Shown here: piece after piece, positions 1 through 64,000 of the stretch | How positions within the stretch are numbered: the first letter of the stretch is position 1 | How the letters are laid out: every line of letters begins with the position of its first letter | Assembly: GCA_013361065.1 (NCBI GenBank) | Contig: JABWAK010000002.1 | Coordinates: forward strand, 2,273-66,272 | Source: Bacteroidota bacterium | Lineage (GTDB): Bacteria; Bacteroidota; Ignavibacteria; UBA10030; UBA8401 | Direction: 5' to 3' | Length of the DNA stretch: 64,000 nucleotides | The notes under the pieces: model-generated | What the model was told of the DNA's origin: nothing | The model's database searches: none | The model's input: the letters and a program-made list of their open reading frames with translations, nothing else | Translations under genes and position numbers: made by a program

Positions 1-5
1 GATTT

Positions 6-230
6 TCAATAACTATATATACACATTTCTACAACATGTCGAAGTGTAAAAAATTGTCCCTTCTTTTTCTTCGCTTCAGTAGGCAAAAGATATTCAAATG
101 CATCATCCATGATTCTCAAATTTGAGCCAAATAAGCGAACTCCTTCAATTGGGCCAACACAAACTTGTAGATGATCTTGACCTGCCCCCATATGATATGC
201 CAGTGCTTCGTTTAGATTTTCTGCCTCAGG
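6..230 (-). pseudogene. Internal fragment of an N6-adenine DNA methyltransferase (type I HsdM-like / N6_Mtase family), truncated
   Basis: Minus-strand translation ends ...IMDDAFEYLLPTEAKKKKGQFFTLRHVVEM, matching the HsdM motifs (GDAYEYLL...GEFYTPR.VV.LMV) and then stops after about 15 more residues; AT-rich; N-terminal part replaced by IS3 remnant. Confidence 0.55.
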
Positions 231-531
231 CACCTGCCTGCCGGTCCCGAAGGGACACCTTTGGTGCAGGCAGGTTGGCAAGCCGAAGCTTATAAAATGA
301 TTCTGGTGCCGGTGGTCTGTAGCCTGATGTACTGTGTATCCTCTCCGTGTTGTACAACCTCCTCCATCTCTCGGTACCAACCCTCTCTTCGGTCAATGTA
401 TCAAAGATCTCTCCATTGAGCAACTCATCTCTTACTTTTCCATTGAACGATTCAATGTATCCGTTCTCCCAAGGACTTCCCGGTTCTATGAACAGTGTTC
501 CGACATCCAACCGGTGAAGCCATTCTCTCAA
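226..531 (-). mobile_element. IS3-family transposase (OrfB, rve integrase core) C-terminal ~100 aa remnant; no intact upstream orfA/orfB
   Basis: ORF translation ...EPGSPWENGYIESFNGKVRDELLNGEIFDTLTEERVGTERWRRLYNTERIHSTSGYRPPAPESF is the typical C-terminus of IS3 transposases; the upstream frames carry no transposase-like sequence. Confidence 0.7.
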
Positions 532-1122
532 AATATCTGCAACAAACTCCGGTCCGTTTTCCGATCACGCAGCCGTTAACGAGTAGTGCGGTAAAAGACA
601 GCGATACGACGACGATCGTTCGAACGAGCACGACACTCCTGTTTCTCATCGATTCACGGACCTACCCTTTCCCGCCGGCATGCGGTTCGCAATTATTTTT
701 GCAGAATGAGTTTTCTTGCTGCCGTAAAAGCTCCGCCCGCAGAACTTCCCTGCGGCACGTCGATTCTAGACGATACTGTTCCGGATAAGACCCGGAAGCA
801 CGATGGAAGACCTATCCATGTTATAGAACATTTGATTCCCCAGTAATACCGTATTCACGTAAGGAAGCAGCAGAGGAACACACAGCCGGATGACGCACCG
901 CGGGATGGCATACCGGACGAACCGCCGGAGGCAACAGGTCCCCGGTCCGGCAACGCCCATTCCATTGCATTTCTGCATGATTTGTGCTACTTTGAGGGGA
1001 TATTGATTTTTTCCCATTGCCGCTGTTCAGGGATCTTTGCGGTTGGAATGCAGCAGGGTGCCGCCACACACCGATAAATTACGTGGACACGATCCCGGAC
1101 AACGGCCCAAAGTACACGTGCC

Positions 1123-2451
1123 ATGGCAGAAGAAACACCCGAACAAGCTCCGGAGCAGCAGCAGCCGGAACAGCAGCAGAACGCCCCGAAACGGGATAAC
1201 CCGTTCCGCCGCAAGAACTTCCGGGGAAAATATCCCCGGCCGGAACGTAAACCGGATTCAGAGTTCTCATCGTTAGAGAATGTGGACGAACTTCCCGCCT
1301 CCATCTTCGGCGAGGAATCAGCCGCCGCCGAGAAGAAAGAACCGGAAGAACAGGGCGGTGTCTCCGCTCCGCAGTCTCAACCTCAATCGCAATCCCAGCC
1401 CCAACAGCGTCAGCAGCAGCGCCAGCAGAATCCGCGTCCCGAACGCCAGCAGCAGCCGCGCCAGCAGAACCCGCGTCCCGAACGCCAGCAGGAACAGCGT
1501 GCACCGCAGACCAATAACGGACGGGTCACCGTTTCCGTCGTCATCCCGCTGCTGAACGAGGATGAGTCGCTGCGCGAACTGCACGAACAGCTGAAGAATT
1601 CCCTGGCCCGCGTACCGGGCAACTACGAGCTGATCTTCGTGGATGACGGCTCCACCGACAACTCGTTCAAAGTGCTGAAGGAACTCAAGTCCCGCAACCC
1701 GCGCGTCAAGGCGATCCGTTTCCGCCGCAACTACGGCAAGAGCGCCGCACTGCAGGTCGGCTTCCAGAAAGCACAGGGAGAGTTCGTGATCACGATGGAT
1801 GCGGACCTGCAGGACGATCCGGCAGAGATCCCGAACCTGATCAAGGAACTGCGCGGCGGTCTCGACGTGGTCTCCGGATGGAAGAAACGCCGGAAGGACC
1901 CGCTCGGCAAGACCATCCCCTCCAAGTTCTTCAACTTCGTCACCGCGCTGGTCACCGGCATCAAGATCCACGACTTCAACTGCGGATTGAAGGGTTACAA
2001 ACTGGATGTGGTGAAGAGCGTGAATGTGTACGGCGAACTTCACCGGTACATCCCGGCGCTCGCTCATTGGGCCGGCTTCCGCGTCGGCGAAACGGTGGTG
2101 AACCACCGTCCCCGCCGCTACGGCAAGACCAAGTTCGGCATGGCGCGCTACTCGCGCGGCTTCCTGGACCTGCTGACGGTCGTCTTCACCACGCGCTACT
2201 TCTCCCGCCCGCTCCATCTGTTCGGCGGCTGGGGGATCCTCTCCGCGCTGGCAGGAATGATCATCAGCGGCTGGCTGGTGTACGAGAAGTACATGAACGG
2301 CATGCCGCTCAGCAACCGTCCCCTCTTCATCGTCGGTCTGATCATGGTGATCGTCGGCGTGCAGTTCGTCTCCATGGGACTGCTCGGCGAGCTCATCACC
2401 AAGAACCAGCATCTGGAAAAAGAGTACTCGGTCCGCGAAGAGATCAATTGA
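1123..2451 (+). CDS. GT2-family polyprenol-phosphate glycosyltransferase (DPM1/ArnC/GtrB-like) with a 75-125 aa low-complexity Q/P/E/R-rich N-terminal extension
   Basis: VSVVIPLLNEDESL...IFVDDGSTDNS...ITMDADLQDDP (DXD) GT-A fold core plus two C-terminal TM helices; N-terminus is low complexity and contains a 39-bp tandem DNA duplication. Confidence 0.85.
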   Translation: MAEETPEQAPEQQQPEQQQNAPKRDNPFRRKNFRGKYPRPERKPDSEFSSLENVDELPASIFGEESAAAEKKEPEEQGGVSAPQSQPQSQSQPQQRQQQRQQNPRPERQQQPRQQNPRPERQQEQRAPQTNNGRVTVSVVIPLLNEDESLRELHEQLKNSLARVPGNYELIFVDDGSTDNSFKVLKELKSRNPRVKAIRFRRNYGKSAALQVGFQKAQGEFVITMDADLQDDPAEIPNLIKELRGGLDVVSGWKKRRKDPLGKTIPSKFFNFVTALVTGIKIHDFNCGLKGYKLDVVKSVNVYGELHRYIPALAHWAGFRVGETVVNHRPRRYGKTKFGMARYSRGFLDLLTVVFTTRYFSRPLHLFGGWGILSALAGMIISGWLVYEKYMNGMPLSNRPLFIVGLIMVIVGVQFVSMGLLGELITKNQHLEKEYSVREEIN

Positions 2452-2521
2452 GCGTCCTCATTTTTCCATCATGATGTACGTTGAGACGCAGCGGTTTGCG
2501 TCTCAACCGTTTTAAACGACT

Positions 2522-3649
2522 ATGAAAATCCTCCTGTTCGGTCCGGCATACCCTCTCCGCGGCGGCATGGCGCACTTCATCGCGCTGCTGTACACGGAGC
2601 TGACGCGCCGCGGCCATCAGGTGAAGATCATCAACTTCACGCGACAGTATCCCAGGATCCTCTTCCCCGGCAAGACGCAGGAGGAGAGCGGCGAAGCCGG
2701 CATCCCGGTGCCGAGCACCGCGCTCATCGACTCCATCAATCCGTTCAACTGGCTCTATCACGGATACCGGCTGCGCCGCGAGAAGGCGGACCTCGTCATC
2801 TCCACGTTCTGGCTGCCGTTCCTCGCCCCCAGTTCCGGCACGCTGCATATGATGCTCCGCAGCAAGCGGACGAAGACACTCACCATCCTGCATAACCTGA
2901 TCCCGCACGAGAAGCGTCCGGGCGACATGCTCTTCACCCGCTGGCTGACGATGTTCACGGACTATTTCATCGCCCAGTCCGCCTCAGTGGAGAAGGACCT
3001 GCAGCAGTTCGTCCCGGGGGCCACATACCGGCGCGTGGCGCTGCCGATGTTCTCGCTGTTCAAAAACCGCATCCCGAAAGAGGAGGCGAAACGCGCGCTG
3101 AACATCACGGATGAACGCGTGATCCTCTTCTTCGGCTACATCCGTCCCTACAAAGGACTCCACGTACTTATCGATGCAATGAAGATCCTCAAGCAGCGGA
3201 TGAAGGTGCGGCTGCTCGTGTGCGGTGAGTTCTACGGGGACGAGGAGAAGTACCGGGCGCATATGACGGAGGCCGGCATCGACGACTGCACGACAGTGAT
3301 CTCGGACTACATCCCCAACGAGAAAGTCCACACATACTTCTCTGCTGCTGATGTGGTGGTGCAGCCGTACATCTCCGCCACACAGAGTGCCATCGCCCAG
3401 ATCGCGTACTTCTTCTCCTCCCCCATCATCGCCACGAATGTCGGTGCGCTGCCGGAGGTGGTGATCGACGGGCGCTCCGGACTGATCGTCCCGCCGAACG
3501 ACCCGCAGGCGATCGCCGATGCGGTCGTCCGCTTCTACGACGAGCGGCTGGAAGCGCCCCTGGCGGCGGGTGCCGCGGAGGAACGGAAGAAATATTCGTG
3601 GGAAGCAATGGCGGAAGCAATAGAAGAGCTCACACGAAATTCAAAATGA
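2522..3649 (+). CDS. GT4-family glycosyltransferase (Glycos_transf_1)
   Basis: C-terminal EX7E-type region ...FFGYIRPYKGLHVLIDA...VQPYISATQSAIAQIAYFFSSPIIATNVGALPEVV...GLIVPPNDP. Confidence 0.85.
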   Translation: MKILLFGPAYPLRGGMAHFIALLYTELTRRGHQVKIINFTRQYPRILFPGKTQEESGEAGIPVPSTALIDSINPFNWLYHGYRLRREKADLVISTFWLPFLAPSSGTLHMMLRSKRTKTLTILHNLIPHEKRPGDMLFTRWLTMFTDYFIAQSASVEKDLQQFVPGATYRRVALPMFSLFKNRIPKEEAKRALNITDERVILFFGYIRPYKGLHVLIDAMKILKQRMKVRLLVCGEFYGDEEKYRAHMTEAGIDDCTTVISDYIPNEKVHTYFSAADVVVQPYISATQSAIAQIAYFFSSPIIATNVGALPEVVIDGRSGLIVPPNDPQAIADAVVRFYDERLEAPLAAGAAEERKKYSWEAMAEAIEELTRNSK

Positions 3650-3748
3650 ATAATTGATAATGGATAATGGGGAACATTACCATATCAATTGTTCGTATTG
3701 GATCCACCATTCTTAATTATCAATTCATTCATTATCAATTGTTTTTGT

Positions 3749-4558
3749 ATGCAATACGATCCCATCAAGAATGTCATCGGTGATGTCGCCAAGAAGGCGC
3801 TCTTCCTCCGCAAGTTCTTCTACTGGCTGCTCGGGGTGCTCTTCCTCCGCACCTGGTATGTGAAACGTGCGCTCAACGAACTGCTCGCCGGGAAACAGGG
3901 AACGTTCCAGCTGTTCGATGCCGGGAGCGGGTTCGGTCAATACTCGTACTACATCGCCAAGCATTTCCCCGGCGCGCGTATCCACGCCATCGACGTCAAA
4001 GAGGACTACATCGCGGACTGTTCGCAGTTCTTCCCTGCCGCCGGCATCACCGCGGTGCACTTCGGCGTGGAGGACCTGACCATGCCGACGCATACGGACC
4101 GGTTCGACTTCATCCTGAGTGTGGATGTGATGGAGCATATCGCGGAGGATGAACTGGTGTTCCGTAACTTCCATGCGGCAATGAAGAAGGGCGGGCGGCT
4201 GCTCATCCACACCCCGTCCAACCTCGGCGGGTCGGACGTGCATCAGGAGGGGGACAAGAGTTTCGTGGAGGAACATGCGCGGGACGGCTATTCCGTGGAG
4301 GATATCACGGCGAAACTGCAGCGGGCCGGGTTCACGGTGCTCTATACGCGCTATTCGTACGGACCGGCCGGCACCCTGGCGTGGCGGCTGGTGGTGAAGT
4401 ATCCGCTGCTGATGGTGAATGCCAGCAAAGCGTTCTTCGTGGTGCTGCCGTTCTATTATCTGGCGACACTCTGGTTCAGTCTGACGCTGATGTGGATCGA
4501 CTTCCACTCCGCCAACAGCACCGGCACCGGACTGCTGGTGGCGGCGGAGAAGCGGTAA
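3749..4558 (+). CDS. Class I SAM-dependent methyltransferase, membrane-anchored
   Basis: LFDAGSGFGQYSYYIAKHFPGARIHAIDV (motif I) ...KKGGRLLIHTP; hydrophobic N- and C-termini; ORF 3689 start lies in AT-rich spacer, internal Met at 3749 preferred. Confidence 0.75.
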   Translation: MQYDPIKNVIGDVAKKALFLRKFFYWLLGVLFLRTWYVKRALNELLAGKQGTFQLFDAGSGFGQYSYYIAKHFPGARIHAIDVKEDYIADCSQFFPAAGITAVHFGVEDLTMPTHTDRFDFILSVDVMEHIAEDELVFRNFHAAMKKGGRLLIHTPSNLGGSDVHQEGDKSFVEEHARDGYSVEDITAKLQRAGFTVLYTRYSYGPAGTLAWRLVVKYPLLMVNASKAFFVVLPFYYLATLWFSLTLMWIDFHSANSTGTGLLVAAEKR

Positions 4559-4607
4559 CACATCGGAACAGTATCAACAGGTATAAAGCTTACGCAGACA
4601 GACGGTG

Positions 4608-4907
4608 TCACAGTTCAATCGAAAGATGCAGCTGGCCGCCTAAGCCGAACTCCACGATCCTCTGCAGCGTAGAAAGGCGGACCTCCTTGATGTCATTCTC
4701 TATCTTTGAGATGTAGGATTTCGTCGTGCCGACCTTCTCTGCCAGCGCTTCTTGGGTCAGCCCTTTTTCCCTTCTCGCTTCCTGCAGAAGCACACCGATC
4801 TTGAATCGTTCATACCCTTCCTCGAGGAGATCCCGTTTCTTCGTCCCCTTTTTTCCATACCGGCGTACTTTGAACTCTTCCAGTGTGAGCAGATTATGTT
4901 TTCCCAT
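4608..4907 (-). CDS. higA: HTH XRE-family antitoxin (HigA-like)
   Basis: ...GVLLQEARREKGLTQEALAEKVGTTKSYISKIEN... HTH_XRE; overlaps upstream toxin gene by 14 nt; AT-rich. Confidence 0.8.
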   Translation of the reverse strand: MGKHNLLTLEEFKVRRYGKKGTKKRDLLEEGYERFKIGVLLQEARREKGLTQEALAEKVGTTKSYISKIENDIKEVRLSTLQRIVEFGLGGQLHLSIEL

Positions 4908-5244
4908 CTTCGTACTCCTTTTTCAATAATAATGCGCGAGAGATCTCTTTTTTTGGAGTTTTTTGGGATGACTTGTGAAATCCGTGAAGAACGATCACCA
5001 GGTTGCCTTTGCTAAAAAAGCAGAATAACCGGACATGATCGCCTCCCTGCTGTATGCGGATCTCGTACAGACCATCGGTCCCAACGATATGCTTCAAATA
5101 CGATTCGGGAATCCGCGGCAGTTCCTCGATCAGCGTCAGCGTCCAAAGGATCTTCTGCTGCAGCTTTTCTCTTTGTCCGTTAAAAAATTCTAGAAAATAC
5201 TCCTTGTAAAAGAGAACAGCCCTGATGCGCTGTGATTTCTCCAT
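4894..5244 (-). CDS. higB: Type II toxin-antitoxin RelE/ParE-superfamily toxin, Gp49-like (HigB-like)
   Basis: YEIRIQQGGDHVRLFCFFSKGNLVIVLHGFHKSSQKTPKKEISRA matches PF05973 Gp49-like killer proteins; toxin-first order typical of HigBA. Confidence 0.8.
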   Translation of the reverse strand: MEKSQRIRAVLFYKEYFLEFFNGQREKLQQKILWTLTLIEELPRIPESYLKHIVGTDGLYEIRIQQGGDHVRLFCFFSKGNLVIVLHGFHKSSQKTPKKEISRALLLKKEYEDGKT

Positions 5245-5470
5245 GATGAAAGATACGAAAGGTTGCCCGATAGTGCAACTAACTGTTCATAGGAAAATAT
5301 TGTTCTTTTAGGACCTTAAGATGCGGCATCGTCCCGCGTGCTCCTTTCTTACATCTCACTGAAATTCTCCGTACCTTACGGGCGAGCAGGAGAATATTCC
5401 ATCCTCCTGCTGCATTCCTTCACTTCGTCAACGTCATCGTCGCAGCCCTGTCTGCCCTATCATTATCATC

Positions 5471-7126
5471 ATGGAATCCCTCATACACATCCTCGCGGAG
5501 AACAAGCTCATCCTGCTCTTCTCCATCATCGGCCTCGGCTTCCTCGTCGGACAGCTGCGGGTGCTCGGTTTCAGTCTGGGCGTAGCAGCCGTCCTCTTCA
5601 CCGGTATCGCATTCGGCGCGCTGGACAAGCGCCTGATACTGCCGGAAGAGATCTACATCGTCGGCCTCGTCCTGTTCGTCTACTCGATCGGTCTGCAGTC
5701 CGGACCGAGTTTCTTCGCCTCCTTCAACCGGAAGAGCCTCCGCGCGAACCTCTTCGTGGTGCTCATCCTCATCTCCGGTGCGGCGATCGCCGCCCTGTTC
5801 ACGCAGCTCTTCGGGTTCGATGCACCGAACGCTGCCGGGATCTTCTGCGGCGCACTGACCAACACGCCGGCGCTTGCCGCTTCTGTGGAAGCGGTGAAAT
5901 CGTACACCGCCCAATACCCGGCGGAACTGCGCGAACAGCTGCTGAACGCCCCGGTGATCACCTATGGTCTCACCTATCCCTTCGGCGTGCTGGGGGTGAT
6001 CCTCTGGTACTACATCTTCGCCAAATGGCAGAAGGTCGATTTCGCAAAGGAAGAGGCGGAGCGGAGCCGGGAGGCCGGCTCGGGCGCCATCCTCACCAAG
6101 ACGTTCCTCGTAACGAATCCCGCCGTCATCGGCAAGCAGGCGGAGGAGGTGCTGAACCTGATCGAACAGCGCCGGTTCGTCCTGAGCCGCTTCAAACGGG
6201 GGACGACCATCAACATCATCCTGCCGGACACGGTGTTCGAGAAGAACGACCTGATCGCCGCGGTCGGCACGGCCGATGCGCTGCAGCGTGCGCAGATCAT
6301 CCTCGGCGAGGCGGCGGACGACAAGCTGACACTGGACAATGCCGGCTTCGAGTACCGGCGGATGTTCGTCTCCAACGAGCATGTGGTCGGCAAAGAGATC
6401 CACGACCTGCATCTGGAGAAGGAGTACGGCGCGACCATCACACGCGTGCGCCGCGGCGATGTCGATTTCGTCCCCTCACCCGACACCATTCTGGAACTCG
6501 GCGACCGCGTCCGCGTGGTGACGCGCCACGAGAACATCCAGCGCATCACGAACTTCTTCGGTGATTCGATGAAGTCGATCTCCGAGACCGATTTCCTCTC
6601 CATCTCCCTCGGCATCGTGCTCGGGGTGTTCCTCGGTATGCTACCCATCCCGCTCCCCAACGGCTCCACGTTCAAACTGGGGTTCGCCGGCGGACCGCTC
6701 ATCGCCTCGCTCATCCTCGGACGGCTCCAGCGGACCGGTTCCATCACCTGGACGATGCCGTTCAACGCCAATCTGGTGCTGCGGCAGATCGGCCTGGTCT
6801 TCTTTTTGGCCGGGATCGGCGTGAAAGCCGGTCAGGGGTTCGGCGCAACGTTCCAGGCGGACGGTCTCGTGATGATCGCTGCGGGAGCCCTGCTGACAAC
6901 GGTTATTTCGTTCTTGACATTGACCATCGGTTATAAATATCTTCATCTCCCCATGTCCGCCGTCATGGGGGTCTCCAGTGCGCTCCAGACGCAGCCTGCG
7001 GCACTCGCCTACGCGAACCAGCAGGCACGGAACGACCAGCCGAACATGTACTATGCGATGGTCTATCCGGCATCGATGATCACCAAGATCATCCTGGCGC
7101 AGATGCTGATCACGGCGTTGTGGTAA
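5471..7126 (+). CDS. YidE/YbjL-family putative transporter (AAE family), duplicated permease halves with two central TrkA-C (RCK_C) domains
   Basis: N-terminal MESLIHILAENKLILLFSIIGLGFLVGQL..., two soluble RCK_C-like segments in the middle, second permease half at C-terminus. Confidence 0.85.
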   Translation: MESLIHILAENKLILLFSIIGLGFLVGQLRVLGFSLGVAAVLFTGIAFGALDKRLILPEEIYIVGLVLFVYSIGLQSGPSFFASFNRKSLRANLFVVLILISGAAIAALFTQLFGFDAPNAAGIFCGALTNTPALAASVEAVKSYTAQYPAELREQLLNAPVITYGLTYPFGVLGVILWYYIFAKWQKVDFAKEEAERSREAGSGAILTKTFLVTNPAVIGKQAEEVLNLIEQRRFVLSRFKRGTTINIILPDTVFEKNDLIAAVGTADALQRAQIILGEAADDKLTLDNAGFEYRRMFVSNEHVVGKEIHDLHLEKEYGATITRVRRGDVDFVPSPDTILELGDRVRVVTRHENIQRITNFFGDSMKSISETDFLSISLGIVLGVFLGMLPIPLPNGSTFKLGFAGGPLIASLILGRLQRTGSITWTMPFNANLVLRQIGLVFFLAGIGVKAGQGFGATFQADGLVMIAAGALLTTVISFLTLTIGYKYLHLPMSAVMGVSSALQTQPAALAYANQQARNDQPNMYYAMVYPASMITKIILAQMLITALW

Positions 7127-7149
7127 TTCCGTAAGGGGGAAGTGTCCGA

Positions 7150-8409
7150 ATGCGATCCGTCAGTCTCTTGTTCATCCTCATCAGCGTCCTGTCCGCACAG
7201 AACCCGTTCGAGGCGTACTACCTTTCCAAACAGCGTCTGCAGGAGAAGGATACCGCCGGCTACTTCTATCTGGCGGAGCAGGCGTACACGCTTGCGCCGT
7301 TCAACCTGGAGTTCACCGTCAATTATGCCCGCGCCTGCGTCACCGTGAACCGGCACATCCGCGCCACGAACCTGCTGCAGGCGGTGGCGGATATGGGATT
7401 CGATTACGACTTGGAGAACGATACCACCTTCCGTCCCCTCTGGAACCAGTCCAAATTCAAACAGCTCAACGCCAAAGCGGAACAATCGTCCAAACTCACG
7501 GCGAGCAACTACGCCTTCTCCGTGAAGGAGAAGGATCTCGTGCCGGAGGGGATCACCTACGATCCCCGTCAGCAGAAGTTCTACATCAGCAGCGTCTACA
7601 AACGGAAGGTGGTCGGCATCAATCTGGACGGGACGACGTTCGACCTGTTGGGCGAAGCGCAGGACGGTCTCTACAGCACGCTGGGGATGAAGGTGGATGC
7701 AGCACGGAACCATCTCTGGATCGCCGGTGTGCTGAACACACCGAAGGCGCGGACGATGGGAGCGGGAGATATGGGCAAGTCCGCCGTGTTCCAGTACGAC
7801 CTGGAGACCAAGCGGCTGCTGAAGAAGTACGTGCCGGACGATACGCTCACCCACCTGTTCAACGACATCGCCACGGTGAACGGATCGGTCTATGTGACGG
7901 ACAGCGAGAACGGCGCCGTGTACCGCATCGATAAAGAGACGCAGACGATGACCCCGTTCTTCCGGTGGGACGGCATGTTCTATCCCAACGGCATCACGTA
8001 CACGCCGGACCGAAAGTATCTCTTCGTGGCGCACTGGGCCGGCATCAGCCGCATCTCACTGGCCGACACGCAGATGGTGATGCTGCAGCACAAGCCGACC
8101 ACCACGCTCACCGGGGTGGACGGTCTCCTCTTCCATGAGAACGCGCTCATCGCCGTACAGAACGGCGCCGGACCGCAATCGCGGATCGTCCGCTTCGAAC
8201 TGAACAAGACGATGGATGCGGTTGCAAAAGCCACGGTGCTCGAGTCGCAGAACCCGCTCTACAATATCCCCACCACCGGCACCATCGTGGATGATGAGTT
8301 CTTCTTCATCGCCAACAGTCAGCTGCAGAACTTCGATGCGCAGGGGAACATCTTCCCCGCGGAACGGATGCAGCCGACCTACATCCTGAAACTGAAACTG
8401 AAGGAATGA
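7150..8409 (+). CDS. Secreted hypothetical protein, predicted six-bladed beta-propeller (SMP-30/gluconolactonase/strictosidine-synthase-like)
   Basis: Signal peptide MRSVSLLFILISVLSAQ; repeated VY..D...G..YR / LF...NGI motifs; family assignment tentative. Confidence 0.4.
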   Translation: MRSVSLLFILISVLSAQNPFEAYYLSKQRLQEKDTAGYFYLAEQAYTLAPFNLEFTVNYARACVTVNRHIRATNLLQAVADMGFDYDLENDTTFRPLWNQSKFKQLNAKAEQSSKLTASNYAFSVKEKDLVPEGITYDPRQQKFYISSVYKRKVVGINLDGTTFDLLGEAQDGLYSTLGMKVDAARNHLWIAGVLNTPKARTMGAGDMGKSAVFQYDLETKRLLKKYVPDDTLTHLFNDIATVNGSVYVTDSENGAVYRIDKETQTMTPFFRWDGMFYPNGITYTPDRKYLFVAHWAGISRISLADTQMVMLQHKPTTTLTGVDGLLFHENALIAVQNGAGPQSRIVRFELNKTMDAVAKATVLESQNPLYNIPTTGTIVDDEFFFIANSQLQNFDAQGNIFPAERMQPTYILKLKLKE

Positions 8410-8426
8410 CCGGCGCACCGCCGATC

Positions 8427-8462
8427 AAAAAAAATCCCGCTCATCGAGCGGGATTTTTTTTA
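8427..8462. terminator. Bidirectional intrinsic terminator between convergent genes
   Basis: A8-ATCCCGCTC-atcg-GAGCGGGAT-T8 perfect 9-bp stem flanked by A and T runs. Confidence 0.85.
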
Positions 8463-8488
8463 TCCTGTCATTCATCCGATCGTGCGGA

Positions 8489-10675
8489 TCACTGCGTGTC
8501 CACCGTGCTTTCAATGGCGGACTGGATCGTCGGCGAGACCTTGCCGAGGAAGTCATATCCGGTCGCTGATTCCACGGCATCCACGCTCACGCGGAACGTC
8601 TTCCAGTCCGCGGTGCGGCTGATGAGCGCATCGCTGTTCGGCATGATCACGGCGATCACGCGGGTGGAGGTGCTGACGCGGGAGAGGTCGTTCGTCCCTT
8701 CCGGGATGACAACGACCACTTTCCATGTGTGCGTCGGGATGTTGACGCGTCCTGCATCGACCGTTCCCTGCGAACCATAGCCGCCGGAGTAGATATAGAG
8801 TTCGTTCCCGGCGGTGACGAGCGTGCGCAGATAGTTCTCCATGTTCGCCCAGGGACCCTGGTTGTTGTTCGGTGCCTGCGGGACCATGTTCGTCATGAGG
8901 AAGGTCGAGGAATTATCCGCCACGGTCGCCGTGCGGTCCGCCGAGGGACACATATGGCCGCGGTCATAACCGCTGCCGCTGTAGCTGGTGGAGCCGACCT
9001 GATACCAGCCGGACGGAAGCGTCGCATCGGCGCGGAAGTCATCCTGCCGTGCGGTGCTGCCGATCCAGGAGGCGTTCAGATGCCAGGCGACCCAGTTGGC
9101 GGTCCCTTTATCGCGGTGGTACGACAGCACATACTGCGCTTTTTCCATCAGGTAATTGGTGGTCAGGTTCACATCGCTTGCGGCATTGCTCGGATTGCCG
9201 AGGATGGTATGGACGCTCGTGGAAGTGGTGGTATCCGTTCCGCCGCCTCCCCCGCCGCCGTACGTGGTCAGGTTCGCGGTCACCGTATAGGCGGTCGTGG
9301 TGCTGGAGCCGGACACGGAGACGACCTGGGCATAATAGGTCTCATTCGTAGTGGAATTATAGGAGATGCTCTCCGAAACACCCGCACCGTTCGCCGAGCT
9401 GGCCACGGTGACACCGGCAGCGTTGAGCAGCTGCAGGTCATAGTTCACACCGGCCGGCACGGTGAGACCGAGCGCGATGGTCTGTGTGGAGGTTGCCGAC
9501 AGCGAGAAGACATCGACATCGGTGGTGGCGCTGATCAATCCCGTGTGCGTTGCCGGCATGGTGCCGAAGGCATTGGCCGTTCCGGTCGTATTGTTCGGTT
9601 CGGTTTCAGAGACAGTGGGGGTCACGGCGAAATCCGAGACATTGATCTCGTCGAAGTTCAGCCGGACGGAATTCGAACCGGTCGTCTTGCGGATCTCCAG
9701 CCGCACGGTGCCGGCCACATTCGGAGTGAAGGTCGCCGTGCTCAATGTCGTGGAGGTCGTGGTGATGGTGGAACCGGTCTGCGTCCAGCTGGTGCCGCTG
9801 TTGGTGGAATACCAGAGCTGCCAGGAGCTGTTGGCATCCGTGCCGTATTTTGCATGCTGGATGGTCACGGTACCGATACCGTTCGTCCGGTTGAATTTCA
9901 TCGTCAGCTTGCCAGTGTTCTGGATGCGGGCGCTCTTGGTGCCGACCTTACGGTCGCTGGTGGAGGTGCCGATCATCGCATTCGTGAAGGTCCAGACCCC
10001 GGACTGCAGCGTGACATCACCGGTGGTGTACGACGTTTTCGTGCCGCTCTCGAACGATTCCCACGCGGTGCTTCCGCCGCCGCTGCCGGCGTAATCATTG
10101 ATGACGAAGTCATCGAAGTTCACGCGGTTCGTGGTGCCGTCCGTTTTGCGGATCTCGAAGCGGATCGTTCCGGTGATGTTCACGGTGAACGAAGCGGTCG
10201 CAAGGGTCGTGGAGGATGTTGTGATCGTTGCACCGGTCTGCGTCCACGTGCTGCCGCTGTTGGTGGAGTACCACAGCTGCCAGGTGGTGTTCGCATCGGT
10301 ACCGTATTTGGCATGCTTCACGGTGACCACACCGGCGCCGTCCGTCCGGTTGAACTTCATCGTCAGCTTCCCGCTGTTGCGGGTACGGATACTTTTCGTG
10401 CCGACCATCGGGTCGCTTGCAGAGGTGCCGACGAGTGCTTCATCCAGCGTCCACACACCGGATCCGAACGTCACATCACCGACCGCATACGATGTTTTCG
10501 TTCCCGCTTCGAATCCTTCGTTGACGGTCACAGCCTGCATCATCTGGCTGACGGATTCGGTGGGGGATTTTTGGACGGCGGAGGGTGGATCGACGGGGGT
10601 TTGCTGACATGCTGGAACGACGAGCAGGAGGAGGGCGGCGAGTACGACCGCCGTGGCGCGCTGGAGAAACTTCAT
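8489..10675 (-). CDS. Extracellular multidomain DNA/RNA non-specific endonuclease lipoprotein: two tandem ~150-aa beta-sandwich repeats, a PPC-like domain, a Gly-rich linker, and a NucA-family (DRGH) nuclease domain
   Basis: Lipobox VVPAC; two near-identical repeats (...GKLTMKFNRT.G.G.VT..HAKYGTDAN..WQLWYSTNSG..WTQTG...); C-terminal GYDRGHMCPSADR...FLMTNMVPQAPNNNQGPW is the Serratia-nuclease beta-beta-alpha-Me motif. Confidence 0.85.
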   Translation of the reverse strand: MKFLQRATAVVLAALLLLVVPACQQTPVDPPSAVQKSPTESVSQMMQAVTVNEGFEAGTKTSYAVGDVTFGSGVWTLDEALVGTSASDPMVGTKSIRTRNSGKLTMKFNRTDGAGVVTVKHAKYGTDANTTWQLWYSTNSGSTWTQTGATITTSSTTLATASFTVNITGTIRFEIRKTDGTTNRVNFDDFVINDYAGSGGGSTAWESFESGTKTSYTTGDVTLQSGVWTFTNAMIGTSTSDRKVGTKSARIQNTGKLTMKFNRTNGIGTVTIQHAKYGTDANSSWQLWYSTNSGTSWTQTGSTITTTSTTLSTATFTPNVAGTVRLEIRKTTGSNSVRLNFDEINVSDFAVTPTVSETEPNNTTGTANAFGTMPATHTGLISATTDVDVFSLSATSTQTIALGLTVPAGVNYDLQLLNAAGVTVASSANGAGVSESISYNSTTNETYYAQVVSVSGSSTTTAYTVTANLTTYGGGGGGGTDTTTSTSVHTILGNPSNAASDVNLTTNYLMEKAQYVLSYHRDKGTANWVAWHLNASWIGSTARQDDFRADATLPSGWYQVGSTSYSGSGYDRGHMCPSADRTATVADNSSTFLMTNMVPQAPNNNQGPWANMENYLRTLVTAGNELYIYSGGYGSQGTVDAGRVNIPTHTWKVVVVIPEGTNDLSRVSTSTRVIAVIMPNSDALISRTADWKTFRVSVDAVESATGYDFLGKVSPTIQSAIESTVDTQ

Positions 10676-10795
10676 GGGGTCCTCATAGTGGTTGATAGAG
10701 TGGTTGAAGTCGCACGCGCAAATATAGACAAATCAATGTCTTTTGTAAAGTGTGCCGGCGTTATTTCATCGTGAATTCTGAGATTGTGAGAAATG

Positions 10796-11611
10796 TCACT
10801 CCGCATCCGTTCTTCGTTCGATAGCGGTCTGAACAGAGTGCGGGAGCCGGGAGAAGAGATCGAACCCGGTGAGCGCTTCCACGGAATCGATGGTCACGCG
10901 GAAGCTCCGCCAGTCATCGTTCTTCCCGATGAGTGCATTGCTGTTCGGCATCACCACGGCGATGGTGCGGGCGGCATCGGTGACCCGACGGAGGTCATCC
11001 TCGCCGGCATCCAGGACCAGGACCGCCTTCCACGTCCGAAGCGGTATCTGCACCCGTCCTGAATCGAGGAATCCCTGTTCCCCGTTCCCGCCGCAATAGA
11101 TGTACAGCTCCTTCCCCTGCTGCACCAGTTCCCGGCAATAGATCTCCAGCTGCGCCCACGGTCCCTGGTTGTTGTTCGGCGCCTGCGGGATCATATTCGT
11201 CATCAGGAAGGTCATGGAATTGTCGTACTGTGTATTGGTCCTGTCCCCGGACGGGCACATATGTCCCCGGTCGTACCCGCTCCGCCGGTAGCTTGCCTCA
11301 TGCACGCGGTACCACTGCTCCGGCAGCGTACTGTCCGCCCGGAAATCGTTGCTCCTCCGCACTTCGCCGAGCCAGCTGCTGTCCGTATGCCACGCTACCC
11401 AGTTGGGGATGCCGGTCATGCGGTCATAGGAGAGCGCGAACTGCTCCTTCATCATCAGATATTTGCGCTGAGCAGCAGCCGACGGTTCCGCCCCGTCCGG
11501 ATTCCCCATCAGCAGATGAACGGCGGACCGGCTGCCGGTGTTCTGAGCAGAAAGAACGGCGGCAAGGCAGAGCGCGGCGAACAATCGGAGGATCATTTTC
11601 GTCTTATCCAT
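10796..11611 (-). CDS. Secreted DNA/RNA non-specific endonuclease (NucA family), paralog of the nuclease domain of the upstream gene
   Basis: Signal peptide MDKTKMILRLFAALCLAAVLSAQ; GYDRGHMCPSGDR...FLMTNMIPQAPNNNQGPWA nearly identical to the 8489-10675 C-terminus. Confidence 0.85.
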   Translation of the reverse strand: MDKTKMILRLFAALCLAAVLSAQNTGSRSAVHLLMGNPDGAEPSAAAQRKYLMMKEQFALSYDRMTGIPNWVAWHTDSSWLGEVRRSNDFRADSTLPEQWYRVHEASYRRSGYDRGHMCPSGDRTNTQYDNSMTFLMTNMIPQAPNNNQGPWAQLEIYCRELVQQGKELYIYCGGNGEQGFLDSGRVQIPLRTWKAVLVLDAGEDDLRRVTDAARTIAVVMPNSNALIGKNDDWRSFRVTIDSVEALTGFDLFSRLPHSVQTAIERRTDAE

Positions 11612-11728
11612 GACAGGATGATACGGAAAATTCCCCATGAATGGGAGCCTGCACGCCCTTCCGGCCGTATTGTAACTCCCTGCACATTTATTTATCTTGT
11701 CTCTATAATAGAAAGGAATCGAAGCAGT

Positions 11729-13453
11729 ATGAGGATGCGTTGGACGGCGGTCTGTGCCGCAGTGTTGATGGTATTCATTGCCGGATGCTCTTCCGGCGGC
11801 GGGACGGCAGCGGTGACCACCGAAGCACCGGCACCGAAACAGCGGGCGGTCACCGAACAGGACCGGTCGGCGGCGATGCAGCTGTTCATTGACGGCTCAC
11901 TGAAGGAAAGCAAAGGGGAGTTCGCCGAGGCGATCCTGGACTACCAGGATGCACTCCGGTACGACCATGACCCGGCGATCTTCTTCGCCCTGGCGAAATG
12001 TTATCACCAGCTCCGCCGGTATGCAGCGGCATCGGAATATGCGGCGCTGGCGGTACAGCATGAACCGAACAGAGTGGAGTACCGTGAGGTGCTCGCACAG
12101 ACCTATATCAATGCGGGGAAGCTGGACAAGGCCGCGGCGGAATTCCGCATGATCCTGATGCTGGACCCGAAGAATGTCAATGCCGCCTTCACCCTGGCCA
12201 AGATCATGGAACGGGCGCACCCGGCCGAAGCGCTGGAACTCTACAACGGCATCGTGGCGCGGCAGGGACCGTCGTGGGAGGTTCTGCTGCAGATCGCCCA
12301 GCTCAACAGCGCCCTGCAGCGGCACGACAAGGCAGCCGAAGCACTGGAACAGATGCTCCAGCTCGATCCCTCCAACCTTGCACTGAAGCAGAATTTGGCA
12401 GAGACCTATATCCGCCTGAAACGGTTCGAACAGGCGCGGACCATGCTTACGGAGGTACTGGAGCAGAATCCGGACAATGTGATGCTCCGTTCCACCCTGG
12501 CGGATGTCTACCTGCAGCAGAACGACTGGACCTCCGCGCGGAAGGAACTGACGACGATCCTCGCTTCCGATTCGCTCGATCCGGACACCCATCTGCGGAT
12601 CGGCATGGCATACTACGCGCAGACCATCAAGGACACGCTCCTCATCCCGGAGGCGATCGGGGTCTTCCGGCAGTACGAGAAGAACTATCCGACCGACACG
12701 CGTCCCTTCGTCTTCCTCGGCGTGCTGCACCGCGGCATCCGCAAGGATTCCATCGCGGAGACCTACTTCACGCGCGCCACGCAGGCGGCCAACTGGAACG
12801 GCGATGCCTGGTGGCAACTGGGATGGATGTACTTCGACAAACAGGATTACCGTGAGACCATCTCGATCATGACCAAGGCGAAGCAGTACGTGCCGGATGA
12901 CTTCCGCATCTTCCTGCTGCTCGGCATCGCACACAACCGCGCCGGTCAGCAACAGGATTCACGCGTGGCTCTGGAACGTGCAGCGGAACTGAACCCGACC
13001 GATCTGAACGTGCTCTCCTCGCTCGGGCTGACGTACGATGCGCTGAAGATGCATGCGGAGTCCGATTCCACCTACGAACGTGCGCTCCGTATCGATCCGG
13101 ACTATCCGCTCGTGCTGAACAACTATGCATACAGCCTCTCCGAACGTGGCATCCAGCTGTCGCGCGCCGCAACGATGTCCAAAGCATCCCTTGCCGCCGA
13201 CTCCACCAACAGTTCCTATCTGGATACCTACGGATGGATCCTCTATCAACAGGGGAAGTATGATGAAGCGCTCGTCTACATCCGCCGTGCGGTGGAGCTC
13301 GGTGATGCGAGCGCCGTGGTGCTGGAACATCTGGGCGATGTGTACTATCGGGTGGGCGACCGTACCAGAGCGGAGGAGTACTGGAAGAAGGCGCTGGAGA
13401 AGGATGCAAAGAACGCCGCATTGAAGGAGAAGATCGCGCGGGGCTCGCTGTGA
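11729..13453 (+). CDS. TPR-repeat lipoprotein
   Basis: Lipoprotein signal MRMRWTAVCAAVLMVFIAGC, then about 12 TPR-like repeats; the longer ORF start at 11261 lies antisense to the nuclease gene and is rejected. Confidence 0.8.
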   Translation: MRMRWTAVCAAVLMVFIAGCSSGGGTAAVTTEAPAPKQRAVTEQDRSAAMQLFIDGSLKESKGEFAEAILDYQDALRYDHDPAIFFALAKCYHQLRRYAAASEYAALAVQHEPNRVEYREVLAQTYINAGKLDKAAAEFRMILMLDPKNVNAAFTLAKIMERAHPAEALELYNGIVARQGPSWEVLLQIAQLNSALQRHDKAAEALEQMLQLDPSNLALKQNLAETYIRLKRFEQARTMLTEVLEQNPDNVMLRSTLADVYLQQNDWTSARKELTTILASDSLDPDTHLRIGMAYYAQTIKDTLLIPEAIGVFRQYEKNYPTDTRPFVFLGVLHRGIRKDSIAETYFTRATQAANWNGDAWWQLGWMYFDKQDYRETISIMTKAKQYVPDDFRIFLLLGIAHNRAGQQQDSRVALERAAELNPTDLNVLSSLGLTYDALKMHAESDSTYERALRIDPDYPLVLNNYAYSLSERGIQLSRAATMSKASLAADSTNSSYLDTYGWILYQQGKYDEALVYIRRAVELGDASAVVLEHLGDVYYRVGDRTRAEEYWKKALEKDAKNAALKEKIARGSL

Positions 13454-14223
13454 GCCGTCATGTCGTGCTGTCCCTGTTCCTCCTGGCGCTGACCGCTGCC
13501 GGCTGCTCCTCCGTGCCCGAAGCAACCGTTCCTGAAGCGGTCCCGGCCGATGCGGTGCTTGCCCGGCTGGAGACGATCCGTCTTCCGGATGCCTTCTCCG
13601 CCGAAGGCACCATCACCGTCACTGCGCCGACCATGGACCAATCCGCCGGTTTCGAGATGATCGCGCGCGGGGATGATTCAGTGAAGATGAGCATCTACGG
13701 TCCGTTCGGCATCACGGTCGGCACGGCTTTGTTCACACGGGATACCTTCGCCGCTTATAATGCACTGAACAACACCGTCTACCGCGGTTCACCGGAGCGC
13801 CAGCTCCGTTCCCTGCCGTTCATCAACACCATCCCGTTCGAGTTCTTCATGGGCACGCTCCAGGGGGTCCATCTTCCGTCCCGCATCCGGCCGTACGGCG
13901 CCGTACGGCCGGATGCGGACGGCCGCGTCTCCTTCGCAGCGGTCAATGCGGACAGCAGTGTCGATTCGCTCCGGTTCGACGGCTCGTTCGGCAGGATCAT
14001 CTCCTGCACCCGCTGGTCCGCCGGTTCGGTGCAGCAATGGAGCATCCAGTACCGGTACACACGGAACGATGCCGGCGCGGTCATACCGCAGCAGGTCGAG
14101 CTGTTCGTGCCGCTGCGGCAGACGACACTCACCATCGACTATGACGCCGTTGCGGACAATGCCGAGGCGGCGCAGTTCACCCTTCCTGTCCCGGATGATG
14201 CGGAGACCGTCACCGTCCAATGA
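13450..14223 (+). CDS. DUF4292-family lipoprotein
   Basis: Lipobox LTAAGCSS; conserved position between TPR and M23 peptidase genes as in Bacteroidota. Confidence 0.6.
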   Translation: MSRHVVLSLFLLALTAAGCSSVPEATVPEAVPADAVLARLETIRLPDAFSAEGTITVTAPTMDQSAGFEMIARGDDSVKMSIYGPFGITVGTALFTRDTFAAYNALNNTVYRGSPERQLRSLPFINTIPFEFFMGTLQGVHLPSRIRPYGAVRPDADGRVSFAAVNADSSVDSLRFDGSFGRIISCTRWSAGSVQQWSIQYRYTRNDAGAVIPQQVELFVPLRQTTLTIDYDAVADNAEAAQFTLPVPDDAETVTVQ

Positions 14224-15596
14224 GGACCTCCCTGCCATATCTCCTGGCCGCACTGCTGTTCGTTCTGCCGCTCACGGCGAACCAGACCGACATCAAGCGC
14301 AAGGACCAGCAGCTGAAACGGCTCCGGGCCGAGATCCAGCGCTATGAGCAGCAGATCGAGGAGAGCGAGAAGAAGGAGAAGGCAACACTCGGCCGTCTGG
14401 ATATCATTGAGAAGAAAGCGAACCTCGTCCGTTCCCTGCTGGACGGGCTTCGCGAGGAGGAGCAGATGCTCCGCACCTCCATCGACAATTCCCGCGAGAC
14501 GGTCACCCAGCTGGAGAAGCAGCTCGCCTTCCTGAAGAACCACTACGCCAATTACGTCTCCTCCGTCTACAAGTACGGCAAGGTGTACGACCTGGAGACC
14601 ATCCTCTCCTCCAACTCCATCAACCAGCTCTACATCCGCATCGAGTACCTGAAGCGGTTCTCCGAACAGCGGAAGAAGGACCTGGAGAAGATCGTCACGA
14701 AGAAGGGACAGATCGAGATCGAGCACAGTACGCTGCAGGAGAAACTCTCCATGGAGCAGCAGCTGATCTCCGAGAAGATCCGCGAGGAGAATGCGCTCAA
14801 CAAGACGAAGGAACGGCGGCGCAACGCGCTGAAGGAGATCCGCGAGGACAAGACCCAGCTGCAGGAGGTACTCACACGGAAGATCACCGCGGCGAAGCAG
14901 CTGGAGAACCTCGTGGCCGAGCTGATCGAACAGGAGCGCATCCGCAAGGAGAAGGCGGAACGGGAGGAGCGGGAACGGAAGGAGCGGATCGCGAAGGAAC
15001 GCGCCGCACAACGCGAACGGGAACGGCTCGCCCGCATCGAACGGGAGAAGGAACTGGCGGAACTGAAACGGAAGAACGACATGGCCAAAGCACGGGCAAA
15101 GGAACGCGAGATCGCCGAGGCGAACCAGCGCGCGCTGCTGCGCGAGAAGGAGTACGAGATCGAAGCGGCCCGCGTGGAACTGGTGATGCGTCCGCTGCAC
15201 GAACGGAAAGGGAAACTGCTCTGGCCGGTCTCCGGCGGACGGATCGTTGCGGAGTTCGGCAACCAGGTGCATCCGGTGATGAAGACCATCACCACCAACA
15301 CCGGCATCGATATCGCAACGAAAGAGAACACCCCGGTGAAGTGTGTGGCGGACGGCGAGGTGGCGCTCATCCACTGGCTCCCCTCCTACGGGAACCTGAT
15401 CATCGTCAATCACAGCCACGGGTACCGCACGGTCTATGCCCATCTCTCCGAGATCTCGGTCATCACCGGCCAGCAGATCAAGGAAGGGACCGTCATCGCA
15501 AAGAGCGGCGAATCGGTCTCCGGCAACCTGCTCCATTTCGAGGTCTGGAAAGAGAAGGACAAGCAGAATCCCCGCGAATGGCTCGCCCGGAGGTGA
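14220..15596 (+). CDS. M23-family metalloendopeptidase with long N-terminal coiled coil (EnvC-like)
   Basis: Signal peptide; heptad-rich E/K/R segment; C-terminal LytM domain ...GIDIA...GEVALIHWLPSYGNLIIVNHSHGYRTVYAHL...GNLLHFEVW. Confidence 0.85.
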   Translation: MRTSLPYLLAALLFVLPLTANQTDIKRKDQQLKRLRAEIQRYEQQIEESEKKEKATLGRLDIIEKKANLVRSLLDGLREEEQMLRTSIDNSRETVTQLEKQLAFLKNHYANYVSSVYKYGKVYDLETILSSNSINQLYIRIEYLKRFSEQRKKDLEKIVTKKGQIEIEHSTLQEKLSMEQQLISEKIREENALNKTKERRRNALKEIREDKTQLQEVLTRKITAAKQLENLVAELIEQERIRKEKAEREERERKERIAKERAAQRERERLARIEREKELAELKRKNDMAKARAKEREIAEANQRALLREKEYEIEAARVELVMRPLHERKGKLLWPVSGGRIVAEFGNQVHPVMKTITTNTGIDIATKENTPVKCVADGEVALIHWLPSYGNLIIVNHSHGYRTVYAHLSEISVITGQQIKEGTVIAKSGESVSGNLLHFEVWKEKDKQNPREWLARR

Positions 15597-15645
15597 CCCG
15601 CCCTCCGGCTGAATCCATGCGGGAATAAGGATTTTTTCAATTACA
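15597..15645 (+). terminator. Possible intrinsic terminator after the M23 peptidase gene
   Basis: CCCGC...GCGGG stem followed by AATAAGGATTTTTT. Confidence 0.35.
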
Positions 15646-15718
15646 TTACGGCAACAGCACGGTCCCAACAGCACACCGGACCACCATCGTACGCACAGCG
15701 TCAGCAAAGGAACCATCC

Positions 15719-16735
15719 GTGGCAAAACGAATCGAAAAGAGCGAGACCCCGAAGACTAAACGCAGTGATGTGGAGGCGGTCCGCGAACTGAACGAATCCT
15801 ATCAGGCGATGCGCGCCGAGATCGGCAAGGTGATCATCGGTCAGGATGTGATCATCGAACAGCTCTTCATCTCCCTCCTCTCCCGCGGACATTGCCTGCT
15901 GGTCGGGGTGCCGGGACTGGCCAAGACGCTGCTCATCAAAACGCTGGCCGATGTGCTGGACCTGAAGTTCAACCGGATCCAGTTCACGCCGGACCTGATG
16001 CCGAGCGACATCACCGGTACCGAGATCATCGAAGAGGACAAGAAGAGCGGCGGCAAGGTGTTCAAGTTCGTGGAAGGACCGGTCTTCTCCAACATCGTAC
16101 TGGCGGATGAGATCAACCGCACCCCGCCCAAGACGCAGGCAGCGCTGCTCGAGTCGATGCAGGAGCACAAAGTGACCGCCGCCGGCAAGACCTACACGCT
16201 CGCCGAACCGTTCTTCGTCCTGGCCACCCAGAACCCGATCGAACAGGAAGGGACCTATCCGCTGCCGGAAGCGCAGCTGGACCGGTTCATGTTCAACCTC
16301 TGGCTGGAGTATCCGTCGTTCGAGGAGGAGAAACAGATCGTGAAGGCGACGACCAGTCAGTACTCGCCGAAACTGAAGCATGTGCTGGATGCCGATGCTA
16401 TCATCGACTTCCAGGAACTCGTCCGCCGGGTGCCGGTGGCGGACAATGTGATCGAGTATGCCGTGAGTCTCGTGGCGAAGACCCGTCCGAAGGATGCGCG
16501 CTCGCCGCAGGCGGTGAAGGACTGGCTCACCTGGGGTGCCGGTCCGCGTGCCTCGCAGTACCTGATCCTCGGCGCGAAGTGCCGCTCCATCCTGCACGGC
16601 AAGTACACACCGGACATCGACGATGTGCGCGCCGTGGCCGTACCGGTGCTGCGCCACCGCATCATCCCCAATTTCAACGCGGAAGCGGACGGTATCACCG
16701 CGGTACAGGTGATCGAGTCAATAGTCAAAATATAA
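15719..16735 (+). CDS. moxR: MoxR-family AAA+ ATPase
   Basis: GHCLLVGVPGLAKT (Walker A) ...VLADEINRTPPKTQAALLESMQE... typical MoxR. Confidence 0.9.
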   Translation: MAKRIEKSETPKTKRSDVEAVRELNESYQAMRAEIGKVIIGQDVIIEQLFISLLSRGHCLLVGVPGLAKTLLIKTLADVLDLKFNRIQFTPDLMPSDITGTEIIEEDKKSGGKVFKFVEGPVFSNIVLADEINRTPPKTQAALLESMQEHKVTAAGKTYTLAEPFFVLATQNPIEQEGTYPLPEAQLDRFMFNLWLEYPSFEEEKQIVKATTSQYSPKLKHVLDADAIIDFQELVRRVPVADNVIEYAVSLVAKTRPKDARSPQAVKDWLTWGAGPRASQYLILGAKCRSILHGKYTPDIDDVRAVAVPVLRHRIIPNFNAEADGITAVQVIESIVKI

Positions 16736-16797
16736 TCGGTTTAGACTTTTTCATTATAACTTCGTTAATGTTTCTGCAATAACACTCTCGAATCAAT

Positions 16798-17715
16798 ATG
16801 ACCTTAACAGATAAAATAAAATACAAGACAACATTTAAGCAGGCGCTTGATAACCTTGCCAACACACTTGTGAGTCACGTTTCGACAAGTGAAGGTGATT
16901 GGTCTATTAAGGGTTTTATTGATGTATACAAAAATATATATACGATTTCCTCTGACACTAAAATCATCTCAAAAATATTGGAGATTCATCTTTTCCCTCA
17001 AATAATTGAATTCGCTAAGAGCATCGATTATAAAATTGTCCTCGCTGAAAAGCAAAACTGGTATCCAGATCTAACATTTATCAACAATCATGATAACACG
17101 GTAAAATTTGCGGTAGATATTAAAACAACTTTCAGGCGGAAGAACAAAATAGCCGGATTTACACTCGGAAGTCATGGAGCTTATTTCAAAGAACGCGATA
17201 AAGACAAAAACATTCAGTTTCCATATAACCAGTATTCTGGTCATTTTTGTTTAGCGGTAATTTACACAAGAACTGACATTCATGGAGATATTCCTGAAGC
17301 GGATATTCTTCAAGTTCATGATTTACAAGAATCTTACGAACCTAATAGAAATACTGTAGGGACAAGGAAAATAACAAACGTAAAAAATTTAAAATCCATT
17401 ACATCTGTGATAAAAGATTTTGATATTTTTGCGGCGGAAAAATGGAAAATCGCTAGCGACAAACAAGGGTCGGGAAATACCGCAAATATTGGCTCAATAA
17501 TAGAAATCAACGATTTAAAGAATGAAAATGGCATTTTTAGCAAATTAGGTGAAGAGTGGTTTGATGAGTATTGGATAAATCACGGTTCTGCTAGAATGAT
17601 AAAGAAAGGAAAGTCAGTAAAAATTACTAATCTTAGAGATTATTTAATTTTTAAAGGAAAAGAAGACCTTTGGGAAAAAGTGGTTGGTAAAAAAAAGAAA
17701 GAAAAAGATAAATGA
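16798..17715 (+). CDS. Type II restriction endonuclease, EcoRV family (predicted GATATC)
   Basis: NWYPDLTF...FAVDIKTTF (PD-(D/E)xK) ...FPYNQYSGHFCLAVIYTR...EKWKIASDKQGSGNTANIGSI...ENGIFSKLGEEWFDEYW parallels R.EcoRV (NHYPDFTL...IAIDIKTTY...DKWVIAGDLAGSGNTTNIGSI), from recall; AT-rich. Confidence 0.8.
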   Translation: MTLTDKIKYKTTFKQALDNLANTLVSHVSTSEGDWSIKGFIDVYKNIYTISSDTKIISKILEIHLFPQIIEFAKSIDYKIVLAEKQNWYPDLTFINNHDNTVKFAVDIKTTFRRKNKIAGFTLGSHGAYFKERDKDKNIQFPYNQYSGHFCLAVIYTRTDIHGDIPEADILQVHDLQESYEPNRNTVGTRKITNVKNLKSITSVIKDFDIFAAEKWKIASDKQGSGNTANIGSIIEINDLKNENGIFSKLGEEWFDEYWINHGSARMIKKGKSVKITNLRDYLIFKGKEDLWEKVVGKKKKEKDK

Positions 17716-18638
17716 AAGTTGTGGTGCCCCCTATAAAAAGCCAAGGTATTAAAACCAAATTAGTGCCGTGGATCAAAGAAATTGCTCCAAAGGTGACCGG
17801 GCGATGGATAGAACCATTCCTTGGCACTGGTGTGGTAGCATTCAACTCTGGATATAAATCAGCTATTCTTAATGATACCAACCCACATATTATTAATTTT
17901 TACAAAGGTGTGCAGGCCGGGGTTATTACGGCGCCTCTAATGAAAAAATATTTAGAGCGTGAGGGCGAATTATTGAGTAGGGCTGATAATAATGGATATG
18001 AACATTATCTATCGGTGAGGAAGAGATTTAATTCTGGAGAGTACTCTCCTTATGATTTCATTTTTCTTTCCCGTGCTGGTTTTAATGGAATGATGCGATT
18101 TGGTAGTAAGGGAAATTGGAATATTCCGTTTTGTAAAAAGCCTGATCGGTTCGCCCAAGCTTATATAACCAAAATTACCAACCAGTTGTCTTCTGTCGCT
18201 CAAATAATTCAACCCGAACCACTTTGGAGTTTTCACAATAAAAATTTCACAGAAATCATTCCATTGGCTAAAGAACAAGATATAATTTATTGTGACCCTC
18301 CCTATTTTGGGAGACATGTCGACTATTATAACGGTTGGTCAGAGAAAGACGAAGAAACATTGTATTCACTTTTACATGAAACCAAGGCCAAATTTATTCT
18401 TTCTACATGGCATCATAATGAGTGGCGAGAAAATGATATGATAGCTAGATATTGGAATAAGTTTAATATTATTACAAAGGATCATTTTTATCACAATGGT
18501 GGAAGTATTGAGAATCGCAGAACCGTTGTGGAGGCTTTGGTGTGTAATTTTGACGTGAATAAATTTGAGACACATAATCATGGAGTTCAAAGCAAAGTAA
18601 AAGTTGAACAACTTGCTATATTTACAGAGTCTGTATAG
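17712..18638 (+). CDS. Dam-family N6-adenine DNA methyltransferase, M.EcoRV-like
   Basis: MKVVVPPIKSQGIKTKLVPWIKEIAP...EPFLGTGVVAFN (motif I) ...IYCDPPYFG (motif IV DPPY) ...STWHHNEWREN; near-collinear with M.EcoRV; 4-nt overlap with R gene. Confidence 0.85.
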   Translation: MKVVVPPIKSQGIKTKLVPWIKEIAPKVTGRWIEPFLGTGVVAFNSGYKSAILNDTNPHIINFYKGVQAGVITAPLMKKYLEREGELLSRADNNGYEHYLSVRKRFNSGEYSPYDFIFLSRAGFNGMMRFGSKGNWNIPFCKKPDRFAQAYITKITNQLSSVAQIIQPEPLWSFHNKNFTEIIPLAKEQDIIYCDPPYFGRHVDYYNGWSEKDEETLYSLLHETKAKFILSTWHHNEWRENDMIARYWNKFNIITKDHFYHNGGSIENRRTVVEALVCNFDVNKFETHNHGVQSKVKVEQLAIFTESV

Positions 18639-18648
18639 CAAGATTACC

Positions 18649-19926
18649 GTGAAAATAGCTGAATCACTAATAGCGATAGTAATTTCTGCAAGTTTTGCGT
18701 TCTCTCAGCATAATCTGCAAAATAGGGAGGAAGTTGACAATTTTGTCTCAGCGCTCTACGCCGAAGGCAACTACTGGAAACTGATGGAACTCTCCCGTCA
18801 GTTCCCCGCCGACTCTCTCTCCCCCCGTTTCGATTTCCATCTCGGTATGAGCTATGCCGCGCTCGGCGAACCGCAGCGCGCCCAGGAGCATCTCACACGC
18901 GCCATTGCGCTTGAACCTGCCCGTCTCCAGTACCGGTACCAGTTCGCACGGGTCCTGTCGCAGTCCGGTCAGTACGCCGACGCGGCCGAACAGCTGCGGC
19001 GGTGTATCGCGATGGATTCCACATACCTTCCGGCACGGTTCCAGCTGGGACTCGCCATCGCCGCCCAGAGGAACGATCCGTTCGCGGAGATGGAGGTCTT
19101 CACCGGACTGGTCGAACGGAATCCGAACGATGTGCTGAGTCTCTACCATCTCTCCGAAGCGCTGAAGCGTGCGGGCCAGCCGGACAGCGCCGCCGTATTC
19201 CTCCGCCGTGCCCTTGCGGTCAATCCCCGCTACGTTCCGGCGCTCATCGCCCTCTCCAACCATCTGAACGGACAGAAGCGGTACGCCGAGGCGCTGCCGC
19301 TCTACCTGCGCGCCGATTCGGTGCGGGGCGGGAACAAGGACCTGCTCTTCCAGATCGGGGAATGTTACCGGCGGCTCGGCGAACTCCCGTCCGCGCGGTC
19401 GTACTTCCGCAGAGCGATCGCACTCGATTCCATGAACGGTCTGTATCACGCGCAGCTCGCCTATGCGTACTTCAGCGACGCTCTGTACGATTCGTCGATC
19501 GCTTCCTACCGCACTGCGCTCCTGTTCGACGAAGAGAATGCACAGTACCATCTGAATCTTGCGCTGGTCTATGCGAAACTGGACGATAGGCCGAATGTGC
19601 TCCGCTCGTACGCGGAGGCGGTCCGCGTGATGCATCCGGAACTCGCCGCAGCGGTCTTCTACGATCAGGGGACGTACTGCTTCCAGAAGAAACTCTGGAA
19701 GGAGGCGGTGACCGCCTACGGCAGGGCGATCGATATCGATCCGGCCCTTTCCCTCGCCTACTATTTCAAAGGCTCCTGCCTCATGCAGCTGAACGAGCAT
19801 GCGGCGGCACTTCCGCTCTTCACCGAATTCCTCTCCCGGACGAAGGAGAGCACGGAATTCAAGGGAGAACGCTATTCTGCCCAGAAAATGTCCGACTATA
19901 TCAAAGAGTTGCGGAAGAAGAAGTGA
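18649..19926 (+). CDS. TPR-repeat protein, secreted; N-terminal signal peptide encoded inside the AT-rich RM island
   Basis: GTG start gives MKIAESLIAIVISASFAFSQ signal peptide, then TPR repeats in GC-rich DNA; alternative internal start MELSRQ (18787) would lack a signal peptide. Confidence 0.65.
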   Translation: MKIAESLIAIVISASFAFSQHNLQNREEVDNFVSALYAEGNYWKLMELSRQFPADSLSPRFDFHLGMSYAALGEPQRAQEHLTRAIALEPARLQYRYQFARVLSQSGQYADAAEQLRRCIAMDSTYLPARFQLGLAIAAQRNDPFAEMEVFTGLVERNPNDVLSLYHLSEALKRAGQPDSAAVFLRRALAVNPRYVPALIALSNHLNGQKRYAEALPLYLRADSVRGGNKDLLFQIGECYRRLGELPSARSYFRRAIALDSMNGLYHAQLAYAYFSDALYDSSIASYRTALLFDEENAQYHLNLALVYAKLDDRPNVLRSYAEAVRVMHPELAAAVFYDQGTYCFQKKLWKEAVTAYGRAIDIDPALSLAYYFKGSCLMQLNEHAAALPLFTEFLSRTKESTEFKGERYSAQKMSDYIKELRKKK

Positions 19927-19983
19927 TCCCTCCGGGGGCATAATTTCCCTGAACATTCCGCACATTTTCCCGTATCTTTCCGC

Positions 19984-21123
19984 ATGTCCTCCGCAGCTCC
20001 CGAGCCCCGTGATACCGTCTGGTCCCGTCTGAAACAGGACTGGGAATCCTTCACCGCCACCGTTCGTTCCGAATGGAAGGAACTCACCGACCGATTGAAT
20101 TCGTCCGGACGCTGGAACAGCGCGCTCGTGCGGGAATCGAACGAGGTGACCGATTTCTATCTGACCGCGGCACAGCACGAACGGCTGAAGACGATGCGGC
20201 AGTTCGAGCAGGTGCTGTACAAGACCGGCTGGGTCTTCCGCGCGATGTTCGAACGGCTCCGTCCGGAACGCCGTCTGCTTGCGCTCGCCGGTATCTTCCT
20301 GCAGTTCTTCAACGACCAGAACAACAATAATTCGCTCATCGGCTCCCTCTTCCTGGTACTGGTGATCATGCTGGAGCTGAAGGACAAGCTGATGGCGCAC
20401 GATGAACTTGCCGCCGGTCGGAAGATCCAGCAATCACTGATGCCGCCGCGGATGCCCTCCGTGCCGGGATGGGAACTGTGGCTCTTCACCCGCTCGGCGA
20501 ATGAAGTGTGCGGTGACCTGATCGACTTCATCCCCGGAACGGAAGGACGCTCTGCCGTCGTCATGGCGGACGTCTCAGGCAAAGGACTCCACGCTGCTCT
20601 CATCACCACAAAATTACAGGCGACCATCCGCGCACTGGCCGGAGAGATCGGATCGCTGCCGGTCCTGATCGCCCGCATCAACACCATCGTTCACCGGGAC
20701 AGTCCCTCACACATCTTCGCTTCGCTGGTCTATGCGGAGATCACCGAACAGCATGGGACCGTCCGCTACGTGAATGCCGGTCATTATCCTGCGCTTATCA
20801 TCCGCGGCACCGGTCATGAGGAATGCCCGAAGGGTGAACCGGCGCTCGGTCTCGCACGGAGCGTTCCGTACACGGAACAGAGCATCGGCCTGCAGCCGGG
20901 CGATGCGTTCGTCCTCTATTCGGACGGACTGACCGAGGCGAAGAATGCGCAGGGGGATTTCTTCGGCAAGGAACGGTTGGTGTCCCTCTTGACCGCCTCT
21001 GCCGGGAATGCGGAACAGACCGGCAATGGCGTCCTGCGGGAGGTGGAGCGGTTCTGCGGCATGGCAGCAGCAACGGATGACCTTTCTCTGATCATCCTCC
21101 GGCGCACAGGAGCTTCCGTATGA
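19984..21123 (+). CDS. PP2C-family serine/threonine phosphatase (SpoIIE/RsbU-like)
   Basis: GDLIDF...MADVSGKGLHAAL...YVNAGHYPAL...GDAFVLYSDGLTEA...DDLSLIIL. Confidence 0.85.
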   Translation: MSSAAPEPRDTVWSRLKQDWESFTATVRSEWKELTDRLNSSGRWNSALVRESNEVTDFYLTAAQHERLKTMRQFEQVLYKTGWVFRAMFERLRPERRLLALAGIFLQFFNDQNNNNSLIGSLFLVLVIMLELKDKLMAHDELAAGRKIQQSLMPPRMPSVPGWELWLFTRSANEVCGDLIDFIPGTEGRSAVVMADVSGKGLHAALITTKLQATIRALAGEIGSLPVLIARINTIVHRDSPSHIFASLVYAEITEQHGTVRYVNAGHYPALIIRGTGHEECPKGEPALGLARSVPYTEQSIGLQPGDAFVLYSDGLTEAKNAQGDFFGKERLVSLLTASAGNAEQTGNGVLREVERFCGMAAATDDLSLIILRRTGASV

Positions 21124-22025
21124 CCGGTGTGCCGGAAGAACGGTCCGCCGGCTCGGCGGCTTCGAAGGGGATCCGCTCCGCCCTTGCCGGCATCGTGGTG
21201 AACGGTGCGCTGGCGCTGGTGAAAGGGATCGCGGGTTTCCTCGGCAACTCCTATGCCCTCATCGCCGATGCGATCGAATCGGCGTCCGATGTGGTGAGCT
21301 CACTCATCGTGGTGAGCGGACTGCGCATCGCGGCGAAGCCGCGCGACGAGAACCATCCGTACGGACACGGGAAAGCCGAACCGATCGCCGCCCTGGTGGT
21401 GGCGCTCTCCCTGTTTGGCGCGGCGGTCACTATCATCCTACAAAGCTATCACGAGATCATCACCCCGCATCATGCCCCGGAACCGTTCACGCTGATCGTC
21501 CTCATCATTGTCGTCGTCGTCAAGGAAGCGCTCTTCCGTTCGGTCTTCCGCGTAGCGGAGGAGGTGCAGAGCACCGCTGTGCGGACCGATGCCTGGCATC
21601 ATCGGAGTGACGCCATCACCTCCGCCGCCGCGTTCATCGGCATCTCCGCAGCGCTCATCGGCGGTGACGGATACGAAAGTGCGGATGACTGGGCGGCACT
21701 CTTCGCATCGGTCATCATCATCTACAACGCATACGGTCTCTTCCGTCCCGCCCTGGACGAGATCATGGACGCCGCCCCGCCGGCGGATGTGGCGGAGCGG
21801 GTGCGTGCCGCTGCGGCCACGGTCCCCGGAGTGCTGGGACTGGAGAAATGTTTCGTGCGGAAGATGGGACTCGACTATTTCGTCGACCTTCATGTGATCG
21901 TGGACGGTGCCGCGACCGTCCGCGAAGGACACCGGATCGGCCACGATGTGAAGGATGCGGTCTGTCATGCACTGCCACGCATCGCCGATGTGATGGTGCA
22001 TATCGAGCCGGATACCTTCGGCTGA
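21120..22025 (+). CDS. Cation diffusion facilitator (CDF) family transporter
   Basis: ALIADAIESASDVVSSL...HPYGHGKAEPIAAL... six TM helices plus C-terminal cytoplasmic domain. Confidence 0.85.
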   Translation: MTGVPEERSAGSAASKGIRSALAGIVVNGALALVKGIAGFLGNSYALIADAIESASDVVSSLIVVSGLRIAAKPRDENHPYGHGKAEPIAALVVALSLFGAAVTIILQSYHEIITPHHAPEPFTLIVLIIVVVVKEALFRSVFRVAEEVQSTAVRTDAWHHRSDAITSAAAFIGISAALIGGDGYESADDWAALFASVIIIYNAYGLFRPALDEIMDAAPPADVAERVRAAAATVPGVLGLEKCFVRKMGLDYFVDLHVIVDGAATVREGHRIGHDVKDAVCHALPRIADVMVHIEPDTFG

Positions 22026-22126
22026 CCCTGTCCCGGTTGTTTCTCACTGCGTAAAACATTACTTTCTCTTGTGCGGGGGGGGCACCCCGTCCGCATTTCC
22101 CCCATCTGACGGCGGTAAGGATCCCT

Positions 22127-23401
22127 GTGAACTGGCACCCATCCATCATCGGCAACTTCTTCCTTGTCACGACGCTCTTTGCCGTGATCGTTGCATACCG
22201 TGCCTCACGCCGCATCTTCCCGGGGAAGGATTTCCTCGTCCTGTTCATCGGTTCCGCCGCGGTCTGGACCCTTACCAGTGCGCTGGAATGGTACTCCGTG
22301 GAAGCGGAGACCAAGGCCTTCTGGTCCCAGCTGAGCTATATCGGCATCGTCAACGTCTCCCCCGCCTGGCTCTGCTATTCCCTCGTCTATTGCGGATACC
22401 CGCAGCTGCTCACGCAGAGGAACCTGCTGCTGCTCTGGATCATCCCGGCGGTGACCCTGGCGTTGGCGCTCACCAACAGCTGGCACGGACTCAACTGGCC
22501 CGCCTACTATATGGTGGAGCATCCGCTCGGCAACTACATGTTCTACGAACATGGTCCTTCGTTCTGGGTGCTCACCGTCTATTGTTACATTGTGAACATC
22601 ACGTACAGCGTCCTGATGGTGCGCCAATCCCGGAGGCTGTACGCTTCCTTCCGGATGCAGTCCCTCATCCTCTTCTTCACCGTCTCGCTGCCGTGGATCG
22701 GCAACATCCTCTATAATGCACGCATCGTCACGGTGATCGACCTGACACCGGCAGCGTTCACCGTCACCGGCGCGCTGCTGCTCTGGAACATGCAGCAGTT
22801 CCGCCTCTTCGACATCACGCCGATCGCCCGCGAGCAGCTCTTCGCCGAGTTCCGTCAGATCGCCATCGTCCTCGATGCACAGCAGCGGGTTGTGGATATG
22901 AATCCGTTCGCGCTGAACAGTTTCAGCTTCGCCCGGTCCCCCATCGGCAAACCGGTCGGGGAGGTCTTCCCGTTCTGGCCGCAGCTGCTCTCGTTCCTGC
23001 GGGCGGACAATATCGCCGAACTGGAACTGAAGCTCGAGCATCAGGGGGAGCCGGAATGGTACCTGGTCTCTCGGACACCGCTCACCAAACAACGCGGGTC
23101 CGCTTCAGGGACACTGCTCATCTGCCGCAACATCACCATGCAGAAACAGCGGGACGATGAGCGGGAGATGCTCATCGCAGAGCTGCAGGAAGCGCTCGCC
23201 AGCGTGAAGACGCTCGGCGGACTGCTCCCGATCTGTGCCAGCTGCAAGAAGATCCGCGATGATGAGGGGTACTGGAGCCAGGTGGAGCAGTACATCGCCA
23301 AGCACACCGACGCGAAATTCACGCACGGCATCTGTCCGGACTGCGGGAAGAAAGCACTGGAGGAGTACTATCGGGCGAAGCAGCAGAAGGTGACGTCGTG
23401 A
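22127..23401 (+). CDS. Membrane sensor: histidine-kinase-type N-terminal 7TM domain + PAS-like domain + C-terminal 4-Cys/His tail; no kinase, GGDEF or HTH output
   Basis: Seven predicted TM helices (HisKA_7TM-like), PAS-like middle, C-terminus GGLLPICASCKKIRDDEGYWSQVEQYIAKHTDAKFTHGICPDCGKK. Confidence 0.6.
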   Translation: MNWHPSIIGNFFLVTTLFAVIVAYRASRRIFPGKDFLVLFIGSAAVWTLTSALEWYSVEAETKAFWSQLSYIGIVNVSPAWLCYSLVYCGYPQLLTQRNLLLLWIIPAVTLALALTNSWHGLNWPAYYMVEHPLGNYMFYEHGPSFWVLTVYCYIVNITYSVLMVRQSRRLYASFRMQSLILFFTVSLPWIGNILYNARIVTVIDLTPAAFTVTGALLLWNMQQFRLFDITPIAREQLFAEFRQIAIVLDAQQRVVDMNPFALNSFSFARSPIGKPVGEVFPFWPQLLSFLRADNIAELELKLEHQGEPEWYLVSRTPLTKQRGSASGTLLICRNITMQKQRDDEREMLIAELQEALASVKTLGGLLPICASCKKIRDDEGYWSQVEQYIAKHTDAKFTHGICPDCGKKALEEYYRAKQQKVTS

Positions 23402-23781
23402 GATTCGCACGGAATGTCTTCTCCTTCGCCGGCAGTTACGGCATCGTCGTCACCCTGCCGCTCTATTTCAGCGAAGCACGCATCGGCATCGACCAGCCGC
23501 CGGCCATCACCCATCCCGAGTACTTCTACGGATTCATCGGTGTCACGCTCGCCTGGCAGGTGCTGTTCCTGATGGTGGCGCGCGACGTCCAGCGGTACCG
23601 CATGATGATGCTTCCGGCCATCCTGGAAAAGTTCTCGTACGCCGCTGCCGGCGGTGCACTCTTCGCAATGGGAAGGATCGGTCAGACCGTGGCGGCATTC
23701 GCGGCGGTCGATCTCCTCTTCGGCATCCTGTTCATCCGGGCTTTCCTCCTGACCAGGGAGCCGGTCCCGTTCCGCCCATGA
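23398..23781 (+). CDS. Small hypothetical membrane protein (3-4 TM)
   Basis: Hydrophobic segments; GTG start overlapping stop of sensor gene (GTGA). Confidence 0.4.
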   Translation: MRFARNVFSFAGSYGIVVTLPLYFSEARIGIDQPPAITHPEYFYGFIGVTLAWQVLFLMVARDVQRYRMMMLPAILEKFSYAAAGGALFAMGRIGQTVAAFAAVDLLFGILFIRAFLLTREPVPFRP

Positions 23782-23799
23782 CCTTCCGGTGACCGCTGC

Positions 23800-24369
23800 A
23801 TGGAAGACCTTACCGCATTCCTGAGACTGTTCGGAACCCTTTCCGATGAAGATGCCGCTCTGATCTGCGATGCCTGCCGCCCCCGTCACTATGCCAAAGG
23901 AGAGGTCATCACTGCCGCGGGAGCACTCCAGCGCGACCTGCTGTTCGTCCATGACGGTATCCAGATGTCATATCATGAGCATGATGGTAAACTGCATGTG
24001 ATCGCGTTCACCTATCCGCCTTCCTTCAGCGGTGTACCGGAATCGTTCCTGCATCAGACACCCTCCCCGTATACACTGCAGGCGCTCACCGCCTCGCACT
24101 GTTCTGCCATCGCCCGGGAGCAGCTGGACGGGCTCTTCGACCGCTCGCAGGCGATCGAGCGGATCTTCCGCCGCACCGCCGAGACGATGCTTACCGGACT
24201 GCTCGTGCGGCACCGGGAACTGCAGGCGCTCTCCATGGAGGAACGGTTCACCGCATTCGCACAGCGAAGCCCCCACCTGCTCCGCATGGTCCCGCACAAG
24301 TACCTCGCATCATATCTGAACATCGACCCGACCAACTTCAGCAAGCTCTTCAACAGCGTCCGCATCTGA
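23800..24369 (+). CDS. Crp/Fnr-family transcriptional regulator
   Basis: cNMP-binding-like N-terminus and C-terminal HTH ...YLASYLNIDPTNFSKLF. Confidence 0.8.
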   Translation: MEDLTAFLRLFGTLSDEDAALICDACRPRHYAKGEVITAAGALQRDLLFVHDGIQMSYHEHDGKLHVIAFTYPPSFSGVPESFLHQTPSPYTLQALTASHCSAIAREQLDGLFDRSQAIERIFRRTAETMLTGLLVRHRELQALSMEERFTAFAQRSPHLLRMVPHKYLASYLNIDPTNFSKLFNSVRI

Positions 24370-24439
24370 CCTTGGTGTGGACCAACATTCCGACGCTGTG
24401 CAATGCGTATCTTGCCATGACCACGAATCGGGAGACCGC

Positions 24440-24757
24440 ATGACCACACGAGTTCGCGCCCTGCTGCTGGGGACCGCATTGTTCGGCTTCACTGTGCCGA
24501 ACGGGATGTTCTTCTATTTTCTCTTCGTTGAGTTCACATCGATCACCGATATCCTGACCAATTGGCTGGCGCTCGGCTTCATCATCGACGCATTCATGGC
24601 GACAGGACTGCTGGCGGTCTGGTTCGCTCATCGGCCGCCGGGGAGATATTCCTGGAAGGCGTTCGTGGTGTTGAGTCTTGCGGGGGGATTGGGGTTCTCG
24701 CTGCCGTTCTTCTACTATCTGAACAAGCGGAATGATGATAGTGTCGGCCCGGACTGA
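24440..24757 (+). CDS. Small hypothetical membrane protein
   Basis: MTTRVRALLLGTALFGFTV... three TM helices; GGAGA upstream of ATG 24440. Confidence 0.5.
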   Translation: MTTRVRALLLGTALFGFTVPNGMFFYFLFVEFTSITDILTNWLALGFIIDAFMATGLLAVWFAHRPPGRYSWKAFVVLSLAGGLGFSLPFFYYLNKRNDDSVGPD

Positions 24758-24767
24758 GGTCCGGGCC
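24746..24767. terminator. Hairpin between convergent genes (GGCCCGGAC-tgag-GTCCGGGCC)
   Basis: Perfect 9-bp GC stem; stop codon of 24440-24757 lies in the loop. Confidence 0.5.
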
Positions 24768-24807
24768 TGTGAGCTTTTACATGAAGGTGAGTCTCAGCGC
24801 TGACTTG

Positions 24808-26817
24808 TCAGTTGTCCCACGTATCGGTGCGGAAGGAGGAGGCCGGAAGTCCGGCAGCATTGAAGAGGGTCCCGCGCACCACATTCTGCCATCCGTACCG
24901 CACGGCAGCGGGCTGCGGTACCGCGGCGGAGCGGACGATGACCGTTGTCCCTTTCACCGTTGCCGTGCCGGGATGGAAGACGCCGTCCGCACCCGCGACC
25001 TGGAAGAGCGGTTTCCCGGTCTCCGGCCGGAGCGTCAGTCCTTTCGCATGATCGAAGGTGAGGATGACCACATCCTTCTTCACGGTAAATGAACGATAGA
25101 CCGGTCCGCTGTACTCCACCTTCTTCCCGTACTCTTTCGCCAGCGCCCAGCGAGACAACCGATCCCCCACATCCTTCTTGTTCGCGGGATGGATGGAGAC
25201 GGAATCGCCGATATCGAGCGTTACCGCCATCCCGGTCTTCGGAACGGAGAGTGTGCGGAGCTGCGCTTCACGCAGCAGCTCGGAATGAGCGACGGGACCG
25301 TACTCGAACGGTGCGATCTGCACGAAATAGAAGGAGAAATCGCGCTTCCAGTCCGACCGCCAGTTGCGGATCATCAGCGGGAACAATCCTTCATATCCTG
25401 CCGGGTCAGAGACGTTCGCCTCTCCCTGATACCATACCGCTCCTTTCACTGCGTACGGTACGAGCGGGGCGATCATGCCGTTGTAGAGAACGGCCGGATG
25501 GTCCGAATTGAACTGACGGGTGACGGCAGGACGGCTGGTGTTGTTGCGGGGATCGAGCAGGTACGCCGTATTGCCGCGGATCTCAGCGACTGCACGATAG
25601 CGCCACGGACCGGCCAGCGACATCCGTTCGGTGCTGTTCTTCAGCGAGAGCGACAGCTTGTCCGGCGTGCTCCAGAGTCCGCCGCCGCCGCCGAAGTCGA
25701 TCACGCGGATCGCGATGGTCAGCAGGGAATCTGCGGTGAGCGATGCGGGGATGGTGTAGCGCCGTTCGATGTTCCAGGGACTTCCCGTGAGCATGGAGCC
25801 GATCATGGTCCCGTTCACGAACGTTGCATCCATATCATCGATGGTGCCGAGTTCCAGCAGCAGTTCCTTCCCGCGCCAGGCGGAAGGGATCTCCACTTTT
25901 TTGCGGAACCATACCACTCCGTCGAACGCCCCGACCTCGGTCCATTCCCACCCGCGCGGAAGGTCCATGCTCCTCCAGCTGCTGTCCGGATGAGCGGGCT
26001 GCATCAGCTCTGCATCATTGAACTGTACCGTGCTCCAGTCCTGGGAAGCGCGGTTCGGACCCACATCCACCGACGGGAGCGATGCAAGCCACGCGGTCAG
26101 GTCAGCATGTTCCTTCCTGGTCTGCTCCAGCATCGGTCCCGCATCCATATAGAGTGGATGTTGCCTGATGAATGCTTCACTCGTCCACGCCTGCACCGGC
26201 GTGCCACCCCAGGAGGCATGGATGAGTCCGACCGGCACCTTCAGCGCCCGGTGCAGCGCTGCACCGAAATAGTATCCTGTTGCACTGAACTCCGGCACGT
26301 TGGCCGGCGTCGCCGGGAGCCATGCACCGTTGGTCACCGTGCGTTCCTCCAGCGAAAGCATCTTCTCCACGGTGAACATCCGGAGCTGCGGCGCGTTCGC
26401 TGCGGCGATCTCCTCCTGAGCGCCGGCGATCAGTTCGTTCGGCGGGAAACCGCGCATCGGCATCTCCATGTTGGACTGACCGGAGCAGATCCAGACCTCT
26501 CCGATCAGCACATCGGTCAGCGTCCGCGTTTCGGTCCCGTGCGTCACGGTCAGCGAGAACGGACCGCCCGCTTTCGGCGTGCGGAGCGTTGTGCGCCAAC
26601 GTCCGTCCGCACCGACGGTACAGTGAGCGGTGATGCCCCAGGAGGCGGAAAGGCGGACGGCGGTTCCCGGCGTGCCGGTCCCCCAGACGGGGGCATCGGT
26701 CCGCTGCTGCAGCACCATACCGTCCGAGAAGAGCGCCGGAAGCGTGAGCGGCTGAGCAGAAAGGAGGATCGAACAGAGGAGAACAACGACAAAGATCGAA
26801 AGGAAATGGGTCTGCAT
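24808..26817 (-). CDS. Sialate O-acetylesterase (SASA/DUF303 family, SGNH hydrolase), secreted
   Basis: Signal peptide; two SASA halves, GEVWICSGQSNME and ...WYQGEAN... motifs. Confidence 0.8.
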   Translation of the reverse strand: MQTHFLSIFVVVLLCSILLSAQPLTLPALFSDGMVLQQRTDAPVWGTGTPGTAVRLSASWGITAHCTVGADGRWRTTLRTPKAGGPFSLTVTHGTETRTLTDVLIGEVWICSGQSNMEMPMRGFPPNELIAGAQEEIAAANAPQLRMFTVEKMLSLEERTVTNGAWLPATPANVPEFSATGYYFGAALHRALKVPVGLIHASWGGTPVQAWTSEAFIRQHPLYMDAGPMLEQTRKEHADLTAWLASLPSVDVGPNRASQDWSTVQFNDAELMQPAHPDSSWRSMDLPRGWEWTEVGAFDGVVWFRKKVEIPSAWRGKELLLELGTIDDMDATFVNGTMIGSMLTGSPWNIERRYTIPASLTADSLLTIAIRVIDFGGGGGLWSTPDKLSLSLKNSTERMSLAGPWRYRAVAEIRGNTAYLLDPRNNTSRPAVTRQFNSDHPAVLYNGMIAPLVPYAVKGAVWYQGEANVSDPAGYEGLFPLMIRNWRSDWKRDFSFYFVQIAPFEYGPVAHSELLREAQLRTLSVPKTGMAVTLDIGDSVSIHPANKKDVGDRLSRWALAKEYGKKVEYSGPVYRSFTVKKDVVILTFDHAKGLTLRPETGKPLFQVAGADGVFHPGTATVKGTTVIVRSAAVPQPAAVRYGWQNVVRGTLFNAAGLPASSFRTDTWDN

Positions 26818-26989
26818 GTTCGTGTCAGGGCTTGAAGAATGAATAAACGGTGATTCGTCGTTCGTACGTTAGAGAAATAATGCTGAAAGGTCAATGCGGG
26901 AAACAGCGTCCCGTGCAACCGGTTGAATCATCCGGACCGGGATGCTATATTCCATCCAGTCATCTTTCACCATCAGAACGGAGCGCCCC

Positions 26990-27391
26990 ATGAAAGCGAT
27001 CGCCGCGACCATCCCTGCCTATCACCGCACACAATCCCCCGGTGACCGGGCGATCTGCGACCTCTTGCAGCAAGAGATCACCACAGCGATGCCGAAGGCC
27101 GAGAGCAGCATCTGGCACGGCAGTCCGGTCTGGTTCATTGACGGAAATCCGGTGGTGGGCTATCACAAGCTGAAGGATGGCATCCGTCTGCTCTTTTGGA
27201 GCGGACAATCGTTCGATGAACCGGGACTGTCCCCGGAAGGGACGTTCAAAGCAGCCGAAGTGCGATACACGTCGGCCGATGAGATCAAGGTGACGCCGCT
27301 CCGCCGCTGGCTCCGCAAAGCGAAGAAGATCCAATGGGATTACAAGAACATCGTCAAACGGAAAGGGAAACTGGTCCGGATCGAGACTTGA
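26990..27391 (+). CDS. DUF1801 (YdhG-like) domain protein
   Basis: ...IWHGSPVWFIDGNPVVGYHKLKDGIRLLFWSG... typical DUF1801. Confidence 0.6.
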   Translation: MKAIAATIPAYHRTQSPGDRAICDLLQQEITTAMPKAESSIWHGSPVWFIDGNPVVGYHKLKDGIRLLFWSGQSFDEPGLSPEGTFKAAEVRYTSADEIKVTPLRRWLRKAKKIQWDYKNIVKRKGKLVRIET

Positions 27392-27522
27392 GGATGAAGA
27401 GATTTGTGAGATCGTATCATTGAATCATTGACCGATCGATTCATTACCGATACGCGTACATCCGATCGTCAATGGACCTGCCGCGCATGAGCGATTTGAG
27501 TGTTGTGGTGTTCATTTCATTA

Positions 27523-27790
27523 CCGGGATGAATCCCGGGGTTTTGGGTTACTGTGTTCCGTTGGTGTGTTCGTGCCTTGGTGGTTCTGTAATTTTGTTCT
27601 GCGTTATTCTGCGGAATCTGCGGGACAGCTCTTTGCATTTCTTGCGCATCGACCTTGGTGAATTATTCTTGCCGGGTGGTTTCTCGATTCCCCGGGATGA
27701 ATCCCGGGGCTTTGGGTTACTGTGTTCCGTTGGTGTGTTCGTGCCTTGGTGGTTCTGTAATTTTGTTCTGCGTTATTCTGCGGAATCTGC
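27523..27790. repeat. Two direct copies of a 104-bp repeat (1 mismatch) at 160-bp period; member of a modular intergenic repeat family (locus A)
   Basis: 27523-27626 and 27683-27786 CCGGGATGAATCCCGGGG(T/C)TTTGGGTTACTGTGTTCCGTTGGTGTGTTCGTGCCTTGGTGGTTCTGTAATTTTGTTCTGCGTTATTCTGCGGAATCTGCGGGA. Confidence 0.9.
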
Positions 27791-27852
27791 GGGATCGACC
27801 TGCTCTGCTTTTGTCATTTCCATTTCACCTCCGGTTTTCGTAGCTTTGTTCC

Positions 27853-29322
27853 ATGACACTTGATGAGATCTTCCTTCCGATCCGGCAGCAGATCGTCGGC
27901 ATCGATGCCCGTTTCACCTCGCAGTACGGGGACCAACCGCTCGTCTATGCGGATTGGACCGCCAGCGGGCGCCTGTACGCCCCGATCGAGCAGAAGATGC
28001 TCCATGCCTTCGGTCCGTTCGTCGGCAACACCCACTCCGAATCGTCCGTGACCGGCGGACTGATGACGCATGCGTACCATCATGCGCATGAGATCATCAA
28101 GAAGCATGTGCATGCGGACGGCGATGATGTGCTCTTGTTCATCGGTTCCGGCATGACCGCCGCCATCAACAAGTTCCAGCGGATCCTCGGCGTGAAGGTG
28201 CCGGAGCGGTACCGGGAACGGATCGAGATCCCGGAGCATGAACGTCCGGTCGTCTTTGTCACGCATATGGAGCATCATTCGAATCAGACCACGTGGTACG
28301 AGACGATCGCCGATGTGGTGGTGCTGGAGCCGGATGCGGACGGATTGACGGATGTGGGGAGTCTGCGTGAAGCGCTCCTGAAGTATGCGGACCGCACGAT
28401 GAAGATCGGTTCCTTCTCCGCCTGCTCCAATGTGACCGGCATTGCCACGCCGTACCATGCACTGGCAGCGGTGATGCACGAGGCCGGCGGCATCGCCATC
28501 GTCGATTTCGCCGCAAGCGCGCCGTACGTGGAGATCGACATGCATCCGGCCGATGCGAACCAGCGTCTGGATGCCGTCATTTTCTCACCGCACAAGTTCC
28601 TCGGCGGCCCCGGCACACCCGGCGTGCTGCTGTTCAACCGGAGTCTGTACACGCTCAAATCCCCGGACCAGCCGGGCGGCGGAACGGTGCTCTGGACGAA
28701 TCCCTGGGGCGAGCATATGTTCTCGCCCGATATCGAGGTCCGGGAGGACGGCGGAACGCCGGCATTCCTGCAGGCGATCCGCGCATCGCTGGCGGTGCAG
28801 CTGAAGGAGCAGATGGGCACGGACCGGATCGCCGCGCGCGAGCATGCACTCGGAACGATGATGTTCGGTCTGATGGAACAGGTGCCGCACCTGCATCTGC
28901 TGGCGGAGCACGTGCGGGAGCGGCTCTGCATGTTCTCCTTCTACTTCGACCATATCCATTACAACCTCGCCGTGAAGCTGCTCAACGACCGCTTCGGCAT
29001 CCAGGCGCGGGGCGGCTGTTCCTGCGCCGGCACCTACGGACACTTCCTGCTGCATGTGGACAAGCAGCACAGCAAATCGATCACCGACAAGATCAATGCC
29101 GGTGACCTCTCGGACAAACCGGGCTGGGTCCGCATCTCGCTCCACCCCACCACCACCGAAGAGGAAGTGCGGTACATCGGTGATGCGCTGCAGCAGATCT
29201 CGCGGAATATCGACGCGTGGAAGGACGATTACGCGTACGACCCGCACACCAATGAGTATCACCACCGGCAGGAACACGGGTTGCTCGCCGCTATGACCGC
29301 CTCCTGGTTCAAGGTGACATGA
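27853..29322 (+). CDS. Class V aminotransferase-fold PLP-dependent enzyme (cysteine desulfurase/selenocysteine lyase-like)
   Basis: ...VFVTHMEHHSNQ...SAPYVEIDMH..DAVIFSPHKFLGGPGTPGVLL... Confidence 0.8.
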   Translation: MTLDEIFLPIRQQIVGIDARFTSQYGDQPLVYADWTASGRLYAPIEQKMLHAFGPFVGNTHSESSVTGGLMTHAYHHAHEIIKKHVHADGDDVLLFIGSGMTAAINKFQRILGVKVPERYRERIEIPEHERPVVFVTHMEHHSNQTTWYETIADVVVLEPDADGLTDVGSLREALLKYADRTMKIGSFSACSNVTGIATPYHALAAVMHEAGGIAIVDFAASAPYVEIDMHPADANQRLDAVIFSPHKFLGGPGTPGVLLFNRSLYTLKSPDQPGGGTVLWTNPWGEHMFSPDIEVREDGGTPAFLQAIRASLAVQLKEQMGTDRIAAREHALGTMMFGLMEQVPHLHLLAEHVRERLCMFSFYFDHIHYNLAVKLLNDRFGIQARGGCSCAGTYGHFLLHVDKQHSKSITDKINAGDLSDKPGWVRISLHPTTTEEEVRYIGDALQQISRNIDAWKDDYAYDPHTNEYHHRQEHGLLAAMTASWFKVT

Positions 29323-29600
29323 GCGGATCCGGCTTCCTCCACAGCGCGAACACACTCATCCTGCGCCACATCGCCGCGATCGAAATGACCGGCGTGCTGA
29401 TGCGGATCTTCAGCTTCACCCTCGTCAGCTGGCTGGGCCCGGAGAGTCCGTTCCTGTTCGTCTGGCTCTTCAACACGGCGGATGCGGTGATGCTTTCCTG
29501 GTGTGCGATCCTGAAGAAGGACAAGGCATACACCGTCCTGAACATCTTTTGGATCCTCGTCGGCATCGTCGGAATCGGCCGTGCCGCCGGTTATCTGTAA
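29319..29600 (+). CDS. Small hypothetical membrane protein
   Basis: Three hydrophobic helices; start overlaps upstream stop. Confidence 0.35.
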   Translation: MSGSGFLHSANTLILRHIAAIEMTGVLMRIFSFTLVSWLGPESPFLFVWLFNTADAVMLSWCAILKKDKAYTVLNIFWILVGIVGIGRAAGYL

Positions 29601-29615
29601 TCAACGGAGTCCCCT

Positions 29616-30029
29616 ATGAAACTGACCCTCATGTCGATCGTCGGAGGGATGTTCGGCGCCGGCATCCTCTCCGCCCTCACCAACATTGCGAACCGCGCGT
29701 TCTTTCCGCTGCCGCCGGAGGTGTCGCCGCAGAACCTCGCCGCCCTGCAGGAGTACCTTGCCGGGATGCCGACCGGACCGTACTTGATGTCGCTGGCCGG
29801 GATGGTGCTGGCCGGACTGGCAGGCGGATTCACGGCGGGCGTCATCCAGCCCGAGAAGGGATACCGCAACGGACTGATCGTCGGCGCATTCTACACGATG
29901 TTCGCGGTGACCGGCATGATGATGGTCCCGCATCCGCTCAAACTCTGGATCTCCGCGCTCGCATCGTACATCCCCTGCGCACTGGCGGGGGCTTACTTCG
30001 CATCCATCGCCAAACAGGAGCAACGATGA
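29616..30029 (+). CDS. Hypothetical membrane protein (4 TM)
   Basis: MKLTLMSIVGGMFGAGILSAL... hydrophobic profile. Confidence 0.45.
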   Translation: MKLTLMSIVGGMFGAGILSALTNIANRAFFPLPPEVSPQNLAALQEYLAGMPTGPYLMSLAGMVLAGLAGGFTAGVIQPEKGYRNGLIVGAFYTMFAVTGMMMVPHPLKLWISALASYIPCALAGAYFASIAKQEQR

Positions 30030-30550
30030 AACTGATCATGAAGCCCCGCCCGGACGAATACGCGCCGTACTATGACCGGTACATCTCCCTGGTGCCGGAG
30101 GACGGGATGATCCTTCAGCATCTCTATACGAACCGCAAGATGATCGATGCGTTCCTGACCGCCATTCCTGCGGACCGGTGGGAATACCGCTACGCCGAGG
30201 GGAAGTGGACCATCAAAGAGGCGCTGCTGCATGTGATCGATACCGAACGGATCTTCACTTATCGCGCGCTCACGATCGCGCGCGGAGATACCACGCCTCT
30301 TCCGGGATATGAACAGGACGATTATGTGCCGACCTCCGCCGCGAACACGCGGAGCAGCAGCAGTCTGCTGGAAGAATACGCCGCCGTCCGTCAGGCAACA
30401 CTGACGCTGCTGGGGAATCTTCCGGAGGAAGCATGGGGACGCATCGGTACGGCGAATGAGAATCCGGTGTCGGTCCGCGCCATCGCGTACATGCTGGCAG
30501 GACACGAGTTGCATCATCTGTCGATCATCAAGGAACGGTATCTCGCATAA
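30026..30550 (+). CDS. DinB/YfiT-like family protein (DinB_2)
   Basis: ...WTIKEALLHVIDTERIFTYRAL... and C-terminal GHELHHLSII motif. Confidence 0.7.
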   Translation: MKLIMKPRPDEYAPYYDRYISLVPEDGMILQHLYTNRKMIDAFLTAIPADRWEYRYAEGKWTIKEALLHVIDTERIFTYRALTIARGDTTPLPGYEQDDYVPTSAANTRSSSSLLEEYAAVRQATLTLLGNLPEEAWGRIGTANENPVSVRAIAYMLAGHELHHLSIIKERYLA

Positions 30551-30703
30551 CCCTTTCCTCCGCTCCTCCCTTCCTGCAGCGCGTGCGCACGATACGGTGG
30601 AATGCACCGAACCTGCTGTCCAGGCATAATATCTGGGTTGATAGCGACACACTCCGTCCGATCGACGCGGCGTTCCGTGCGGCGGCCCTCACGATCGCGC
30701 TGA

Positions 30704-31477
30704 TCAACGCACCTGCATGCCGTTCTTGCAGTAAACGAGCATGGCGCGACTGAGGAATTGCGCCAGTCCCGGTGCATACGCATCATAGGTGGCGGTGAAC
30801 CGCGGGTCCTCCACATACATCGCCGCCAATCCCCGGTAGATCTCCTCCGTGACATCATAGAAGAATTCGATAGAGTTGCGATGCTCCTCCACGGCGCGCT
30901 GCACCTCGGCATCGGCCGGGTCCTTCGTCATCAGCAGCGCCAGCCGGCGGTGCAGGGCATCCGACCGCTCCTTGTATGCGCGCCACTGTTCCTTCGTCAG
31001 CGCCCGTACGCGCCGTTCGGATTCCGCAACACGCTCCTTCCCCCAGCGCATCTCTGCTTCCCCCTTGTATGCCGAGGCCTGCTCCGGTGTGAAGCCGTCG
31101 TACAATTCCTTGTCCGTGACCATGGTCGTTCCTTTCTCGATATCGTTCAACGTTCGTTCGATGGTGTGCAGCAGCACCGACAGCCGTCCCTGTTCCTTCT
31201 CGAGCTGCTCCCGATGGGACCGTAATGAAGCGGCAAGGTCGAACTCCGGATCATCCAGCACGCGGACGATCTCGCGCAGCGGGTATCCGAGCGCACTGTA
31301 GAACAGGATCTGCTGCAGACGGAGCAGGTCGTTCCGGTCATAGAGCCGGTACCGCTTCTCGCTCCGCTGCGACGGGACGAGGAGTCCCATGGCATCGTAA
31401 TGATGGAGCGTGCGGATGCTGACGCCGGAGAGCGCGGCAAGCCGGCGGACGGTATACAGGGTCGGTGCTGTTCCCAT
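30704..31477 (-). CDS. MerR-family transcriptional regulator with TipAS-like C-terminal domain
   Basis: YTVRRLAALSGVSIRTLHHYDAMGLL (MerR HTH) + C-terminal TipAS-like helical domain. Confidence 0.8.
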   Translation of the reverse strand: MGTAPTLYTVRRLAALSGVSIRTLHHYDAMGLLVPSQRSEKRYRLYDRNDLLRLQQILFYSALGYPLREIVRVLDDPEFDLAASLRSHREQLEKEQGRLSVLLHTIERTLNDIEKGTTMVTDKELYDGFTPEQASAYKGEAEMRWGKERVAESERRVRALTKEQWRAYKERSDALHRRLALLMTKDPADAEVQRAVEEHRNSIEFFYDVTEEIYRGLAAMYVEDPRFTATYDAYAPGLAQFLSRAMLVYCKNGMQVR

Positions 31478-31824
31478 GGAGGATGCTGATGAATGTGAAG
31501 GGTGTCTGTTCAGGGATTGCTGCATCACCCTACAAATATACGCACTGACGTTGCGTGAGGGTCAAGGGCGAATGGTCAAAAATTTACATTTTTTTCGGTT
31601 AGAATGTGCTCTGCGGGGATGCCGTTACCGCCGGAGATGCAGTAGTTGGCGATAGCGGTATATTTTTATTCTACACTGTTGCTTATCCGTGTCAAAAAGA
31701 TCAATTTACGGTATGAGATTGTGATGGGGGGGGCATTCCGTATAATTCACATTTAAATAAATAATCATTGATAAATTCTATCTAATCTTATGTTGGGCCG
31801 TTTTTCAACCAGAGAGTTGTTACC

Positions 31825-32694
31825 ATGAGATTGAAGTTCTTTTTAGTTCTGGTATTGGCCTTTTTTTGTCTTTCCAGTGAATTTGCACTTTCACAGGACT
31901 CAATTGAGGAGATCCCAATTGCTGGAGTGTGGACGTGTGACCGCCCACCCTACGGCATCGATACACTCATAATTTCCGGTGACAGAATAGTTCTCTCCTT
32001 TGTGGTGGAAGTCGGCGGTCAATCTCGTCATATTTACGGCCGAGTCATTAAAAGTGTGGCAGAGAAGAGCCAACTTGCTTACGAAATCTACAAGGTGATA
32101 GAAGGTAACGTAGTTGTCCCGTCAGCACCCGAACATCGGTTTATGGTATATGAAGTGGCAGAGACTGAGCTTTGGACATATACTGATTCTGGCGCATTTC
32201 CGGATCGCGCCTTCCTCAAAGCAAATGCCTACCGAAGTGCATGGCGAACGAAAGATATTCAGCCGTATTTGGTCCGATTCTATGAAAGCTCAAGTTCGGC
32301 ATGTATAGACTCCGTCCTCTATTCAATCTACGACCATCGAGGAGTAACGCGGGGATCGTCCTACGTGACCATTCCACCCAAGTTTATAGGAGGAGTACAG
32401 GCATATGACGCCTACTTCCAACAGGGATTCAACAGGCAAGAATCTCTTGATGGCATTTTCGGCATTGTGAGTGTCTCTTGTACAATAACCTGCAATGGAT
32501 CGGTATCCAATGTTGAAGTGGCAGAAGGTAGGATGAGCGTCCTCCTTCCTAAGACACTTGAATTACTCATGAAGTTAGTATCGGGAATGCCGAATTGGAT
32601 CCCCGCACTTAGTGACTACCGGAAAGTGCCCTGCAGAATAGAAATCCCTTTTGTTATCTCAGATGGCAGGCTGCGTGCGGGCCGTCCGCGATGA
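31825..32694 (+). CDS. Secreted hypothetical protein with C-terminal TonB_C-like domain; AT-rich island
   Basis: Signal peptide MRLKFFLVLVLAFFCLSSEFALSQ; C-terminus GIFGIVSVSCTITCNGSVSNVEVAEG...IPALSDYRKVPCRIEIPFVI resembles TonB C-terminal fold. Confidence 0.5.
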   Translation: MRLKFFLVLVLAFFCLSSEFALSQDSIEEIPIAGVWTCDRPPYGIDTLIISGDRIVLSFVVEVGGQSRHIYGRVIKSVAEKSQLAYEIYKVIEGNVVVPSAPEHRFMVYEVAETELWTYTDSGAFPDRAFLKANAYRSAWRTKDIQPYLVRFYESSSSACIDSVLYSIYDHRGVTRGSSYVTIPPKFIGGVQAYDAYFQQGFNRQESLDGIFGIVSVSCTITCNGSVSNVEVAEGRMSVLLPKTLELLMKLVSGMPNWIPALSDYRKVPCRIEIPFVISDGRLRAGRPR

Positions 32695-32907
32695 AACGGC
32701 CTAACAAGCGGCTCATGACTGACCCCGCAACCGCATTCCTGCCTGTCGGCAGGCATGCGCTCTGAAACTCAAGTGTTGAGTCGTCAGCATACAACTTAGG
32801 ATACGAAAGCTCATTTTATATACATGAGCACTGACCTCTGACCCTGAATGGTTACGGGATAGCTTATCCGCCATCCGATACATGATTGCTATTCTTAATA
32901 ATCCCCT

Positions 32908-33471
32908 ATGAAATATCAATCAACGCTAATCCTGCTGTTTATAGTGCTCCTTTCGCTTTTACATAATGGTTGTTATTCTCCTCAAACGAAGAGATCGGTA
33001 TTTATTTATAAAGGAATGGACTACACTGCATTTTGTGCAGATTCAGTCCGTGTATATTTATCAAATTGGTTTGATTCTACAATTCTTCATTCGGGGACCG
33101 ATAGTTGTAACGGATATTCAGGTGTTTCCTTCACTGATCCTGAACTTACTAATTTGTTAACCAGCGGTGAATTAACAGGAGAGATGTTTTGTAAAGCTAT
33201 TGAGAAACAAACGGGTGAGTACCCACGGCCTCAATTTGATTCATATTTAGGTGATTCCTATCATGATTCGCTAAACTCAGATTTAAATTGGCATGGTGGA
33301 TTGATTGTCGTGGTTCAATGGTTGAATAGATGTACCATTAACGGAGATCGACAAACCACGTTGTGTGTATCAATGAATAGGTTTGAGGTTGGAGGAGATT
33401 GTATGCTATTTTCTTTCACTATTAAGGATGATAAAATTAGAGACTTCAAGTATAAAGGATATATTCTTTAA
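32908..33471 (+). CDS. Hypothetical lipoprotein; AT-rich island
   Basis: Lipobox LLHNGC; no recognisable domain. Confidence 0.45.
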   Translation: MKYQSTLILLFIVLLSLLHNGCYSPQTKRSVFIYKGMDYTAFCADSVRVYLSNWFDSTILHSGTDSCNGYSGVSFTDPELTNLLTSGELTGEMFCKAIEKQTGEYPRPQFDSYLGDSYHDSLNSDLNWHGGLIVVVQWLNRCTINGDRQTTLCVSMNRFEVGGDCMLFSFTIKDDKIRDFKYKGYIL

Positions 33472-33701
33472 TTATTCTATTCTTTGCAATCGCTCTGCCA
33501 TATTAACAATGAACCCCGCATAGAAGCATTGCGGAACAGACAGTTGCAACTGTGGCCTCGAAAAAGTCCCAAGTGTCATGAAATCTAAACTCAACATACG
33601 ATTCGTCAGTATTCAGCATATTAAAAATAAAGCGCGTGGTCGCAGTAAAACGTCTTCACGTAGTTTAGTCGCCATCCGTTAGGCGGTTTCCGAGTATATC
33701 A

Positions 33702-34529
33702 ATGATAGACGAAAGAGTGATTAATATATATACTGACGGTTCGTCAAGGTCAACTCCTCGGCGCGGCGGTGTTGGAATAAGGTATATTTATGTAAACGAA
33801 AGTGGTGCGGAAATTTCGACCGATCTTAATTTACCTGGTTACCCTAATGCCACCAGTCAAGAAATGGAGTTACAAGCTTGCGTATTGGCATTGAATCATT
33901 TAGACGACTATCCTGACTTAGCAAGATTCACAAAAGTAGTGATTTACAGCGACTCCAAATACGTTGTTGACAATTTCCACAATGCTCTGTTTCGTTGGTC
34001 AAAGAATGGATGGACTCGAAAAGAAGGAGCTCCCGTGTTGAATGCCACTATTTGGAAGGAGCTATTAAAAGCTATTCGCAAATGCCGACGTAGGGTAGAA
34101 TTCACTAAAGTAAAGGGTCACTCGACAGACCCTCACAATAAAGCAGTGGACAAACTCGCTAAGATATCCTCTTCAATACCATTTAATCAGGCACTTTCAC
34201 CAACAATTGTTCGACGCAAGATGTCTGATCGAAAAACTAAAATTGGCAGTGTGCTTGCAATCGGCCAAAGAATTACAATTCGAATTGTCCAAAGTCAATA
34301 CTTGCGAGAACAAAAGTTGTATCGATATCGATATGAAGTGATGTCTAAATCTAGTCCATTCTACAAGAATGTGGATTTTGCTGTCACTGAACATATCTTG
34401 CGAGAAGCGCATACATATTCTGTTCGAATAAATTCTGAACAAGCTAATCCAAGGATTGTCAAAGTATTCAGAGAGACGATCCCAAACGCGGTTAACAAGG
34501 CAAAGAGAAATGATAATAAAACTGCTTAA
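33702..34529 (+). CDS. RNase HI domain fused to an uncharacterised ~125-aa C-terminal domain; AT-rich island
   Basis: INIYTDGSS...SQEMELQA...VVIYSDSKYVV...VKGHSTDPHNKAVDKLAK gives all five RNase HI catalytic positions (D,E,D,H,D); C-terminal 125 aa unassigned. Confidence 0.7.
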   Translation: MIDERVINIYTDGSSRSTPRRGGVGIRYIYVNESGAEISTDLNLPGYPNATSQEMELQACVLALNHLDDYPDLARFTKVVIYSDSKYVVDNFHNALFRWSKNGWTRKEGAPVLNATIWKELLKAIRKCRRRVEFTKVKGHSTDPHNKAVDKLAKISSSIPFNQALSPTIVRRKMSDRKTKIGSVLAIGQRITIRIVQSQYLREQKLYRYRYEVMSKSSPFYKNVDFAVTEHILREAHTYSVRINSEQANPRIVKVFRETIPNAVNKAKRNDNKTA

Positions 34530-34844
34530 CCATATCATAATAGAACCCCGAATAGAACCATTGCGGGGCAAACCCCGCCCAACAACGGCAGGACGGGCTC
34601 GTCAAAAAAAATTAATCCCCGTTCGCATCATGCAGCACAATGATGCGTTCAATATCCCTTGAAGCTGCACAATTTCCATCCTGCCGCCCGGCCAACGTTT
34701 GTCCTCATGACGGTATCTGACTGCGGCGGCGATCCCCGGGGCGGCCGGTACCGCCGTACAGCGGAAATCGCGAAAATTCCGTATATTATGGTAGTTTCTT
34801 TCCGTCCGGTACCGGACAGTATCGTCCAATAACTTAGGGTTCCC

Positions 34845-35345
34845 ATGATCAAACGTCTCCTCGTTCACGCACTCGCTGCGGTCCTCATCCTTGCCGCTGC
34901 CAAACAGTTCGACCGGCCCGTGAAGAACGATTCGAATGACCAGACCCGTCATTTTTCGACGCAATTCCCCATTCCGGACAGCGTGGAAGCGATCCTCACC
35001 GTGGCGTGCTACGACTGCCACAGCAACAATACCCGGTACCCCTGGTATGCCGAGATCCAGCCGATCGGCGGGATGATCAATGACCATGTGGTGCACGGCA
35101 AGAAGGAGCTGAACTTCTCCGAGTTCGCATCGTACCGTCCCCGCAAACAGTTCCACAAGATGGAAGAGGTGGCGGAACTGGTGCGCGACAGCCTGATGCC
35201 GATCGCCGATTACCTGAAGATGCACGAGGATGCCGTGCTGACCGACGCACAGCGGCAGACCATCTATGCCTGGGTAAGCGCCACGCACGACTCCATGCGC
35301 GCACTCTATCCGCCGGACAGCCTGAAAGCGCGCCGCCGCCCATAA
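34845..35345 (+). CDS. Haem-binding-domain protein (Haem_bd, CxxCH)
   Basis: Signal peptide; VACYDCHSN motif. Confidence 0.7.
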   Translation: MIKRLLVHALAAVLILAAAKQFDRPVKNDSNDQTRHFSTQFPIPDSVEAILTVACYDCHSNNTRYPWYAEIQPIGGMINDHVVHGKKELNFSEFASYRPRKQFHKMEEVAELVRDSLMPIADYLKMHEDAVLTDAQRQTIYAWVSATHDSMRALYPPDSLKARRRP

Positions 35346-35356
35346 CCCGCACCCCC

Positions 35357-35737
35357 ATGGACTATTCCATCTCCATCACCCGCAGCGGCTCCGCACTGCA
35401 TGCCGTTGTCACCGGAACGAACTCCATCCGCAACGTGGACCGGTACCTCACCGAGATCCGCGCAGCATCGGAGGAGCACGGCGTGAAGGATATCCTGATC
35501 GAGGAACAGCTGCAGGGCGACGGACTCGATACGTTCGACGTCTTCGAGGTGATCCGCACCCACGCACGGTACGCACGGGACCGGAAGCTGCGCATCGCGT
35601 ACGTGGACCTGAACCGGGACCACCACCGCACCACGGTGGCCTTCGGAGAGAATCTGGCGAACATCCTCGGCGTGAATGTGCGTGTGTTCGCGTCGGCGGA
35701 TGAAGCAGCGCACTGGCTCGGCAGCGGCAGCCGCTGA
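35357..35737 (+). CDS. STAS-like (anti-sigma-antagonist-fold) hypothetical protein
   Basis: Pattern ...AVVTGT...DTFDVFEVI...LRIAYVDLN...VRVFASADEAAHWL; paralogous to 53606-54031. Confidence 0.45.
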   Translation: MDYSISITRSGSALHAVVTGTNSIRNVDRYLTEIRAASEEHGVKDILIEEQLQGDGLDTFDVFEVIRTHARYARDRKLRIAYVDLNRDHHRTTVAFGENLANILGVNVRVFASADEAAHWLGSGSR

Positions 35738-35760
35738 CAACGCGGACCGGCGTACCTCCC

Positions 35761-36327
35761 ATGAAGATCGGCACAACATTCTATACCCCTCACCGCTCCG
35801 TCTGGCGTGCCTGGCTCGCCAAGCACCATGCGACCGCCTCCGAGATCTGGCTCATCTATTACAAACAGGGTGCTTCCAAGAAGCGGATACCGTACCACGC
35901 TGCGGTGGAAGAAGCGCTCTGCTACGGCTGGATCGACAGCACAACGAAAGCGATCGACGCGGAACGGTATGCACAGCGGTTCTCACCGCGCCGTCCCGGC
36001 TCGGTCCTGTCCGGCCTGAACAAGGAACGGATCCTGCGGCTGATCGCCTCCAAAAAGATGCGCAAGGCCGGGATGACGGCGCTGGCGCACCATCTGGATG
36101 CGAACGGACGCCTGCCGGAAGCGTACACCTTCCCGAAGGATATCCTCGCCGCCATCCGGAAGAACCGTGCGGCCTGGCAGCATTATCAGAAGTTCCCGCT
36201 CCCCTACCGCCGCATCCGCGTTGCGTGGATCGACGGAGCGCGGGACCGGCCCTCCGTGTTCCGGACGCGGCTCCGCTATTTCATCACCAAATGCGAACGG
36301 AACGAACGGTTCGGGATGGAACGGTGA
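35761..36327 (+). CDS. YdeI/OmpD-associated family protein
   Basis: ...EIWLIYYKQGASKKRIPYHAAVEEALCYGWIDSTTKAIDAERYAQRFSPRRPGS... matches this family. Confidence 0.7.
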   Translation: MKIGTTFYTPHRSVWRAWLAKHHATASEIWLIYYKQGASKKRIPYHAAVEEALCYGWIDSTTKAIDAERYAQRFSPRRPGSVLSGLNKERILRLIASKKMRKAGMTALAHHLDANGRLPEAYTFPKDILAAIRKNRAAWQHYQKFPLPYRRIRVAWIDGARDRPSVFRTRLRYFITKCERNERFGMER

Positions 36328-36414
36328 TACCGCCCTCCCGCCACTCCTTCTCCGTCCGCTGACCGTACTGAACCGGTACCGGTCCTCTGTCCATCACCTC
36401 CAACGAACGCATCC

Positions 36415-38781
36415 ATGCTGAAACGATCATTCTTACTCCTTCTCATTGTCATTCTCATTCCGCCCGGACTTCTCCGCGCTCAATCGGACGACAGCTGGAA
36501 GATCTATTCCGATACCTCCGTTGCCCGCATCGATATCACCATCGATCCAACAGCCCTGCAATGGATCTATGCCAATGAACAGAGCGACAGTGAACATGTC
36601 GCCTCGGTCCGCTTCCGCAACCGATGGCTGGACGAGTCGGTGGATTCCATCGGCTTCCGGCTGCGGGGCAACACCAGCAGGGCCGCGAAGAAGAAATCGT
36701 TCAAAGTGTCGTTCAATTCCTTCCTCAAAGGACGGAAGTTCCACGGCGTGGAGAAACTGAATCTGAACGGCGAGCACAACGATCCTTCCATCATCCGCAG
36801 CAAACTGTCGTTCGACATGTTCCGGGACCTCGGCATCACCGCCACGCGCGCCAATCATGCGCGGGTGTTCATCAACGGCGGATACTACGGTCTGTACGTG
36901 AACGTGGAGCATGTGGACGAGAATTTTCTGGCGCGGCGGTTCGCGGACGACGGCGGAACGCTCTGGAAATGCCTCTATCCGGCCGACCTGAAGTACCTCG
37001 GCACGGATCCCGACCTCTATAAGAAGGTGATGAACAACGCCACGACGCGTGCGTACGAACTCTCGCAGGGCACCGGGGATGATTATACGCCGCTGGCGCG
37101 CCTCATCGCCATCGTGAACAATACGACCGCCGGAGCGCTGCCCGATTCGCTGGAGAGGGTGATGGATATTCAGCGCCTGCTGCAGTACTTCGCCGTGAAC
37201 ACGCTCGTCGGCTCGTGGGATGATTACCGCTCGCTGATGAACAATTACTACCTGTACCTGGACCCGCAGACACGGAAGTTCATCGTGATCCCGTACGATT
37301 ACGACAATACCTTCGGCGTGGACTGGTTCTCGGTGAACTGGTCCGCCGCGAACCCGTACTCCTACCCGAAAGCAGCCGCCGGTTCCCGTCCGCTCTGGGA
37401 CCGGATCATCACCATCCCGCAGTACCGCGATCTGTACACGCACTTCCTCCGGTTCTCGCTCGATACGGCATACGCGCTCCGCCATTGGGAGTCCCGGCTG
37501 GACCGGCTGAAGGATTCGATCCTCTCCGCGGCACTGGAGGATACCTACCGCACGATGGACTACGGATTCACGATCGCCGATTTCATGAACTCCTTCGGGA
37601 CCGGTCCGTACTCCAAACAGCATGTGAAGATGGGACTGAAACAGTTCGTGAATGCCCGGAGCAGTTCACTTCCGGCGCAGCTCACCTCCGTCACCGCGCC
37701 GCCGATGGTGTACCGCATCGGCGTCATCCCGTCCGTCCCCTCCCCAACCGATTCATTGACGGTGCAAGCCTCCGCCTACGCTGCCATCGGTCTCCGTGCG
37801 CTCTGGGTGCAGTACACACCGGCGGGAGGAACCGCTCAGCTCCATCCCATGCAGCGCACACCGGTACCGGGCACACGGTTGGTGGAAGAGGCGGACCGCT
37901 GGACCGCAGTGCTCCCGCCGCTCGGTCCGGGCGGGAACGGCACCTTCCGCATCGTCGCGGAGGATTCTCTTTCGCAGTCCTCGGTCTTCCCGCGCAGCGG
38001 TTCCGTCCGTGTCTCCGCACCGGACCTCCCCGGCACATCGGTGGTGATCAACGAATTCATGGCGGACAACACGACCATCCCCGACCCGTCCGGACAGTAT
38101 GATGACTGGGTGGAACTGTACAATCCAACAGCGGCGGCGGTGACCATCACAGGGAAGTATCTGACGGACAAAGCGACCTCGCTCACCAAATACCGGTTCA
38201 CCCAGCCGGGCTTGAGCATCCCTCCCGGCGGTTATCTGATGGTCTGGTGCGATGAGGAGCTGACGCAGCCCGGCGTGCACGCTAACATCAAACTGAGCGC
38301 CGGCGGCGAGTTCCTTGCACTGACCGACAGCGACGGGGTGACGGTACTCGATTCCATCTCCTTCGGACCGCAGACGGCGAACATCTCGATGGGCCGGCTG
38401 CCGAACGGGAGCGGACCGTGGACCAGTATGGCTCCCACACCGCTGGCATCGAACGGCTCGGTTGCCGCAGTGGAAGGAGAGGAGATGATCCCGCGGACGC
38501 TCACACTGAGCGCCTATCCGAATCCGTTCAACCCCGTCACCACGTTCCGCTTCACGGTGCCGGCCGATGCTGTGCAGGGCGGGAGCGGCGGAACGGCACC
38601 GGTGGTGCTTGAATTGTATACCATGCTGGGAGAACGGGCTGCAACCGTGCTACAGGACCATCGTCCCGCCGGCACCTATGCCGTGGAATGGAATGCTGCC
38701 CGGTTCGCCAGCGGTGTGTACATTGCAGTGATGCGGGCCGGACCGGCTGTGCGGCAGATGAAGGTCGTCCTGCTGAAATAG
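36415..38781 (+). CDS. CotH kinase-family protein + lamin-tail domain (LTD) + T9SS C-terminal sorting domain
   Basis: Signal peptide; CotH region; LTD (INEFMADNTTIPDPSGQYDDWVELYNPT...ANIKLSAGGEFLALTD); C-terminus LSAYPNPFNPVTTFRF...VYIAVM... (T9SS CTD). Confidence 0.8.
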   Translation: MLKRSFLLLLIVILIPPGLLRAQSDDSWKIYSDTSVARIDITIDPTALQWIYANEQSDSEHVASVRFRNRWLDESVDSIGFRLRGNTSRAAKKKSFKVSFNSFLKGRKFHGVEKLNLNGEHNDPSIIRSKLSFDMFRDLGITATRANHARVFINGGYYGLYVNVEHVDENFLARRFADDGGTLWKCLYPADLKYLGTDPDLYKKVMNNATTRAYELSQGTGDDYTPLARLIAIVNNTTAGALPDSLERVMDIQRLLQYFAVNTLVGSWDDYRSLMNNYYLYLDPQTRKFIVIPYDYDNTFGVDWFSVNWSAANPYSYPKAAAGSRPLWDRIITIPQYRDLYTHFLRFSLDTAYALRHWESRLDRLKDSILSAALEDTYRTMDYGFTIADFMNSFGTGPYSKQHVKMGLKQFVNARSSSLPAQLTSVTAPPMVYRIGVIPSVPSPTDSLTVQASAYAAIGLRALWVQYTPAGGTAQLHPMQRTPVPGTRLVEEADRWTAVLPPLGPGGNGTFRIVAEDSLSQSSVFPRSGSVRVSAPDLPGTSVVINEFMADNTTIPDPSGQYDDWVELYNPTAAAVTITGKYLTDKATSLTKYRFTQPGLSIPPGGYLMVWCDEELTQPGVHANIKLSAGGEFLALTDSDGVTVLDSISFGPQTANISMGRLPNGSGPWTSMAPTPLASNGSVAAVEGEEMIPRTLTLSAYPNPFNPVTTFRFTVPADAVQGGSGGTAPVVLELYTMLGERAATVLQDHRPAGTYAVEWNAARFASGVYIAVMRAGPAVRQMKVVLLK

Positions 38782-38815
38782 ATCCTCTTCTTTTCCACTA
38801 TTGAACGGAGGCGTT

Positions 38816-39325
38816 ATGAGTCGATGGTTGTGCACCGTTGCAGCGTTTCTTCTGTTCTCCTGCGGCACGGCGGAGCCCGAGGTTCCGGCGGATCTGGAAC
38901 AGGCGGCCGCCGTGATCGAACGTTTCGCATCGCCGATGCGGCTCGGCAATTCCATGTTCGCGGCAGCATACCCGGAATGCAAAGCTACGCAGTTCGTCCA
39001 TTATCTCTTCTCGGACCTGGCCGCCGCAGAACTGCCGATCGGAGAGAGCATGGGGGATGAGATGGACCGGGCGCAGGCGCAGGCGAGCGGGATGCCGCTC
39101 TGGCCGGACAGTGTGGCGATGTCCGAACAGGTGCCGGATCCGACCGCCGGGCGGCAGATCGTCCTGACGGGCGATGATACGAAGAATACGGTCTCGATTG
39201 CACTGTACACCGACCCGAAGAGTCCGCCGGTGGCCGTCCGTGAAGTGACGGTGCCGCACGTGACCGCCAGCGAGATGGCGCAGGCGTTCTTCCGTTCCAA
39301 TGTGGAGATGGGGGCGCGGTACTGA
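38816..39325 (+). CDS. Hypothetical lipoprotein
   Basis: MSRWLCTVAAFLLFSCG lipobox. Confidence 0.45.
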   Translation: MSRWLCTVAAFLLFSCGTAEPEVPADLEQAAAVIERFASPMRLGNSMFAAAYPECKATQFVHYLFSDLAAAELPIGESMGDEMDRAQAQASGMPLWPDSVAMSEQVPDPTAGRQIVLTGDDTKNTVSIALYTDPKSPPVAVREVTVPHVTASEMAQAFFRSNVEMGARY

Positions 39326-39409
39326 CACCGATCCGGCGGGGAACACAAAGACGCGGCAGAGCGGACCGTCCGCTGCCGCTGGATGAATATTGAAAGGAAC
39401 CGTTCGGAT

Positions 39410-40678
39410 ATGAACGAACAACCGCAGCAGACCGCTTTCACCCGGTACCAGATCTTCATCATCGCCGTGCTGGCATTCATCCAGTTCACGGTGATCCTTG
39501 ATTTCATCATCGTGGCGCCGCTCGGCGCCCTGCTGATGAGCATCATGCACATCACCCCGGGGGAGTTCGGCACCATCGTCTCCGCGTACGCCTTCAGCGC
39601 CGGTCTCTCCGGATTCCTGGCGGCGGGGTTCGCGGACCGGTACGACCGGAAGCATTTCCTGCTCTTCTTCTATGCCGGCTTCATCCTCGGCACCTTCCTC
39701 TGCGGCATTGCGACCGACTACACCTTCCTGCTCGTTGCGCGCATCATCACCGGAATCTTCGGCGGCGTGATCGCCTCCGTTTCGCTCGCCATCGTGGCGG
39801 ACCTCTTCCCGCTGAACGCGCGGAGCCGGGTGATGGGATTCGTGCAGATGTCCTTCGCGGTGGCACAGGTGGCCGGCATCCCGCTCGGCGTCTATCTGGC
39901 GAACGAGTTCGGATGGCATGCGCCGTTCATGCTCATCGTCGCGATCGGCGTCCCGGCCGGCATCGCCATGATGAAGCTGGTGCGTCCCATCGACGACCAT
40001 CTCGCCGCCGGCGGAGCCTCGCATAATGCGTTCCAGCATCTCTGGCGCACCATCTCCGAGAAGCGGTACACCGCCTCGTTCTCCACGACCACCACGCTCA
40101 CCCTCGGTGGATTCCTGCTGATGCCCTTCTCCAGCGCATTCCTTGTCTATAATGTCGGCATCGCGCAGGAGCAGCTGCCGTTCGTCTTCATGGCGACCGG
40201 CATCACGACCATCATCGTGCTGCCGATCGTCGGGCGTCTCAGCGACCGCATCGGCGCGCTCCGGATGTTCACCATCGGCACGGCGATCGCCGCTGTGATG
40301 GTGGTGGTCTACACCAACATGGGCATCACACCGCTGTGGGAGGTGGTGCTCATCAACATCATCTTCTTCACCGGCATGGTCTCGCGGATGATCCCCGCTA
40401 CCACCACGATGACGGCGGTGCCGGAACTGACGGACCGCGGGGCATTCATGAGCATCAGTTCATCGCTGCAGCAGGTGTCGGGCGGGATCGCATCGGTGAT
40501 CGCCGGGATGTTCATCGGCAAAACGGCGGAGGGTGCGCTGGTGAACTACAATTATCTCGGCTATGTGACGGTGGGAATGATGATCGTCGGAGCGGTGCTG
40601 ATGGGCGTGGTGCACCGGCAGGTGCAGGCGAAAGGTGCGGCGGCAGCGGCGAATATCAGCGGAGAGGTTCACCACTAA
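39410..40678 (+). CDS. MFS transporter
   Basis: 12 TM helices; ...FADRYDRKHFLL... MFS loop motif. Confidence 0.85.
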   Translation: MNEQPQQTAFTRYQIFIIAVLAFIQFTVILDFIIVAPLGALLMSIMHITPGEFGTIVSAYAFSAGLSGFLAAGFADRYDRKHFLLFFYAGFILGTFLCGIATDYTFLLVARIITGIFGGVIASVSLAIVADLFPLNARSRVMGFVQMSFAVAQVAGIPLGVYLANEFGWHAPFMLIVAIGVPAGIAMMKLVRPIDDHLAAGGASHNAFQHLWRTISEKRYTASFSTTTTLTLGGFLLMPFSSAFLVYNVGIAQEQLPFVFMATGITTIIVLPIVGRLSDRIGALRMFTIGTAIAAVMVVVYTNMGITPLWEVVLINIIFFTGMVSRMIPATTTMTAVPELTDRGAFMSISSSLQQVSGGIASVIAGMFIGKTAEGALVNYNYLGYVTVGMMIVGAVLMGVVHRQVQAKGAAAAANISGEVHH

Positions 40679-40794
40679 GACCGTTGACGATGAGCGTGTT
40701 GAGCATGATGCCTTCCCACGCTAAGCCTAAGGATAGCATTATTCTATACGGAAAGACCCTGAAATCGCGCTGACCGGAAGAATATCGTGGCGCT

Positions 40795-40900
40795 CTTCAG
40801 GGTGACGTGCAGTGAGGTGACGCTCACCGTTTCTACGGGATACCATCCTTTGTTACAGTTCTTTCTTCTCTGTGTTCTCTGGGTCTCTGTGGTGATCGTT
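40795..40900. repeat. Intergenic repeat, locus B of the modular family
   Basis: GGTGACGCTCACC hairpin, TACGGGATACCATCC module, TTCTTCTCTGTGTTCTCTGGGTCTCTGTGGTGA module shared with 42628-42990. Confidence 0.7.
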
Positions 40901-40901
40901 C

Positions 40902-41672
40902 TTACACCAATCCCAGACTGACCGCATACCGTACCGCTTCTGCGGTGTTCTCGGTATTGGTCTTTTCCAGGATGTTGCGGCGATGATTGTTCACGGTGTT
41001 CACGCTCAGGAAGAGTTCGTCCGCCACCTGCTTGCTTCCCATTCCTTTCGACAGCATTCCGAGGATCTCGATCTCCCTTTTGGAAAGCACCGTCCGTCCG
41101 GACTCCTCATCGGAAAAGACACATTGTTTCCCCGTCCGCATGTTCACAACGCTCCGCTGCGGCGGCATCTCCTCTCCCCGCTCCGGGACGATATCGTTGA
41201 GCATCAGCATCAGCCAGATATTCCCCCGCGCATCCAGCTCCAGCGGAAGCAGCTGCTGGATGAACCGCGCATACGTTCCTTTCGCTGACCGGAGCCGGAA
41301 ATCGTAGATGATCTTATGCTCCTTCTTCTCCGCCGCCGGAAGACCGATCAGATATCCGTTCCCCCGTTGTAATGTTTCCAGAACGACAGGGATATCCTGC
41401 GGATGCATGATGCTGAAGAGTGCGCGGGGTCCCTGCTGCATGACCGTCTCCAGTTCCAGTCCGATCACCGGAAGGAACTTTGACTGGAGGAATGCATACC
41501 GCTGACGGTAGAGGTCCATCACCGCCACGGAACTGTTCTCCACCAGCGCCAGCTGACGGAGGAAGCCGAGATGCTTCTCCAGGTGGGAATAATCGATATC
41601 CCGCTCATCGAACTGCTGCAGGGAAAGGATGGAAAGATAGCGGGAAAAGAGGCGTTCGAACTCGGGGGTCAT
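40902..41672 (-). CDS. LuxR-family transcriptional regulator with N-terminal PAS-like sensor domain
   Basis: C-terminal EIEILGMLSKGMGSKQVADELFLSVNTVNNHRRNILEK (LuxR HTH). Confidence 0.8.
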   Translation of the reverse strand: MTPEFERLFSRYLSILSLQQFDERDIDYSHLEKHLGFLRQLALVENSSVAVMDLYRQRYAFLQSKFLPVIGLELETVMQQGPRALFSIMHPQDIPVVLETLQRGNGYLIGLPAAEKKEHKIIYDFRLRSAKGTYARFIQQLLPLELDARGNIWLMLMLNDIVPERGEEMPPQRSVVNMRTGKQCVFSDEESGRTVLSKREIEILGMLSKGMGSKQVADELFLSVNTVNNHRRNILEKTNTENTAEAVRYAVSLGLV

Positions 41673-41769
41673 GGCAAAATAGCGAATAATGACTATCAAC
41701 TACGCCGTTCAAGATACGTAAATTTGATACAAAAACATCCGGCTCCCCCTGAACGATGAAAGGAACACC

Positions 41770-42603
41770 ATGAAACCGACCACCCTTCTCCCGATCATCG
41801 CCGCAGCGTTGCTGGCTGCCGGCTGCACCACGGTCCAGACCCGTTACGAACAGCTCACCGCCGACGCATTGCAGCACCAAACGAATGCACCGGAACATAT
41901 CCTGACCGAACACGATCTGGCGGGATTGCCTCTCCCGGTGCAGAACTATCTTCGCTACACCGGCGCTGTCGGCCGGCCGGTACCGCAGAATATGTCAATG
42001 ACATTCGATGCGCAGATGGTCCGCAAGCGCGGGGACGAGCCGATGGAAGCAACATCGCAGCAGGTGAACATCCTCACCGACCGTACGCGCATCTTCACGA
42101 TGAAGGCGGGAATGTTCCTCGTCCCGTTCCAGGCGCTGCACGTCTACCGCGACACACAGGCCACGTTCATCGTCCGTGTGGCGAACATGTTCAACGTGGT
42201 CGACATCGCCGGTGATACGCTGACCACGGCGGAAACGGTGACGATGCTGAACGATATCTGCGTCTTCGCACCGGCATATCTCACCGCGCCGTGCTTCGCC
42301 TGGAAGGAGATCGATGCCCGTTCCGCCGGGGTGACCTTCACGAACGGACCCTACCGCGTCCGTGCAACGCTGCTGTTCAATGAGGAAGGTGCGCTGGTCG
42401 ATTTCATCTCGGACGACCGCTATGCGCTGGAAGGGGACGGAACGATGCGGAATGTGCGGTGGACGACCCCGCTCTCCGACTATCGTGAGTTCGACGGAAG
42501 GAAGATCGCCACGTATGGAGAGGCGGTGTATCACTATCCGGACGGACCGTTCGTCTACGGAACGTTCAGACTTACCGGCATCCGGTACAATGTCCGGCAG
42601 TAA
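41770..42603 (+). CDS. Hypothetical lipoprotein (DUF6544-like)
   Basis: Lipobox LLAAGC; conserved C-terminal ...PLSDYREFDG.K....EAVY.....PFVYGTF.L..I.YN. Confidence 0.5.
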   Translation: MKPTTLLPIIAAALLAAGCTTVQTRYEQLTADALQHQTNAPEHILTEHDLAGLPLPVQNYLRYTGAVGRPVPQNMSMTFDAQMVRKRGDEPMEATSQQVNILTDRTRIFTMKAGMFLVPFQALHVYRDTQATFIVRVANMFNVVDIAGDTLTTAETVTMLNDICVFAPAYLTAPCFAWKEIDARSAGVTFTNGPYRVRATLLFNEEGALVDFISDDRYALEGDGTMRNVRWTTPLSDYREFDGRKIATYGEAVYHYPDGPFVYGTFRLTGIRYNVRQ

Positions 42604-42627
42604 TGCCGCGCCGGTTGTCTTCCCTTG

Positions 42628-42990
42628 GTGAGCGTCACCAGTGACAATTGAGTTTTACGGGACGGGATACCATCCCGTCCTACAACTGGGTCGAAGCACC
42701 GCTTCGAACTACAATTTCTTCTGTGGCTCTGTGTTTTTGTGGTAACGTATATATTTGATTGCCGGCGTAAACGCCGTCCTACCGGACTTGGGTCGCAGTT
42801 TGATGCCAAGTCTCCTCCTCTTCTCTGTGCTCTCCGTGTCCTCTGTGGTGAAGTTTTCTGGACGGGATAACATCCCGTCCTACCTCTGGGTCGAAGCGGC
42901 GCATCGACGCGCATTTCTTCTTTGCGTGCTTTGCGTTCCTTGCGGTGAAGATTTTGTATGCTCGGCAACATTGCGTATCTTTCTCCTGAA
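42628..42990. repeat. Two tandem ~150-bp hairpin-rich repeat units, locus C of the modular family
   Basis: Two copies of GGACGGGATA(C/A)CATCCCGTCCTAC..CTGGGTCGAAGC.. plus GCCGGCGTAAACGCC hairpin and TCTGTG..TCTGTGGTGA module. Confidence 0.85.
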
Positions 42991-43028
42991 CACATGCCGT
43001 GACACGGCAAACACCATGGAGTGAGCGC

Positions 43029-43661
43029 ATGAAAGTCGAGATCTGGTCGGACGTGATGTGTCCGTTCTGTTACATCGGGAAACGTCATTTTGAAGCAGCA
43101 TTGCAGGAGTTCCCCGGCAGGGGTTCCGTCACGGTGGAATGGAAGAGTTTCCAGCTGAATCCCGGCATGGTCACCGATCCCTCCCGGAATATCAATCAAT
43201 ACCTGGCAGAGATCAAAGGGATCTCTCTGGAGCAGGCGCAGGCAATGAATGCGCGGGTGACCGAGATGGCGAAGGATGCGGGACTGACGTACGATTTCGA
43301 CAAAGCGATCGTCGCCAATTCGTTCGATGCGCACCGTCTCTCCCACTTCGCGAAGCGGTTCGGTACACAGGATGAGGTGGAAGAACGTCTCTTCCGCGCT
43401 TACTTCACCGAGGGGAAGAATACCGCGGACCACGACACTCTCGTGCAGCTGGCTGCGGACGCCGGACTCGATGCTGACGCAGTGCGGACGATGCTCGCCG
43501 GGAAGGACTTTGCCGAAGATGTGGAGCGGGACATCTATGAGGCGCAGCAGGTCGGTGCGCGCGGGGTGCCGTTCTTCGTGTTCGATGAGAAATACGCCGT
43601 CTCCGGCGCCCAGCCGGTGCGGTTATTCGTCCAGGTGCTGAACAAAGTGGCAGAGGGATGA
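43029..43661 (+). CDS. DsbA-family thiol:disulfide oxidoreductase (FrnE-like)
   Basis: MKVEIWSDVMCPFCYIGK (CPFC active site). Confidence 0.85.
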   Translation: MKVEIWSDVMCPFCYIGKRHFEAALQEFPGRGSVTVEWKSFQLNPGMVTDPSRNINQYLAEIKGISLEQAQAMNARVTEMAKDAGLTYDFDKAIVANSFDAHRLSHFAKRFGTQDEVEERLFRAYFTEGKNTADHDTLVQLAADAGLDADAVRTMLAGKDFAEDVERDIYEAQQVGARGVPFFVFDEKYAVSGAQPVRLFVQVLNKVAEG

Positions 43662-43755
43662 TCGGCAGCATCATCCAACGACCGAAACTGCCGGTTGATT
43701 CTTTTCCTTTTTCGTTCCATCTTTCCCCGTTTGCATGAACTTGACCGGAGGACCA

Positions 43756-44355
43756 ATGGACCAACGCATCCCCCTCACTCCCCGACGCTGGATCACCGCT
43801 TGCTTCCTTGGCTGGCTGGCCGGCATCTTCCTGGTGATCCTTACCTCCGGCACTTTCGATGCCATCGGACTGGAGGGATACCAGTTCTATCTGGGGCTCA
43901 GCATGGGGCTGAGCGTCGGCGTGCTGCAATGGCGGCTGCTGCACAGAACGCACGGCATCGGCAGTGGATGGCTGATCGCTTCCATCGTCGGTGTCGCCGT
44001 GCCGTTCCTCCTGTTCGATCTTCTGAAGAAGTACGGCGGCATGACCACCGGTCCTGAGGCATTGCAGTACAGCACCGCTCTCGGCGGCGCCGCTGCTGCA
44101 TTGTGGCAGACGCTGATACTGAGGCGGGAAGGGTTTTCCGCATCACGCTGGCTCTTCGCCGGCTGGTCCGGATGGGTGCTCGGCACGGCAACGGTGCTCG
44201 CCATCGACTATACGAAGTATCTCAGCAGCAACAATCTCGTCCTGTTCGCCCTGAACCTTCTGCTGATGATCGCCGGCGGCGCGGTCTATGGCGCCGTGAC
44301 AGCTGTTCCGTTGATCAAGATCCTTTCCTCGAAGCGGGGCGCGGCGGAGGAATAA
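43756..44355 (+). CDS. Hypothetical membrane protein (about 6 TM)
   Basis: Hydrophobic profile only. Confidence 0.4.
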   Translation: MDQRIPLTPRRWITACFLGWLAGIFLVILTSGTFDAIGLEGYQFYLGLSMGLSVGVLQWRLLHRTHGIGSGWLIASIVGVAVPFLLFDLLKKYGGMTTGPEALQYSTALGGAAAALWQTLILRREGFSASRWLFAGWSGWVLGTATVLAIDYTKYLSSNNLVLFALNLLLMIAGGAVYGAVTAVPLIKILSSKRGAAEE

Positions 44356-44364
44356 CCCGTCCGG

Positions 44365-44793
44365 TCATTCTTCCGCAAGGGCTTTCATCGTGTCCAAAAT
44401 GGAACCCCAGTTCTCCAATGAGTGCCGGTACGCTGCCTCATCGGCAAAGCCGCGCTGTTCCAGCTGCAGCAGAGAGCCGGATGGCTGCCGTACGATGGTG
44501 AACGCGATCGCGGCATAGTTCTCCGGCAGGTCCGGCAACGGCGAGAACGAGCTGTAGTAGCTGTAGGCGAAGTACTCGTTCGGCGTGTATCCGGTCACCG
44601 TCCCCTTGTCCACATACTCCGTTCCTTCCCAGACGCCGGTGAAGCGGATCGATCCTCCGGCATACGGTTCCGCGGTCATCGTCGTGCCATACAGGTAACG
44701 TTTCACCAGAATCGGGTCCGTCAGCACCAGCCAGACCTTCTCTGCCGGCGCATTGATGCGGACCTCCCGCTGCAGCACCATATCCTTGAGCAT
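44365..44793 (-). CDS. SRPBCC-superfamily protein (AHSA1/Activator of Hsp90 ATPase-like)
   Basis: ...REVRINAPAEKVWLVLTDP... fold signature. Confidence 0.7.
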   Translation of the reverse strand: MLKDMVLQREVRINAPAEKVWLVLTDPILVKRYLYGTTMTAEPYAGGSIRFTGVWEGTEYVDKGTVTGYTPNEYFAYSYYSSFSPLPDLPENYAAIAFTIVRQPSGSLLQLEQRGFADEAAYRHSLENWGSILDTMKALAEE

Positions 44794-44919
44794 TGCTTCC
44801 TCCGAACATTGATCGATGTGATGGACAAAGATACGGCATCGCGGCCGCCCTCGATTGCAAAAACGCGACAGGCTCCCTCGTGTGCTCCCATTTACAGGAA
44901 ATTTTTCCTATCCTGCCTC

Positions 44920-45720
44920 ATGATCACACGGAAACAAACACGTCCGGTCGGCATCCTCCACCGCACCCCCGTCCCGGCGGGAGCGCACTTCGAACGCTAT
45001 GAGCCTTCAACGGAGCACGTACGCGCCTTTGTGGAACATTATTGGGGCATCCGGTGGAACCTCGCCGTACCGGTCCGCCGGATGAACCTCTCCCATCCGT
45101 CCTTCCATGTTGTGATCGAACCGGGTCGATCGTTCGTGTACGGCGTCCCGTCCCGCACCTTCGAACGGGTGCTGGAGGGGAACAGCTGGGTCTTCGGCAT
45201 CAAGTTCCATCCCGGCGCTTTCCGTCCGCTGCTGAAGGGACCGGCGGCCGGCTATACGGACAGGACTGTGCGGCTCAGCAGTATCTTCGGAGCGGCCGGG
45301 ACCGGATTTCAGCGCAGCATGCTGTGGATGGAGGATGAGGAGAGCAAGATCGTTGCAGCAGAGTCCTTCCTGCGGGAAGTGCTGCCGGAACCGGATGAGC
45401 GTACCGCACTCGTCCGGAGGATCACCGGAACAGTACAGCAGGAGCGGGAGATCGTCACCGTTGAACAGATCGGCGCCCGGTTCGGATTCGGGATCCGTTC
45501 ACTGCAGCGGCTGTTCCACGATGCGGTCGGTATCACACCGAAGTGGCTCATCAAGCGGTACCGGCTGCACGATGCCGTGGAGACGATCAAGGACGGAGGC
45601 AGCATCGACTGGGCACAGCTGGCGCTCCGGCTGGGGTACTTCGATCAGGCACATTTCATCCGTGAATTCCGCACCTTCACCGGCCGTTCCCCGGCCGAGT
45701 TCGGCCGATCGGCACGATGA
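44920..45720 (+). CDS. AraC-family transcriptional regulator
   Basis: C-terminal HTH_AraC ...SLQRLFHDAVGITPKWLIKRYRLHDAVETI...AQLALRLGYFDQAHFIREFRTFTGRSPAEF; the longer ORF start at 44422 is antisense to 44365-44793 and rejected. Confidence 0.8.
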   Translation: MITRKQTRPVGILHRTPVPAGAHFERYEPSTEHVRAFVEHYWGIRWNLAVPVRRMNLSHPSFHVVIEPGRSFVYGVPSRTFERVLEGNSWVFGIKFHPGAFRPLLKGPAAGYTDRTVRLSSIFGAAGTGFQRSMLWMEDEESKIVAAESFLREVLPEPDERTALVRRITGTVQQEREIVTVEQIGARFGFGIRSLQRLFHDAVGITPKWLIKRYRLHDAVETIKDGGSIDWAQLALRLGYFDQAHFIREFRTFTGRSPAEFGRSAR

Positions 45721-45815
45721 ACCTGCCGGTCCATGCTGGACAGGCGTTGTGCGATTCTCTATATTGAGTCGTTCTTACAGATCAACCACTCTTCACTCCC
45801 AACGGGCACAGACAT

Positions 45816-46193
45816 ATGAAACGCAGCCTCCTTCCCATCCTTGCCGCAGCAGCATGGATCGGTATCTCGGAATTCGTCCGCAACCAGTTCCTGCTCCGAT
45901 CGTATTGGACGGACCATTACAGCAGAATGGGACTCACCTTCCCCGCCGATCCGGTCAACGGAGCTGTGTGGGGGATCTGGTCGCTGCTGTTCGCCGGTGT
46001 TATCTTCGTCCTGCGCTCGCGGTTCGATCTGCGCGAGACATTCGTCCTCTCCTGGTTCATCGGTTTCGTGATGATGTGGGTGGTGATCGGCAATCTCGGC
46101 GTGCTTCCGTTCGGCATTCTGCCGTATGCACTGCCGTTGAGCATGGTGGAAGCGTTCGGGGCGGTGTGGATCGTTGGGAAACTCAAAGAATGA
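45816..46193 (+). CDS. Small hypothetical membrane protein
   Basis: Signal/TM segments. Confidence 0.4.
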   Translation: MKRSLLPILAAAAWIGISEFVRNQFLLRSYWTDHYSRMGLTFPADPVNGAVWGIWSLLFAGVIFVLRSRFDLRETFVLSWFIGFVMMWVVIGNLGVLPFGILPYALPLSMVEAFGAVWIVGKLKE

Positions 46194-46620
46194 TAATTAT
46201 CAAGATTGAAAGATTATCAAGATTACAAGATTCAAAAAAACGGAAACACATAGAAACAGAGGAAGCATAGAAGAACAGTAAAGCAATTGAAAGATTATCA
46301 AGATTACAAGATTATCAAGATGGCAAGATTCAAATAGCGGAAACACATCGGAACATAGGAAACATAGAAGAGCGGAAATGCGATTGAAAGATTATCAAAA
46401 TTGCAAGATTCAAAAACGGAAACACATAGGAACATAGGAAACATAGAAGAACGGTAAAGCAATTGAAAGATTATCAAGATTACAAGATTCAAAAAACGGA
46501 AACACATAGAAACATAGGAAACATAGAAGAGCGGAAAAGCAATTGAAAGATTATCAAGATTACAAGATTCAAAAAACGGAAACACATAGAAACATAGGAA
46601 ACATAGAAGAGCGGAAAAGC
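46194..46620. repeat. AT-rich tandem repeat: 5 copies of a ~80-bp unit directly upstream of the MDR dehydrogenase gene
   Basis: Unit GCAATTGAAAGATTATCAAGATTACAAGATTCAAAAAACGGAAACACATAGAAACATAGGAAACATAGAAGAGCGGAAAA; copies 4 and 5 identical; internal CAAGATT and GAAACATA sub-repeats. Confidence 0.95.
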
Positions 46621-46648
46621 GAAAACATTGAATGAAGGATGGACCACG

Positions 46649-47623
46649 ATGAAAGAGATGATGAAAGCGGCGCTCTATTATGAATACGGCGGGCCGGAGG
46701 TGGTGAAGATCGGTACCGCACCGAAACCGATGCCGAAAGAGGATGAGGTGCTCATCCGCGTCCACGCAAGCACGGTCAACAGGACCGACTGCGGATTCCG
46801 TTCGGCGGAGTATACGATCGTCCGTCTCTTCGGCGGACTGTTCCGTCCCAAACTCAACATCCTCGGCTGTGATTTCGCCGGAGAGATCGCTGCGGTCGGG
46901 AGCGCGGTGAGCAGCTATGCACCGGGCGACCGAGTGGTGGGATTCGAGGAGTGGAAATTCGGCGCACATGCGGAGTACATCATCCAGAAAGCGAACCAGC
47001 CGTTCACGCGCATTCCGGACGGGATGACGTACGAACAGGCAGCGCCGATCCTGGAGGGGGCGCACTATGCGCTGAACAATCTCCGCGCTGCCGGCATCGC
47101 TCCCGGACAGCGCTGGCTCATCAACGGCGGCACCGGTGCGATCGGTTCCGCCGCGGTCCAGCTGGCAAAGTATTTCGGCGCGCATGTAACGGCGGTCTGC
47201 GCCGGCAGCCACAGGGAGCTGGTCCGTTCCCTCGGTGCCGATGATGTGATCGATTATCAGAGCGAGGATTTCACCCGACGGCCGCAGCGGTTCGATGTGG
47301 TGTTCGATGCCGTCGGTGCGCGGACCTTCGGCGAATGCAAACCGGTCCTGACCCCGAAAGGGATCTACATGTCCACCGAACTCGGTCCCGGTTCACAGAA
47401 CCCGTTCCTCGCCCTGATCACCCCCTTCACCGGCGGCAGGAAGGTCCTTTTCCCCATCCCCACCCTCACAGTGGAGGATGTGGAGTTCATTGTCCGCCTT
47501 GTGACCGAAGGGAAATTCCGTCCGCTTGTCGACAGGACCTATCCTTTGGACCGGATCGTGGAAGCCTATGCGTATGTGGAAACGAGGATGAAGATCGGGA
47601 ATGTGGTGCTGACGATCCCGTAG
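46649..47623 (+). CDS. Zinc-type/MDR-superfamily NAD(P)-dependent oxidoreductase (quinone oxidoreductase-like)
   Basis: ...GGTGAIGSAAVQLAKYFGAHVTAV... Rossmann GxGxxG; AAGGA SD-like before ATG 46649. Confidence 0.8.
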   Translation: MKEMMKAALYYEYGGPEVVKIGTAPKPMPKEDEVLIRVHASTVNRTDCGFRSAEYTIVRLFGGLFRPKLNILGCDFAGEIAAVGSAVSSYAPGDRVVGFEEWKFGAHAEYIIQKANQPFTRIPDGMTYEQAAPILEGAHYALNNLRAAGIAPGQRWLINGGTGAIGSAAVQLAKYFGAHVTAVCAGSHRELVRSLGADDVIDYQSEDFTRRPQRFDVVFDAVGARTFGECKPVLTPKGIYMSTELGPGSQNPFLALITPFTGGRKVLFPIPTLTVEDVEFIVRLVTEGKFRPLVDRTYPLDRIVEAYAYVETRMKIGNVVLTIP

Positions 47624-47741
47624 CGATGCGGCGGGGACCTTCCCGGACTTCGGACCGGGCATGGTGACGGAAAATTATTGAACTTCGTCCTGCGGCGCGG
47701 TGTTATCCAGAACATCCATTGAATCTCAGCCGCGAACGACC

Positions 47742-48218
47742 ATGACGATCTACACCCTTGAACAACAGCAATTCCTTCCTATCTCCCTGGACCAGGCCTG
47801 GGAGTTCTTCTCCAATCCCCACAATCTGAAGGATATCACCCCGCCGTCGATGGACTTCCGGGTGATCTCGGAGACCGGCTATGAAACGTATGCCGGGCTC
47901 ATCATCCAGTACACCGTGAAGCCGATGTTCGGCATCCCGGTCCGCTGGGTCACCGAGATCACGCATGTCCGGGCGCCGCACTTCTTCGTGGACGAGCAGC
48001 GGTTCGGTCCGTACACCTTCTGGCACCATCAGCATCTCTTCCGCGCGGTGCCGGGCGGCGTGGAGATGAAGGATATCGTCAGCTACGCCCTGCCGTTCGG
48101 TCCCCTCGGCAGACTGGTGCGGGAACTGATCGTGAAACGGCAGCTGGAGCGGATCTTCGGATACCGGCGGAGCGTGCTGGAGAAACGGTTCCCGGGGGAC
48201 GCTGCCGGTTTATATTGA
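47742..48218 (+). CDS. SRPBCC-family protein (polyketide cyclase/START-like)
   Basis: Fold signature. Confidence 0.65.
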   Translation: MTIYTLEQQQFLPISLDQAWEFFSNPHNLKDITPPSMDFRVISETGYETYAGLIIQYTVKPMFGIPVRWVTEITHVRAPHFFVDEQRFGPYTFWHHQHLFRAVPGGVEMKDIVSYALPFGPLGRLVRELIVKRQLERIFGYRRSVLEKRFPGDAAGLY

Positions 48219-48275
48219 GGCAGGAAAACAGTATCTTTCTGCATGACAATCTCCGGATCATGCATGGACAGAACG

Positions 48276-48956
48276 ATGCAGCGCTGCGGCCTCCTTCTCA
48301 CATTCGCATTCCTCCTTCTCTCGTCCGCCGCCGCACAGCCTGCGGTGAAACTGAGCGGCATCCTGTTCGACCTCGGTCCGATCTTCCACGGTGACGTGAA
48401 ACAGGTGCCGCTGGTGATCACCAATACCGGCGACCAGCCGCTGCGCATCCTCGGCGTGGAGACCTCGTGCGGCTGCACCTCGGCCAAACAGCCGGCCGAG
48501 TTCATCGCTCCCGGCGCCTCCGATTCGGTGATCATCAGTTTCAACTCGCTCGGATTCTCCGGCCGCATCACCAAGATCGTCACCATCCGGACCAACGACC
48601 CGCGTCAGCCGTACTCGGAAGCACGCATCACCGGCACCGTCACCTCCGTGCTGGAAACGGTCCCGCCGATGCAGGTGGTGAACTTCGGAGGTTCCCCGGT
48701 CGGCACGACGACGACAGTGGACATCACTTTCCGCAACACACTCGATGAACCGGTGACCATCACCCGGATCGCCGTACCGGACACCGCTGTGCGCACCGCA
48801 TTCACCGCCGCTGAGGTCGCACCCGGCGCGGTGGTCTCCATCCCGTTCACCTTCACTCCCGCGAACCGTACATTCACGGAGAATTATCTGTACATCCACA
48901 CGTCCGACCCGCGGCAGCCGAAACTGCCGGTGCGGTACATGTACCTCGGACGATGA
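48276..48956 (+). CDS. DUF1573 domain protein (two repeats), secreted
   Basis: Signal peptide; ETSCGCTSAKQP hallmark of DUF1573. Confidence 0.7.
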   Translation: MQRCGLLLTFAFLLLSSAAAQPAVKLSGILFDLGPIFHGDVKQVPLVITNTGDQPLRILGVETSCGCTSAKQPAEFIAPGASDSVIISFNSLGFSGRITKIVTIRTNDPRQPYSEARITGTVTSVLETVPPMQVVNFGGSPVGTTTTVDITFRNTLDEPVTITRIAVPDTAVRTAFTAAEVAPGAVVSIPFTFTPANRTFTENYLYIHTSDPRQPKLPVRYMYLGR

Positions 48957-49963
48957 CCAATCCTGCACCGATCATGTCCTACACCGCCTCATCCACCCGT
49001 TACCAGTCCATGCAGTACCGCCGCTGCGGCAAGAGCGGCATCAAACTCCCGGTCATCTCGCTCGGTCTCTGGCACAACTTCGGTCATGTGGACGACCTGG
49101 AGAATGCGCGGACCATCCTCCGGCTGGCATTCGACATCGGCATCACGCATTTCGATCTGGCGAACAACTATGGTCCGCCGCCCGGCTCGGCGGAGGAGAA
49201 CTTCGGCACGATCATGAAACAGGACCTCCATCCGTACCGCGACGAGATGATCATCTCCACGAAGGCGGGATACTACATGTGGGAAGGACCGTACGGCGAA
49301 TGGGGATCGAAGAAGTATCTTGTCTCCAGCCTCGACCAGAGTCTGAAACGGATGGGACTGGAGTACGTGGATATCTTCTATCATCATCGTCCGGACCCGG
49401 GAACGCCGCTGGAAGAGACGATGTCCGCGCTCGACCTGATCGTCCGCCAGGGCAAAGCGCTCTACGCCGGCATCTCCAACTACAAAGCGGAGGATGCGGC
49501 GAAAGCGATCGCGATGCTGCGGGAACTCGGCACACCCTGCCTCATCCATCAGCCGAAGTATTCGATGTTCGAACGGTGGGTGGAAGGGGGACTGCTGGAT
49601 GTGCTGGGCACGGAAGGGGTCGGCTGCATCCCGTTCTCGCCGCTGGCGCAGGGACTGCTCACCGACCGCTACCTGCACGGCATCCCGGCCGATTCGCGTG
49701 CCGGCCGCTCCGGCATCTTCCTGAAACCGGCACAGATCACCGAAGAGAAGCTGGCGAAAGTGCGGGCACTCAATGATATCGCGCAGCAGCGCGGACAGAC
49801 ACTGGCGCAGATGGCGCTCGCCTGGGTGCTGAAGGATGAGCGGGTCACCTCCGTGCTGATCGGCGCCAGCAAACCGTCCCAGGTGACCGATGCTGCCGGG
49901 GCGCTCAGCCGCGGTCCGTTCACTGCGGGTGAACTGGCCGCCATCGAAGCGATCCTGGCATGA
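48953..49963 (+). CDS. Aldo/keto reductase, YghZ/Tas-like
   Basis: MQYRRCGKSGIKLPVISLGLWHNFG... AKR signature. Confidence 0.85.
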   Translation: MTNPAPIMSYTASSTRYQSMQYRRCGKSGIKLPVISLGLWHNFGHVDDLENARTILRLAFDIGITHFDLANNYGPPPGSAEENFGTIMKQDLHPYRDEMIISTKAGYYMWEGPYGEWGSKKYLVSSLDQSLKRMGLEYVDIFYHHRPDPGTPLEETMSALDLIVRQGKALYAGISNYKAEDAAKAIAMLRELGTPCLIHQPKYSMFERWVEGGLLDVLGTEGVGCIPFSPLAQGLLTDRYLHGIPADSRAGRSGIFLKPAQITEEKLAKVRALNDIAQQRGQTLAQMALAWVLKDERVTSVLIGASKPSQVTDAAGALSRGPFTAGELAAIEAILA

Positions 49964-50092
49964 CCGGCGCCGCAGATCGTCCGGGGTCGTTACAGCATTC
50001 TCATAGCGTTACCGTTGCACTCCTGTTCCTTTGTCGCTACATTCATCAGCACGACCGATCATTGACCGTTCCATCACACCGATCCCGCACCG

Positions 50093-51289
50093 ATGCAGCC
50101 TGAACCGGCCGACCTGCAGACACTCTACGAACGCCTCCGCGAAAGCGAGGAGAAGTACCGCCGTCTGGTGGAGAATGCGGCGGATGTCATCTACCGGACA
50201 GACGGCGAGGGACGGTTCATCTACGTCAATCCGGTCAGTCTGAAGATCTTCGGATACTCCGAAGAGGAGTTCATGGGCCGGCACTATCTGGAATTGATCC
50301 ATCCCTCCTTCCGCAACAAAGCGCGGCAGTACTACGCTACACAGTTCTTCAACGGTCAGTTCACGTCGTACCTGGAATTCCCGGCGGTGACGAAGGACGG
50401 ACGGGAGTTCTGGTTGGGTCAGAACGTCCAGCCGCTGATGGAGGAAGGGCAGATCATCGGATTCCAGGCGGTGGCGCGCGACATCACGGACCGGGTGCAT
50501 GCCGAGGAGGCGATGCGGCGTTCGGAGGAGGAGGTGCGGAAACTCAATGCCGAACTCGAACAGCGGGTGCGGGAGCGGACGGCGCAGCTGGAGAACGCCA
50601 ACCATGAACTGGAGGCGTTCAGTTACTCCGTCTCCCACGACCTGCGCGCACCGCTGCTCACCATCAACGGTTTCACGCAGTTCCTGGCGATGCATCTTGG
50701 TGACAAGCTGGATGATGAGGCGAAGCGCCTCCTCTCCATCATCCGCAGCAACACGCAGACCATGCAGCACCTCATCTCCGCCCTGCTGATGCTCTCCAAG
50801 ACCAACAAGAAGGAGCTGGAGATGACCGTCATCGACATGCAGGCGCTGGCGAAGGAGACCTACGAGGATATCGCGTCCGCAGAAGCGAAGGAACGCATCG
50901 TCATCGACATCCCGCCGATGCCCGAAGCGACCGGGGACCGGCTGCTGCTGCGGCAGGTCTGGACGAACTTGCTTTCCAATGCGATTAAATTTACTTTAGC
51001 GCAGGATGAACGGAGGATCACCCTCGGCGGACGGAGCGAGGAGCACCGGAACATCTATTTTGTGAAGGATTCAGGGGCCGGATTCGATATGAAGGATGCC
51101 GGGAAGCTGTTCGGCGTCTTCTCCCGGCTCCATACGGACGAACAGTTCGAGGGGACCGGGATCGGTCTCTCCATCGTCCGGCGCGCCATCCACCGCCATC
51201 ACGGGGAGGTCTGGGCCGAAGGGGAATTGGGTAAAGGAGCGACCTTCTCGTTCGCTCTGCCGCTGTCACCGCAGCCATTGCAGACGTAA
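50093..51289 (+). CDS. PAS-domain sensor histidine kinase
   Basis: PAS, HisKA (SYSVSHDLRAPL), HATPase_c (N, G1, G2 boxes). Confidence 0.9.
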   Translation: MQPEPADLQTLYERLRESEEKYRRLVENAADVIYRTDGEGRFIYVNPVSLKIFGYSEEEFMGRHYLELIHPSFRNKARQYYATQFFNGQFTSYLEFPAVTKDGREFWLGQNVQPLMEEGQIIGFQAVARDITDRVHAEEAMRRSEEEVRKLNAELEQRVRERTAQLENANHELEAFSYSVSHDLRAPLLTINGFTQFLAMHLGDKLDDEAKRLLSIIRSNTQTMQHLISALLMLSKTNKKELEMTVIDMQALAKETYEDIASAEAKERIVIDIPPMPEATGDRLLLRQVWTNLLSNAIKFTLAQDERRITLGGRSEEHRNIYFVKDSGAGFDMKDAGKLFGVFSRLHTDEQFEGTGIGLSIVRRAIHRHHGEVWAEGELGKGATFSFALPLSPQPLQT

Positions 51290-51319
51290 GAACATTCCAT
51301 CATCGAAAGGACCATCATC

Positions 51320-51766
51320 ATGTCTGACCAACCGGTCAACATCCTCCTTGTGGAGGACAATCCTCATCACGCTGAACTTGCCATGAAGGCACTGAAGATG
51401 CACAACCTGGCCGAGAACTTCGTCTGGGTGAAGACCGGCGAGGATGCCGTCGATTTCATCCTTTGCCGGGGCGAGTTCGCATCGCGTACCATCGCCAATG
51501 CACCGAAGGTGGTGCTGCTGGACCTGAAGCTGCCCAAGAAGAGCGGTCTGGACGTCCTGCGGGAGATCCGCGCGGACGAACGGACCAAGGATATCCCGGT
51601 GGTGATGCTCACCACCTCCCGCGAGCAGAAGGATATCGTCGAAGGGCATAATCTGGGACTGAACGGCTATGTGGTGAAGCCGGACGATTTCGAGAAGTTC
51701 GCCGAAGCGATCCGCAACGTGGGATACTACTGGCTGGTGCTCAACCAGCAGCCGAAGAAGGCCTGA
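51320..51766 (+). CDS. Single-domain response regulator (CheY-like receiver)
   Basis: NILLVEDNPHH...VVLLDLKLPKKSG... receiver motifs. Confidence 0.9.
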   Translation: MSDQPVNILLVEDNPHHAELAMKALKMHNLAENFVWVKTGEDAVDFILCRGEFASRTIANAPKVVLLDLKLPKKSGLDVLREIRADERTKDIPVVMLTTSREQKDIVEGHNLGLNGYVVKPDDFEKFAEAIRNVGYYWLVLNQQPKKA

Positions 51767-51794
51767 CCGTACCGCATCACGGTCACCGCAACGA

Positions 51795-51832
51795 ACGTCA
51801 GCCCGCCCCTGTGTGCGGGCTGTTCGTTTTCC
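51795..51832 (+). terminator. Intrinsic terminator after the response-regulator gene
   Basis: CAGCCCGC-ccctgtgt-GCGGGCTG followed by TTCGTTTTCC. Confidence 0.6.
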
Positions 51833-51857
51833 TCCCGCACCGATCATCCGTCACCGC

Positions 51858-53417
51858 ATGAAGAATACACGACGCAGCCGACTGCGACACCTCATCGTCA
51901 CCGCCATCCTCCTGTGCGCATCCGCCGCTCCGGCGAACGCTCAGGAGCATACCTCCAGGAACTCGCTCGACTGGTCCGGCACCTACACCGGCACCGTGCC
52001 GTGCGCGGACTGTGAAGGGATCGGTACGACCGTGCTGCTCCGCAGCAACGGCACGTTCCGGCTGGAGCAGGAATACCGCGGCCGGTCCGCTGCGGTCTTC
52101 ACGGACAGCGGACGCTTCCTCTGGAAGTCTGACGGCCGGACGATCGAACTGCGTCCGATGAACGGCGAGCGCCGTCTGTTCAGCGTCGGCGAGGAGAAGC
52201 TGACCATGCTGGACAAGAACGGACGACCGGTGCGCGGTCCGCTGGCACAGCATTATATCCTGACAAAGGAACGTCCGCTGCTGCCGCTCATCGACGAGGT
52301 GCTCCGTGCATCCGTCCGGCAGAGTCTTGCGATGGCTCGATCGCTGGAGGAGCGGCCCGGAATGCTCCCCCGGTCGACGGACAAGAACGGTGCGCTGGTC
52401 ACCTGCACGTCGCAATGGTGGACGAGCGGATTCTTCCCGGGAACGCTCTGGTATCTGTACGAGTCGTCCGGCAATGATACACTCCGGCGGTACGCGGAGA
52501 TGTTCACCCGCCGGGTGGAACGGGAACAGTACACCACGGACAATCACGATGTCGGGTTCATGATCAACAACAGTTACGGCAACGCGTACCGCATCACCGG
52601 GGATACGCTCTACCGCCGTGCATTGCTGAATGCATCGCGTTCCCTGCTCACCCGCTTCCATCCCGTCATCGGCGCCACGCGCTCCTGGGATACGCACACG
52701 CATAACCGTCACTGGCAGTTCGCGGTGATCATCGACAACATGATGAATATGGAACTGCTTCTGCGGAGCGCGGCTGAGTTCTCCGAGCCCTCCTTCACCG
52801 CTGCGGCCCGTTCGCATGCCGGCGTCACGATGCGGCACCACTTCCGTCCAAACGGAAGCAGCTACCATGTGGTCAGCTATGATACGGTCACCGGACAACC
52901 GCACCGGAAGCAGACCGCACAGGGCTACAGTGATTCGTCCGCTTGGGCGCGCGGTCAGGCGTGGGGATTGTACGGGTTCACCATGATGTACCGTTTCACC
53001 CGCGACACCGCCTATGTGCGGCAGGCGGAACGGATCGCCGACTTCATTCTGCATCATCCCCGCCTCCCTGCGGATAAGGTGCCGTACTGGGACTTCGATG
53101 CTCCCTCCATACCGGATGCACCGCGCGATGCATCGGCGGCCGCCATCATCGCCTCCGCTCTCATCGAACTGAGCCGGTACACTGCACCGGAGCGGCGCAG
53201 GGAGTATCTCCGTATCGCGGAACTGCAGCTCCGCTCCCTCAGTTCACCGGAGTACCGGAATGCACCGGGCACACATGCGAACTTCCTTCTGCGGCACAGC
53301 GTCGGCAGCATTCCGCACAAGAGTGAGATCGATGTACCGGTCTCCTACGCTGACTATTATTTTGTCGAAGCACTTCTTCGGATGAAGAACATACTGGCAG
53401 AAGAACAGCATCGGTAA
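51858..53417 (+). CDS. Fusion of NlpE N-terminal (copper-resistance lipoprotein-like) domain with a glycoside hydrolase family 88 unsaturated glucuronyl hydrolase
   Basis: Signal peptide; DWSGTYTGTVPCADCEGIGTTVLLRSNGTF (NlpE_N); GH88 core ...SWDTHTHNRHWQFAVIIDNMMNMELL...AQGYSDSSAWARGQAWGLYGF. Confidence 0.75.
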   Translation: MKNTRRSRLRHLIVTAILLCASAAPANAQEHTSRNSLDWSGTYTGTVPCADCEGIGTTVLLRSNGTFRLEQEYRGRSAAVFTDSGRFLWKSDGRTIELRPMNGERRLFSVGEEKLTMLDKNGRPVRGPLAQHYILTKERPLLPLIDEVLRASVRQSLAMARSLEERPGMLPRSTDKNGALVTCTSQWWTSGFFPGTLWYLYESSGNDTLRRYAEMFTRRVEREQYTTDNHDVGFMINNSYGNAYRITGDTLYRRALLNASRSLLTRFHPVIGATRSWDTHTHNRHWQFAVIIDNMMNMELLLRSAAEFSEPSFTAAARSHAGVTMRHHFRPNGSSYHVVSYDTVTGQPHRKQTAQGYSDSSAWARGQAWGLYGFTMMYRFTRDTAYVRQAERIADFILHHPRLPADKVPYWDFDAPSIPDAPRDASAAAIIASALIELSRYTAPERRREYLRIAELQLRSLSSPEYRNAPGTHANFLLRHSVGSIPHKSEIDVPVSYADYYFVEALLRMKNILAEEQHR

Positions 53418-53605
53418 TTTTCTTGCTCTGAAAGGCATCATCGGGAGGATGAAGGTAGCTCGGATAAGGAAAAATTTGCGAATTTGGACAAAAATGTCGG
53501 TTTTTAAGTTGCACGTGTTTACGTAGTTGTTTTTGATCATTCCGGTTGTTTATTTTGGCTTTGGACAGGTATCATTCCAATGTCTCATACCGGGGGGATC
53601 AGCAC

Positions 53606-54031
53606 ATGCCGCACCAGACATCCTTCGATACATCTGCTGGGATCATCATCAACACCTTGACCGGAACCGTCGACACCGGATTGCTGCGGACCGTGTTGAA
53701 AGGATCAGCGGAAGCCTGGCGCACGACACAGTACACGCGCTGGCTGAACGATCTGAGCAATGCCGAGGACCGGTTGACGACGCTGGACATCTACGACCTG
53801 CCGAAGTATATGGAGGAACTCCGCAAGACGACCGGCGTACCGATCCACAATATCCGGATCGCCGTGGTGGTGCAGTCGCGGACATCGGAGCATCTGTTCG
53901 CAGAAATGGTCAGTGCGAACCGCGGACAGAATATCCGGGTCTTTCTCGACCAGCCTTCCGCTCGGGAATGGCTGGTGAATACGCTCGGCAGAACGGTTCC
54001 GGCTCCCCCCTCCCCGCTCAGCAGGATGTGA
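53606..54031 (+). CDS. STAS-like hypothetical protein, paralog of 35357-35737
   Basis: ...IRIAVVVQSRTSEHLFAEMVSANRGQNIRVFLDQPSAREWL aligns with the C-terminus of the 35357 protein; overlapping 53527 frame rejected. Confidence 0.45.
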   Translation: MPHQTSFDTSAGIIINTLTGTVDTGLLRTVLKGSAEAWRTTQYTRWLNDLSNAEDRLTTLDIYDLPKYMEELRKTTGVPIHNIRIAVVVQSRTSEHLFAEMVSANRGQNIRVFLDQPSAREWLVNTLGRTVPAPPSPLSRM

Positions 54032-54102
54032 CCGCCGCCCGCACGGTTAAACGTCCCCATCCTGCTGATTGTCCAATCCGCACTGAACAATACAAGGCTT
54101 TC

Positions 54103-55443
54103 ATGACGTTCCGTCCGCTCCTTCTCGCACTCATCCTCATCATTCATACCGCTGCAGCGCAGCAGCTCTATTTCCCGCCGCTCACCGGAGCACAGTGGGA
54201 CACGCTCTCCCCTGCATCGCTCGGATGGAACACCGCCGCGATACCGGAACTCTATTCGTTCCTGGAGAGCAGCAACTCCAAAGCATTCATCGTTTTGAAG
54301 GACGGGAGGATCGTGCTGGAGAAATACTTCGGGACCTTCACACGGGACAGCAACTGGTACTGGGCCTCGGCGGGGAAATCGATGACCTCGTTCCTGATCG
54401 GCATCGCGCAGCGCGAGGGCTCACTGTCGATCAACGATACAAGCTCGCGATGGCTCGGCACCGGATGGACCTCTCTTCCTTTGGACAAGGAGCGGAAGAT
54501 CACCGTGCGGCACCAGCTGACGATGACGAGCGGACTGGACGACGGGGTGGCGGACGATGACTGCACCCTTCCCGGCTGTCTGGTGTACAAAGCGGATGCC
54601 GGAACGCGGTGGGCGTATCACAACGCGCCGTACACTCTGCTCGACTCCGTGATCCACTATGCCGCCGGAACGACGCTGAACCTTTTCTTCATCAACCGGG
54701 TCCGTTCCAAGACCGGCATGAACGGCGGATATCTGCGGAACGGATACAACAACGTACTCTACTCCACCCCGCGCAGTATGGCCCGGTTCGGTCTACTGAT
54801 GCTGAACAAGGGATACTGGGGCACGACCGCCATCCTGGATGATACAGCATACATCAATGCGATGACCCGGTCCTCCCAATCCCTCAACCCTTCGTACGGG
54901 TACCTCTGGTGGCTGAACGGTAAGAATTCCTACATGGTGCCGGGACTCCAGACCGTCATCCCCGGTCCGCTCGCCCCGGCGGCTCCGTCCGGTATGTACG
55001 CAGCGATGGGAAAGAACGGTCAGTTCATCAATATCGTGCCGGAGATGGGATTGGTGATGGTGCGGATGGGGGATGCGCCGGACAACTCGCTGGTGCCGTT
55101 CCTGCTGAACAATGATATCTGGGTGCGGCTGAATGCTGTGATCAGCGGACCGTCCGGCGCTGATCGGCCGGCTGCAGTACCATCATTCACCTTGTCGCAG
55201 AATTTCCCGAATCCATTCAATCCTTCGACCTCGATGCAGGTCACGCTGCCGCAGGAGGCACCGGCGGAGCTGCGGATCTTCAATGCGCTCGGACAGGAGG
55301 CTGCGCTGCTCCATTCAGGGGTCCTTGCTGCCGGCACACACACGTTCCGGTGGGATGCGTCGTCATTTGCCGGAGGGGTCTATCTGTGTCGGTTACAGTC
55401 AGAAGGCGTTGTACGGACGATAAAACTCGTCGTAGTGAAATGA
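54103..55443 (+). CDS. Serine hydrolase (beta-lactamase/transpeptidase fold) with T9SS C-terminal sorting domain
   Basis: Signal peptide MTFRPLLLALILIIHTAAAQ; SAGKSMTS (SxxK); C-terminus LSQNFPNPFNPSTSMQV...GVYLCRL... (T9SS CTD). Confidence 0.8.
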   Translation: MTFRPLLLALILIIHTAAAQQLYFPPLTGAQWDTLSPASLGWNTAAIPELYSFLESSNSKAFIVLKDGRIVLEKYFGTFTRDSNWYWASAGKSMTSFLIGIAQREGSLSINDTSSRWLGTGWTSLPLDKERKITVRHQLTMTSGLDDGVADDDCTLPGCLVYKADAGTRWAYHNAPYTLLDSVIHYAAGTTLNLFFINRVRSKTGMNGGYLRNGYNNVLYSTPRSMARFGLLMLNKGYWGTTAILDDTAYINAMTRSSQSLNPSYGYLWWLNGKNSYMVPGLQTVIPGPLAPAAPSGMYAAMGKNGQFINIVPEMGLVMVRMGDAPDNSLVPFLLNNDIWVRLNAVISGPSGADRPAAVPSFTLSQNFPNPFNPSTSMQVTLPQEAPAELRIFNALGQEAALLHSGVLAAGTHTFRWDASSFAGGVYLCRLQSEGVVRTIKLVVVK

Positions 55444-55485
55444 AAATGTGTAGTGAAAGATGTCGTGCGAGAAGAACAATACAGC

Positions 55486-55660
55486 CATTCCAATATTATC
55501 AGAATTATCAAGATTGCATGATTGAGTCGTGGAGTAAAGTTGGGGGAAAAGCGATTGGAAGTTTATCAGAATTAGCTGAAGAATAAAGTGAAAACACAAA
55601 GAAATATGTCTGATTACTGATTACTGATAGCTGATCACTGACAGCTGAAAGCTTTTTCCG
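55486..55660. repeat. Degenerate single copy of the 46194-46620 repeat unit followed by a CTGA(T/C)(T/A)A simple repeat, in a convergent-gene spacer
   Basis: ATTATCAAGATTGCATGATTGAG...GCGATTGGAAGTTTATCAGAATTA...GAAAACACAAAGAAATA versus the unit GCGATTGAAAGATTATCAAAATTGCAAGATTC...GGAAACACATAG; then CTGATTACTGATTACTGATAGCTGATCACTGACAGCTGA. Confidence 0.6.
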
Positions 55661-55679
55661 CGCCTATCTGTTTTGCTGT

Positions 55680-56774
55680 TCATTGGTCTTGGGCCTGCAG
55701 CGCTTTCCGGATGACGGGAGCGACCTGTGTTCCGAACAATTCGATGCATTTCATCATCTTGTCGTGCGGCATCGTGCCGACACTGAACTGGATGAGGAAC
55801 CGGTCATGCCGGAACAGTTCATACTCGTACAGGATCTTATCGATGATCTGCTGCGGACTGCCGACGAAGAGTGCGCCGTGCGGGGAACATTCGGCGTCGT
55901 ACCGTGCGCGTGACGGCGGCGGCCAGTTCCTCTCCCTGCCGATCCTTCCCATCACCTCCGCATACGGAGGGTAATAGAGGTCCCGCGCTGCCTGCGCGTC
56001 CTCCGCAATGAAGCCGTGTGAGTTGATGCTCAGTTTGAGTCCCTTCGGATCGCGGTTGATGTTCTTCCAGGTGCTGCGGTACAGTTCCGCGAACGGTTCG
56101 AACCGGTCCGGCGTGCCGCCGATGATGGCGATCGCCATCGGCAGACCGAGCACCGCTGCGCGCACCACCGACTCCGGCGTCCCACCTACCGCCACCCAGA
56201 TCGGCATCTCCGGCTGCACGGAACGGGGATAGATCCCCAGATCGTCGATGGCCGGACGGTGCCGTCCACTCCATGTCAGCTGTTCCGTCTTCTGGATCTT
56301 CATCAGCATCTCCAGCTTCTCCTGGAAGAGCGAATCATACTTCTGCAGGTCGTAGCCGAACAGCGGGAACGATTCGATGAACGAACCCCGCCCCGCCATG
56401 ATCTCCGCCCGTCCGTTGGAGAGCAGGTCGACCGTTGCGAAGTCCTGATAGACGCGGACCGGGTCGTCGCTGCTGATCACCGTCACCGCGCTGCTCAAAC
56501 GGATGTTCTTCGTGACCGCCGCCGCAGCTGCCAGCACGACCGCCGGGGAGGAGACGAGGTATTCCGGACGGTGATGCTCGCCGAGGGCGAAGACATCCAG
56601 TCCGAGCTGGTCCGCCAGCGTGATCTCCTCCATCAGGTTCCTCATCCGCTCGGCGGGCGGCATGAGCGGTTTGTTGTTCGCATCGACGGGGATCTCCACA
56701 AAGGAGTAGATTCCTAGTTCCACGGTACTGTTCCTTCTTTGAATGAGATGCAAGATACAAAAAAAAGTCCGCAC
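55680..56774 (-). CDS. LLM-class flavin-dependent oxidoreductase (luciferase-like monooxygenase)
   Basis: ...DVFALGEHHRPEY...AVTVISSDDPVRVYQDFATVDLLSNGRAEIMAGRGSF... ; true start may be internal GTG near 56723. Confidence 0.8.
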   Translation of the reverse strand: MRTFFCILHLIQRRNSTVELGIYSFVEIPVDANNKPLMPPAERMRNLMEEITLADQLGLDVFALGEHHRPEYLVSSPAVVLAAAAAVTKNIRLSSAVTVISSDDPVRVYQDFATVDLLSNGRAEIMAGRGSFIESFPLFGYDLQKYDSLFQEKLEMLMKIQKTEQLTWSGRHRPAIDDLGIYPRSVQPEMPIWVAVGGTPESVVRAAVLGLPMAIAIIGGTPDRFEPFAELYRSTWKNINRDPKGLKLSINSHGFIAEDAQAARDLYYPPYAEVMGRIGRERNWPPPSRARYDAECSPHGALFVGSPQQIIDKILYEYELFRHDRFLIQFSVGTMPHDKMMKCIELFGTQVAPVIRKALQAQDQ

Positions 56775-56815
56775 CCGTAACGGCTGCGGACCGGAGGATG
56801 TTCATCACGCTCTTG

Positions 56816-58243
56816 TCAGACCTTCACGGTCTTCCACTTCCCTCTTGTGAAGAGCCACAGGGTGAAGATGCCGACCGATGTTTCGGAGGCGAAGATCGCC
56901 CAGAAGACCCCGTGATATCCCAGTCCCAGCACCTTCGCCATCACATAGGAGAGCGGGATCTGGATGAGCCAGAAGAAGACGAGATTGATCTTGGTCGGCG
57001 TCACGGTATCGCCCGAACCGTTGAACGCCTGCGTGGCGACCATCCACCAGCCGTAGACGAAGTACGAGTACGAGACGATCGTCAGCCAGAGTGAACCGAC
57101 CGCGATCACCTCCGCATCCTCCGTGAAGAAACCGACCAGCACACCGGCGTACATGTTGTAGAGGATGGAGACCACGATCAGGAACGCCATGTTCCAGACG
57201 CCGGTCACCCAGACCGACCGTTCCGCGCGGTCCGGCTTCCCTGCACCGAGATTCTGTCCGACGAGCGTCGCCACGGCGTTGGACATGCCCCAAGCCGGCA
57301 TGAGCGTGAACATCATGATGCGCATGGCGATGGTGGCGCCGGCGACCACGGTGCTGCCGAACTCCGCCAGGATGCGCATCACGAAGATCCACGAGAGCAT
57401 CGCCACGATCATCTGTCCGATGCCACCGAGCGACGTGCGGACGATGGTCACGAGCGTCTCCCACTGCACCTGCATCTGTTCGCGGAGCACGCGGATATGG
57501 TTGCTCCCGCGGAACAGCATCCAGAACTGGAGGATGACGCCGATTCCGCGCCCCGTGAGCGTGGCGATGGCGGCCCCTTCGATGCCCATGGCCGGGACCG
57601 GTCCCCAGCCGAAGATGAGGAGCGGATCGAGGAGCATGTTGAGTCCGTTGGCGATCCAGAGCACCCGCATGGCGATGGCGGCATCGCCGGCACCGCGGAA
57701 GATGGCGTTGTTGATGAAGAGCAGCAGCACCACCACATTGGCGCCGAGCGTCCACTGCATATAGCGGTAGCCGTGCTCCAGCGTCCACTCGTCCGCACCC
57801 ATCAGCGCGAGCAGTTCGCGGGAATAGAAGATGCCGGCAACCGCGAACGGCACGGAGACCGCCAGAGCGAGCAGTACCGCCTGCACCGCGGCGACCCCCG
57901 CCTTCTCCCGTTCCTTCTCCCCGATCCTCCTCGCGATGACGGCGGTGACCGCCGTGGCGAGTCCCATACCGATGGAATAGAGCAGGAACAGATAGGTCTC
58001 GGTCAATCCGACCGTGGCGACGGCGGATGGACCGAGCGCGCCGACGAAATAGATATCGACCACGGCGAAGGTCGACTCCATCATCAGCTCCAGGATCATC
58101 GGGATGGCGAGCAGGAAGACCGCCCGGCCCATGCTGATCTGTGTATAGTCCGCCTCCGTGCCGCGGATGGCGTCCTTCAGGTCACCCCAGAGTGAGCGGC
58201 GAAGTGCCGGTGTGTTTGCTGCTGTCGTTGTTCCTTCTTCCAT
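56816..58243 (-). CDS. MATE-family efflux transporter
   Basis: 12 TM helices, two MatE repeats. Confidence 0.85.
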   Translation of the reverse strand: MEEGTTTAANTPALRRSLWGDLKDAIRGTEADYTQISMGRAVFLLAIPMILELMMESTFAVVDIYFVGALGPSAVATVGLTETYLFLLYSIGMGLATAVTAVIARRIGEKEREKAGVAAVQAVLLALAVSVPFAVAGIFYSRELLALMGADEWTLEHGYRYMQWTLGANVVVLLLFINNAIFRGAGDAAIAMRVLWIANGLNMLLDPLLIFGWGPVPAMGIEGAAIATLTGRGIGVILQFWMLFRGSNHIRVLREQMQVQWETLVTIVRTSLGGIGQMIVAMLSWIFVMRILAEFGSTVVAGATIAMRIMMFTLMPAWGMSNAVATLVGQNLGAGKPDRAERSVWVTGVWNMAFLIVVSILYNMYAGVLVGFFTEDAEVIAVGSLWLTIVSYSYFVYGWWMVATQAFNGSGDTVTPTKINLVFFWLIQIPLSYVMAKVLGLGYHGVFWAIFASETSVGIFTLWLFTRGKWKTVKV

Positions 58244-58299
58244 TCGATCCTTCTTCTCTTCTGTTCGTATACTTCCTGGTGAGCGTTGTATAAAACCTT

Positions 58300-58780
58300 G
58301 TCATGTGATGTTGTAACAATATGCCGGCGTAAACGCCGGCTTACCCAACCTGTAGCCGGGATGGTTCATCCCGGTCAAATAAAAACTTGCGAAGTTTGTT
58401 CTGCATACCTCGTTCAACCTTTCGCAAGGTTTTCTTCGGGCGGTGTTGTTATTCCTTCTGCGTTATTCAGCGGATTCAGCGGGATATTCTTTCGTTCTTT
58501 GCTTCGCCGGAAAAGGACCGACTCTGGAGAGTCGGTCAACGTACATTCAGCCATCCCCGATCGGCTTTCGATGTTGTAACAATGTGCCGGCGTGAACGCC
58601 GGTCTGCCGAATACTGATCGTTGCTGGTGTTTCCATTTCTTTCTGCGTTGTTCTGCGGATTCAGCGGGATATTCTTTCGTTATTTGCTTCACTGAAACAG
58701 GACCGACTCTGGAGAGTCGGTCAACATATGTTCACCCATCCCTTATCGGCTTTCGATGTTGTAACAATGTGCCGATCGTG
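58300..58780. repeat. Tandem ~185-bp hairpin-rich repeat (2 full copies + partial), locus D of the modular family, filling the 565-bp spacer upstream of the MATE gene
   Basis: Repeated TTCTGCGTT.TTC.GCGGATTCAGCGGGATATTCTTTCGTT...GGACCGACTCTGGAGAGTCGGTC...TCGGCTTTCGATGTTGTAACAATGTGCCGGCGTGAACGCCGG; plus CCGGGATGGTTCATCCCGG and GCCGGCGTAAACGCCGGC hairpins. Confidence 0.9.
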
Positions 58781-58808
58781 GTCCACAAGTCGCAGACCCT
58801 TCTTACAA

Positions 58809-59243
58809 CTACAGCGATGTAAGCATGGCCTCCAGCCGGTCCAGATTCTCGCTGTTCGCACGGATGATGAACTCCTTCATCCGTTCGTACTCATCCGCTT
58901 CCTCGAACACCATGCTCCAGCGAAGCAGCGTCTGTTCGCCGCGCGGCAGGAATTCGAACGAGGCGCGGAAGCGGTGTCCGGAGAGATGGTCGAAGACGAT
59001 CCGCTCGTCCGGGACGACCTCTGCAAAGCGGCTCTCATTGCGGTAATCGGTACCGTCCGGTCCGCTCATGATGAACCTCCAGTACCCTCCGGGACGCAGA
59101 TCGAACTCGCTGAACAGGTTCCGGAATCCGGCCGGTCCCCACCAGCGGGCAAGCTGGTCCGGATCGCTCCACGCCGTATAGAGGCGGTGGACCGGGACGG
59201 GGAACGTGCGTTCGGTGAGGATCTCCCGTTCCTGCATCATCAA
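58809..59243 (-). CDS. SRPBCC-family protein (AHSA1-like)
   Basis: ...VHRLYTAWSDPDQLARWWGP... signature. Confidence 0.7.
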   Translation of the reverse strand: MMMQEREILTERTFPVPVHRLYTAWSDPDQLARWWGPAGFRNLFSEFDLRPGGYWRFIMSGPDGTDYRNESRFAEVVPDERIVFDHLSGHRFRASFEFLPRGEQTLLRWSMVFEEADEYERMKEFIIRANSENLDRLEAMLTSL

Positions 59244-59644
59244 CCGTTCTGAGCCGTGCGGAACGGCAGCAGTGCCCGGAGACGCGGTTCACGCAGATAG
59301 AGCGCTCCCCACATGAGCAGTGCGATGTAGACGGAGAAGAGCACGTGGGAGAAGAGCGGGTTCTCCAAACGGACATGCGTGGCAACGGCGCCGCCCAGAT
59401 AGCCGGTCATCAGGACCATCCCGAGAACCGATGTGCGGGGGATGAGATAGAGGACCAGACAGACCGCTTCGATCACGCCGAGCAGCTGCACGGTGCTGTC
59501 CGGATACCCGAGCTGCGTCGTTCCTTCCACCGCGTGCGATTCGCGGACGAGTTTGATGCCGGTATCGAACAGCATGAAGAGAACGGCAATGGCCCACATG
59601 ATACGTGAGGCCCAGAGAGCGCGGGCGGAGATCGGTTCGGTCAT
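59240..59644 (-). CDS. DoxX-family membrane protein
   Basis: Four TM helices, DoxX-like. Confidence 0.65.
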   Translation of the reverse strand: MTEPISARALWASRIMWAIAVLFMLFDTGIKLVRESHAVEGTTQLGYPDSTVQLLGVIEAVCLVLYLIPRTSVLGMVLMTGYLGGAVATHVRLENPLFSHVLFSVYIALLMWGALYLREPRLRALLPFRTAQNG

Positions 59645-59665
59645 AGGTCTGTTCCTGTGGATCGT

Positions 59666-60451
59666 TCAGTGAGTGAAGAATTCCTTCAGTACTCCCGCCA
59701 ATACAGCGGGATCGACATTGTGCGTCTGTCCCTCCAGCCAGCGCAGTTCGGCATTCGGACCGGCTGCCGCAACGCCGCGGACGGCATTCTTGAGCGGTTC
59801 GGGACTCTTCCCGCCCCCGGCGATGAGGATCGTGTTGGTGATCCGTGCGAGGCGTTCCGTCGGGACGGTGAAGTTCCCCATCACTTCGGAATCGTACGGC
59901 AAGGTGTGCGCAATGGCTTTCAGTTTTTTGAACATCGGCATCATCTGCATGATGAATGCTACGATGGCAGGGACGCCGACCATCTGCACCATGAAATATT
60001 TCACGGCGGCGCCGCGCTTTTCCGATGATAACAGTCTGTTCAGGGCACCGGTGTGGTCGATGCGGGTCTTGTCACTGCCCGGTTCATACACGAACGGCGG
60101 TTCATACAAGGCGATCTTCGGCAGGTTCAGTCCTGCCTCCGCCGCGCGGAGCGCCAGGGCGGCGCCGGACGAGAGCCCGGCGATGAAAGCGGTGCCGCCG
60201 GCTGCGCGGACCAATGCGGCGATGTCCTGCACTTCCTTCTCCGGCGCATACGGCGGAACATCCGTACTGTCTCCGCGTCCCCGGCGGTCGTAATAATAGA
60301 CAGTGAAAGTCTCCGCCAGCAGCGGAGCGAGCTTCGGCATGGGACCGAAGGAACGGTAACAGAGGGCGCCGTCGACCAGGATCAGTGCCGGTCCGCTGCC
60401 GGTCTGTTCGTAGGCGATCACCGTGCCGTCGTGTGATGTAACAGTCTTCAT
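59666..60451 (-). CDS. Alpha/beta-fold hydrolase
   Basis: ...FIAGLSSGAALAL... nucleophile elbow GxSxG. Confidence 0.8.
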   Translation of the reverse strand: MKTVTSHDGTVIAYEQTGSGPALILVDGALCYRSFGPMPKLAPLLAETFTVYYYDRRGRGDSTDVPPYAPEKEVQDIAALVRAAGGTAFIAGLSSGAALALRAAEAGLNLPKIALYEPPFVYEPGSDKTRIDHTGALNRLLSSEKRGAAVKYFMVQMVGVPAIVAFIMQMMPMFKKLKAIAHTLPYDSEVMGNFTVPTERLARITNTILIAGGGKSPEPLKNAVRGVAAAGPNAELRWLEGQTHNVDPAVLAGVLKEFFTH

Positions 60452-60553
60452 GAGGAATGATCCTGTTGGTATTCGCGGCCATCCATCGGCTCCCCCATCA
60501 GACAGAACAGGGTCCGCTCGGGATGACGTGTGATTATTGAATCGATCAAAGTA

Positions 60554-60982
60554 CTATCGCAACGACTCGGCATAGGCCTTGAAATTGTTCAGGATGGTCT
60601 GCCATCCTTCCCGCTGCAGTTCCGGCGTATTCTCCGTTTCGCATTCGAAGGTCTGTGTGACGAGCGTGGTGTTGCCGTTGCCGGCGAACGTTGCTGTGGC
60701 GCGGCGGCCGTCCTCCATCGTATAGGCGATCATATGGTGGTGCAGCACGGCATCGTAGGTGCCGGTGAAATCGAAGCTGACGCTGCCGTCCTTCGCCGCC
60801 ATGCGGGAGAGGAATTTCCCGCCGGTACGGAGGTCGTTCTCCGCATACGGTGTGTGCCAATCCGGCGAACCGACGGCCCAGTGTGTGATGTGCTCCGGTC
60901 CGCTCCAGACGGTCCACGCTTTCTCCAGCGGGACGTTGACGGTGGTGTGGATCGTGACTGCTATTCTTTCAGATGCTGACAT
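60554..60982 (-). CDS. SRPBCC-family protein (AHSA1-like)
   Basis: ...VNVPLEKAWTVWSGPEHITHW... Confidence 0.7.
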   Translation of the reverse strand: MSASERIAVTIHTTVNVPLEKAWTVWSGPEHITHWAVGSPDWHTPYAENDLRTGGKFLSRMAAKDGSVSFDFTGTYDAVLHHHMIAYTMEDGRRATATFAGNGNTTLVTQTFECETENTPELQREGWQTILNNFKAYAESLR

Positions 60983-61034
60983 TGGATCGCTCCTGTTGAT
61001 GAGTGGATCGGGATGAATGGTGTTTCCCTGCCGG

Positions 61035-61487
61035 TCAATTCTCCGCAAGGGATTTGAGTTTGTTCAATGCTTCCGGCCACATGCCGTCGAACATCGTCAC
61101 GAATTCATCCGGGATATTCCCCTTCAGTTCGATGAGCAATTCCGTCATTCCCGCCTTCTCCCGGAAGGTATAATTCTCCAGCGCACCGGCCCATGCTTTT
61201 GCCTCTTCGCTGGTCGTGTCCTCTATTCCATTCCCTACGATACCGAGATGCTCGATGGAGATGAATTCATGATGTTTGTTTTCTTTAATGCGGCTGACCA
61301 TCCCGGAATCCCCGTGCTCTCCGGGCGCCAGGAAGAGGATCTTGCTTCCCTGCTTCCAGTCGCCGCTGTAATAACAGCCGGGTGCAAAGCCCTCTGTCCA
61401 CTGACGGTATGTCGCATCCTCGAGCATCGTTGACCACACCGTGGCAACCGGTGCATTGATGACGACCGAATAACGCATGTGATTCAT
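61035..61487 (-). CDS. SRPBCC-family protein
   Basis: ...VINAPVATVWSTMLEDATYRQW... Confidence 0.65.
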   Translation of the reverse strand: MNHMRYSVVINAPVATVWSTMLEDATYRQWTEGFAPGCYYSGDWKQGSKILFLAPGEHGDSGMVSRIKENKHHEFISIEHLGIVGNGIEDTTSEEAKAWAGALENYTFREKAGMTELLIELKGNIPDEFVTMFDGMWPEALNKLKSLAEN

Positions 61488-61548
61488 CCGTTCCTCCGTT
61501 CTGGTGTCGTGAATATTCAGTTGATCACATCGGATCCGGCCAAACCGG

Positions 61549-62130
61549 TCACATGACCGGCTGATACCGGAGAATGATACCGCCGGTCTTCAGCGGACGG
61601 GCTTCGAGCAGCTTCATCGTCAGCTGTTCCTGCCGTGGTTTGAACAGCGGTGTTCCGGCGCCGAGCACAACAGGTGCGAGACAGATCCGGTATTCGTCGA
61701 TCAGACCGTGCTGCATCAGCGTTGCAGAGAGATCGGCGCTGCCGAAGACGAACAGGTCCTTCTCTGACCGCCGTTTGATGGAAGCGATCTCCTGTTCGAT
61801 ATCCCCGCTGACGATCGTCGTATTGGCCCAATCGACCTGCTTCAGCGTCCTGGAACAGACGATCTTCGGCAGCGAGTTCATGAAATCGGCGATCTCGCCG
61901 GTCTCCTTCTTCCAATACGCCGCCATCCCCTCGTAGGTCACCCGTCCGAACACGAGGGCGCTGCACGACTGCAATTGCTCCGTGGAGAACCGTTCGAGTT
62001 CCTCACCCCAGACACTGTTGTGAAAGTCGATCTCCCACTTGTTCTTCGCTTCAAAGAAGCCGTCCAGTGTCATCACATTCCAAAAAATAAGCCTGCCGCC
62101 CGCGGAGGGCGTGCGCTGTTCATTTTTCAT
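61549..62130 (-). CDS. Dihydrofolate reductase-like protein (RibD_C family)
   Basis: ...LIFWNVMTLDGFF...LFVFGSADL... Confidence 0.75.
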   Translation of the reverse strand: MKNEQRTPSAGGRLIFWNVMTLDGFFEAKNKWEIDFHNSVWGEELERFSTEQLQSCSALVFGRVTYEGMAAYWKKETGEIADFMNSLPKIVCSRTLKQVDWANTTIVSGDIEQEIASIKRRSEKDLFVFGSADLSATLMQHGLIDEYRICLAPVVLGAGTPLFKPRQEQLTMKLLEARPLKTGGIILRYQPVM

Positions 62131-62204
62131 TCTCCGATCTCCTGTCTATTGTCTCATTCGAACACCGTGTTGTGCAACGGCTCCCGAATTGACCGCTTAT
62201 GCCG

Positions 62205-62609
62205 TCACCGTTTGTTCTGTGAGGACATTGAATACTTCTCCTCCTGGAACAAGGCGTTCACCTGCTCATTCGCCGGACGGATCTCCCATGTGCTCCCCAT
62301 ATGCGAGGAGGGGTGTCTGGACATGAGCTGGATGGCGTGGTTCAGATCGCGCGCTTCCAGGATCATGATGCCGCCGAGCTGTTCCTTCGTCTCGGCATAC
62401 GGTCCGTCGGTGACGATCGGTCCGCCGGCGGACGGACGAATGGTCGCCGCGGTCCGCGGTCCCTGCAATGCTTCGCCGCCGGTGAAGTGACCGTTCTTCC
62501 TCAGTTCCGCATCGTACGCGAAACAGTCCTCCATGAACTGCTTCTGTTGTTCGGCGCTCTTGCCGGTCCATGCATCATCATTATGATAGCCAAGGCATAT
62601 ATATCTCAT
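62205..62609 (-). CDS. YciI-like protein
   Basis: MRYICLGY...[19 protein letters not shown] (DGPF). Confidence 0.7.
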
Positions 62610-62634
62610 CGTTTTGTCTCTTTCTATGATCGGT

Positions 62635-63069
62635 TCATTGATGTTTGCGGACCGCATCTTCCACGATGCGGTTCTTTGCTGCGTTTGCCGCTTCCTCCGG
62701 CCAGTCGGTCATCTCGAACACCTGCCGGATCTCCACGGTATCCCCTTCCGCTGCCGGGATGCGCTTGGCCCATTCGATCGCCTCTTCCTTCGAGGGGAAC
62801 TGCACCATCCAATATCCGCCAAGCACCTCTTTGGATTCGATGAACGGTCCGTCCGTCACGGTTGGCGTTCCGCCGGAGTACGAAACGCGCGCCCCTTTCT
62901 CGATGGGATGCAGTCCGTCCAACGAAATGAGATGTCCCGCTTTTGCAAGCGCCTCATTGTACTTCATCATCTGTTCCACGGCATCGGCAGGCGGTGTGAA
63001 ATCACCTGCGACCCGTTTCTCTTTCCCTCCCTGGTAGACACCGGGGATCATGATCATCATGAATCTCAT
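62635..63069 (-). CDS. YciI-like protein
   Basis: ...[20 protein letters not shown]... Confidence 0.7.
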
Positions 63070-63126
63070 GGACTTCCTTTTGTCTGTTGTTCGATGGGTT
63101 CTGATATACTGCGGACGCGCTCTCGG

Positions 63127-63549
63127 TTACTTCTTCTCCATCTGCTGACGCATCTTCTCTTCTTTTTCCCGCAGTTCCGGTGTGAATGCGTCGCCGAAAT
63201 CCTCCGCTTCGAACACCTGGCGGATCTCCAGTTCGGATTCGGTTCCCATCGGGTTCGGACACTTCTTCGCCCATGCGACCGCTTCGTCCATATCCTTACA
63301 CTTCCAGATCCAGAATCCTGCGATCAGTTCCTTCGTTTCGGAGAACGGACCGTCGGTGACGGTGCGTGCGGCACCGGAGAACTTCACGCGCTTCCCGCGG
63401 ATGCTGGGATGCAGCCCCTCGCCCGCCTGCATGATACCTGCCGCGACCAGCTCTTCATTGTACCGGGTCATCTCAATGAGCAATTGTTCACCCGGCATCA
63501 CCCCTGCTTCGGAATCCTTATCCGCTTTGACGATCACCATGAATTTCAT
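63127..63549 (-). CDS. YciI-like protein
   Basis: ...TVTDGPFSETKELIAGFWIW... Confidence 0.7.
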   Translation of the reverse strand: MKFMVIVKADKDSEAGVMPGEQLLIEMTRYNEELVAAGIMQAGEGLHPSIRGKRVKFSGAARTVTDGPFSETKELIAGFWIWKCKDMDEAVAWAKKCPNPMGTESELEIRQVFEAEDFGDAFTPELREKEEKMRQQMEKK

Positions 63550-63701
63550 TGTTGTTCCTCCGTATTGTGAGTAAAGAATTTCCCCTTCACTCTATAGTCG
63601 AACGGCCGTACGGAAAATCGACATCGTTGTCCGAATTTTATTCAGAATTTATTCTGCAAATATCGCCAAAAAACGCTGTTTTTCGTTGAAACGAAACACT
63701 G

Positions 63702-64000
63702 TTACCGTAATTTTTCGATCTGACCTTCCAGGAATCGCCGTTCCGGTTCCTGTTGGGCCAGCGAAAGGGCCCGGGTAAAGGAAGTCCGCGCATCGTCCTT
63801 CCGGCCGAGCCGCCGGCAGAGTTCACCGCGGGCGGAATGCGCGAACAGATAGTTAGTCAGTTCGCCCCGCTGCAGGATCGCATCGATGAGCGTCACGCCG
63901 GCTTCGGCACCATCCCGCATGGCAACGGCAACGGCGCGGTTCAATTCCACGACCGGCGATGCATCCATCCGCAGGAGGATGTCATAGAGACCGACGATCT
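63702..64000 (-). CDS. ECF-type RNA polymerase sigma-70 factor, C-terminal (DUF6596-like) part; gene continues past the window end
   Basis: ...VELNRAVAVAMRDGAEAGVTLIDAILQRGELTNYLFAHSARGELCRRLGR...; the ORF-track Met at 63968 is internal to the gene; adjacent to YciI genes as commonly seen. Confidence 0.55.
   Translation of the reverse strand, partial: IVGLYDILLRMDASPVVELNRAVAVAMRDGAEAGVTLIDAILQRGELTNYLFAHSARGELCRRLGRKDDARTSFTRALSLAQQEPERRFLEGQIEKLR

Follow-up and report, generated by a model that had tools for sequence, protein, structure and literature searches.

An EcoRV-family restriction-modification gene pair in an AT-rich block at the moxR/TPR junction of a GC-rich Bacteroidota genome

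What is encoded by a compact AT-rich block lying between a moxR gene and a TPR gene in the GC-rich DNA of a Bacteroidota lineage, and by what route may it have arrived there? The question is raised by the window, i.e. the whole 64-kb stretch of DNA that was analysed, which is part of a MAG contig, the junctions being known from the assembled sequence. The GC content is 34.7 % across positions 16736-18740 and 58.2 % in the rest of the window; in 300-bp windows it falls from 0.61-0.63 (16300-16749) to 0.31-0.39 (16750-18699) and returns to 0.59-0.66 from 18700 onwards. The AT-rich island reported in the preliminary description is therefore real, while the background of about 65 % reported with it agrees with the immediate flanks (0.60-0.66) but not with the window as a whole. 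Third-position GC follows the same pattern, with 0.29 for the R gene and 0.32 for the M gene versus 0.82 for moxR and 0.77 for the TPR gene. The borders of the foreign block, approximately 16718-18752 (2,035 bp), were set by comparison with the empty-site locus of the closest relative genome (L008), to which similarity stops at window position 16717 and restarts at 18753; the block also covers the last 5 codons and the stop codon of moxR, as well as ~31 codons at the start of the TPR gene. The features, all on the + strand, are as follows.

15719-16717, +: host moxR gene, native GC-rich part, left flank (Pfam AAA_3, E=4e-64)
16718-16735, +: AT-rich moxR terminus, in which the last 5 codons and the stop have been replaced (similarity to relatives stops at about 16717)
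16736-16797, +: AT-rich non-coding leader 5' of R, 62 bp
16798-17715, +: R gene, type IIP restriction endonuclease of the EcoRV family, 305 aa (PF09233, E=9.8e-100)
17712-18638, +: M gene, Dam-family (D12 class) N6-adenine DNA methyltransferase, 308 aa (PF02086, E=1e-41)
18649-18752, +: TPR gene, AT-rich 5' end; putative start codon GTG, N-terminus resembling a signal peptide, VKIAESLIAIVISASFAFSQHNLQNREEVDNFVSAL (from frame and sequence)
18753-19926, +: TPR gene of the host, GC-rich native part, right flank (multiple TPR Pfam families)

R and M are the only ORFs in the foreign block; they are co-directional, and the M start overlaps the R stop by 4 nt (ATGA), both ORFs and their overlap being found where they had been placed before. 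The most probable explanation, to which we assign a probability of about 0.9, is that the block is a two-gene type IIP restriction-modification (R-M) module of the EcoRV family, in which R is the presumed GATATC cutter and M the presumed protector. No observation speaks against the assignment of the pair to R-M systems.

Family membership of the two proteins

The R protein matches the Pfam family PF09233 (Endonuc-EcoRV) with 333.4 bits (cutoff 25), in two stretches divided by an insertion typical of its subfamily, and also matches EcoRV PDB chains (phmmer, E=2e-30, chain residues 8-141 and 148-244) and PADLOC REase_II, while no NCBIfam model matches it. A MAG protein with the same sequence (100 % identity) is already present in NCBI, where it is annotated as a restriction endonuclease. 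The equivalents of the EcoRV catalytic residues E45, P73-D74, D90 and K92 are E62, P90-D91 and D107-I-K109, those of the Q-loop residues Q69/N70 are Q86-N87, and the EcoRV loop GSGNTTN (182-188) corresponds to G224-S-G-N227-T228-A229-N230. The catalytic, Q-loop and GSGNTxN residues, which we take to be those responsible in EcoRV for cleavage and for reading GATATC, are invariant across 20 aligned family members, EcoRV included. The sole change in the loop concerns T187, whose equivalent is Ala in R and in every aligned non-EcoRV member, so the EcoRV catalytic and recognition segments earlier aligned by eye are indeed kept. R would be expected to be a homodimeric PD-(D/E)XK endonuclease, its EcoRV-type fold being predicted from homology; an AlphaFold2 model built from an 18-sequence alignment (mean pLDDT 47.2, pTM 0.48) is of insufficient quality for comparing folds.

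The M protein covers profile positions 2-252 of 253 in PF02086 (143.7 bits, cutoff 22), exceeds the cutoff of TIGR00571 (175.8 bits vs 114.85) and matches PADLOC MTase_II (E=3e-111). Its similarity to M.EcoRV of pLG13 (55 % identity over 279 aa, E=4e-112) is stronger than that to DpnII-type, E. coli and T4 Dam structures (E=1e-15 to 1e-11), and its score against the Dam equivalog NF008152 (76.9 bits) lies below the cutoff of 441. The motif I segment EPFLGTGVVAFN is found at residues 34-45, including the FxGxG-type AdoMet motif EPFLGTG (34-40), and the motif IV DPPY at 195-198, in keeping with the near-collinearity with M.EcoRV described previously; the two methyltransferases also have in common VPPIKSQGIKTKL, FNGM.RF.SKG..N.PF, KKP.RFAQAYITKI and YCDPPY.GRH. 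Pfam, PDB and PADLOC matches, taken with the comparison to the pLG13 genes, bear out the identification of a complete EcoRV-family type II R-M pair. The description of the pair as a close relative of EcoRV is apt for M but not for R, whose identity to EcoRV is 31-33 %.

The nearest relatives of R (72-80 % identity) are 305-aa proteins encoded in the R-then-M layout in low-GC Bacteroidota and Ignavibacteria MAGs, and this subfamily is large, with 6,579 protein clusters in one search. These relatives number thousands, and the donor pool is therefore probably that group and not enterobacterial plasmids, with which kinship had been proposed on the basis of EcoRV. M lies directly 3' of R in 81 of the 82 homologous loci (R 67-76 %, M 66-85 % identical), the remaining locus being truncated where its contig stops, and both ORFs of the window are full length compared with their homologues (R 305 aa; M 307-308 aa). 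Modules with a 305-aa R and a ~307-aa M, such as those of Ignavibacteriales GCA_016710175.1 and JGI Ga0183872, share with the window pair their lengths, the ATGA overlap (4 nt, also found in Rhodothermus pRMAR01), the internal insertion, the basic tail and low GC, and carry the annotation 'EcoRV family type II restriction endonuclease'. They differ in lying in contexts other than moxR/TPR and in being mostly GC-matched to their flanks, unlike the sharp island described here; module GC is 0.29-0.40 in hosts with flank GC of 0.28 to 0.56, and sharp low-GC R-M blocks are seen in six other higher-GC contigs. The window module belongs to this very large low-GC Bacteroidota/Ignavibacteria subfamily, which would move between genomes as a bare cassette.

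The empty site and the mode of entry

In L008, the moxR stop overlaps the TPR start and the R-M genes are absent. As moxR and the TPR gene adjoin in the same way, without R-M genes, in three more relatives, the pair is a lineage-specific acquisition. The DNA on both sides is closely similar to that of L008 (91 % identity between window 16600-16717 and L008 7791-7908; 90 % between 18753-18900 and 8015-8162), the TPR protein is 85 % identical to its L008 orthologue, and the order M23 peptidase, moxR, TPR, SpoIIE phosphatase is conserved on both sides. The event swapped ~106 bp for 2,035 bp, rewriting the moxR 3' end, which now closes with SIVKI instead of the NLLK or KLLQ of the four relatives compared, and the TPR 5' end. 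The location proposed earlier, between moxR and the TPR gene, is thus right, but the event was a replacement and not a clean intergenic insertion. The claim of horizontal transfer is upheld by the unameliorated composition and the empty site in relatives. Entry into this GC-rich Bacteroidota lineage, at the overlapping moxR/TPR junction, was recent, since the composition is unameliorated and the module is absent from the closest relative.

The searches for mobility features gave no candidate vehicle: the foreign block contains no transposase or integrase, its boundaries are spanned by no direct or inverted repeats or target duplication beyond chance, and the window has no tRNA or tmRNA genes or Rfam matches. 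No conserved non-coding edges were detected among the modules by blastn of the edges against 98 loci, and the leader (16736-16797) has no similarity to the DNA upstream of the closest homologue of R (80 % identity), which is unrelated to that of the island.

The account of entry that survives best, at roughly even odds, is an illegitimate (non-homologous or microhomology) insertion accompanied by a ~106-bp deletion, in which case the moxR stop and the TPR start would be fortuitous and the TPR protein may now be N-terminally truncated and devoid of a signal peptide. This account is consistent with the lack of conserved module edges, with the weakly charged n-region and GTG codon of the candidate TPR start, and with the NCBI annotation of the same contig, which starts the TPR protein at M46 (380 aa); bare R-M units that insert without mobility genes are, moreover, on record (PMC2853133). 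On the other hand, the foreign DNA neatly closes and opens both flanking reading frames, and the new N-terminus, which has the length seen in orthologues, resembles a signal peptide to a degree expected by chance in about 0.2 % of cases.

The same two gene ends give rise to a more tentative account, held at distinctly less than even odds, namely allelic (homologous) replacement, the donor being a relative of lower GC in which the R-M pair already lay between moxR and the TPR gene. The AT-rich ends would then be donor orthologues, with crossovers in the conserved ...ADGITAVQ.IE and ...ALYAEGNYWKLME segments, and each breakpoint does border the best conserved DNA of its vicinity. Both flanking gene ends are replaced in frame, the new moxR tail ESIVKI resembles the terminal ENLLK and EKLLQ, and the TPR N-terminus has the architecture of its orthologues: 38 aa precede EGNYW (35-38 in 28 orthologues), and a hydrophobic core is followed by AFSQ (CFSQ or AFSQ in orthologues). 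The absence of integrase, transposase, tRNA, terminal repeat and target duplication also suits such an exchange. Against the orthologue HMM this N-terminus scores 7.1 bits, better than 99.8 % of AT-rich decoy peptides (matched by 41 of 24,634), but this is far below the 33-57 bits of true orthologues, and the peptide may be a generic or fortuitous signal-like sequence. Further evidence against allelic replacement is that moxR or TPR genes occur near R homologues in 0 of 83 loci, so that no donor was found among them, and that a donor of ~35 % GC would offer a recipient of ~60 % GC little DNA identity for recombination.

Predicted target site and activity

R most likely cuts unmethylated GATATC and M most likely protects the same site, as judged from their similarity to the EcoRV proteins. 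M.EcoRV methylates the first adenine, giving G(m6A)TATC, and not GAT(m6A)TC, the product named in the preliminary description. The window contains 30 GATATC sites, including those at 4301, 15309, 19732 and 35489, and none inside the island; of the positions listed before, only 19733 is to be corrected (to 19732). The expected number is 16.7 from dinucleotide shuffles and 25.6 under a Markov-4 model (O/E 1.17), and a candidate enrichment was dropped on the latter comparison. The sites, which had been called frequent and consistent with active methylation, thus occur at the expected frequency, and their number therefore says nothing on methylation beyond the general argument that R, if active, needs a working M. 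No avoidance of GATATC was observed in the 317 kb of flanks of 71 carrier loci (O/E 0.89 under Markov-2 and 0.74 under Markov-3), where the site ranks in the middle of 64 palindromes. Inside the modules, the O/E is 0.27-0.42, other palindromes being equally low and the sequences not independent; the counts thus carry no signal as to specificity.

This absence of avoidance in carrier genomes would also suit a genuine EcoRV-family pair that recognizes a site other than GATATC, related or expanded, which we consider unlikely. Site expansion is a known way in which the specificity of Dam-family methyltransferases shifts (PMC3526282), R is just 31-33 % identical to EcoRV with Ala at the T187 equivalent, and the subfamily has an extra segment of ~20-28 residues and a basic tail. 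However, the equivalents of the base-contacting N185, T186 and N188 and of Q69/N70 are invariant, the collinearity of M with M.EcoRV extends to the putative DNA-contact segments, and the specificities of R and M would have needed to change jointly. Taken together, two further propositions appear doubtful: that the insertion and tail give the enzyme properties or a specificity unlike those of EcoRV, or else that the 305-aa R/307-aa M cassette spreads as a bare unit by homology-facilitated allelic replacement with donor gene ends. If the latter were true, the new moxR tail and TPR signal peptide would spare a translationally coupled operon from inactivation.

With regard to expression, R and then M would be co-transcribed and translationally coupled via the ATGA overlap, with no controller (C) protein; no HTH (C-like) ORF occurs in the R-M block. 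The module lies in the same orientation within the moxR/TPR operon, and host read-through could therefore express it. A sigma-70-type scan detected no promoter-like match in the 62-bp leader, promoter and terminator counts equalled those of shuffles (Bacteroidota promoters differ from this consensus), and no terminator-like site was found between moxR, R, M and TPR.

The placement of R 5' of M without a C protein, which is expected to hinder establishment (PMC3113576), and the occurrence of GATATC about every 2 kb in the host could indicate that R is inactive or attenuated, so that the locus would act as a lone GATATC methyltransferase whose partner is degenerating. This seems improbable: R is full length with all catalytic and recognition residues invariant, the retention of the layout in 81 of 82 loci at the identities given above implies purifying selection on both genes, and a composition still unameliorated means that there has been little time for R to decay. 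That the AT-rich block arose as a chimera during metagenome assembly, a concern raised by its MAG source, is scarcely credible, since the flanks together make up a single conserved junction of overlapping genes, both flanking ORFs are closed and in frame, and comparably tight low-GC R-M blocks recur in other contigs.

Comparison with known systems and significance

EcoRV itself (E. coli pLG13, NC_005019; 1RVE, 1EO3) belongs to the same PF09233 family and has the same catalytic residues, Q-loop and GSGNTxN loop, and its methyltransferase is collinear with M, with EPFLGTG and DPPY in common. Window R differs by ~17 extra N-terminal residues, the ~20-28-residue internal insertion, a Lys-rich C-terminal tail and the change of T187 to Ala. 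The gene arrangements differ as well: on pLG13, a small mobilizable plasmid, M is divergent and an HTH (C-like) gene overlaps the R start, whereas the window module is chromosomal in a Bacteroidota MAG, with R followed by an overlapping M and no HTH/C gene. R also precedes M, with which it overlaps by 4 nt or 1 nt, in Rhodothermus marinus pRMAR01 and Antarctobacter heliothermus pSMS3-1, whose proteins are 55-57 % (R) and 47-53 % (M) identical to those of the window; these pairs are plasmid-borne, have other GC content and are devoid of the subfamily internal insertion, and in pSMS3-1 two IS6 copies enclose the pair together with a repA gene.

Eco29kI provides a regulatory analogue and not a homologue, its enzyme families and specificity being unrelated: R precedes and partly overlaps M in one operon with no C protein, and its establishment depends on a promoter for M that lies within R, together with antisense promoters (PMC3113576). 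A solution of this kind is the most plausible one for the expression of the window pair, in which the consensus promoter scan gave chance-level matches. With respect to entry, the locus resembles the bare R-M units described by Furuta, Abe and Kobayashi (2010, PMC2853133), i.e. small lower-GC inserts containing only R-M genes, with an empty site and no integrase or transposase; those cases typically have long target duplications or flanking repeats, whereas none were found here and ~106 bp were replaced.

The locus is a real but ordinary horizontally acquired bacterial defence system of a known kind, of little import beyond annotation and no surprise for R-M specialists. It nevertheless illustrates in clean, textbook form how a type II R-M cassette was recently gained, since a sister genome has the empty site and the composition has not been ameliorated, and its replaced gene ends provide a small case study of how bare R-M units enter operons. 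R, if expressed, might find use as an isoschizomer of EcoRV that stems from an environmental lineage. The EcoRV family is numerically dominated by an uncharacterised Bacteroidota/Ignavibacteria subfamily with overlapping R-then-M genes and no C protein, to which the pair described here belongs.

A low-GC island with paired R and M genes

The AT-rich block between moxR and the TPR gene is considered, with a probability of about 0.9, to be an intact EcoRV-family type II restriction-modification (R-M) module acquired by horizontal transfer. In 300-bp windows, the GC content falls from 0.61–0.63 just before 16750 to 0.31–0.39 over 16750–18699 and returns to 0.59–0.66 from 18700, which bears out the compositional island proposed in the preliminary description. 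The interval delimited there (16736–18740) has a GC content of 34.7 %, compared to 58.2 % in the remainder of the window, and the background of 'about 65 %' therefore holds for the immediate flanks only. At third codon positions, GC amounts to 0.29 in R and 0.32 in M versus 0.82 in moxR and 0.77 in the TPR gene. Both ORFs were found exactly as first described, including their coordinates, shared strand and ATGA overlap.

Genes of the island and its neighbours
Upstream neighbour: moxR, encoding a MoxR-type AAA ATPase (AAA_3, E=4e-64)
16798–17715, plus strand: R ORF, 305 aa
17712–18638, plus strand: M ORF, 308 aa
Downstream neighbour: gene encoding a multi-TPR protein

A second low-GC patch, which may be another horizontally acquired segment, occupies window positions 31000–35000 (GC 0.39–0.52 versus ~0.60 around it). 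Further GC dips occur at 46001–47000 (0.465) and 1–1000 (0.483), and the ORFs at 45335–46270 (plus strand) and 46304–47212 (minus strand) have no Pfam match.

ORFs in the 31000–35000 patch include
31825–32694: weak TonB_C-like protein
33702–34529: protein of 275 aa bearing an RNase H domain at its N-terminus (E=9e-32)
32908–33471 and 34602–35288, minus strand: two ORFs without a Pfam match

Relationship to EcoRV

The R protein matches the Pfam Endonuc-EcoRV family (333 bits, E=1e-99), the PADLOC type II REase model and the EcoRV crystal-structure sequences (E=2e-30, covering nearly all of the 245-residue chain). With the authentic EcoRV locus from plasmid pLG13 as the reference, its identity to EcoRV is 31 % by BLASTP (E=2e-35) and 33 % in a multiple alignment. 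In the 20-sequence alignment including EcoRV, all functional residues are kept and invariant, and the catalytic and recognition segments first aligned by eye are retained, with the T187 equivalent alone differing. R differs from EcoRV in having approximately 17 additional N-terminal residues, an internal insertion of ~20–28 residues (around residues 165–192) and a Lys-rich tail.

Residues of R and their EcoRV equivalents, to which functional roles have been assigned in EcoRV
E62: E45
Q86-N87: Q69-N70
P90-D91: P73-D74
D107 and K109: D90 and K92
G224-S-G-N-T-A-N230: recognition loop 182–188 (sole difference at the T187 equivalent)

The M protein matches the D12-class Pfam family across the whole profile, scores above the cutoff for the Dam-family TIGR00571 and contains both motif I (EPFLGTG) and DPPY, as previously noted. 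Its identity to M.EcoRV is 55 % over 279 residues (E=4e-112), while matches to GATC Dam enzymes are far weaker (E=1e-15 to 1e-11) and the score for the Dam equivalog model (77 bits) falls below its cutoff of 441. At the level of sequence, profile matches and direct comparison with the EcoRV genes uphold both family assignments (EcoRV family for R, D12/Dam family for M). The description of the system as a 'close relative' of EcoRV suits the predicted methyltransferase, while R is a distant relative.

The R protein is present in NCBI at 100 % identity on a 98.6-kb MAG contig ('Bacteroidetes bacterium') under the name 'restriction endonuclease'. A single protein search with R returned 6,579 related clusters, and the best 119 non-self matches among these are, almost without exception, 305 aa in length and 71–80 % identical to R; they originate from Bacteroidota, Cyclobacteriaceae, Microscillaceae and Ignavibacteriales MAGs and metagenomes, and in some cases already bear the name 'EcoRV family type II restriction endonuclease'. 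An M homologue of ~307 aa (66–85 % identical) lies directly downstream of R in 81 of 82 loci, the remaining locus being cut by a contig end, and the ATGA overlap recurs in two homologous modules (L004 and L007) and in Rhodothermus marinus pRMAR01. The GC content of the module stays at 0.29–0.40 with flanks anywhere from 0.28 to 0.56, and on several other higher-GC contigs it likewise forms a tight low-GC block, while its non-coding edges are not conserved between homologous modules. In pLG13, on the other hand, M is divergent and a 99-aa HTH (C-protein-like) gene at 981–1280 overlaps the 5' end of ecoRVR (RefSeq); this regulator gene has no counterpart in the window. The layout of the relatives and the differing EcoRV organization thus place the module in a large low-GC Bacteroidota/Ignavibacteria subfamily within the EcoRV family; it is no close copy of the plasmid system known from enterobacteria.

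In Antarctobacter heliothermus pSMS3-1 (1931–6569), an EcoRV-family R-M pair adjoins repA and is bracketed by two minus-strand copies of one IS6-family transposase (WP_094037312.1). The arrangement looks like an IS6-bounded composite unit, a different mobility route for the family. In L004 (Ignavibacteriales GCA_016710175.1), the module is followed after ~0.8 kb by an IS605 OrfB/TnpB-like gene (8602–9972) with a Cas12f1-like_TNB domain and is closely preceded by a gene for an NYN/OST-HTH protein, an upstream neighbour shared with two further loci (L005 and L006).

The empty site and the route of entry

The closest relative, sought by a scan with the TPR protein using one genome per species, is L008 (MAG Bacteroidota GS21), whose TPR protein is 85 % identical. 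Window positions 16600–16717 and 18753–18900 align to L008 7791–7908 and 8015–8162 with 91 % and 90 % identity, respectively; this locus lacks R-M genes, and its moxR stop codon overlaps the start of the TPR gene (ATGATGATG). The same adjacency is seen in three further relatives (L010, L014 and L016). Gene order is also conserved on both sides of the site (M23 peptidase, moxR, TPR, SpoIIE-type phosphatase). The empty-site junction and this synteny identify a tightly coupled moxR–TPR operon as the ancestral state. TPR orthologues 60–63 % identical were also found on MAG contigs assigned to 'Synechococcus sp. UW140' and to 'Chitinophaga pinensis'; both assignments look like mistakes of binning or naming.

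In the window, a 2,035-bp block (16718–18752) stands in place of ~106 bp of the ancestral junction. The unameliorated composition and the empty site in L008 support the horizontal transfer suggested earlier and, given the ~90 % identity of the flanks, indicate that the gain was recent. Neither an integrase or transposase within the block nor repeats at its edges were found, and the window contains no tRNA genes or Rfam matches. Comparable insertions of bare R-M units have been documented (PMC2853133). Illegitimate insertion accompanied by a small deletion is given roughly even odds.

The foreign DNA also encodes the last five moxR codons and the stop (SIVKI-stop, versus NLLK-stop or KLLQ-stop in relatives) and a candidate TPR start (GTG 18649, then VKIAESLIAIVISASFAFSQHNLQNREEVDNFVSAL), from which the reading frame runs on into the native TPR sequence. 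In 28 orthologues, the TPR start lies 35–38 residues ahead of an EGNYW motif, often with xFSQ after the hydrophobic core; the window N-terminus has a distance of 38 residues and AFSQ, and scores 7.1 bits against an HMM of orthologue N-termini, a value attained by just 41 of 24,634 stop-free peptides from AT-rich DNA, but true orthologues score 33–57 bits. These features are suggestive of homologous replacement from a lower-GC relative already carrying R-M at this junction. However, no such donor locus occurs among 83 loci, and the NCBI start (M46; 380 aa, P0121) excludes a signal peptide, which leaves this route a possible but somewhat less probable one. Every full-length close orthologue (P0122–P0150) has a signal-peptide-like N-terminus, the region left out by the NCBI start (window 18649–18786). 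Either the insertion cost the TPR protein its predicted export signal, or the true start would be GTG 18649 (or TTG 18604) in island DNA.

Proposed activity and expression

By homology, an R dimer would cut unmethylated GATATC and M would methylate an adenine in the same site; M.EcoRV modifies the first adenine, giving G(m6A)TATC rather than the GAT(m6A)TC initially written. A GATATC specificity is judged likely for the module. M.EcoRV is a GATATC enzyme reading an expanded Dam site (PMC3526282, PMC4417163).

The window contains 30 GATATC sites, none of them in the island, compared to 16.7 expected by dinucleotide shuffling and 25.6 by a Markov-4 model. Since the count is in line with the latter (O/E 1.17), it is unremarkable; an excess was dropped as a signal, and site frequency, previously read as consistent with methylation, is no evidence of it. 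The count fits a recent arrival with no time yet for avoidance, and with these sites present in host DNA, R could be active only alongside an active M. Nor is GATATC avoided in the flanks of 71 carrier loci (O/E 0.74–0.89), rendering this indirect test of specificity silent. In the host part of the window (without 16718–18752), several other 6-bp palindromes are strongly under-represented, including GAGCTC (0.25–0.30), GGATCC (0.28–0.45) and GTGCAC (0.33–0.42; Markov-2/3 O/E), as well as GGGCCC (0.26, Markov-2), a hint of further, older restriction systems in the lineage.

R and M point in the same direction as the moxR operon, and a sequence scan found no terminator-like site between its genes and R-M, making expression by read-through transcription and translational coupling plausible. 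Operons with R ahead of M and no C-protein gene depend on M promoters located internally and on antisense promoters, as exemplified by Eco29kI (PMC3113576); a promoter scan of the module demonstrated neither.

The preliminary finding was thus right in substance and its object is in itself ordinary: the module adds a new, uncharacterised member to a family that is known and has been annotated before.

What the first reader, a model, noticed from the sequence alone, without database searches (positions are those of the whole stretch)
22127..23401. 7TM-PAS sensor whose only output module is a C-terminal 4-Cys/His zinc-ribbon-like tail
The protein has an N-terminal histidine-kinase-type 7TM domain and a PAS-like domain. 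Where a HisKA/HATPase, GGDEF or HTH output would sit, it ends with ...LPICASCKKIRDDEGYWSQVEQYIAKHTDAKFTHGICPDCGKK. This conserved-looking Cys-x2-Cys ... His-x3-Cys-x2-Cys motif is, to my knowledge, not a named signalling output domain. It is followed by a small membrane protein (translationally coupled, GTGA overlap) and a Crp/Fnr regulator, which may be its partners. A G8 tract (22075-22082) lies about 45 bp upstream of the start, a possible slipped-strand site.
Basis: partly seen in the sequence, partly recalled or inferred. Interest (0 to 1): 0.55.

Follow-up and report, generated by a model that had tools for sequence, protein, structure and literature searches.

The report
Unnamed Cys4/His2 signalling output domain
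This membrane sensor ends in a small, extremely conserved, probably metal-binding module instead of a kinase or DNA-binding domain; the same unnamed module caps tens of thousands of bacterial sensors and response regulators, so it is probably a widespread signalling output whose target is unknown.

Summary
Window 22127-23401 (+) encodes an intact 424-aa protein: HisKA_7TM (E 1e-53), PAS, a heptad coiled coil, then a fixed 40-aa core LPICASCKKIRDDxGYWxQxExYxxxH[ST]xAxF[ST]HGICPDC. It is not a truncated kinase: 58 orthologues of 400-445 aa carry the same tail. No Pfam, NCBIfam, PDB-sequence or Foldseek/PDB match covers the tail, and nine literature searches found no description.

The module is very common. 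It hits 24,137 clusters (50 % identity) and appears under at least 15 phylum-level names. It is always C-terminal and always follows input or receiver modules (PAS, REC, GAF, HAMP, MASE, Cache, 7TM), never a known output domain. REC-tail proteins follow canonical histidine kinases, so the tail is an effector domain. In distant orthologues the core keeps 71 % identity against about 31 % for 7TM/PAS, through selection on the protein.

The mechanism is inferred. A dimeric coiled coil probably repositions two metal-binding cores that engage a conserved trans-acting partner. A protein partner is more likely than nucleic acid, because the core is acidic and no flanking motif or partner gene recurs.

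The Crp-like gene and G8 tract are not conserved, the small membrane ORF only locally, and the motif is H-x2-C, not H-x3-C.

The parts
22127..23401 (+). Sensor gene, 424 aa (= GenBank NUN68160.1, annotated 'PAS domain-containing protein', Bacteroidota MAG)
   Evidence: ORF. A 100 % identical database protein appears. Orthologues of 414-431 aa cover 99-100 % of it.
22163..22822 (+). HisKA_7TM membrane sensor domain (aa 13-232)
   Evidence: Pfam PF16927, E 1.2e-53, profile positions 3-224 of 224.
22853..23146 (+). PAS domain (aa 243-340)
   Evidence: Pfam PAS_4, E 1.4e-6, 28.9 bits against a 23.1 cutoff.
23153..23224 (+). Conserved coiled-coil linker (aa 343-366), consensus E.ERE.LI.EL..AL..VK.L.GL, part of the tail module
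   Evidence: Hydrophobic a/d heptad at positions -18, -14, -11, -7 and -4, each 92-100 % hydrophobic in 170 sequences. Modelled as a helix. Identity in distant orthologues is 61 %.
23225..23344 (+). 40-aa Cys4/His2 core (aa 367-406): LPICASCKKIRDDEGYWSQVEQYIAKHTDAKFTHGICPDC. Putative metal ligands are C370, C373, C403 and C406; H393 and H400 are also conserved
   Evidence: The length is fixed at 40 aa in 170 of 170 sequences, and 26 of 40 positions are at least 84 % conserved. Invariant residues are listed. Identity in distant orthologues is 71 %. The AlphaFold model has mean pLDDT 84.
23345..23398 (+). Variable C-terminal helix (aa 407-424)
   Evidence: Helix 60-79 of the model. Only 12 % identity in distant orthologues. 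Between 8 and 41 residues follow the last Cys in 74 host proteins.
23398..23781 (+). 127-aa membrane protein with no family; its start overlaps the sensor's stop (GTGA). This is local context, not a conserved partner
   Evidence: It is 63 % identical and likewise overlapping in L083. It is absent in L001, L002 and the distant orthologues.
23800..24369 (+). Crp-like gene (cNMP-binding domain), not linked to the sensor in relatives
   Evidence: Pfam cNMP_binding, E 2.4e-10. It is absent from all six orthologous contexts examined.
19984..22025 (+). Upstream SpoIIE/PP2C phosphatase (19984-21123) and CDF cation-efflux gene (21120-22025), syntenic with the sensor in close relatives only
   Evidence: Pfam. 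The order TPR, SpoIIE, CDF, sensor is found in L001, L002 and L083 but not in distant orthologues.
22075..22082 (+). G8 tract, a chance feature that is not conserved
   Evidence: Two in the window against 2.9 expected. It lies in a window-specific insertion relative to L083, L002 and L001.

Best explanation
The gene encodes an intact membrane one-component-type sensor: HisKA_7TM, PAS, a coiled coil, then a C-terminal Cys4/His2 module. That module is a widespread signalling OUTPUT domain with no name in the resources searched. It takes the place that HisKA/HATPase, GGDEF or HTH domains occupy in other sensors and response regulators.

Proposed mechanism:
- The protein is a parallel dimer.
- Signal perception by the 7TM/PAS part (phosphorylation of REC in paralogues) changes the register or rotation of the conserved coiled coil.
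- That repositions the two 40-aa cores it carries. Each core is held together by a metal ion, most likely Zn, on the four invariant Cys, with two conserved His nearby.
- The nearly invariant surface (KKIRDD-GYW-Q-E-Y) then gains or loses binding to one conserved cytoplasmic target encoded elsewhere in the genome. The target is more likely a protein than DNA or RNA.

Shown here: the architecture, the exclusively C-terminal position, the exclusive association with input and receiver modules, the pairing of REC-tail proteins with histidine kinases, the heptad linker, the extreme protein-level constraint, and the absence of any known family match.

Inferred, not shown: metal binding, dimerisation, and the nature of the target.
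For: - Intact and not truncated: orthologues of 414-431 aa across phyla, 58 of them carrying the tail.
- The tail profile hits 24,137 clusters at 50 % identity, 19,839 of them at E<=1e-10. At least 593 genomic loci fall under at least 15 phylum-level names.
- The tail is always terminal, with 8-41 aa after the last Cys in 74 of 74 host proteins.
- Two independent Pfam censuses (74 genome-derived hosts; 116 library representatives) find only input or receiver modules upstream: PAS, REC, GAF, HAMP, MASE3/6, Cache, PocR, Reg_prop, HisKA_7TM. No HisKA/HATPase_c, GGDEF, EAL, HD or HTH family appears in the complete 25-family list or among the 25 families shown of 41.
- REC-tail proteins lie directly after canonical HisKA+HATPase_c kinases, with a 4-nt overlap in L003. 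In those operons the tail is a response-regulator effector domain.
- Two-copy proteins are tandem fusions of whole sensor-plus-tail units, which confirms that the tail ends a signalling unit.
- A clean a/d heptad runs into the core. The core length is invariant (170 of 170) and 26 of 40 positions are at least 84 % conserved.
- The core is 71 % identical where 7TM and PAS are 30-32 %. Codon position 3 is 43 % identical against 78 % and 88 % at positions 1 and 2, so selection acts on the protein.
- Mean net charge of the core is -1.9. No flanking k-mer exceeds controls, no Rfam match was found, and no neighbour family recurs other than kinases. This favours a common trans-acting protein target.
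- The AlphaFold model (pLDDT 84) reads helix, strand with CxxC knuckle, helix, strand, then CxxC at a helix N-terminus.
Against: - No experiment or structure exists, and the metal has not been identified. Six Cys/His could also hold an Fe-S or redox centre.
- No partner was identified, so the protein-target idea rests on negative evidence (charge, no motif, no linked gene).
- The k-mer test is weak, because it uses exact words only.
- I could not inspect model coordinates, so Cys proximity was not verified.
- My apparent evidence for autonomous stand-alone tails collapsed: all three cases examined are split genes.
Confidence: 0.6

Rival explanations
1. The tail is a zinc-finger-type nucleic-acid-binding domain. 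On this reading, the 7TM-PAS-tail protein is a membrane-tethered one-component transcription or RNA regulator (as ToxR/CadC or ANTAR proteins are), and REC-tail proteins are ordinary DNA- or RNA-binding response regulators.
For: The module is a small Cys4 domain with a K-K-x-R stretch right after the first knuckle and exposed aromatic residues (GYW). REC plus a small C-terminal domain is the commonest DNA-binding regulator layout, and the pairing with kinases fits that. Archaeal Cys-rich regulator outputs such as HalOD2 were predicted to bind DNA or RNA (PMC5847659). ANTAR shows that a highly conserved output can serve many sensors by binding a conserved RNA motif (my own knowledge).
Against: The core is acidic, with mean net charge -1.9 and only 5 of 170 sequences positive. 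The presumed recognition surface is nearly identical in thousands of paralogous sensors, so they would all bind the same sequence. No shared k-mer appears in the 250 nt flanking 67-70 host genes beyond controls. There is no Rfam element around the window gene. No Pfam DNA-binding or zinc-ribbon model reaches threshold on 121 tails.
Confidence: 0.2
2. The tail is not an output but an extra input or a structural cap. It would be either a redox- or metal-sensing Cys/His centre (a Zn-thiolate switch or Fe-S cluster), or simply a metal-stapled dimerisation cap on the coiled coil. The proteins would then act through other surfaces, for example by heterodimerising with kinases or as phosphate sinks.
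For: There are six conserved Cys/His where four would suffice for structural zinc. Zn-Cys4 redox switches such as RsrA and Hsp33 are established (my own knowledge). Many host lineages are anaerobes or sediment bacteria. A CDF metal exporter sits directly upstream in this clade.
Against: These proteins would then have no output at all, including response regulators paired with dedicated kinases. A structural cap does not explain near-invariance of about 20 non-ligand surface residues, or of the linker's solvent-facing E/R/Q/K positions. The CDF linkage is confined to close relatives.
Confidence: 0.12
3. The tail is a minimal catalytic domain. For example, a second metal site formed by the two His and a conserved Glu or Asp could make or degrade a small signalling molecule.
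For: Conservation is at enzyme level, the length is fixed, and H393, H400, E387, D378 and D379 are invariant or nearly so besides the four Cys. The domain behaves architecturally like GGDEF or HisKA.
Against: Forty residues is very small for an active site. There is no similarity to any enzyme in Pfam or the PDB, and no nucleotide-binding motif is evident.
Confidence: 0.05
4. It is an artefact: a histidine kinase gene truncated by an assembly frameshift, or a chance Cys-rich tail.
For: HisKA_7TM usually precedes a kinase core (Pfam family description). Frameshift-split tail genes do occur in some MAGs.
Against: The same 414-431-aa architecture ending in the same tail occurs in dozens of independent assemblies from several phyla. 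The downstream ORF is an unrelated membrane protein. The tail has 24,137 homologous clusters.
Confidence: 0.01

Closest known systems
Coiled-coil (S-helix)-coupled output domains of bacterial sensors and response regulators (HisKA/DHp, GGDEF, ANTAR)
   Same: The architectural slot is the same: C-terminal to PAS, GAF, HAMP, REC or membrane sensors and joined by a conserved heptad helix. In the REC form it is partnered with histidine kinases. Like ANTAR, it is small and conserved across many different sensors.
   Different: There is no sequence or profile similarity to any of them. It is Cys4/His2 and presumably metal-dependent. It is far smaller than HisKA+HATPase or GGDEF. No target RNA or DNA motif was found.
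Predicted Cys-rich response-regulator output domains of archaea (HalOD2, TackOD1; Galperin et al. 2018, PMC5847659)
   Same: These are REC-associated, uncharacterised outputs with CXXC pairs that are predicted to bind Zn.
   Different: They are lineage-restricted (a few halobacteria, or TACK archaea) and have different Cys patterns: two CXXC 20-25 residues apart after a HalX-like helix, or 11 Cys. The present module is bacterial, pan-phylum, has the extra H-x6-H, and is attached to many sensor types.
HP0958/FlgZ-type coiled coil plus C4 zinc ribbon (DUF164, zf-RING_7; PMC3372290)
   Same: A long coiled coil ends in a small Cys4 metal domain that works through protein (RpoN) and RNA contacts rather than catalysis. 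This is a useful precedent for a partner-binding mode. I saw it in the abstract listed.
   Different: There is no Pfam hit to that family on the tail. FlgZ has no sensor domain and a different Cys spacing. This is an analogy only.
ZAS anti-sigma motif (H-x3-C-x2-C) and DksA/TraR C4 fingers
   Same: Both have a His/Cys cluster ending in C-x2-C, and both are small domains that bind the transcription machinery (my own knowledge).
   Different: The spacing here is H-x2-C-x2-C, with a C-x2-C knuckle 29 residues upstream. No hit to zf-HC2 or zf-dskA_traR appeared at E<=10, and no PDB profile hit to such proteins.

Membership tests
HisKA_7TM sensor family (PF16927) | Full-length match to the 7-TM N-terminal domain model above the gathering score | tested here: met
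   E 1.2e-53, 182.7 bits against a 28.6 cutoff, profile positions 3-224 of 224.
PAS domain | Match to a PAS-clan model above the gathering score | tested here: met
   PAS_4 gives 28.9 bits against a 23.1 cutoff at residues 243-340.
Sensor histidine kinase | DHp/HisKA phospho-acceptor domain with H-box | tested here: not met
   No HisKA-type hit at E<=1. The region after PAS is the coiled coil plus the Cys/His core.
Sensor histidine kinase | HATPase_c catalytic domain | tested here: not met
   No hit. The protein ends 18 aa after the last Cys, and the next ORF is an unrelated membrane protein.
Classical zinc ribbon | Two CxxC knuckles, each on a beta-hairpin, with a match to a zinc-ribbon profile | tested here: not met
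   All Pfam zinc-ribbon models are sub-threshold (best E 0.087-0.18 on this tail; at most 4 of 121 tails at E>=0.0016). The model places the second CxxC at the N-terminus of a helix, which is treble-clef-like.
Metal (Zn)-binding Cys4 domain in general | Four invariant Cys in two CxxC pairs positioned to chelate one ion | tested here: inconclusive
   The four Cys are invariant in 170 sequences, and the secondary structure is compatible. Model coordinates could not be inspected, and metal content cannot be tested in silico.
ZAS (zf-HC2) anti-sigma domain | H-x3-C-x2-C motif within an anti-sigma helical domain | tested here: not met
   The motif is H-x2-C-x2-C, and there is no zf-HC2 hit.
DksA/TraR C4 zinc finger | C-x2-C-x17-C-x2-C finger matching PF01258 | tested here: not met
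   The spacing is C-x2-C-x29-C-x2-C, with no hit at E<=10.
Response-regulator or one-component OUTPUT domain (functional class, not a sequence family) | Occupies the C-terminal effector position after receiver or input domains, is the sole non-input domain, and its REC forms are encoded next to cognate kinases | tested here: met
   position and partners; kinase followed by REC-tail operons. Effector activity itself is not testable with these tools.
Crp/Fnr regulator (neighbouring gene 23800-24369) | cNMP-binding domain plus C-terminal HTH_Crp | tested here: inconclusive
   cNMP_binding is met at E 2.4e-10, but Pfam detects no HTH at E<=1. NCBIfam CRP gives only E 0.036.

The most novel reading that the evidence does not exclude
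The coiled-coil plus Cys4/His2 module is a previously unrecognised major class of bacterial signalling output. At least 24,000 distinct sensor and response-regulator families across 15 or more phyla would use it, all converging on one universal, still unknown cellular target such as a component of the transcription or translation machinery, through a metal-dependent switch. That would add a new branch to the known set of outputs: phosphotransfer, second-messenger turnover, DNA/RNA binding and partner switching.
Probability: 0.4. Interest if true: 0.85.

Novelty: new variant of a known kind. Interest (0 to 1): 0.65.

Why it matters
Bacterial signal transduction is catalogued by its output domains, because they tell us what a sensor controls. 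Here a module as common as many named outputs has no name in the resources searched, no structure and no known target. It is found in 24,137 clusters and is present in sulfate reducers, nitrifiers, Acidobacteriota, Bacteroidota, Verrucomicrobiota, spirochaetes and others. Current annotation therefore calls all these proteins 'PAS domain protein', 'response regulator' or 'hypothetical'. Its near-invariance across phyla implies a single, strongly conserved target. Identifying that target would assign a function to thousands of orphan sensors at once and could reveal a new regulatory hub in environmentally important, mostly non-model bacteria. A Pfam/InterPro model for it is an immediate practical gain.

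Tried and rejected
- **Known-domain searches.** I ran Pfam on the whole protein, on the tail alone and on 121 tails, NCBIfam, PDB sequence searches with one sequence and with a profile, and Foldseek against the PDB with two models. Nothing was significant. The best PDB profile hit (TarL N-terminus, E 0.0023) is a 20-residue helix match with a per-domain E of 1.9, and I rejected it.
- **Literature.** I made nine searches: motif strings, HisKA_7TM, and several combinations of output domain, zinc ribbon, CXXC and response regulator. I also read the relevant passages of PMC5847659 and PMC1592074. None describes this module.
- **Stand-alone tail mini-proteins.** I first took the 83-101-aa hits on long contigs as evidence of an autonomous module. 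Inspection showed all three to be split genes, caused by a stop codon or frameshift after a TM, Tll0287-like or PAS ORF. I dropped the claim.
- **Partner by gene neighbourhood.** I clustered 383 neighbouring ORFs from about 73 loci. Only histidine-kinase/PAS-type sensor genes recur (20 loci), and the next cluster occurs in 4 loci.
- **Cis-element hunt.** Exact 8-10-mers in the 250-nt flanks of 67-70 host genes did not exceed random-region controls. Rfam found nothing around the window gene.
- **Plasmid collection.** There was one hit, a GAF...tail gene broken by IS21 in Dongshaea marina.
- **G8 phase-variation idea.** The tract is not enriched and not conserved.
- **Promoter and terminator scan.** Nothing exceeded shuffled expectation.
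- **Other copies in the window.** There are none.
Full report
**1. The observation**

The window carries an ORF at 22127..23401 (+), 424 aa with a GTG start.

- Pfam assigns HisKA_7TM to residues 13-232 (E 1.2e-53, full model length) and PAS_4 to 243-340 (28.9 bits against a 23.1 cutoff). It assigns nothing to the last ~80 residues.
- NCBIfam gives only sub-threshold PAS-region matches to kinases.
- The tail alone finds only noise in Pfam (best zf-C4pol, E 0.018) and in PDB sequences (best E 0.93).
- The protein is 100 % identical to GenBank NUN68160.1, 'PAS domain-containing protein', from a Bacteroidota MAG.
The sequence is ...F-T-H-G-I-C-P-D-C..., which is H-x2-C-x2-C. The full pattern is C-x2-C-x19-H-x6-H-x2-C-x2-C.

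**2. It is not a truncated kinase**

A search with the full-length protein returned 1,231 hits at E<=1e-10. The listed ones are overwhelmingly 414-431 aa with HisKA_7TM plus PAS and no further Pfam domain. Their sources are named Bacteroidota, Spirochaetia, Vicinamibacterales and Cyanobacteria. Of these, 58 full-length proteins (400-445 aa) carry the Cys/His motif at their end.

**3. The tail is a very large, very rigid family**

- A search with the last 78 aa found 547 proteins at 60-80 % identity.
- A profile of 24 tails scored against 1.84 billion cluster representatives found 24,137 proteins at E<=1e-3, 19,839 at E<=1e-10 and 4,620 at E<=1e-30.
The 80 loci kept carry names from Nitrospirota, Thermodesulfobacteriota and 'Deltaproteobacteria', Acidobacteriota, Bacteroidota, Ignavibacteriae, Verrucomicrobiota, Victivallales, Spirochaetota, Chloroflexota, Zixiibacteriota, Latescibacterota, Calditrichaceae, Sumerlaeota, Neomarinimicrobiota, Rifleibacteriota and Anaeromyxobacteraceae. 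A disrupted copy lies on a plasmid of the gammaproteobacterium Dongshaea marina.
- In 170 sequences the core is exactly 40 residues long with no insertion or deletion, and 26 of the 40 positions are at least 84 % conserved. The consensus is LPICASCKKIRDDxGYWxQ[IV]ExYIxxH[ST][ED]AxF[ST]HGICP[DE]C.
- The 24 residues before the core are also conserved (E.ERE.LI.EL..AL..VK.L.GL). They show a clean a/d heptad, with positions -18, -14, -11, -7 and -4 each 92-100 % hydrophobic.
- Across distant 7TM-PAS-tail orthologues (31-50 % overall identity), the core is 71 % identical, the linker 61 %, the 7TM domain 32 % and the PAS domain 30 %.
- Among 73 core-coding DNA segments, codon positions 1, 2 and 3 are 78 %, 88 % and 43 % identical. 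The constraint is therefore on the protein and not on a DNA or RNA element.

**4. It sits in the output position**

- In 74 genome-derived host proteins of 101-1177 aa, the motif is always at the extreme C-terminus, with 8-41 residues after the last Cys.
- A Pfam census of those 74 hosts found PAS (30), REC (13), GAF (6), Reg_prop/Y_Y_Y (5), HAMP (4), HisKA_7TM (3), Tll0287-like, MASE3 and VUPS.
- A Pfam census of 116 representatives from the large library found PAS (72), MASE6 (16), REC (15), HAMP, GAF, PocR, Cache and a periplasmic binding domain.
- The 25 families are the complete list, and it contains no HisKA, HATPase_c, GGDEF, EAL, HD or HTH family. None of these appears among the 25 families shown (of 41) either.
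- Proteins with two copies are tandem fusions of whole units, such as REC-tail-REC-tail or TM-tail-TM-tail.
- Clustering 383 neighbouring ORFs found one recurrent family, present in 20 loci and mostly immediately upstream. In three of the four loci checked (L003, L037, L077) it is a canonical HisKA+HATPase_c kinase followed by a REC-tail gene, overlapping by 4 nt in L003. In the fourth (L045) it is a PAS-only protein upstream of a PAS-tail gene.
- In those operons the tail is therefore the effector domain of a response regulator. This rules out reading it merely as an input module.

**5. Structure**

With 24 sequences the AlphaFold model reached pLDDT 72. With 121 sequences it reached 84. The elements, in protein numbering, are:

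| Element | Residues | Note |
|---|---|---|
| Helix | 346-359 | coiled coil |
| Strand | 364-370 | ends in the C370-x2-C373 knuckle |
| Loop | 371-381 | |
| Helix | 382-393 | ends at H393 |
| Strand | 397-401 | contains H400 |
| Helix | 404-423 | C403 and C406 lie at its first turn |

**6. What the tail acts on**

The evidence here is indirect.

- The core is acidic, with mean net charge -1.9, and only 5 of 170 sequences are positive. That is unusual for a DNA- or RNA-binding finger.
- The presumed interaction surface is almost identical in thousands of paralogous sensors.
- No gene family other than kinases recurs nearby.
- No 8-10-mer in the flanks of 67-70 host genes exceeds random-region controls.
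- Rfam finds nothing around the window gene.

Together these favour one conserved target encoded elsewhere, more likely a protein than a nucleic acid. The test is weak and the target is unknown. The role of the two conserved His is also open: they could be a fifth and sixth ligand, a second metal site, or partner contacts.

**7.

- The GTGA overlap with the 127-aa membrane ORF (23398..23781) is real.
- That ORF is 63 % identical and likewise overlapping in relative L083. It is missing in L001 and L002. In L002 the sensor is followed directly by the homologue of the window's 24377..24757 ORF.
- The Crp-like gene (cNMP-binding domain, E 2.4e-10, no HTH detected) is absent from all six orthologous contexts.
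- What is conserved in the close clade is the upstream order TPR, SpoIIE phosphatase, CDF cation exporter, sensor. Distant orthologues have unrelated neighbours, for example a PQQ-repeat protein.
- The G8 tract occurs at chance frequency (2 against 2.9 expected) and lies in a ~26-nt insertion absent from the orthologous intergenic regions.
- The window holds no second copy of the tail.

**8. A correction to my own lead**

Short proteins of 83-101 aa consisting of coiled coil plus tail on long contigs looked like autonomous versions. All three that I examined are split genes:

- In L088 the tail ORF extends upstream into a TM helix that continues a multi-TM ORF ended by a stop codon.
- In L089 a Tll0287-like ORF overlaps the tail ORF by 62 nt.
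- In L090 a PAS ORF lies upstream, with stop codons in between.

I therefore make no claim that the module occurs on its own.

**9. Comparison with known systems, and novelty**

Functionally the module behaves like other coiled-coil-coupled outputs (HisKA, GGDEF, ANTAR), but it shares no detectable sequence or profile similarity with them.

- The closest conceptual precedents are the predicted Cys-rich response-regulator outputs of archaea, HalOD2 and TackOD1 (PMC5847659). These are lineage-restricted and have different Cys patterns.
- Another precedent is the coiled coil plus zinc ribbon of HP0958/FlgZ, which binds RpoN (PMC3372290, abstract).
- ZAS and DksA-type fingers fail on motif spacing and on profile search.
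- Nine literature searches found no description.
- Sources name these proteins only by their N-terminal domains, or as 'hypothetical'.

I cannot exclude a description in subscription-only literature or in a newer InterPro release. I class the finding as a new variant of a known kind: a modular bacterial sensor or response regulator with an uncharacterised output domain that has no name in the resources searched. There is a substantial chance that it represents a new output class.

**10. Verdict**

The proposed partners and the G8 idea are not supported. The mechanism is inferred: a metal-stapled dimeric output that engages a conserved trans-acting partner. Confidence in the overall explanation is 0.6, and interest is 0.65.

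Noticed in passing
window 22037-22070, with L083:3930-3975 and L002:4930-4975: The intergenic region upstream of the sensor holds a conserved element, TTGTTTCTCAnT..G.AAAA...GTACTTT, shared with orthologous loci. It is promoter-like, possibly Bacteroidota-type -33/-7 boxes. If so, the sensor has its own promoter downstream of the CDF gene. The sigma-70 consensus scan found nothing there.
   Followed up: partly
window 21120-22025: A CDF-family cation (zinc-type) efflux gene with a ZT_dimer domain lies immediately upstream of a sensor that ends in a putative Zn-binding module. The adjacency is conserved in relatives at 65-74 % identity (L001, L002, L083) but not in distant orthologues. This could be coincidence or a clade-specific metal link.
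   Followed up: partly
L088:3426-4306, L089:3241-4291, L090:2964-4252: Apparent stand-alone tail mini-proteins in MAG and SAG assemblies are split genes, with a stop codon or frameshift between a sensor ORF and the tail ORF. They are either sequencing errors or genuine pseudogenes. Short 'hypothetical proteins' of this family in databases should be read with that in mind.
   Followed up: yes
L087 (Dongshaea marina plasmid NZ_CP028898.1, record 36172-39473): A GAF-domain gene and a tail-coding remnant are separated by an IS21 element. This is a tail-bearing sensor gene disrupted by transposition, and it was the only hit among 72,556 plasmids.
   Followed up: partly
L064:2474-5167 and 5475-8240, and proteins P0241-P0268: Two large tail-bearing sensor genes (897 and 921 aa) lie in tandem in one Bacteroidota MAG. 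About 30 library representatives contain two complete sensor-plus-tail units fused in one polypeptide (REC-tail-REC-tail, TM-tail-TM-tail). This points to frequent local duplication of whole units.
   Followed up: partly
window 23398-24369 compared with L002:6271-6579: Relative to the orthologous locus L002, the window carries an extra block: the 127-aa membrane ORF plus the Crp-like gene. The block sits between the sensor and the DUF2834-like 126-aa membrane protein (window 24377-24757). The SASA-family gene on the minus strand follows in both loci.
   Followed up: partly
window 19984-21123: A SpoIIE/PP2C-type phosphatase (379 aa, possibly membrane-associated at its N-terminus) overlaps the CDF gene start by 4 nt and is preceded in relatives by a TPR protein. 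Partner-switching phosphatases are signalling components, but no STAS or anti-sigma genes were seen in the stretch examined.
   Followed up: no
window 31726-31733: This is the second and only other G8 run in the window. I did not examine it.
   Followed up: no

Follow-up and report, generated by a model that had tools for sequence, protein, structure and literature searches.

Repeat arrays in the intergenic regions of the window

The long intergenic gaps of this genome are filled by mosaic arrays of T-rich mini-repeats and REP-type hairpins, which account for most of those gaps that were examined. In the window (the whole 64-kb stretch of DNA analysed here), four loci designated A to D, together with a further array E, are probably mosaic REP/BIME-type clusters of small dispersed DNA repeats from an uncultured Bacteroidota lineage. 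The best reading of the arrays is as BIME/NIME-like REP mosaics that spread at the DNA level and grow by tandem duplication, and not as leader RNAs or sRNA arrays. They are a known sort of selfish or structural bacterial DNA in a new form, neither a new gene nor a new type of RNA.

The arrays at all four loci were present as described in the original prediction. The modules of loci A and B are given below, with matching copies in a second metagenome-assembled genome (MAG), GS21, or at other loci of relatives (L numbers).

27523-27540, + strand, locus A: imperfect copy of hairpin M1, CCGGGATGAATCCCGGGG then TTTTGGG
27561-27590, + strand, locus A: T-rich tri-repeat tA', TTGGTG TG TTCGTG CC TTGGTG GTT; second copy 27730-27759
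27597-27625, + strand, locus A: tri-repeat tB2, TTCTGCG TTA TTCTGCG GAA TCTGCG GGA; second copy 27766-27794; identical copy in L001
27629-27658, + strand, locus A: box X, CTCTTTGCATTTCTTGCGCATCGACCTTGG
27690-27709, + strand, locus A: perfect copy of hairpin M1, CCCCGGGA tgaa TCCCGGGG, then CTTTGGG; resembles a terminator and is also present in GS21 L026
40806-40829, + strand, locus B: degenerate GGTGAC-type palindrome, GTGCAGTGAGGTGACGCTCACCG; perfect 14-bp-stem form in the GS21 ortholog
40833-40849, + strand, locus B: decayed M4 REP, CTACGGGATACCATCCT
40865-40895, + strand, locus B: tri-repeat tB3, CTTCTCTGTG T TCTCTGGG TC TCTGTG GTGA

The two tandem units of locus A (27523-27625 and 27692-27794) are identical at 102/103 positions with a period of 169 (E 2e-51, within the window). 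In GS21 the slot equivalent to that of tA' is occupied by TTTCGTGATTTTGTGCCTTTGTGGTT. At locus B, tB3 ends 6 nt short of the stop codon of a convergent LuxR-type gene. Loci C and D are built as follows.

42660-42683, + strand, locus C: M4 REP, GGACGGGAT acc ATCCCGTCC + TAC; second copy 42860-42883
42689-42712, + strand, locus C: hS REP, GGTCGAAGC acc GCTTCGAAC + TAC, one stem mismatch; decayed second copy 42889-42909
42717-42745, + strand, locus C: tri-repeat C1, TTCTTCTGTG GC TCTGTG TTT TTGTG GTAA
42760-42783, + strand, locus C: M3 REP, TGCCGGCGTAAACGCCGTCCTACC, with CTAC tag and one stem mismatch
42820-42851, + strand, locus C: tri-repeat C2 / tB3, CTTCTCTGTG C TCTCCGTG TCC TCTGTG GTGA
42918-42948, + strand, locus C: tri-repeat C3, TTCTTTGCG TGC TTTGCG TTCC TTGCG GTGA; orthologous copy in GS21 L015
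58307-58345, + strand, locus D: M9 box, GATGTTGTAACAATATGCC, overlapping an M3 REP, GCCGGCG taaa CGCCGGC + TTAC
58352-58374, + strand, locus D: oppositely oriented REP with a GTAG tag, GTAG CCGGGATG gtt CATCCCGG, 23 nt
58384-58440, + strand, locus D: long inverted repeat, AAACTTGCGAA...TTCGCAAGGTTT
58456-58484, + strand, locus D: tri-repeat tB2 variant, TTCTGCG TTA TTCAGCG GAT TCAGCG GGA; second copy 58641-58669
58515-58540, + strand, locus D: M6 hairpin, G GACCGACTC tgga GAGTCGGTC AAC, with a GTTG-type tag on the - strand; second copy 58700-58725; compensated variants in GS21

Locus D holds a further M9+M3 pair at 58570-58608 and a lone M9 at 58755-58773, and the REP at 58352 forms a tail-to-tail pair with the M3 that precedes it. 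By reading, the long inverted repeat of this locus resembles AACCTTGCGAAGGTT...AACCTTCGCAAGGTT of GS21 L004 and L026. Tandem units were found at 42660-42707 and 42860-42907 of locus C (87.5 % identity, period 200) and at 58452-58589 and 58637-58774 of locus D (90 %, period 185). The tandem period of 160-190 bp that had been predicted is correct for A and D, with C slightly outside.

Six modules had been proposed to be shared among the loci, and five of them hold. Module 2 is common to A and D (26/29, E 1e-5), module 3 to C and D (22/24) and module 5 to B and C (about 88 % over 33 nt), whilst module 4 occurs twice in C and partially, over 14 nt, in B. Module 6 does occur twice in D, but its supposed 10-bp stem is better described as a 9-bp stem with a 4-nt loop. 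The exception is module 1, which lumps two hairpins that differ in stem, loop and tag orientation, namely CCCCGGGA-tgaa-TCCCGGGG of locus A and GTAG-CCGGGATG-gtt-CATCCCGG of locus D. Overlooked within the four loci were the GGTCGAAGC hairpin, the TTGGTG/TTCGTG tri-repeat and, at locus A, the TGCGCATCGACCTTGG box. The non-palindromic modules between the hairpins are TGCGCATCGACCTTGG and the T-rich tri-repeats (TTYGTG x3, TCTGCG x3..GGTGA). Elsewhere in the window, two arrays and a hairpin had been missed.

46196-46620, + strand: array E, five tandem units of ~80-97 bp, each AAGATTATCAAGATTACAAGATTC + GGAAACACATAGAAACATAGGAAACATAGAAGA; hairpins absent
55470-55653: array F, which holds a CTGATTA x6 run
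24746-24767, + strand: hP hairpin, GGCCCGGAC tgag GTCCGGGCC, standing alone but belonging to this lineage-wide set; also present in GS21 L013 and L025

The second module of array E is a T-rich tri-repeat read on the - strand, and an E2-like module is present in GS21 L011. The loop of the hP hairpin contains the TGA stop of the ORF at 24377-24757.

The enrichment of both kinds of module is pronounced. Arrays A-D (1,674 bp) contain 6 hairpins whose stems pair perfectly over 8 bp or more, compared with 0.055 in array shuffles. The tri-repeat pattern T[CT]N[GA][CT]G x3 with a period of 7-11 has 9 matches on the + strand, 8 of them in A, C and D, and 1 on the - strand, compared with 1.3 on both strands of shuffles. 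Each hairpin type has 2-3 copies in the window, and no convincing module copies were found inside its genes. Loci A to D all lie on the + strand regardless of the genes: A and C run in the direction of their genes, B has convergent genes on either side and D is antisense to both of its neighbours. GC skew, used to relate the strand of the arrays to the direction of replication, was flat.

Several other classes of element were considered and set aside. A CRISPR array was rejected on account of units of 169-200 bp, inter-hairpin sequence that is itself repeated, and no repeat-spacer regularity. Integron attC sites and IS200/TnpB omega-RNA were rejected on anatomy, with cassette-like ORFs and associated genes absent. 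Promoter-terminator cassette units were dropped after a by-eye look for Bacteroidetes-type TTTG ... TAnnTTTG promoters, as TAATTTTG of locus A is not kept in the GS21 units.

The hairpins carry a REP signature

The REP cleaved by its RAYT in Stenotrophomonas maltophilia is 23 nt long and consists of GTAG, a perfect 8-bp palindrome and a 3-nt loop (PMC8266576). M4 (GGACGGGAT..ATCCCGTCC-TAC), hS (GGTCGAAGC..GCTTCGAAC-TAC) and the hairpin at 58352 (GTAG-CCGGGATG..CATCCCGG) have GTAG, a perfect 8-bp stem and a 3-nt loop in 23 nt, M4 showing this design on the - strand and the 58352 hairpin bearing its GTAG on the 5' side. These three hairpins carry the signature of GTAG-tagged REPs. M4, hS and M6 can each be written as a perfect 9-bp palindrome, with loops of 3-4 nt across the family; in M4 and hS the outermost pair includes the last G of the GTAG tag, the REP stem proper being 8 bp. 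M3, with its 7-bp stem and CTAC or TTAC tag, has nearly the same design. TAC follows M4 in 13/16 lineage copies, 9/18 other genome matches and 21/31 metagenome matches, where chance would give 1/64, and follows hS in 4/6 copies. The tag of M6 is only GTTG, a tag that abolished cleavage in the S. maltophilia system (PMC8266576), and M1 and hP are untagged and therefore not members of the GTAG-REP group.

M4 also occurs across phyla, at times as REPIN-like doublets. Those of the form TGTAGGTCGGATT..AATCCGACC-N9-GGACGGGAT..ATCCCGTCCTACA were found in Ignavibacteriales-like contigs, and inverted M4 doublets are present in other lineages at L016, L019, L027, L030, L037 and others. The hairpins are otherwise almost all head-to-tail, the exceptions being the 58352 hairpin, L004:2166 and L012:2162. 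Imperfect copies were too scarce, and the M3 seed too short, for an asymmetry of G:T versus A:C mismatches to reveal the functional strand.

Neither tblastn with the distant E. coli TnpA_REP nor a scan for the HUH...YxxNP motif detected a RAYT or Y1 transposase in the window and 57 loci (~0.5 Mb, a sliver of each genome only). The query is identical to PDB 4ER8 (4ER8_A) and itself has no Pfam Y1_Tnp match.

The modules are dispersed and turn over rapidly in relatives

The original prediction had suggested a motif scan for further copies beyond the window, and these were found on at least 8 contigs of GS21. A genome scan with M4 yielded 10 exact copies on 8 contigs of this fragmented assembly, which is probably an undercount since MAGs break at repeats. 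The GS21 contigs with M4 (at least 8) also hold M1, M3, M6, hS, hP, tri-repeats and box X, in similar order and nearly always co-oriented. The arrays are a dispersed family within a lineage and not local junk: their modules are spread over many loci in at least two species, with a preferred order and a common orientation. The M6 hairpin had 0 matches in a scan of metagenomes, and the lineage seems to be absent from the JGI metagenome set. Distant blastn of loci C and D against 72,556 plasmid records gave only one 39-nt match at chance level.

At three orthologous loci in relatives, modules have been inserted, deleted or duplicated. In the counterpart of locus A in L001 (90 % amino-acid identity), 27 nt comprising M4 are cleanly inserted and the second M1+tA is missing. 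GS21 has additional hS, tB and M4 at locus B, and at locus C it has one M4-hS-tB unit as against about three in the window. Tandem duplication and homogenisation also affect entire units, as the 99 % identical A units illustrate.

These comparisons bear on whether the arrays could be an artefact of metagenome assembly, made of collapsed or chimeric repeats. The window does come from a MAG, and several GS21 matches lie at contig ends, so repeats break assemblies. However, the NCBI MAG, the GS21 MAG and Logan SRR28523965 agree on the modules at orthologous loci at species-level divergence, and the tandem copies differ from each other. An artefact is therefore extremely improbable.

The same data weigh on the earlier suggestion of a MITE-like family, under which the units would be non-autonomous derivatives of DDE-type IS that inserted repeatedly. 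Like MITEs, the units are short, non-coding, dispersed and intergenic, and the long GGTGAC...GTCACC inverted repeats of GS21 resemble small foldback elements. An inverted-repeat scan of the four loci nevertheless found hairpins only, with neither terminal inverted repeats nor target-site duplications around units or arrays. Single hairpins insert alone, the sole clean insertion seen (that in L001) having neither feature, and the modules combine freely where a MITE would transpose as one fixed element. With nothing similar in the plasmid records either, we regard this origin as very unlikely.

The compensation of stem mutations differs between family members and orthologous copies. The M6 variants GACCGACTC, GATCGACTC and GACCGAATC are perfectly compensated, each with a matching 3' arm, whereas stem mutations in orthologous copies of M1, M4 and hS are uncompensated. 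This difference suggests that selection on the modules is for spreading and not for the individual locus.

RNA or protein-binding functions for the arrays

It had also been suggested that the units might be arrayed small structured RNAs, and that they occupy 5' leader and spacer positions. More generally, the arrays could be transcribed functional RNAs, either tandem structured sRNAs or cis-acting leader or 3'-UTR elements, in which the hairpins and U-rich tri-repeats would serve to bind a protein or to define the 3' ends of mRNAs. M1 and hP resemble intrinsic terminators, with a GC-rich stem and then a T-rich tail, and the order and orientation of the modules are fixed across loci, as for a modular RNA. 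A, B and C each follow a + strand gene in the sense orientation, and in other bacteria transcription of REPs is common, with roles in 3' UTRs (PMC3733652). In the RNA folding check across units, the A unit folded better than shuffles (z = -3.6), but those of C and D are not significantly structured (z = -1.7 and -1.4), so that folding beyond the hairpins is weak. Orientation ignores the genes, with D, E and several GS21 arrays antisense to both neighbours, and locus B, between convergent genes, has no downstream gene to regulate. A search of Rfam 15 gave no match at gathering scores and none in the arrays even at E <= 5. Moreover, orthologous stems are lost without compensation, and whole modules come and go among close relatives. 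We therefore consider a functional RNA unlikely.

Alternatively, the tri-repeats and box X could be arrays of binding sites for a DNA-binding protein (nucleoid-associated, IHF/HU or a regulator), in which case regulatory or architectural DNA would have been colonised by REPs. There is a precedent in E. coli, where BIME-1 has an IHF site between REPs. The tri-repeats have three direct sub-repeats with a period of 7-11 nt and a conserved end, GGTGA or GGTT, at many loci in two species, and sub-repeats of the tA type are more alike within than between modules (permutation p about 0.02, 10 units). By reading, the 30-mer of box X in the window recurs unchanged at a non-orthologous locus on the GS21 contig L004, with variants in L021, L025 and L026. 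Against this, the period varies and is not helically phased, and the core differs among modules (GCG, GTG, ATG), a poor fit to one protein. Modules at the same locus are gained and lost between close relatives, and the position of the arrays with respect to promoters or gene starts is inconsistent. On this evidence, binding sites are a rather improbable basis for the arrays.

A further possibility, which we also think doubtful, is that the co-oriented unit with conserved order (M1/hP, M6, tA, M4, hS, tB, box X) is a new composite element or modular ncRNA, with the tri-repeats as its functional core and the GTAG hairpins as optional inserts at fixed slots. The tri-repeats could then dock a lineage-specific protein of the single-strand-binding or RRM type, or be preferred strand-specific sites at which REPs land. 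Head-to-tail orientation, fixed order and sub-repeat homogeneity within modules are not accounted for by a plain REP model, and a composite unit would explain all three.

Comparison with known repeat systems

The REP/BIME-like option, also raised in the original prediction, agrees with the GTAG/CTAC tag, the 23-nt design, the recurrence across a related MAG and the mosaic of REPs with non-palindromic modules. The closest known system is the GTAG-tagged REPs (PMC3733652), and among them the 23-nt group-3 type of S. maltophilia (PMC8266576), whose design is that of M4, hS and the 58352 hairpin. Both are extragenic and multi-copy, with compensated stem variants, several types per genome and flanking DNA reiterated in tandem; mosaic clusters and such tandem reiteration are described for known REP families (PMC3733652). 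They differ in that the RAYT is only inferred here and that copies per type seem fewer (10 exact M4 in GS21 as against hundreds classically). Head-to-head and tail-to-tail dimers dominate the described families, in which a head-to-tail arrangement is rare (PMC3733652), whilst almost all hairpins here are head-to-tail.

The family had been thought undescribed. Its sequences are indeed absent from the searchable literature, where the hairpins gave only unrelated primer matches, and the 2013 survey of Di Nocera et al. (PMC3733652) lists CGTC repeats only, and no GTAG REPs, for Bacteroidota (Bacteroidetes) and Ignavibacteriales relatives. The kind of element, however, is well known.

Inverted M4 doublets in Ignavibacteriales-like contigs, with GTAG outside, and the tail-to-tail pair of M3 and 58352 are shared with REPINs (Bertels and Rainey 2011, PMC3116915); hairpins of the window lineage are otherwise mostly single, co-oriented and within larger units, unlike REPINs. 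With E. coli BIMEs the arrays share REP hairpins and a small set of conserved non-palindromic motifs, in preferred order, intergenic and with variable unit number. BIMEs are, however, defined by alternating REP orientation, where that of the arrays is direct, and the extra-REP motifs there (S/L/l/r) are unrelated to the T-rich tri-repeats.

In Neisseria NIMEs, RS units are bounded by dRS3, a 20-bp inverted repeat used by phage integrase. The arrays have no counterpart of this bounding repeat and are unrelated in sequence, but like NIMEs and the CGTC-1 REP mosaics (PMC3733652) they are long intergenic mosaics of unrelated repeat families, in tandem and differing among close relatives.

Among more distant systems, the BOX elements of Streptococcus pneumoniae comprise boxA, a variable number of boxB, and boxC. 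They are likewise modular, intergenic and variable in composition, but are unrelated in sequence and fold as one long stem-loop. Cyanobacterial STRR are short tandem 7-nt repeats in intergenic regions. They resemble the CTGATTA x6 run of array F and, loosely, the tri-repeats, but are longer and without sequence similarity, the tri-repeats having exactly 2-3 sub-repeats and a fixed terminal GGTGA or GGTT. If the arrays were purely "selfish REP" elements, neither the conserved module order nor the T-rich tri-repeats would be accounted for.

Proposed spread of the arrays and implications

Under the preferred reading as REP mosaics, the GTAG hairpins would spread as single-stranded DNA through an HUH tyrosine transposase of the RAYT/TnpA_REP type whose gene lies elsewhere in the genome. 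The candidate substrate would be single-stranded GTAG-GACGGGAT-NNN-ATCCCGTC, on the GTAG strand. Growth and shrinkage of the arrays may proceed by unequal recombination or replication slippage. The tA and tB tri-repeats, box X and box M9 would take the role that extra-REP motifs have in E. coli BIMEs. Any effects on the host would be incidental, limited to few modules and not the reason for the arrays; GC-rich hairpins such as M1 and hP may terminate transcripts or protect 3' ends, and recombination hot spots may lie at the borders of gene blocks.

The general understanding of REPs is unchanged by these arrays. They do explain the oversized intergenic regions here and the fragmentation of MAGs from this lineage, and they mark rapid structural change, the two-gene block flanked by B and C being missing in a relative. 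For annotation they are a warning that no ORFs or sRNAs should be called within them. A useful natural case of single-REP mobility is the 27-nt hairpin inserted cleanly at an orthologous site. The architecture is unusual, with several REP species, all head-to-tail and in fixed order, accompanied by T-rich tri-repeat motifs. If our reading is true, GTAG-type REPs reach into uncultured Bacteroidota and Ignavibacteriales-like lineages.

Repeat content of the intergenic arrays

Related repeats were found at four intergenic loci of the window, and their sequences match those of the original prediction:

Locus A, 27392-27852: flanked by genes for a DUF1801 protein and a class-V aminotransferase, both +
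Locus B, 40679-40901: between an MFS transporter gene (+) and a LuxR-type regulator gene (-)
Locus C, 42604-43028: flanked by DUF6544 and DsbA-like genes, both +
Locus D, 58244-58808: flanked by AHSA1-like and MATE pump genes, both -

Tandem units and common modules were checked with repeat finders and by searching the intergenic DNA against the entire window with blastn. The tandem units measure 103 nt in A (99 %, period 169), 138 nt in D (90 %, period 185) and 48-59 nt in C (83-87.5 %, period 200), such that the predicted period of 160-190 bp holds for A and D and not for C. These searches recovered the T-rich tri-repeats common to A and D (module 2) and to B and C (module 5), as well as the hairpin M3 (module 3) common to C and D. 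Hairpin M4 (module 4) is present in C and, as a partial copy, in B; D contains two copies of hairpin M6 (module 6), as described. Module 1, proposed as a single A/D module, merges two different hairpins, CCCCGGGA-tgaa-TCCCGGGG in A and GTAG-CCGGGATG-gtt-CATCCCGG in D. Overlooked within the four loci were a further hairpin, hS (GGTCGAAGC), a second tri-repeat, tA, and, in locus A, a conserved non-palindromic box, X.

The repeat content of A-D is far above chance. The arrays (1,674 bp) contain 6 perfect hairpins whose stem is 8 bp or longer, against 0.055 in array shuffles, and 8 of the 9 tri-repeat patterns on the + strand lie in A, C and D (1.3 expected, both strands together). The family modules are absent from the window's other short intergenic regions, and its long spacers owe their length to the arrays. 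Moreover, three features had been missed:

Array E, 46196-46620: five tandem units of ~80-97 bp with 84-93 % similarity; its neighbours are a small ORF and a zinc-dependent dehydrogenase gene
Array F, 55470-55653: between convergent genes
Solitary hairpin hP, 24746-24767: GGCCCGGAC-tgag-GTCCGGGCC

The unit of array E, AAGATTATCAAGATTACAAGATTC + GGAAACACATAGAAACATAGGAAACATAGAAGA, is without hairpins. Its second module reads, on the - strand, as a T-rich tri-repeat (TCTATG x3) and therefore looks like the tA/tB class in the opposite orientation; an E2-like module adjoins tA/M4/M6 on contig L011 of the related MAG GS21. Array F consists of an E1-like ATTATCAGAATTATCAAGATTGCATGATT and six tandem heptamers (CTGATTA/CTGATAG/CTGATCA/CTGACAG/CTGAAAG) reminiscent of cyanobacterial STRR repeats. 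The hP loop contains the TGA stop codon of ORF 24377-24757, and this hairpin family also occurs in GS21 (L013, L025) and as a decayed copy at window position 47642, directly past the dehydrogenase gene.

Hairpin design

Of the 16 M4 copies in the lineage, 13 are followed by TAC, as are 9 of 18 other genome matches and 21 of 31 metagenome matches (chance 1/64). On the opposite strand M4 reads GTAG + GACGGGAT + 3 nt + ATCCCGTC, 23 nt, a design repeated in hS (GTAG-GTCGAAGC...) and in the hairpin at 58352 (GTAG-CCGGGATG...). The tag is CTAC or TTAC in M3 and GTTG in M6; M1 and hP carry none and look like ordinary GC-rich terminator-type hairpins. Members of the GTAG REP super-family have an unpaired GTAG tag, stems of mostly 6-9 bp and loops of 2-3 nt (PMC3733652), and the window's elements agree with this structural definition. 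The dimensions of M4, hS and the 58352 hairpin equal those of the S. maltophilia REP, whose cleavage by its RAYT, an HUH tyrosine transposase, requires GTAG (PMC8266576). In the REP survey PMC3733652, GTAG repeats were recorded from Proteobacteria, Cyanobacteria, Chloroflexi and PVC, and only CGTC repeats from Bacteroidetes and Chlorobi.

M6 family variants show perfectly compensated pair changes (GACCGACTC, GATCGACTC, GACCGAATC), and orthologous copies of M1, M4 and hS carry uncompensated stem mutations. Therefore, the hairpin matters for spreading and not for a job at the locus.

In Ignavibacteriales-like contigs M4 occurs in REPIN-like doublets (TGTAGGTCGGATTGCCAATCCGACC-N9-GGACGGGATAGCATCCCGTCCTACA), as the right-hand arm, and the tags lie on the outer sides. 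MAGs of other lineages (Ignavibacteriales and Bacteroidota; L005:5400-5700, L007:5250-5550, L019/L043) also possess their own 83-88-bp tandem arrays, which pair M4 with a second hairpin, GTCGTCCCGATG...GATCGGGAC or GTAGGTCGGGTAGTTTACCCGACC. GS21 also has a hairpin family that the window lacks: three copies of CCACGAAGT-ggcc-ACTTCGTGG, with AAATG after the hairpin, lie within 1 kb at L021:6120-7058.

Distribution and turnover in related genomes

Further copies were found in other genomes: a search for GGACGGGATANCATCCCGTC in 185,579 species-representative genomes returned 24 loci, 8 of them contigs of the single MAG "Bacteroidota bacterium GS21". These contain M1, M3, M4, M6, hS, hP, both tri-repeats and box X. 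By reading, a 30-nt stretch, CTCTTTGCATTTCTTGCGCATCGACCTTGG, is the same in locus A and at a non-orthologous site of GS21 (L004). The modules are thus dispersed over many loci in two species. This dispersal and the GTAG design bear out the predicted REP/BIME-like family; the repeat sequences themselves were not found in the searchable literature, and "undescribed" stands in that narrow sense only.

Single hairpins and whole units have been gained or lost at orthologous sites. The aminotransferase adjoining locus A is 100 % identical to NUN68166.1 of a "Bacteroidetes bacterium" MAG. In the Logan contig L001, whose aminotransferase ortholog shares 90 % amino-acid identity, locus A is kept between the same two genes with a clean 27-nt insertion of M4, GCGGACGGGATATCATCCCGTCTTACA, between ...TCTGTAAT and TTGTTCTGCG; the second M1 and tA are missing, and a 22-nt indel also separates the two versions. 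No modules occur upstream of the aminotransferase in the more distant relatives L002 and L003 (80 % amino-acid identity). The A units reflect tandem duplication or homogenisation that is very recent. Window 38.4-43.6 kb has a syntenic counterpart in GS21 contig L015 (77-81 % nucleotide identity); there, locus B has additional hS, tB and M4 modules, and locus C a single M4-hS-tB unit against about three in the window. In the 80 %-identical relative L002 (18472-20479) the MFS gene is directly followed by DsbA across a 91-bp spacer without modules. Therefore, the two genes enclosed by arrays B and C (window 40902-42603; LuxR-type regulator, -, and DUF6544, +) form a block that is missing there; block and both arrays are all present in GS21.

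Other features of the window

Lipoprotein-like ORFs and a gene with an RNase H domain (33702-34529) lie in a low-GC island at 31500-34600 (GC 0.49 vs 0.58 overall). Identity to L001 (7126-8026) reaches 95 % in the RNase H segment, whereas it is only 82-88 % in the flanking syntenic DNA, which suggests a recently exchanged or mobile segment. Synteny with GS21 L013 stops at ~34757, beyond which lie a REP array (hP, GGTGAC palindromes, M4) and a different gene; the island is therefore apparently absent there. Three features stand outside the arrays:

4608-5244, -: overlapping small-gene pair with Gp49-like (DUF891) and HTH_3 domains, a toxin-antitoxin-like module
8427-8461: symmetric A8...T8 hairpin with 16 bp in the stem, located between convergent genes; a classic bidirectional terminator that accounts for all weak Rfam leader/RsmY matches
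13881-13918: perfect 17-bp-stem palindrome, CCGCATCCGGCCGTACG-gcgc-CGTACGGCCGGATGCGG, apparently within ORF 13450-14223 and not of the repeat family

Module order and alternative readings

In the window, in L001 and in GS21, modules follow a preferred order with nearly constant co-orientation: M1/hP, (GGTGAC palindromes), M6, tA (TTYGTG x3 ... GGTT), M4, hS, tB (TCTGCG or TCTGTG x3 ... GGTGA), box X, then M1 again. By their orientation the elements fall outside the definitions of BIME and REPIN. The arrays have no fixed relation to neighbouring genes, being sense with both neighbours in A and C, between convergent genes in B, and antisense in D, E, L026 and L012; a role as 5' leader elements was not supported.

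The T-rich tri-repeats, conserved order and strict co-orientation are left unaccounted for by a REP reading, and leave room for a modular RNA or composite element built around the tri-repeats. In the small sample of tA-type units tested, sub-repeats of one module resemble each other more closely than they resemble those of other modules. Rfam gave no array match, at gathering scores or at E <= 5, which speaks against a known RNA family, and beyond the hairpins the units fold weakly (z -3.6 in A, -1.7 in C, -1.4 in D), contrary to a strongly structured RNA; the suggested array of small structured RNAs is not supported. We regard the composite-element or modular-RNA reading as improbable. Nor was a MITE-like nature supported: neither units nor arrays are bounded by terminal inverted repeats. 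For loci C and D, PLSDB showed no similarity to a known plasmid-borne element.

A lone tri-repeat, TTTTTGCGTCTTTGTGTCTTTGCG, lies directly past a gene at L020:3095-3125, a lower-GC contig labelled Chitinophaga pinensis MAG, with M4 ~3 kb away at the extreme contig end. Therefore, the motif may range more widely than the window's lineage.

Proposed mechanism

A RAYT was not found in ~0.5 Mb of genome fragments using E. coli TnpA_REP, a query whose sequence was confirmed to match PDB 4ER8 chain A exactly and which itself gives no Pfam Y1_Tnp match. Group 4 RAYTs are reported to be common in Chlorobia and Caldilineae (PMC5581495), a distribution compatible, as a correlation only, with where M4-like hairpins occur. 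The window's elements work like REP clusters, BIMEs and the mosaic intergenic regions of Neisseria. We hypothesise that a RAYT-type HUH tyrosine transposase would mobilise the GTAG hairpins in single-stranded form, and that arrays may grow and shrink via slippage or unequal recombination. Any effects on the host would be by-products: termination or 3'-end protection by M1, hP and M4, and recombination at block borders.
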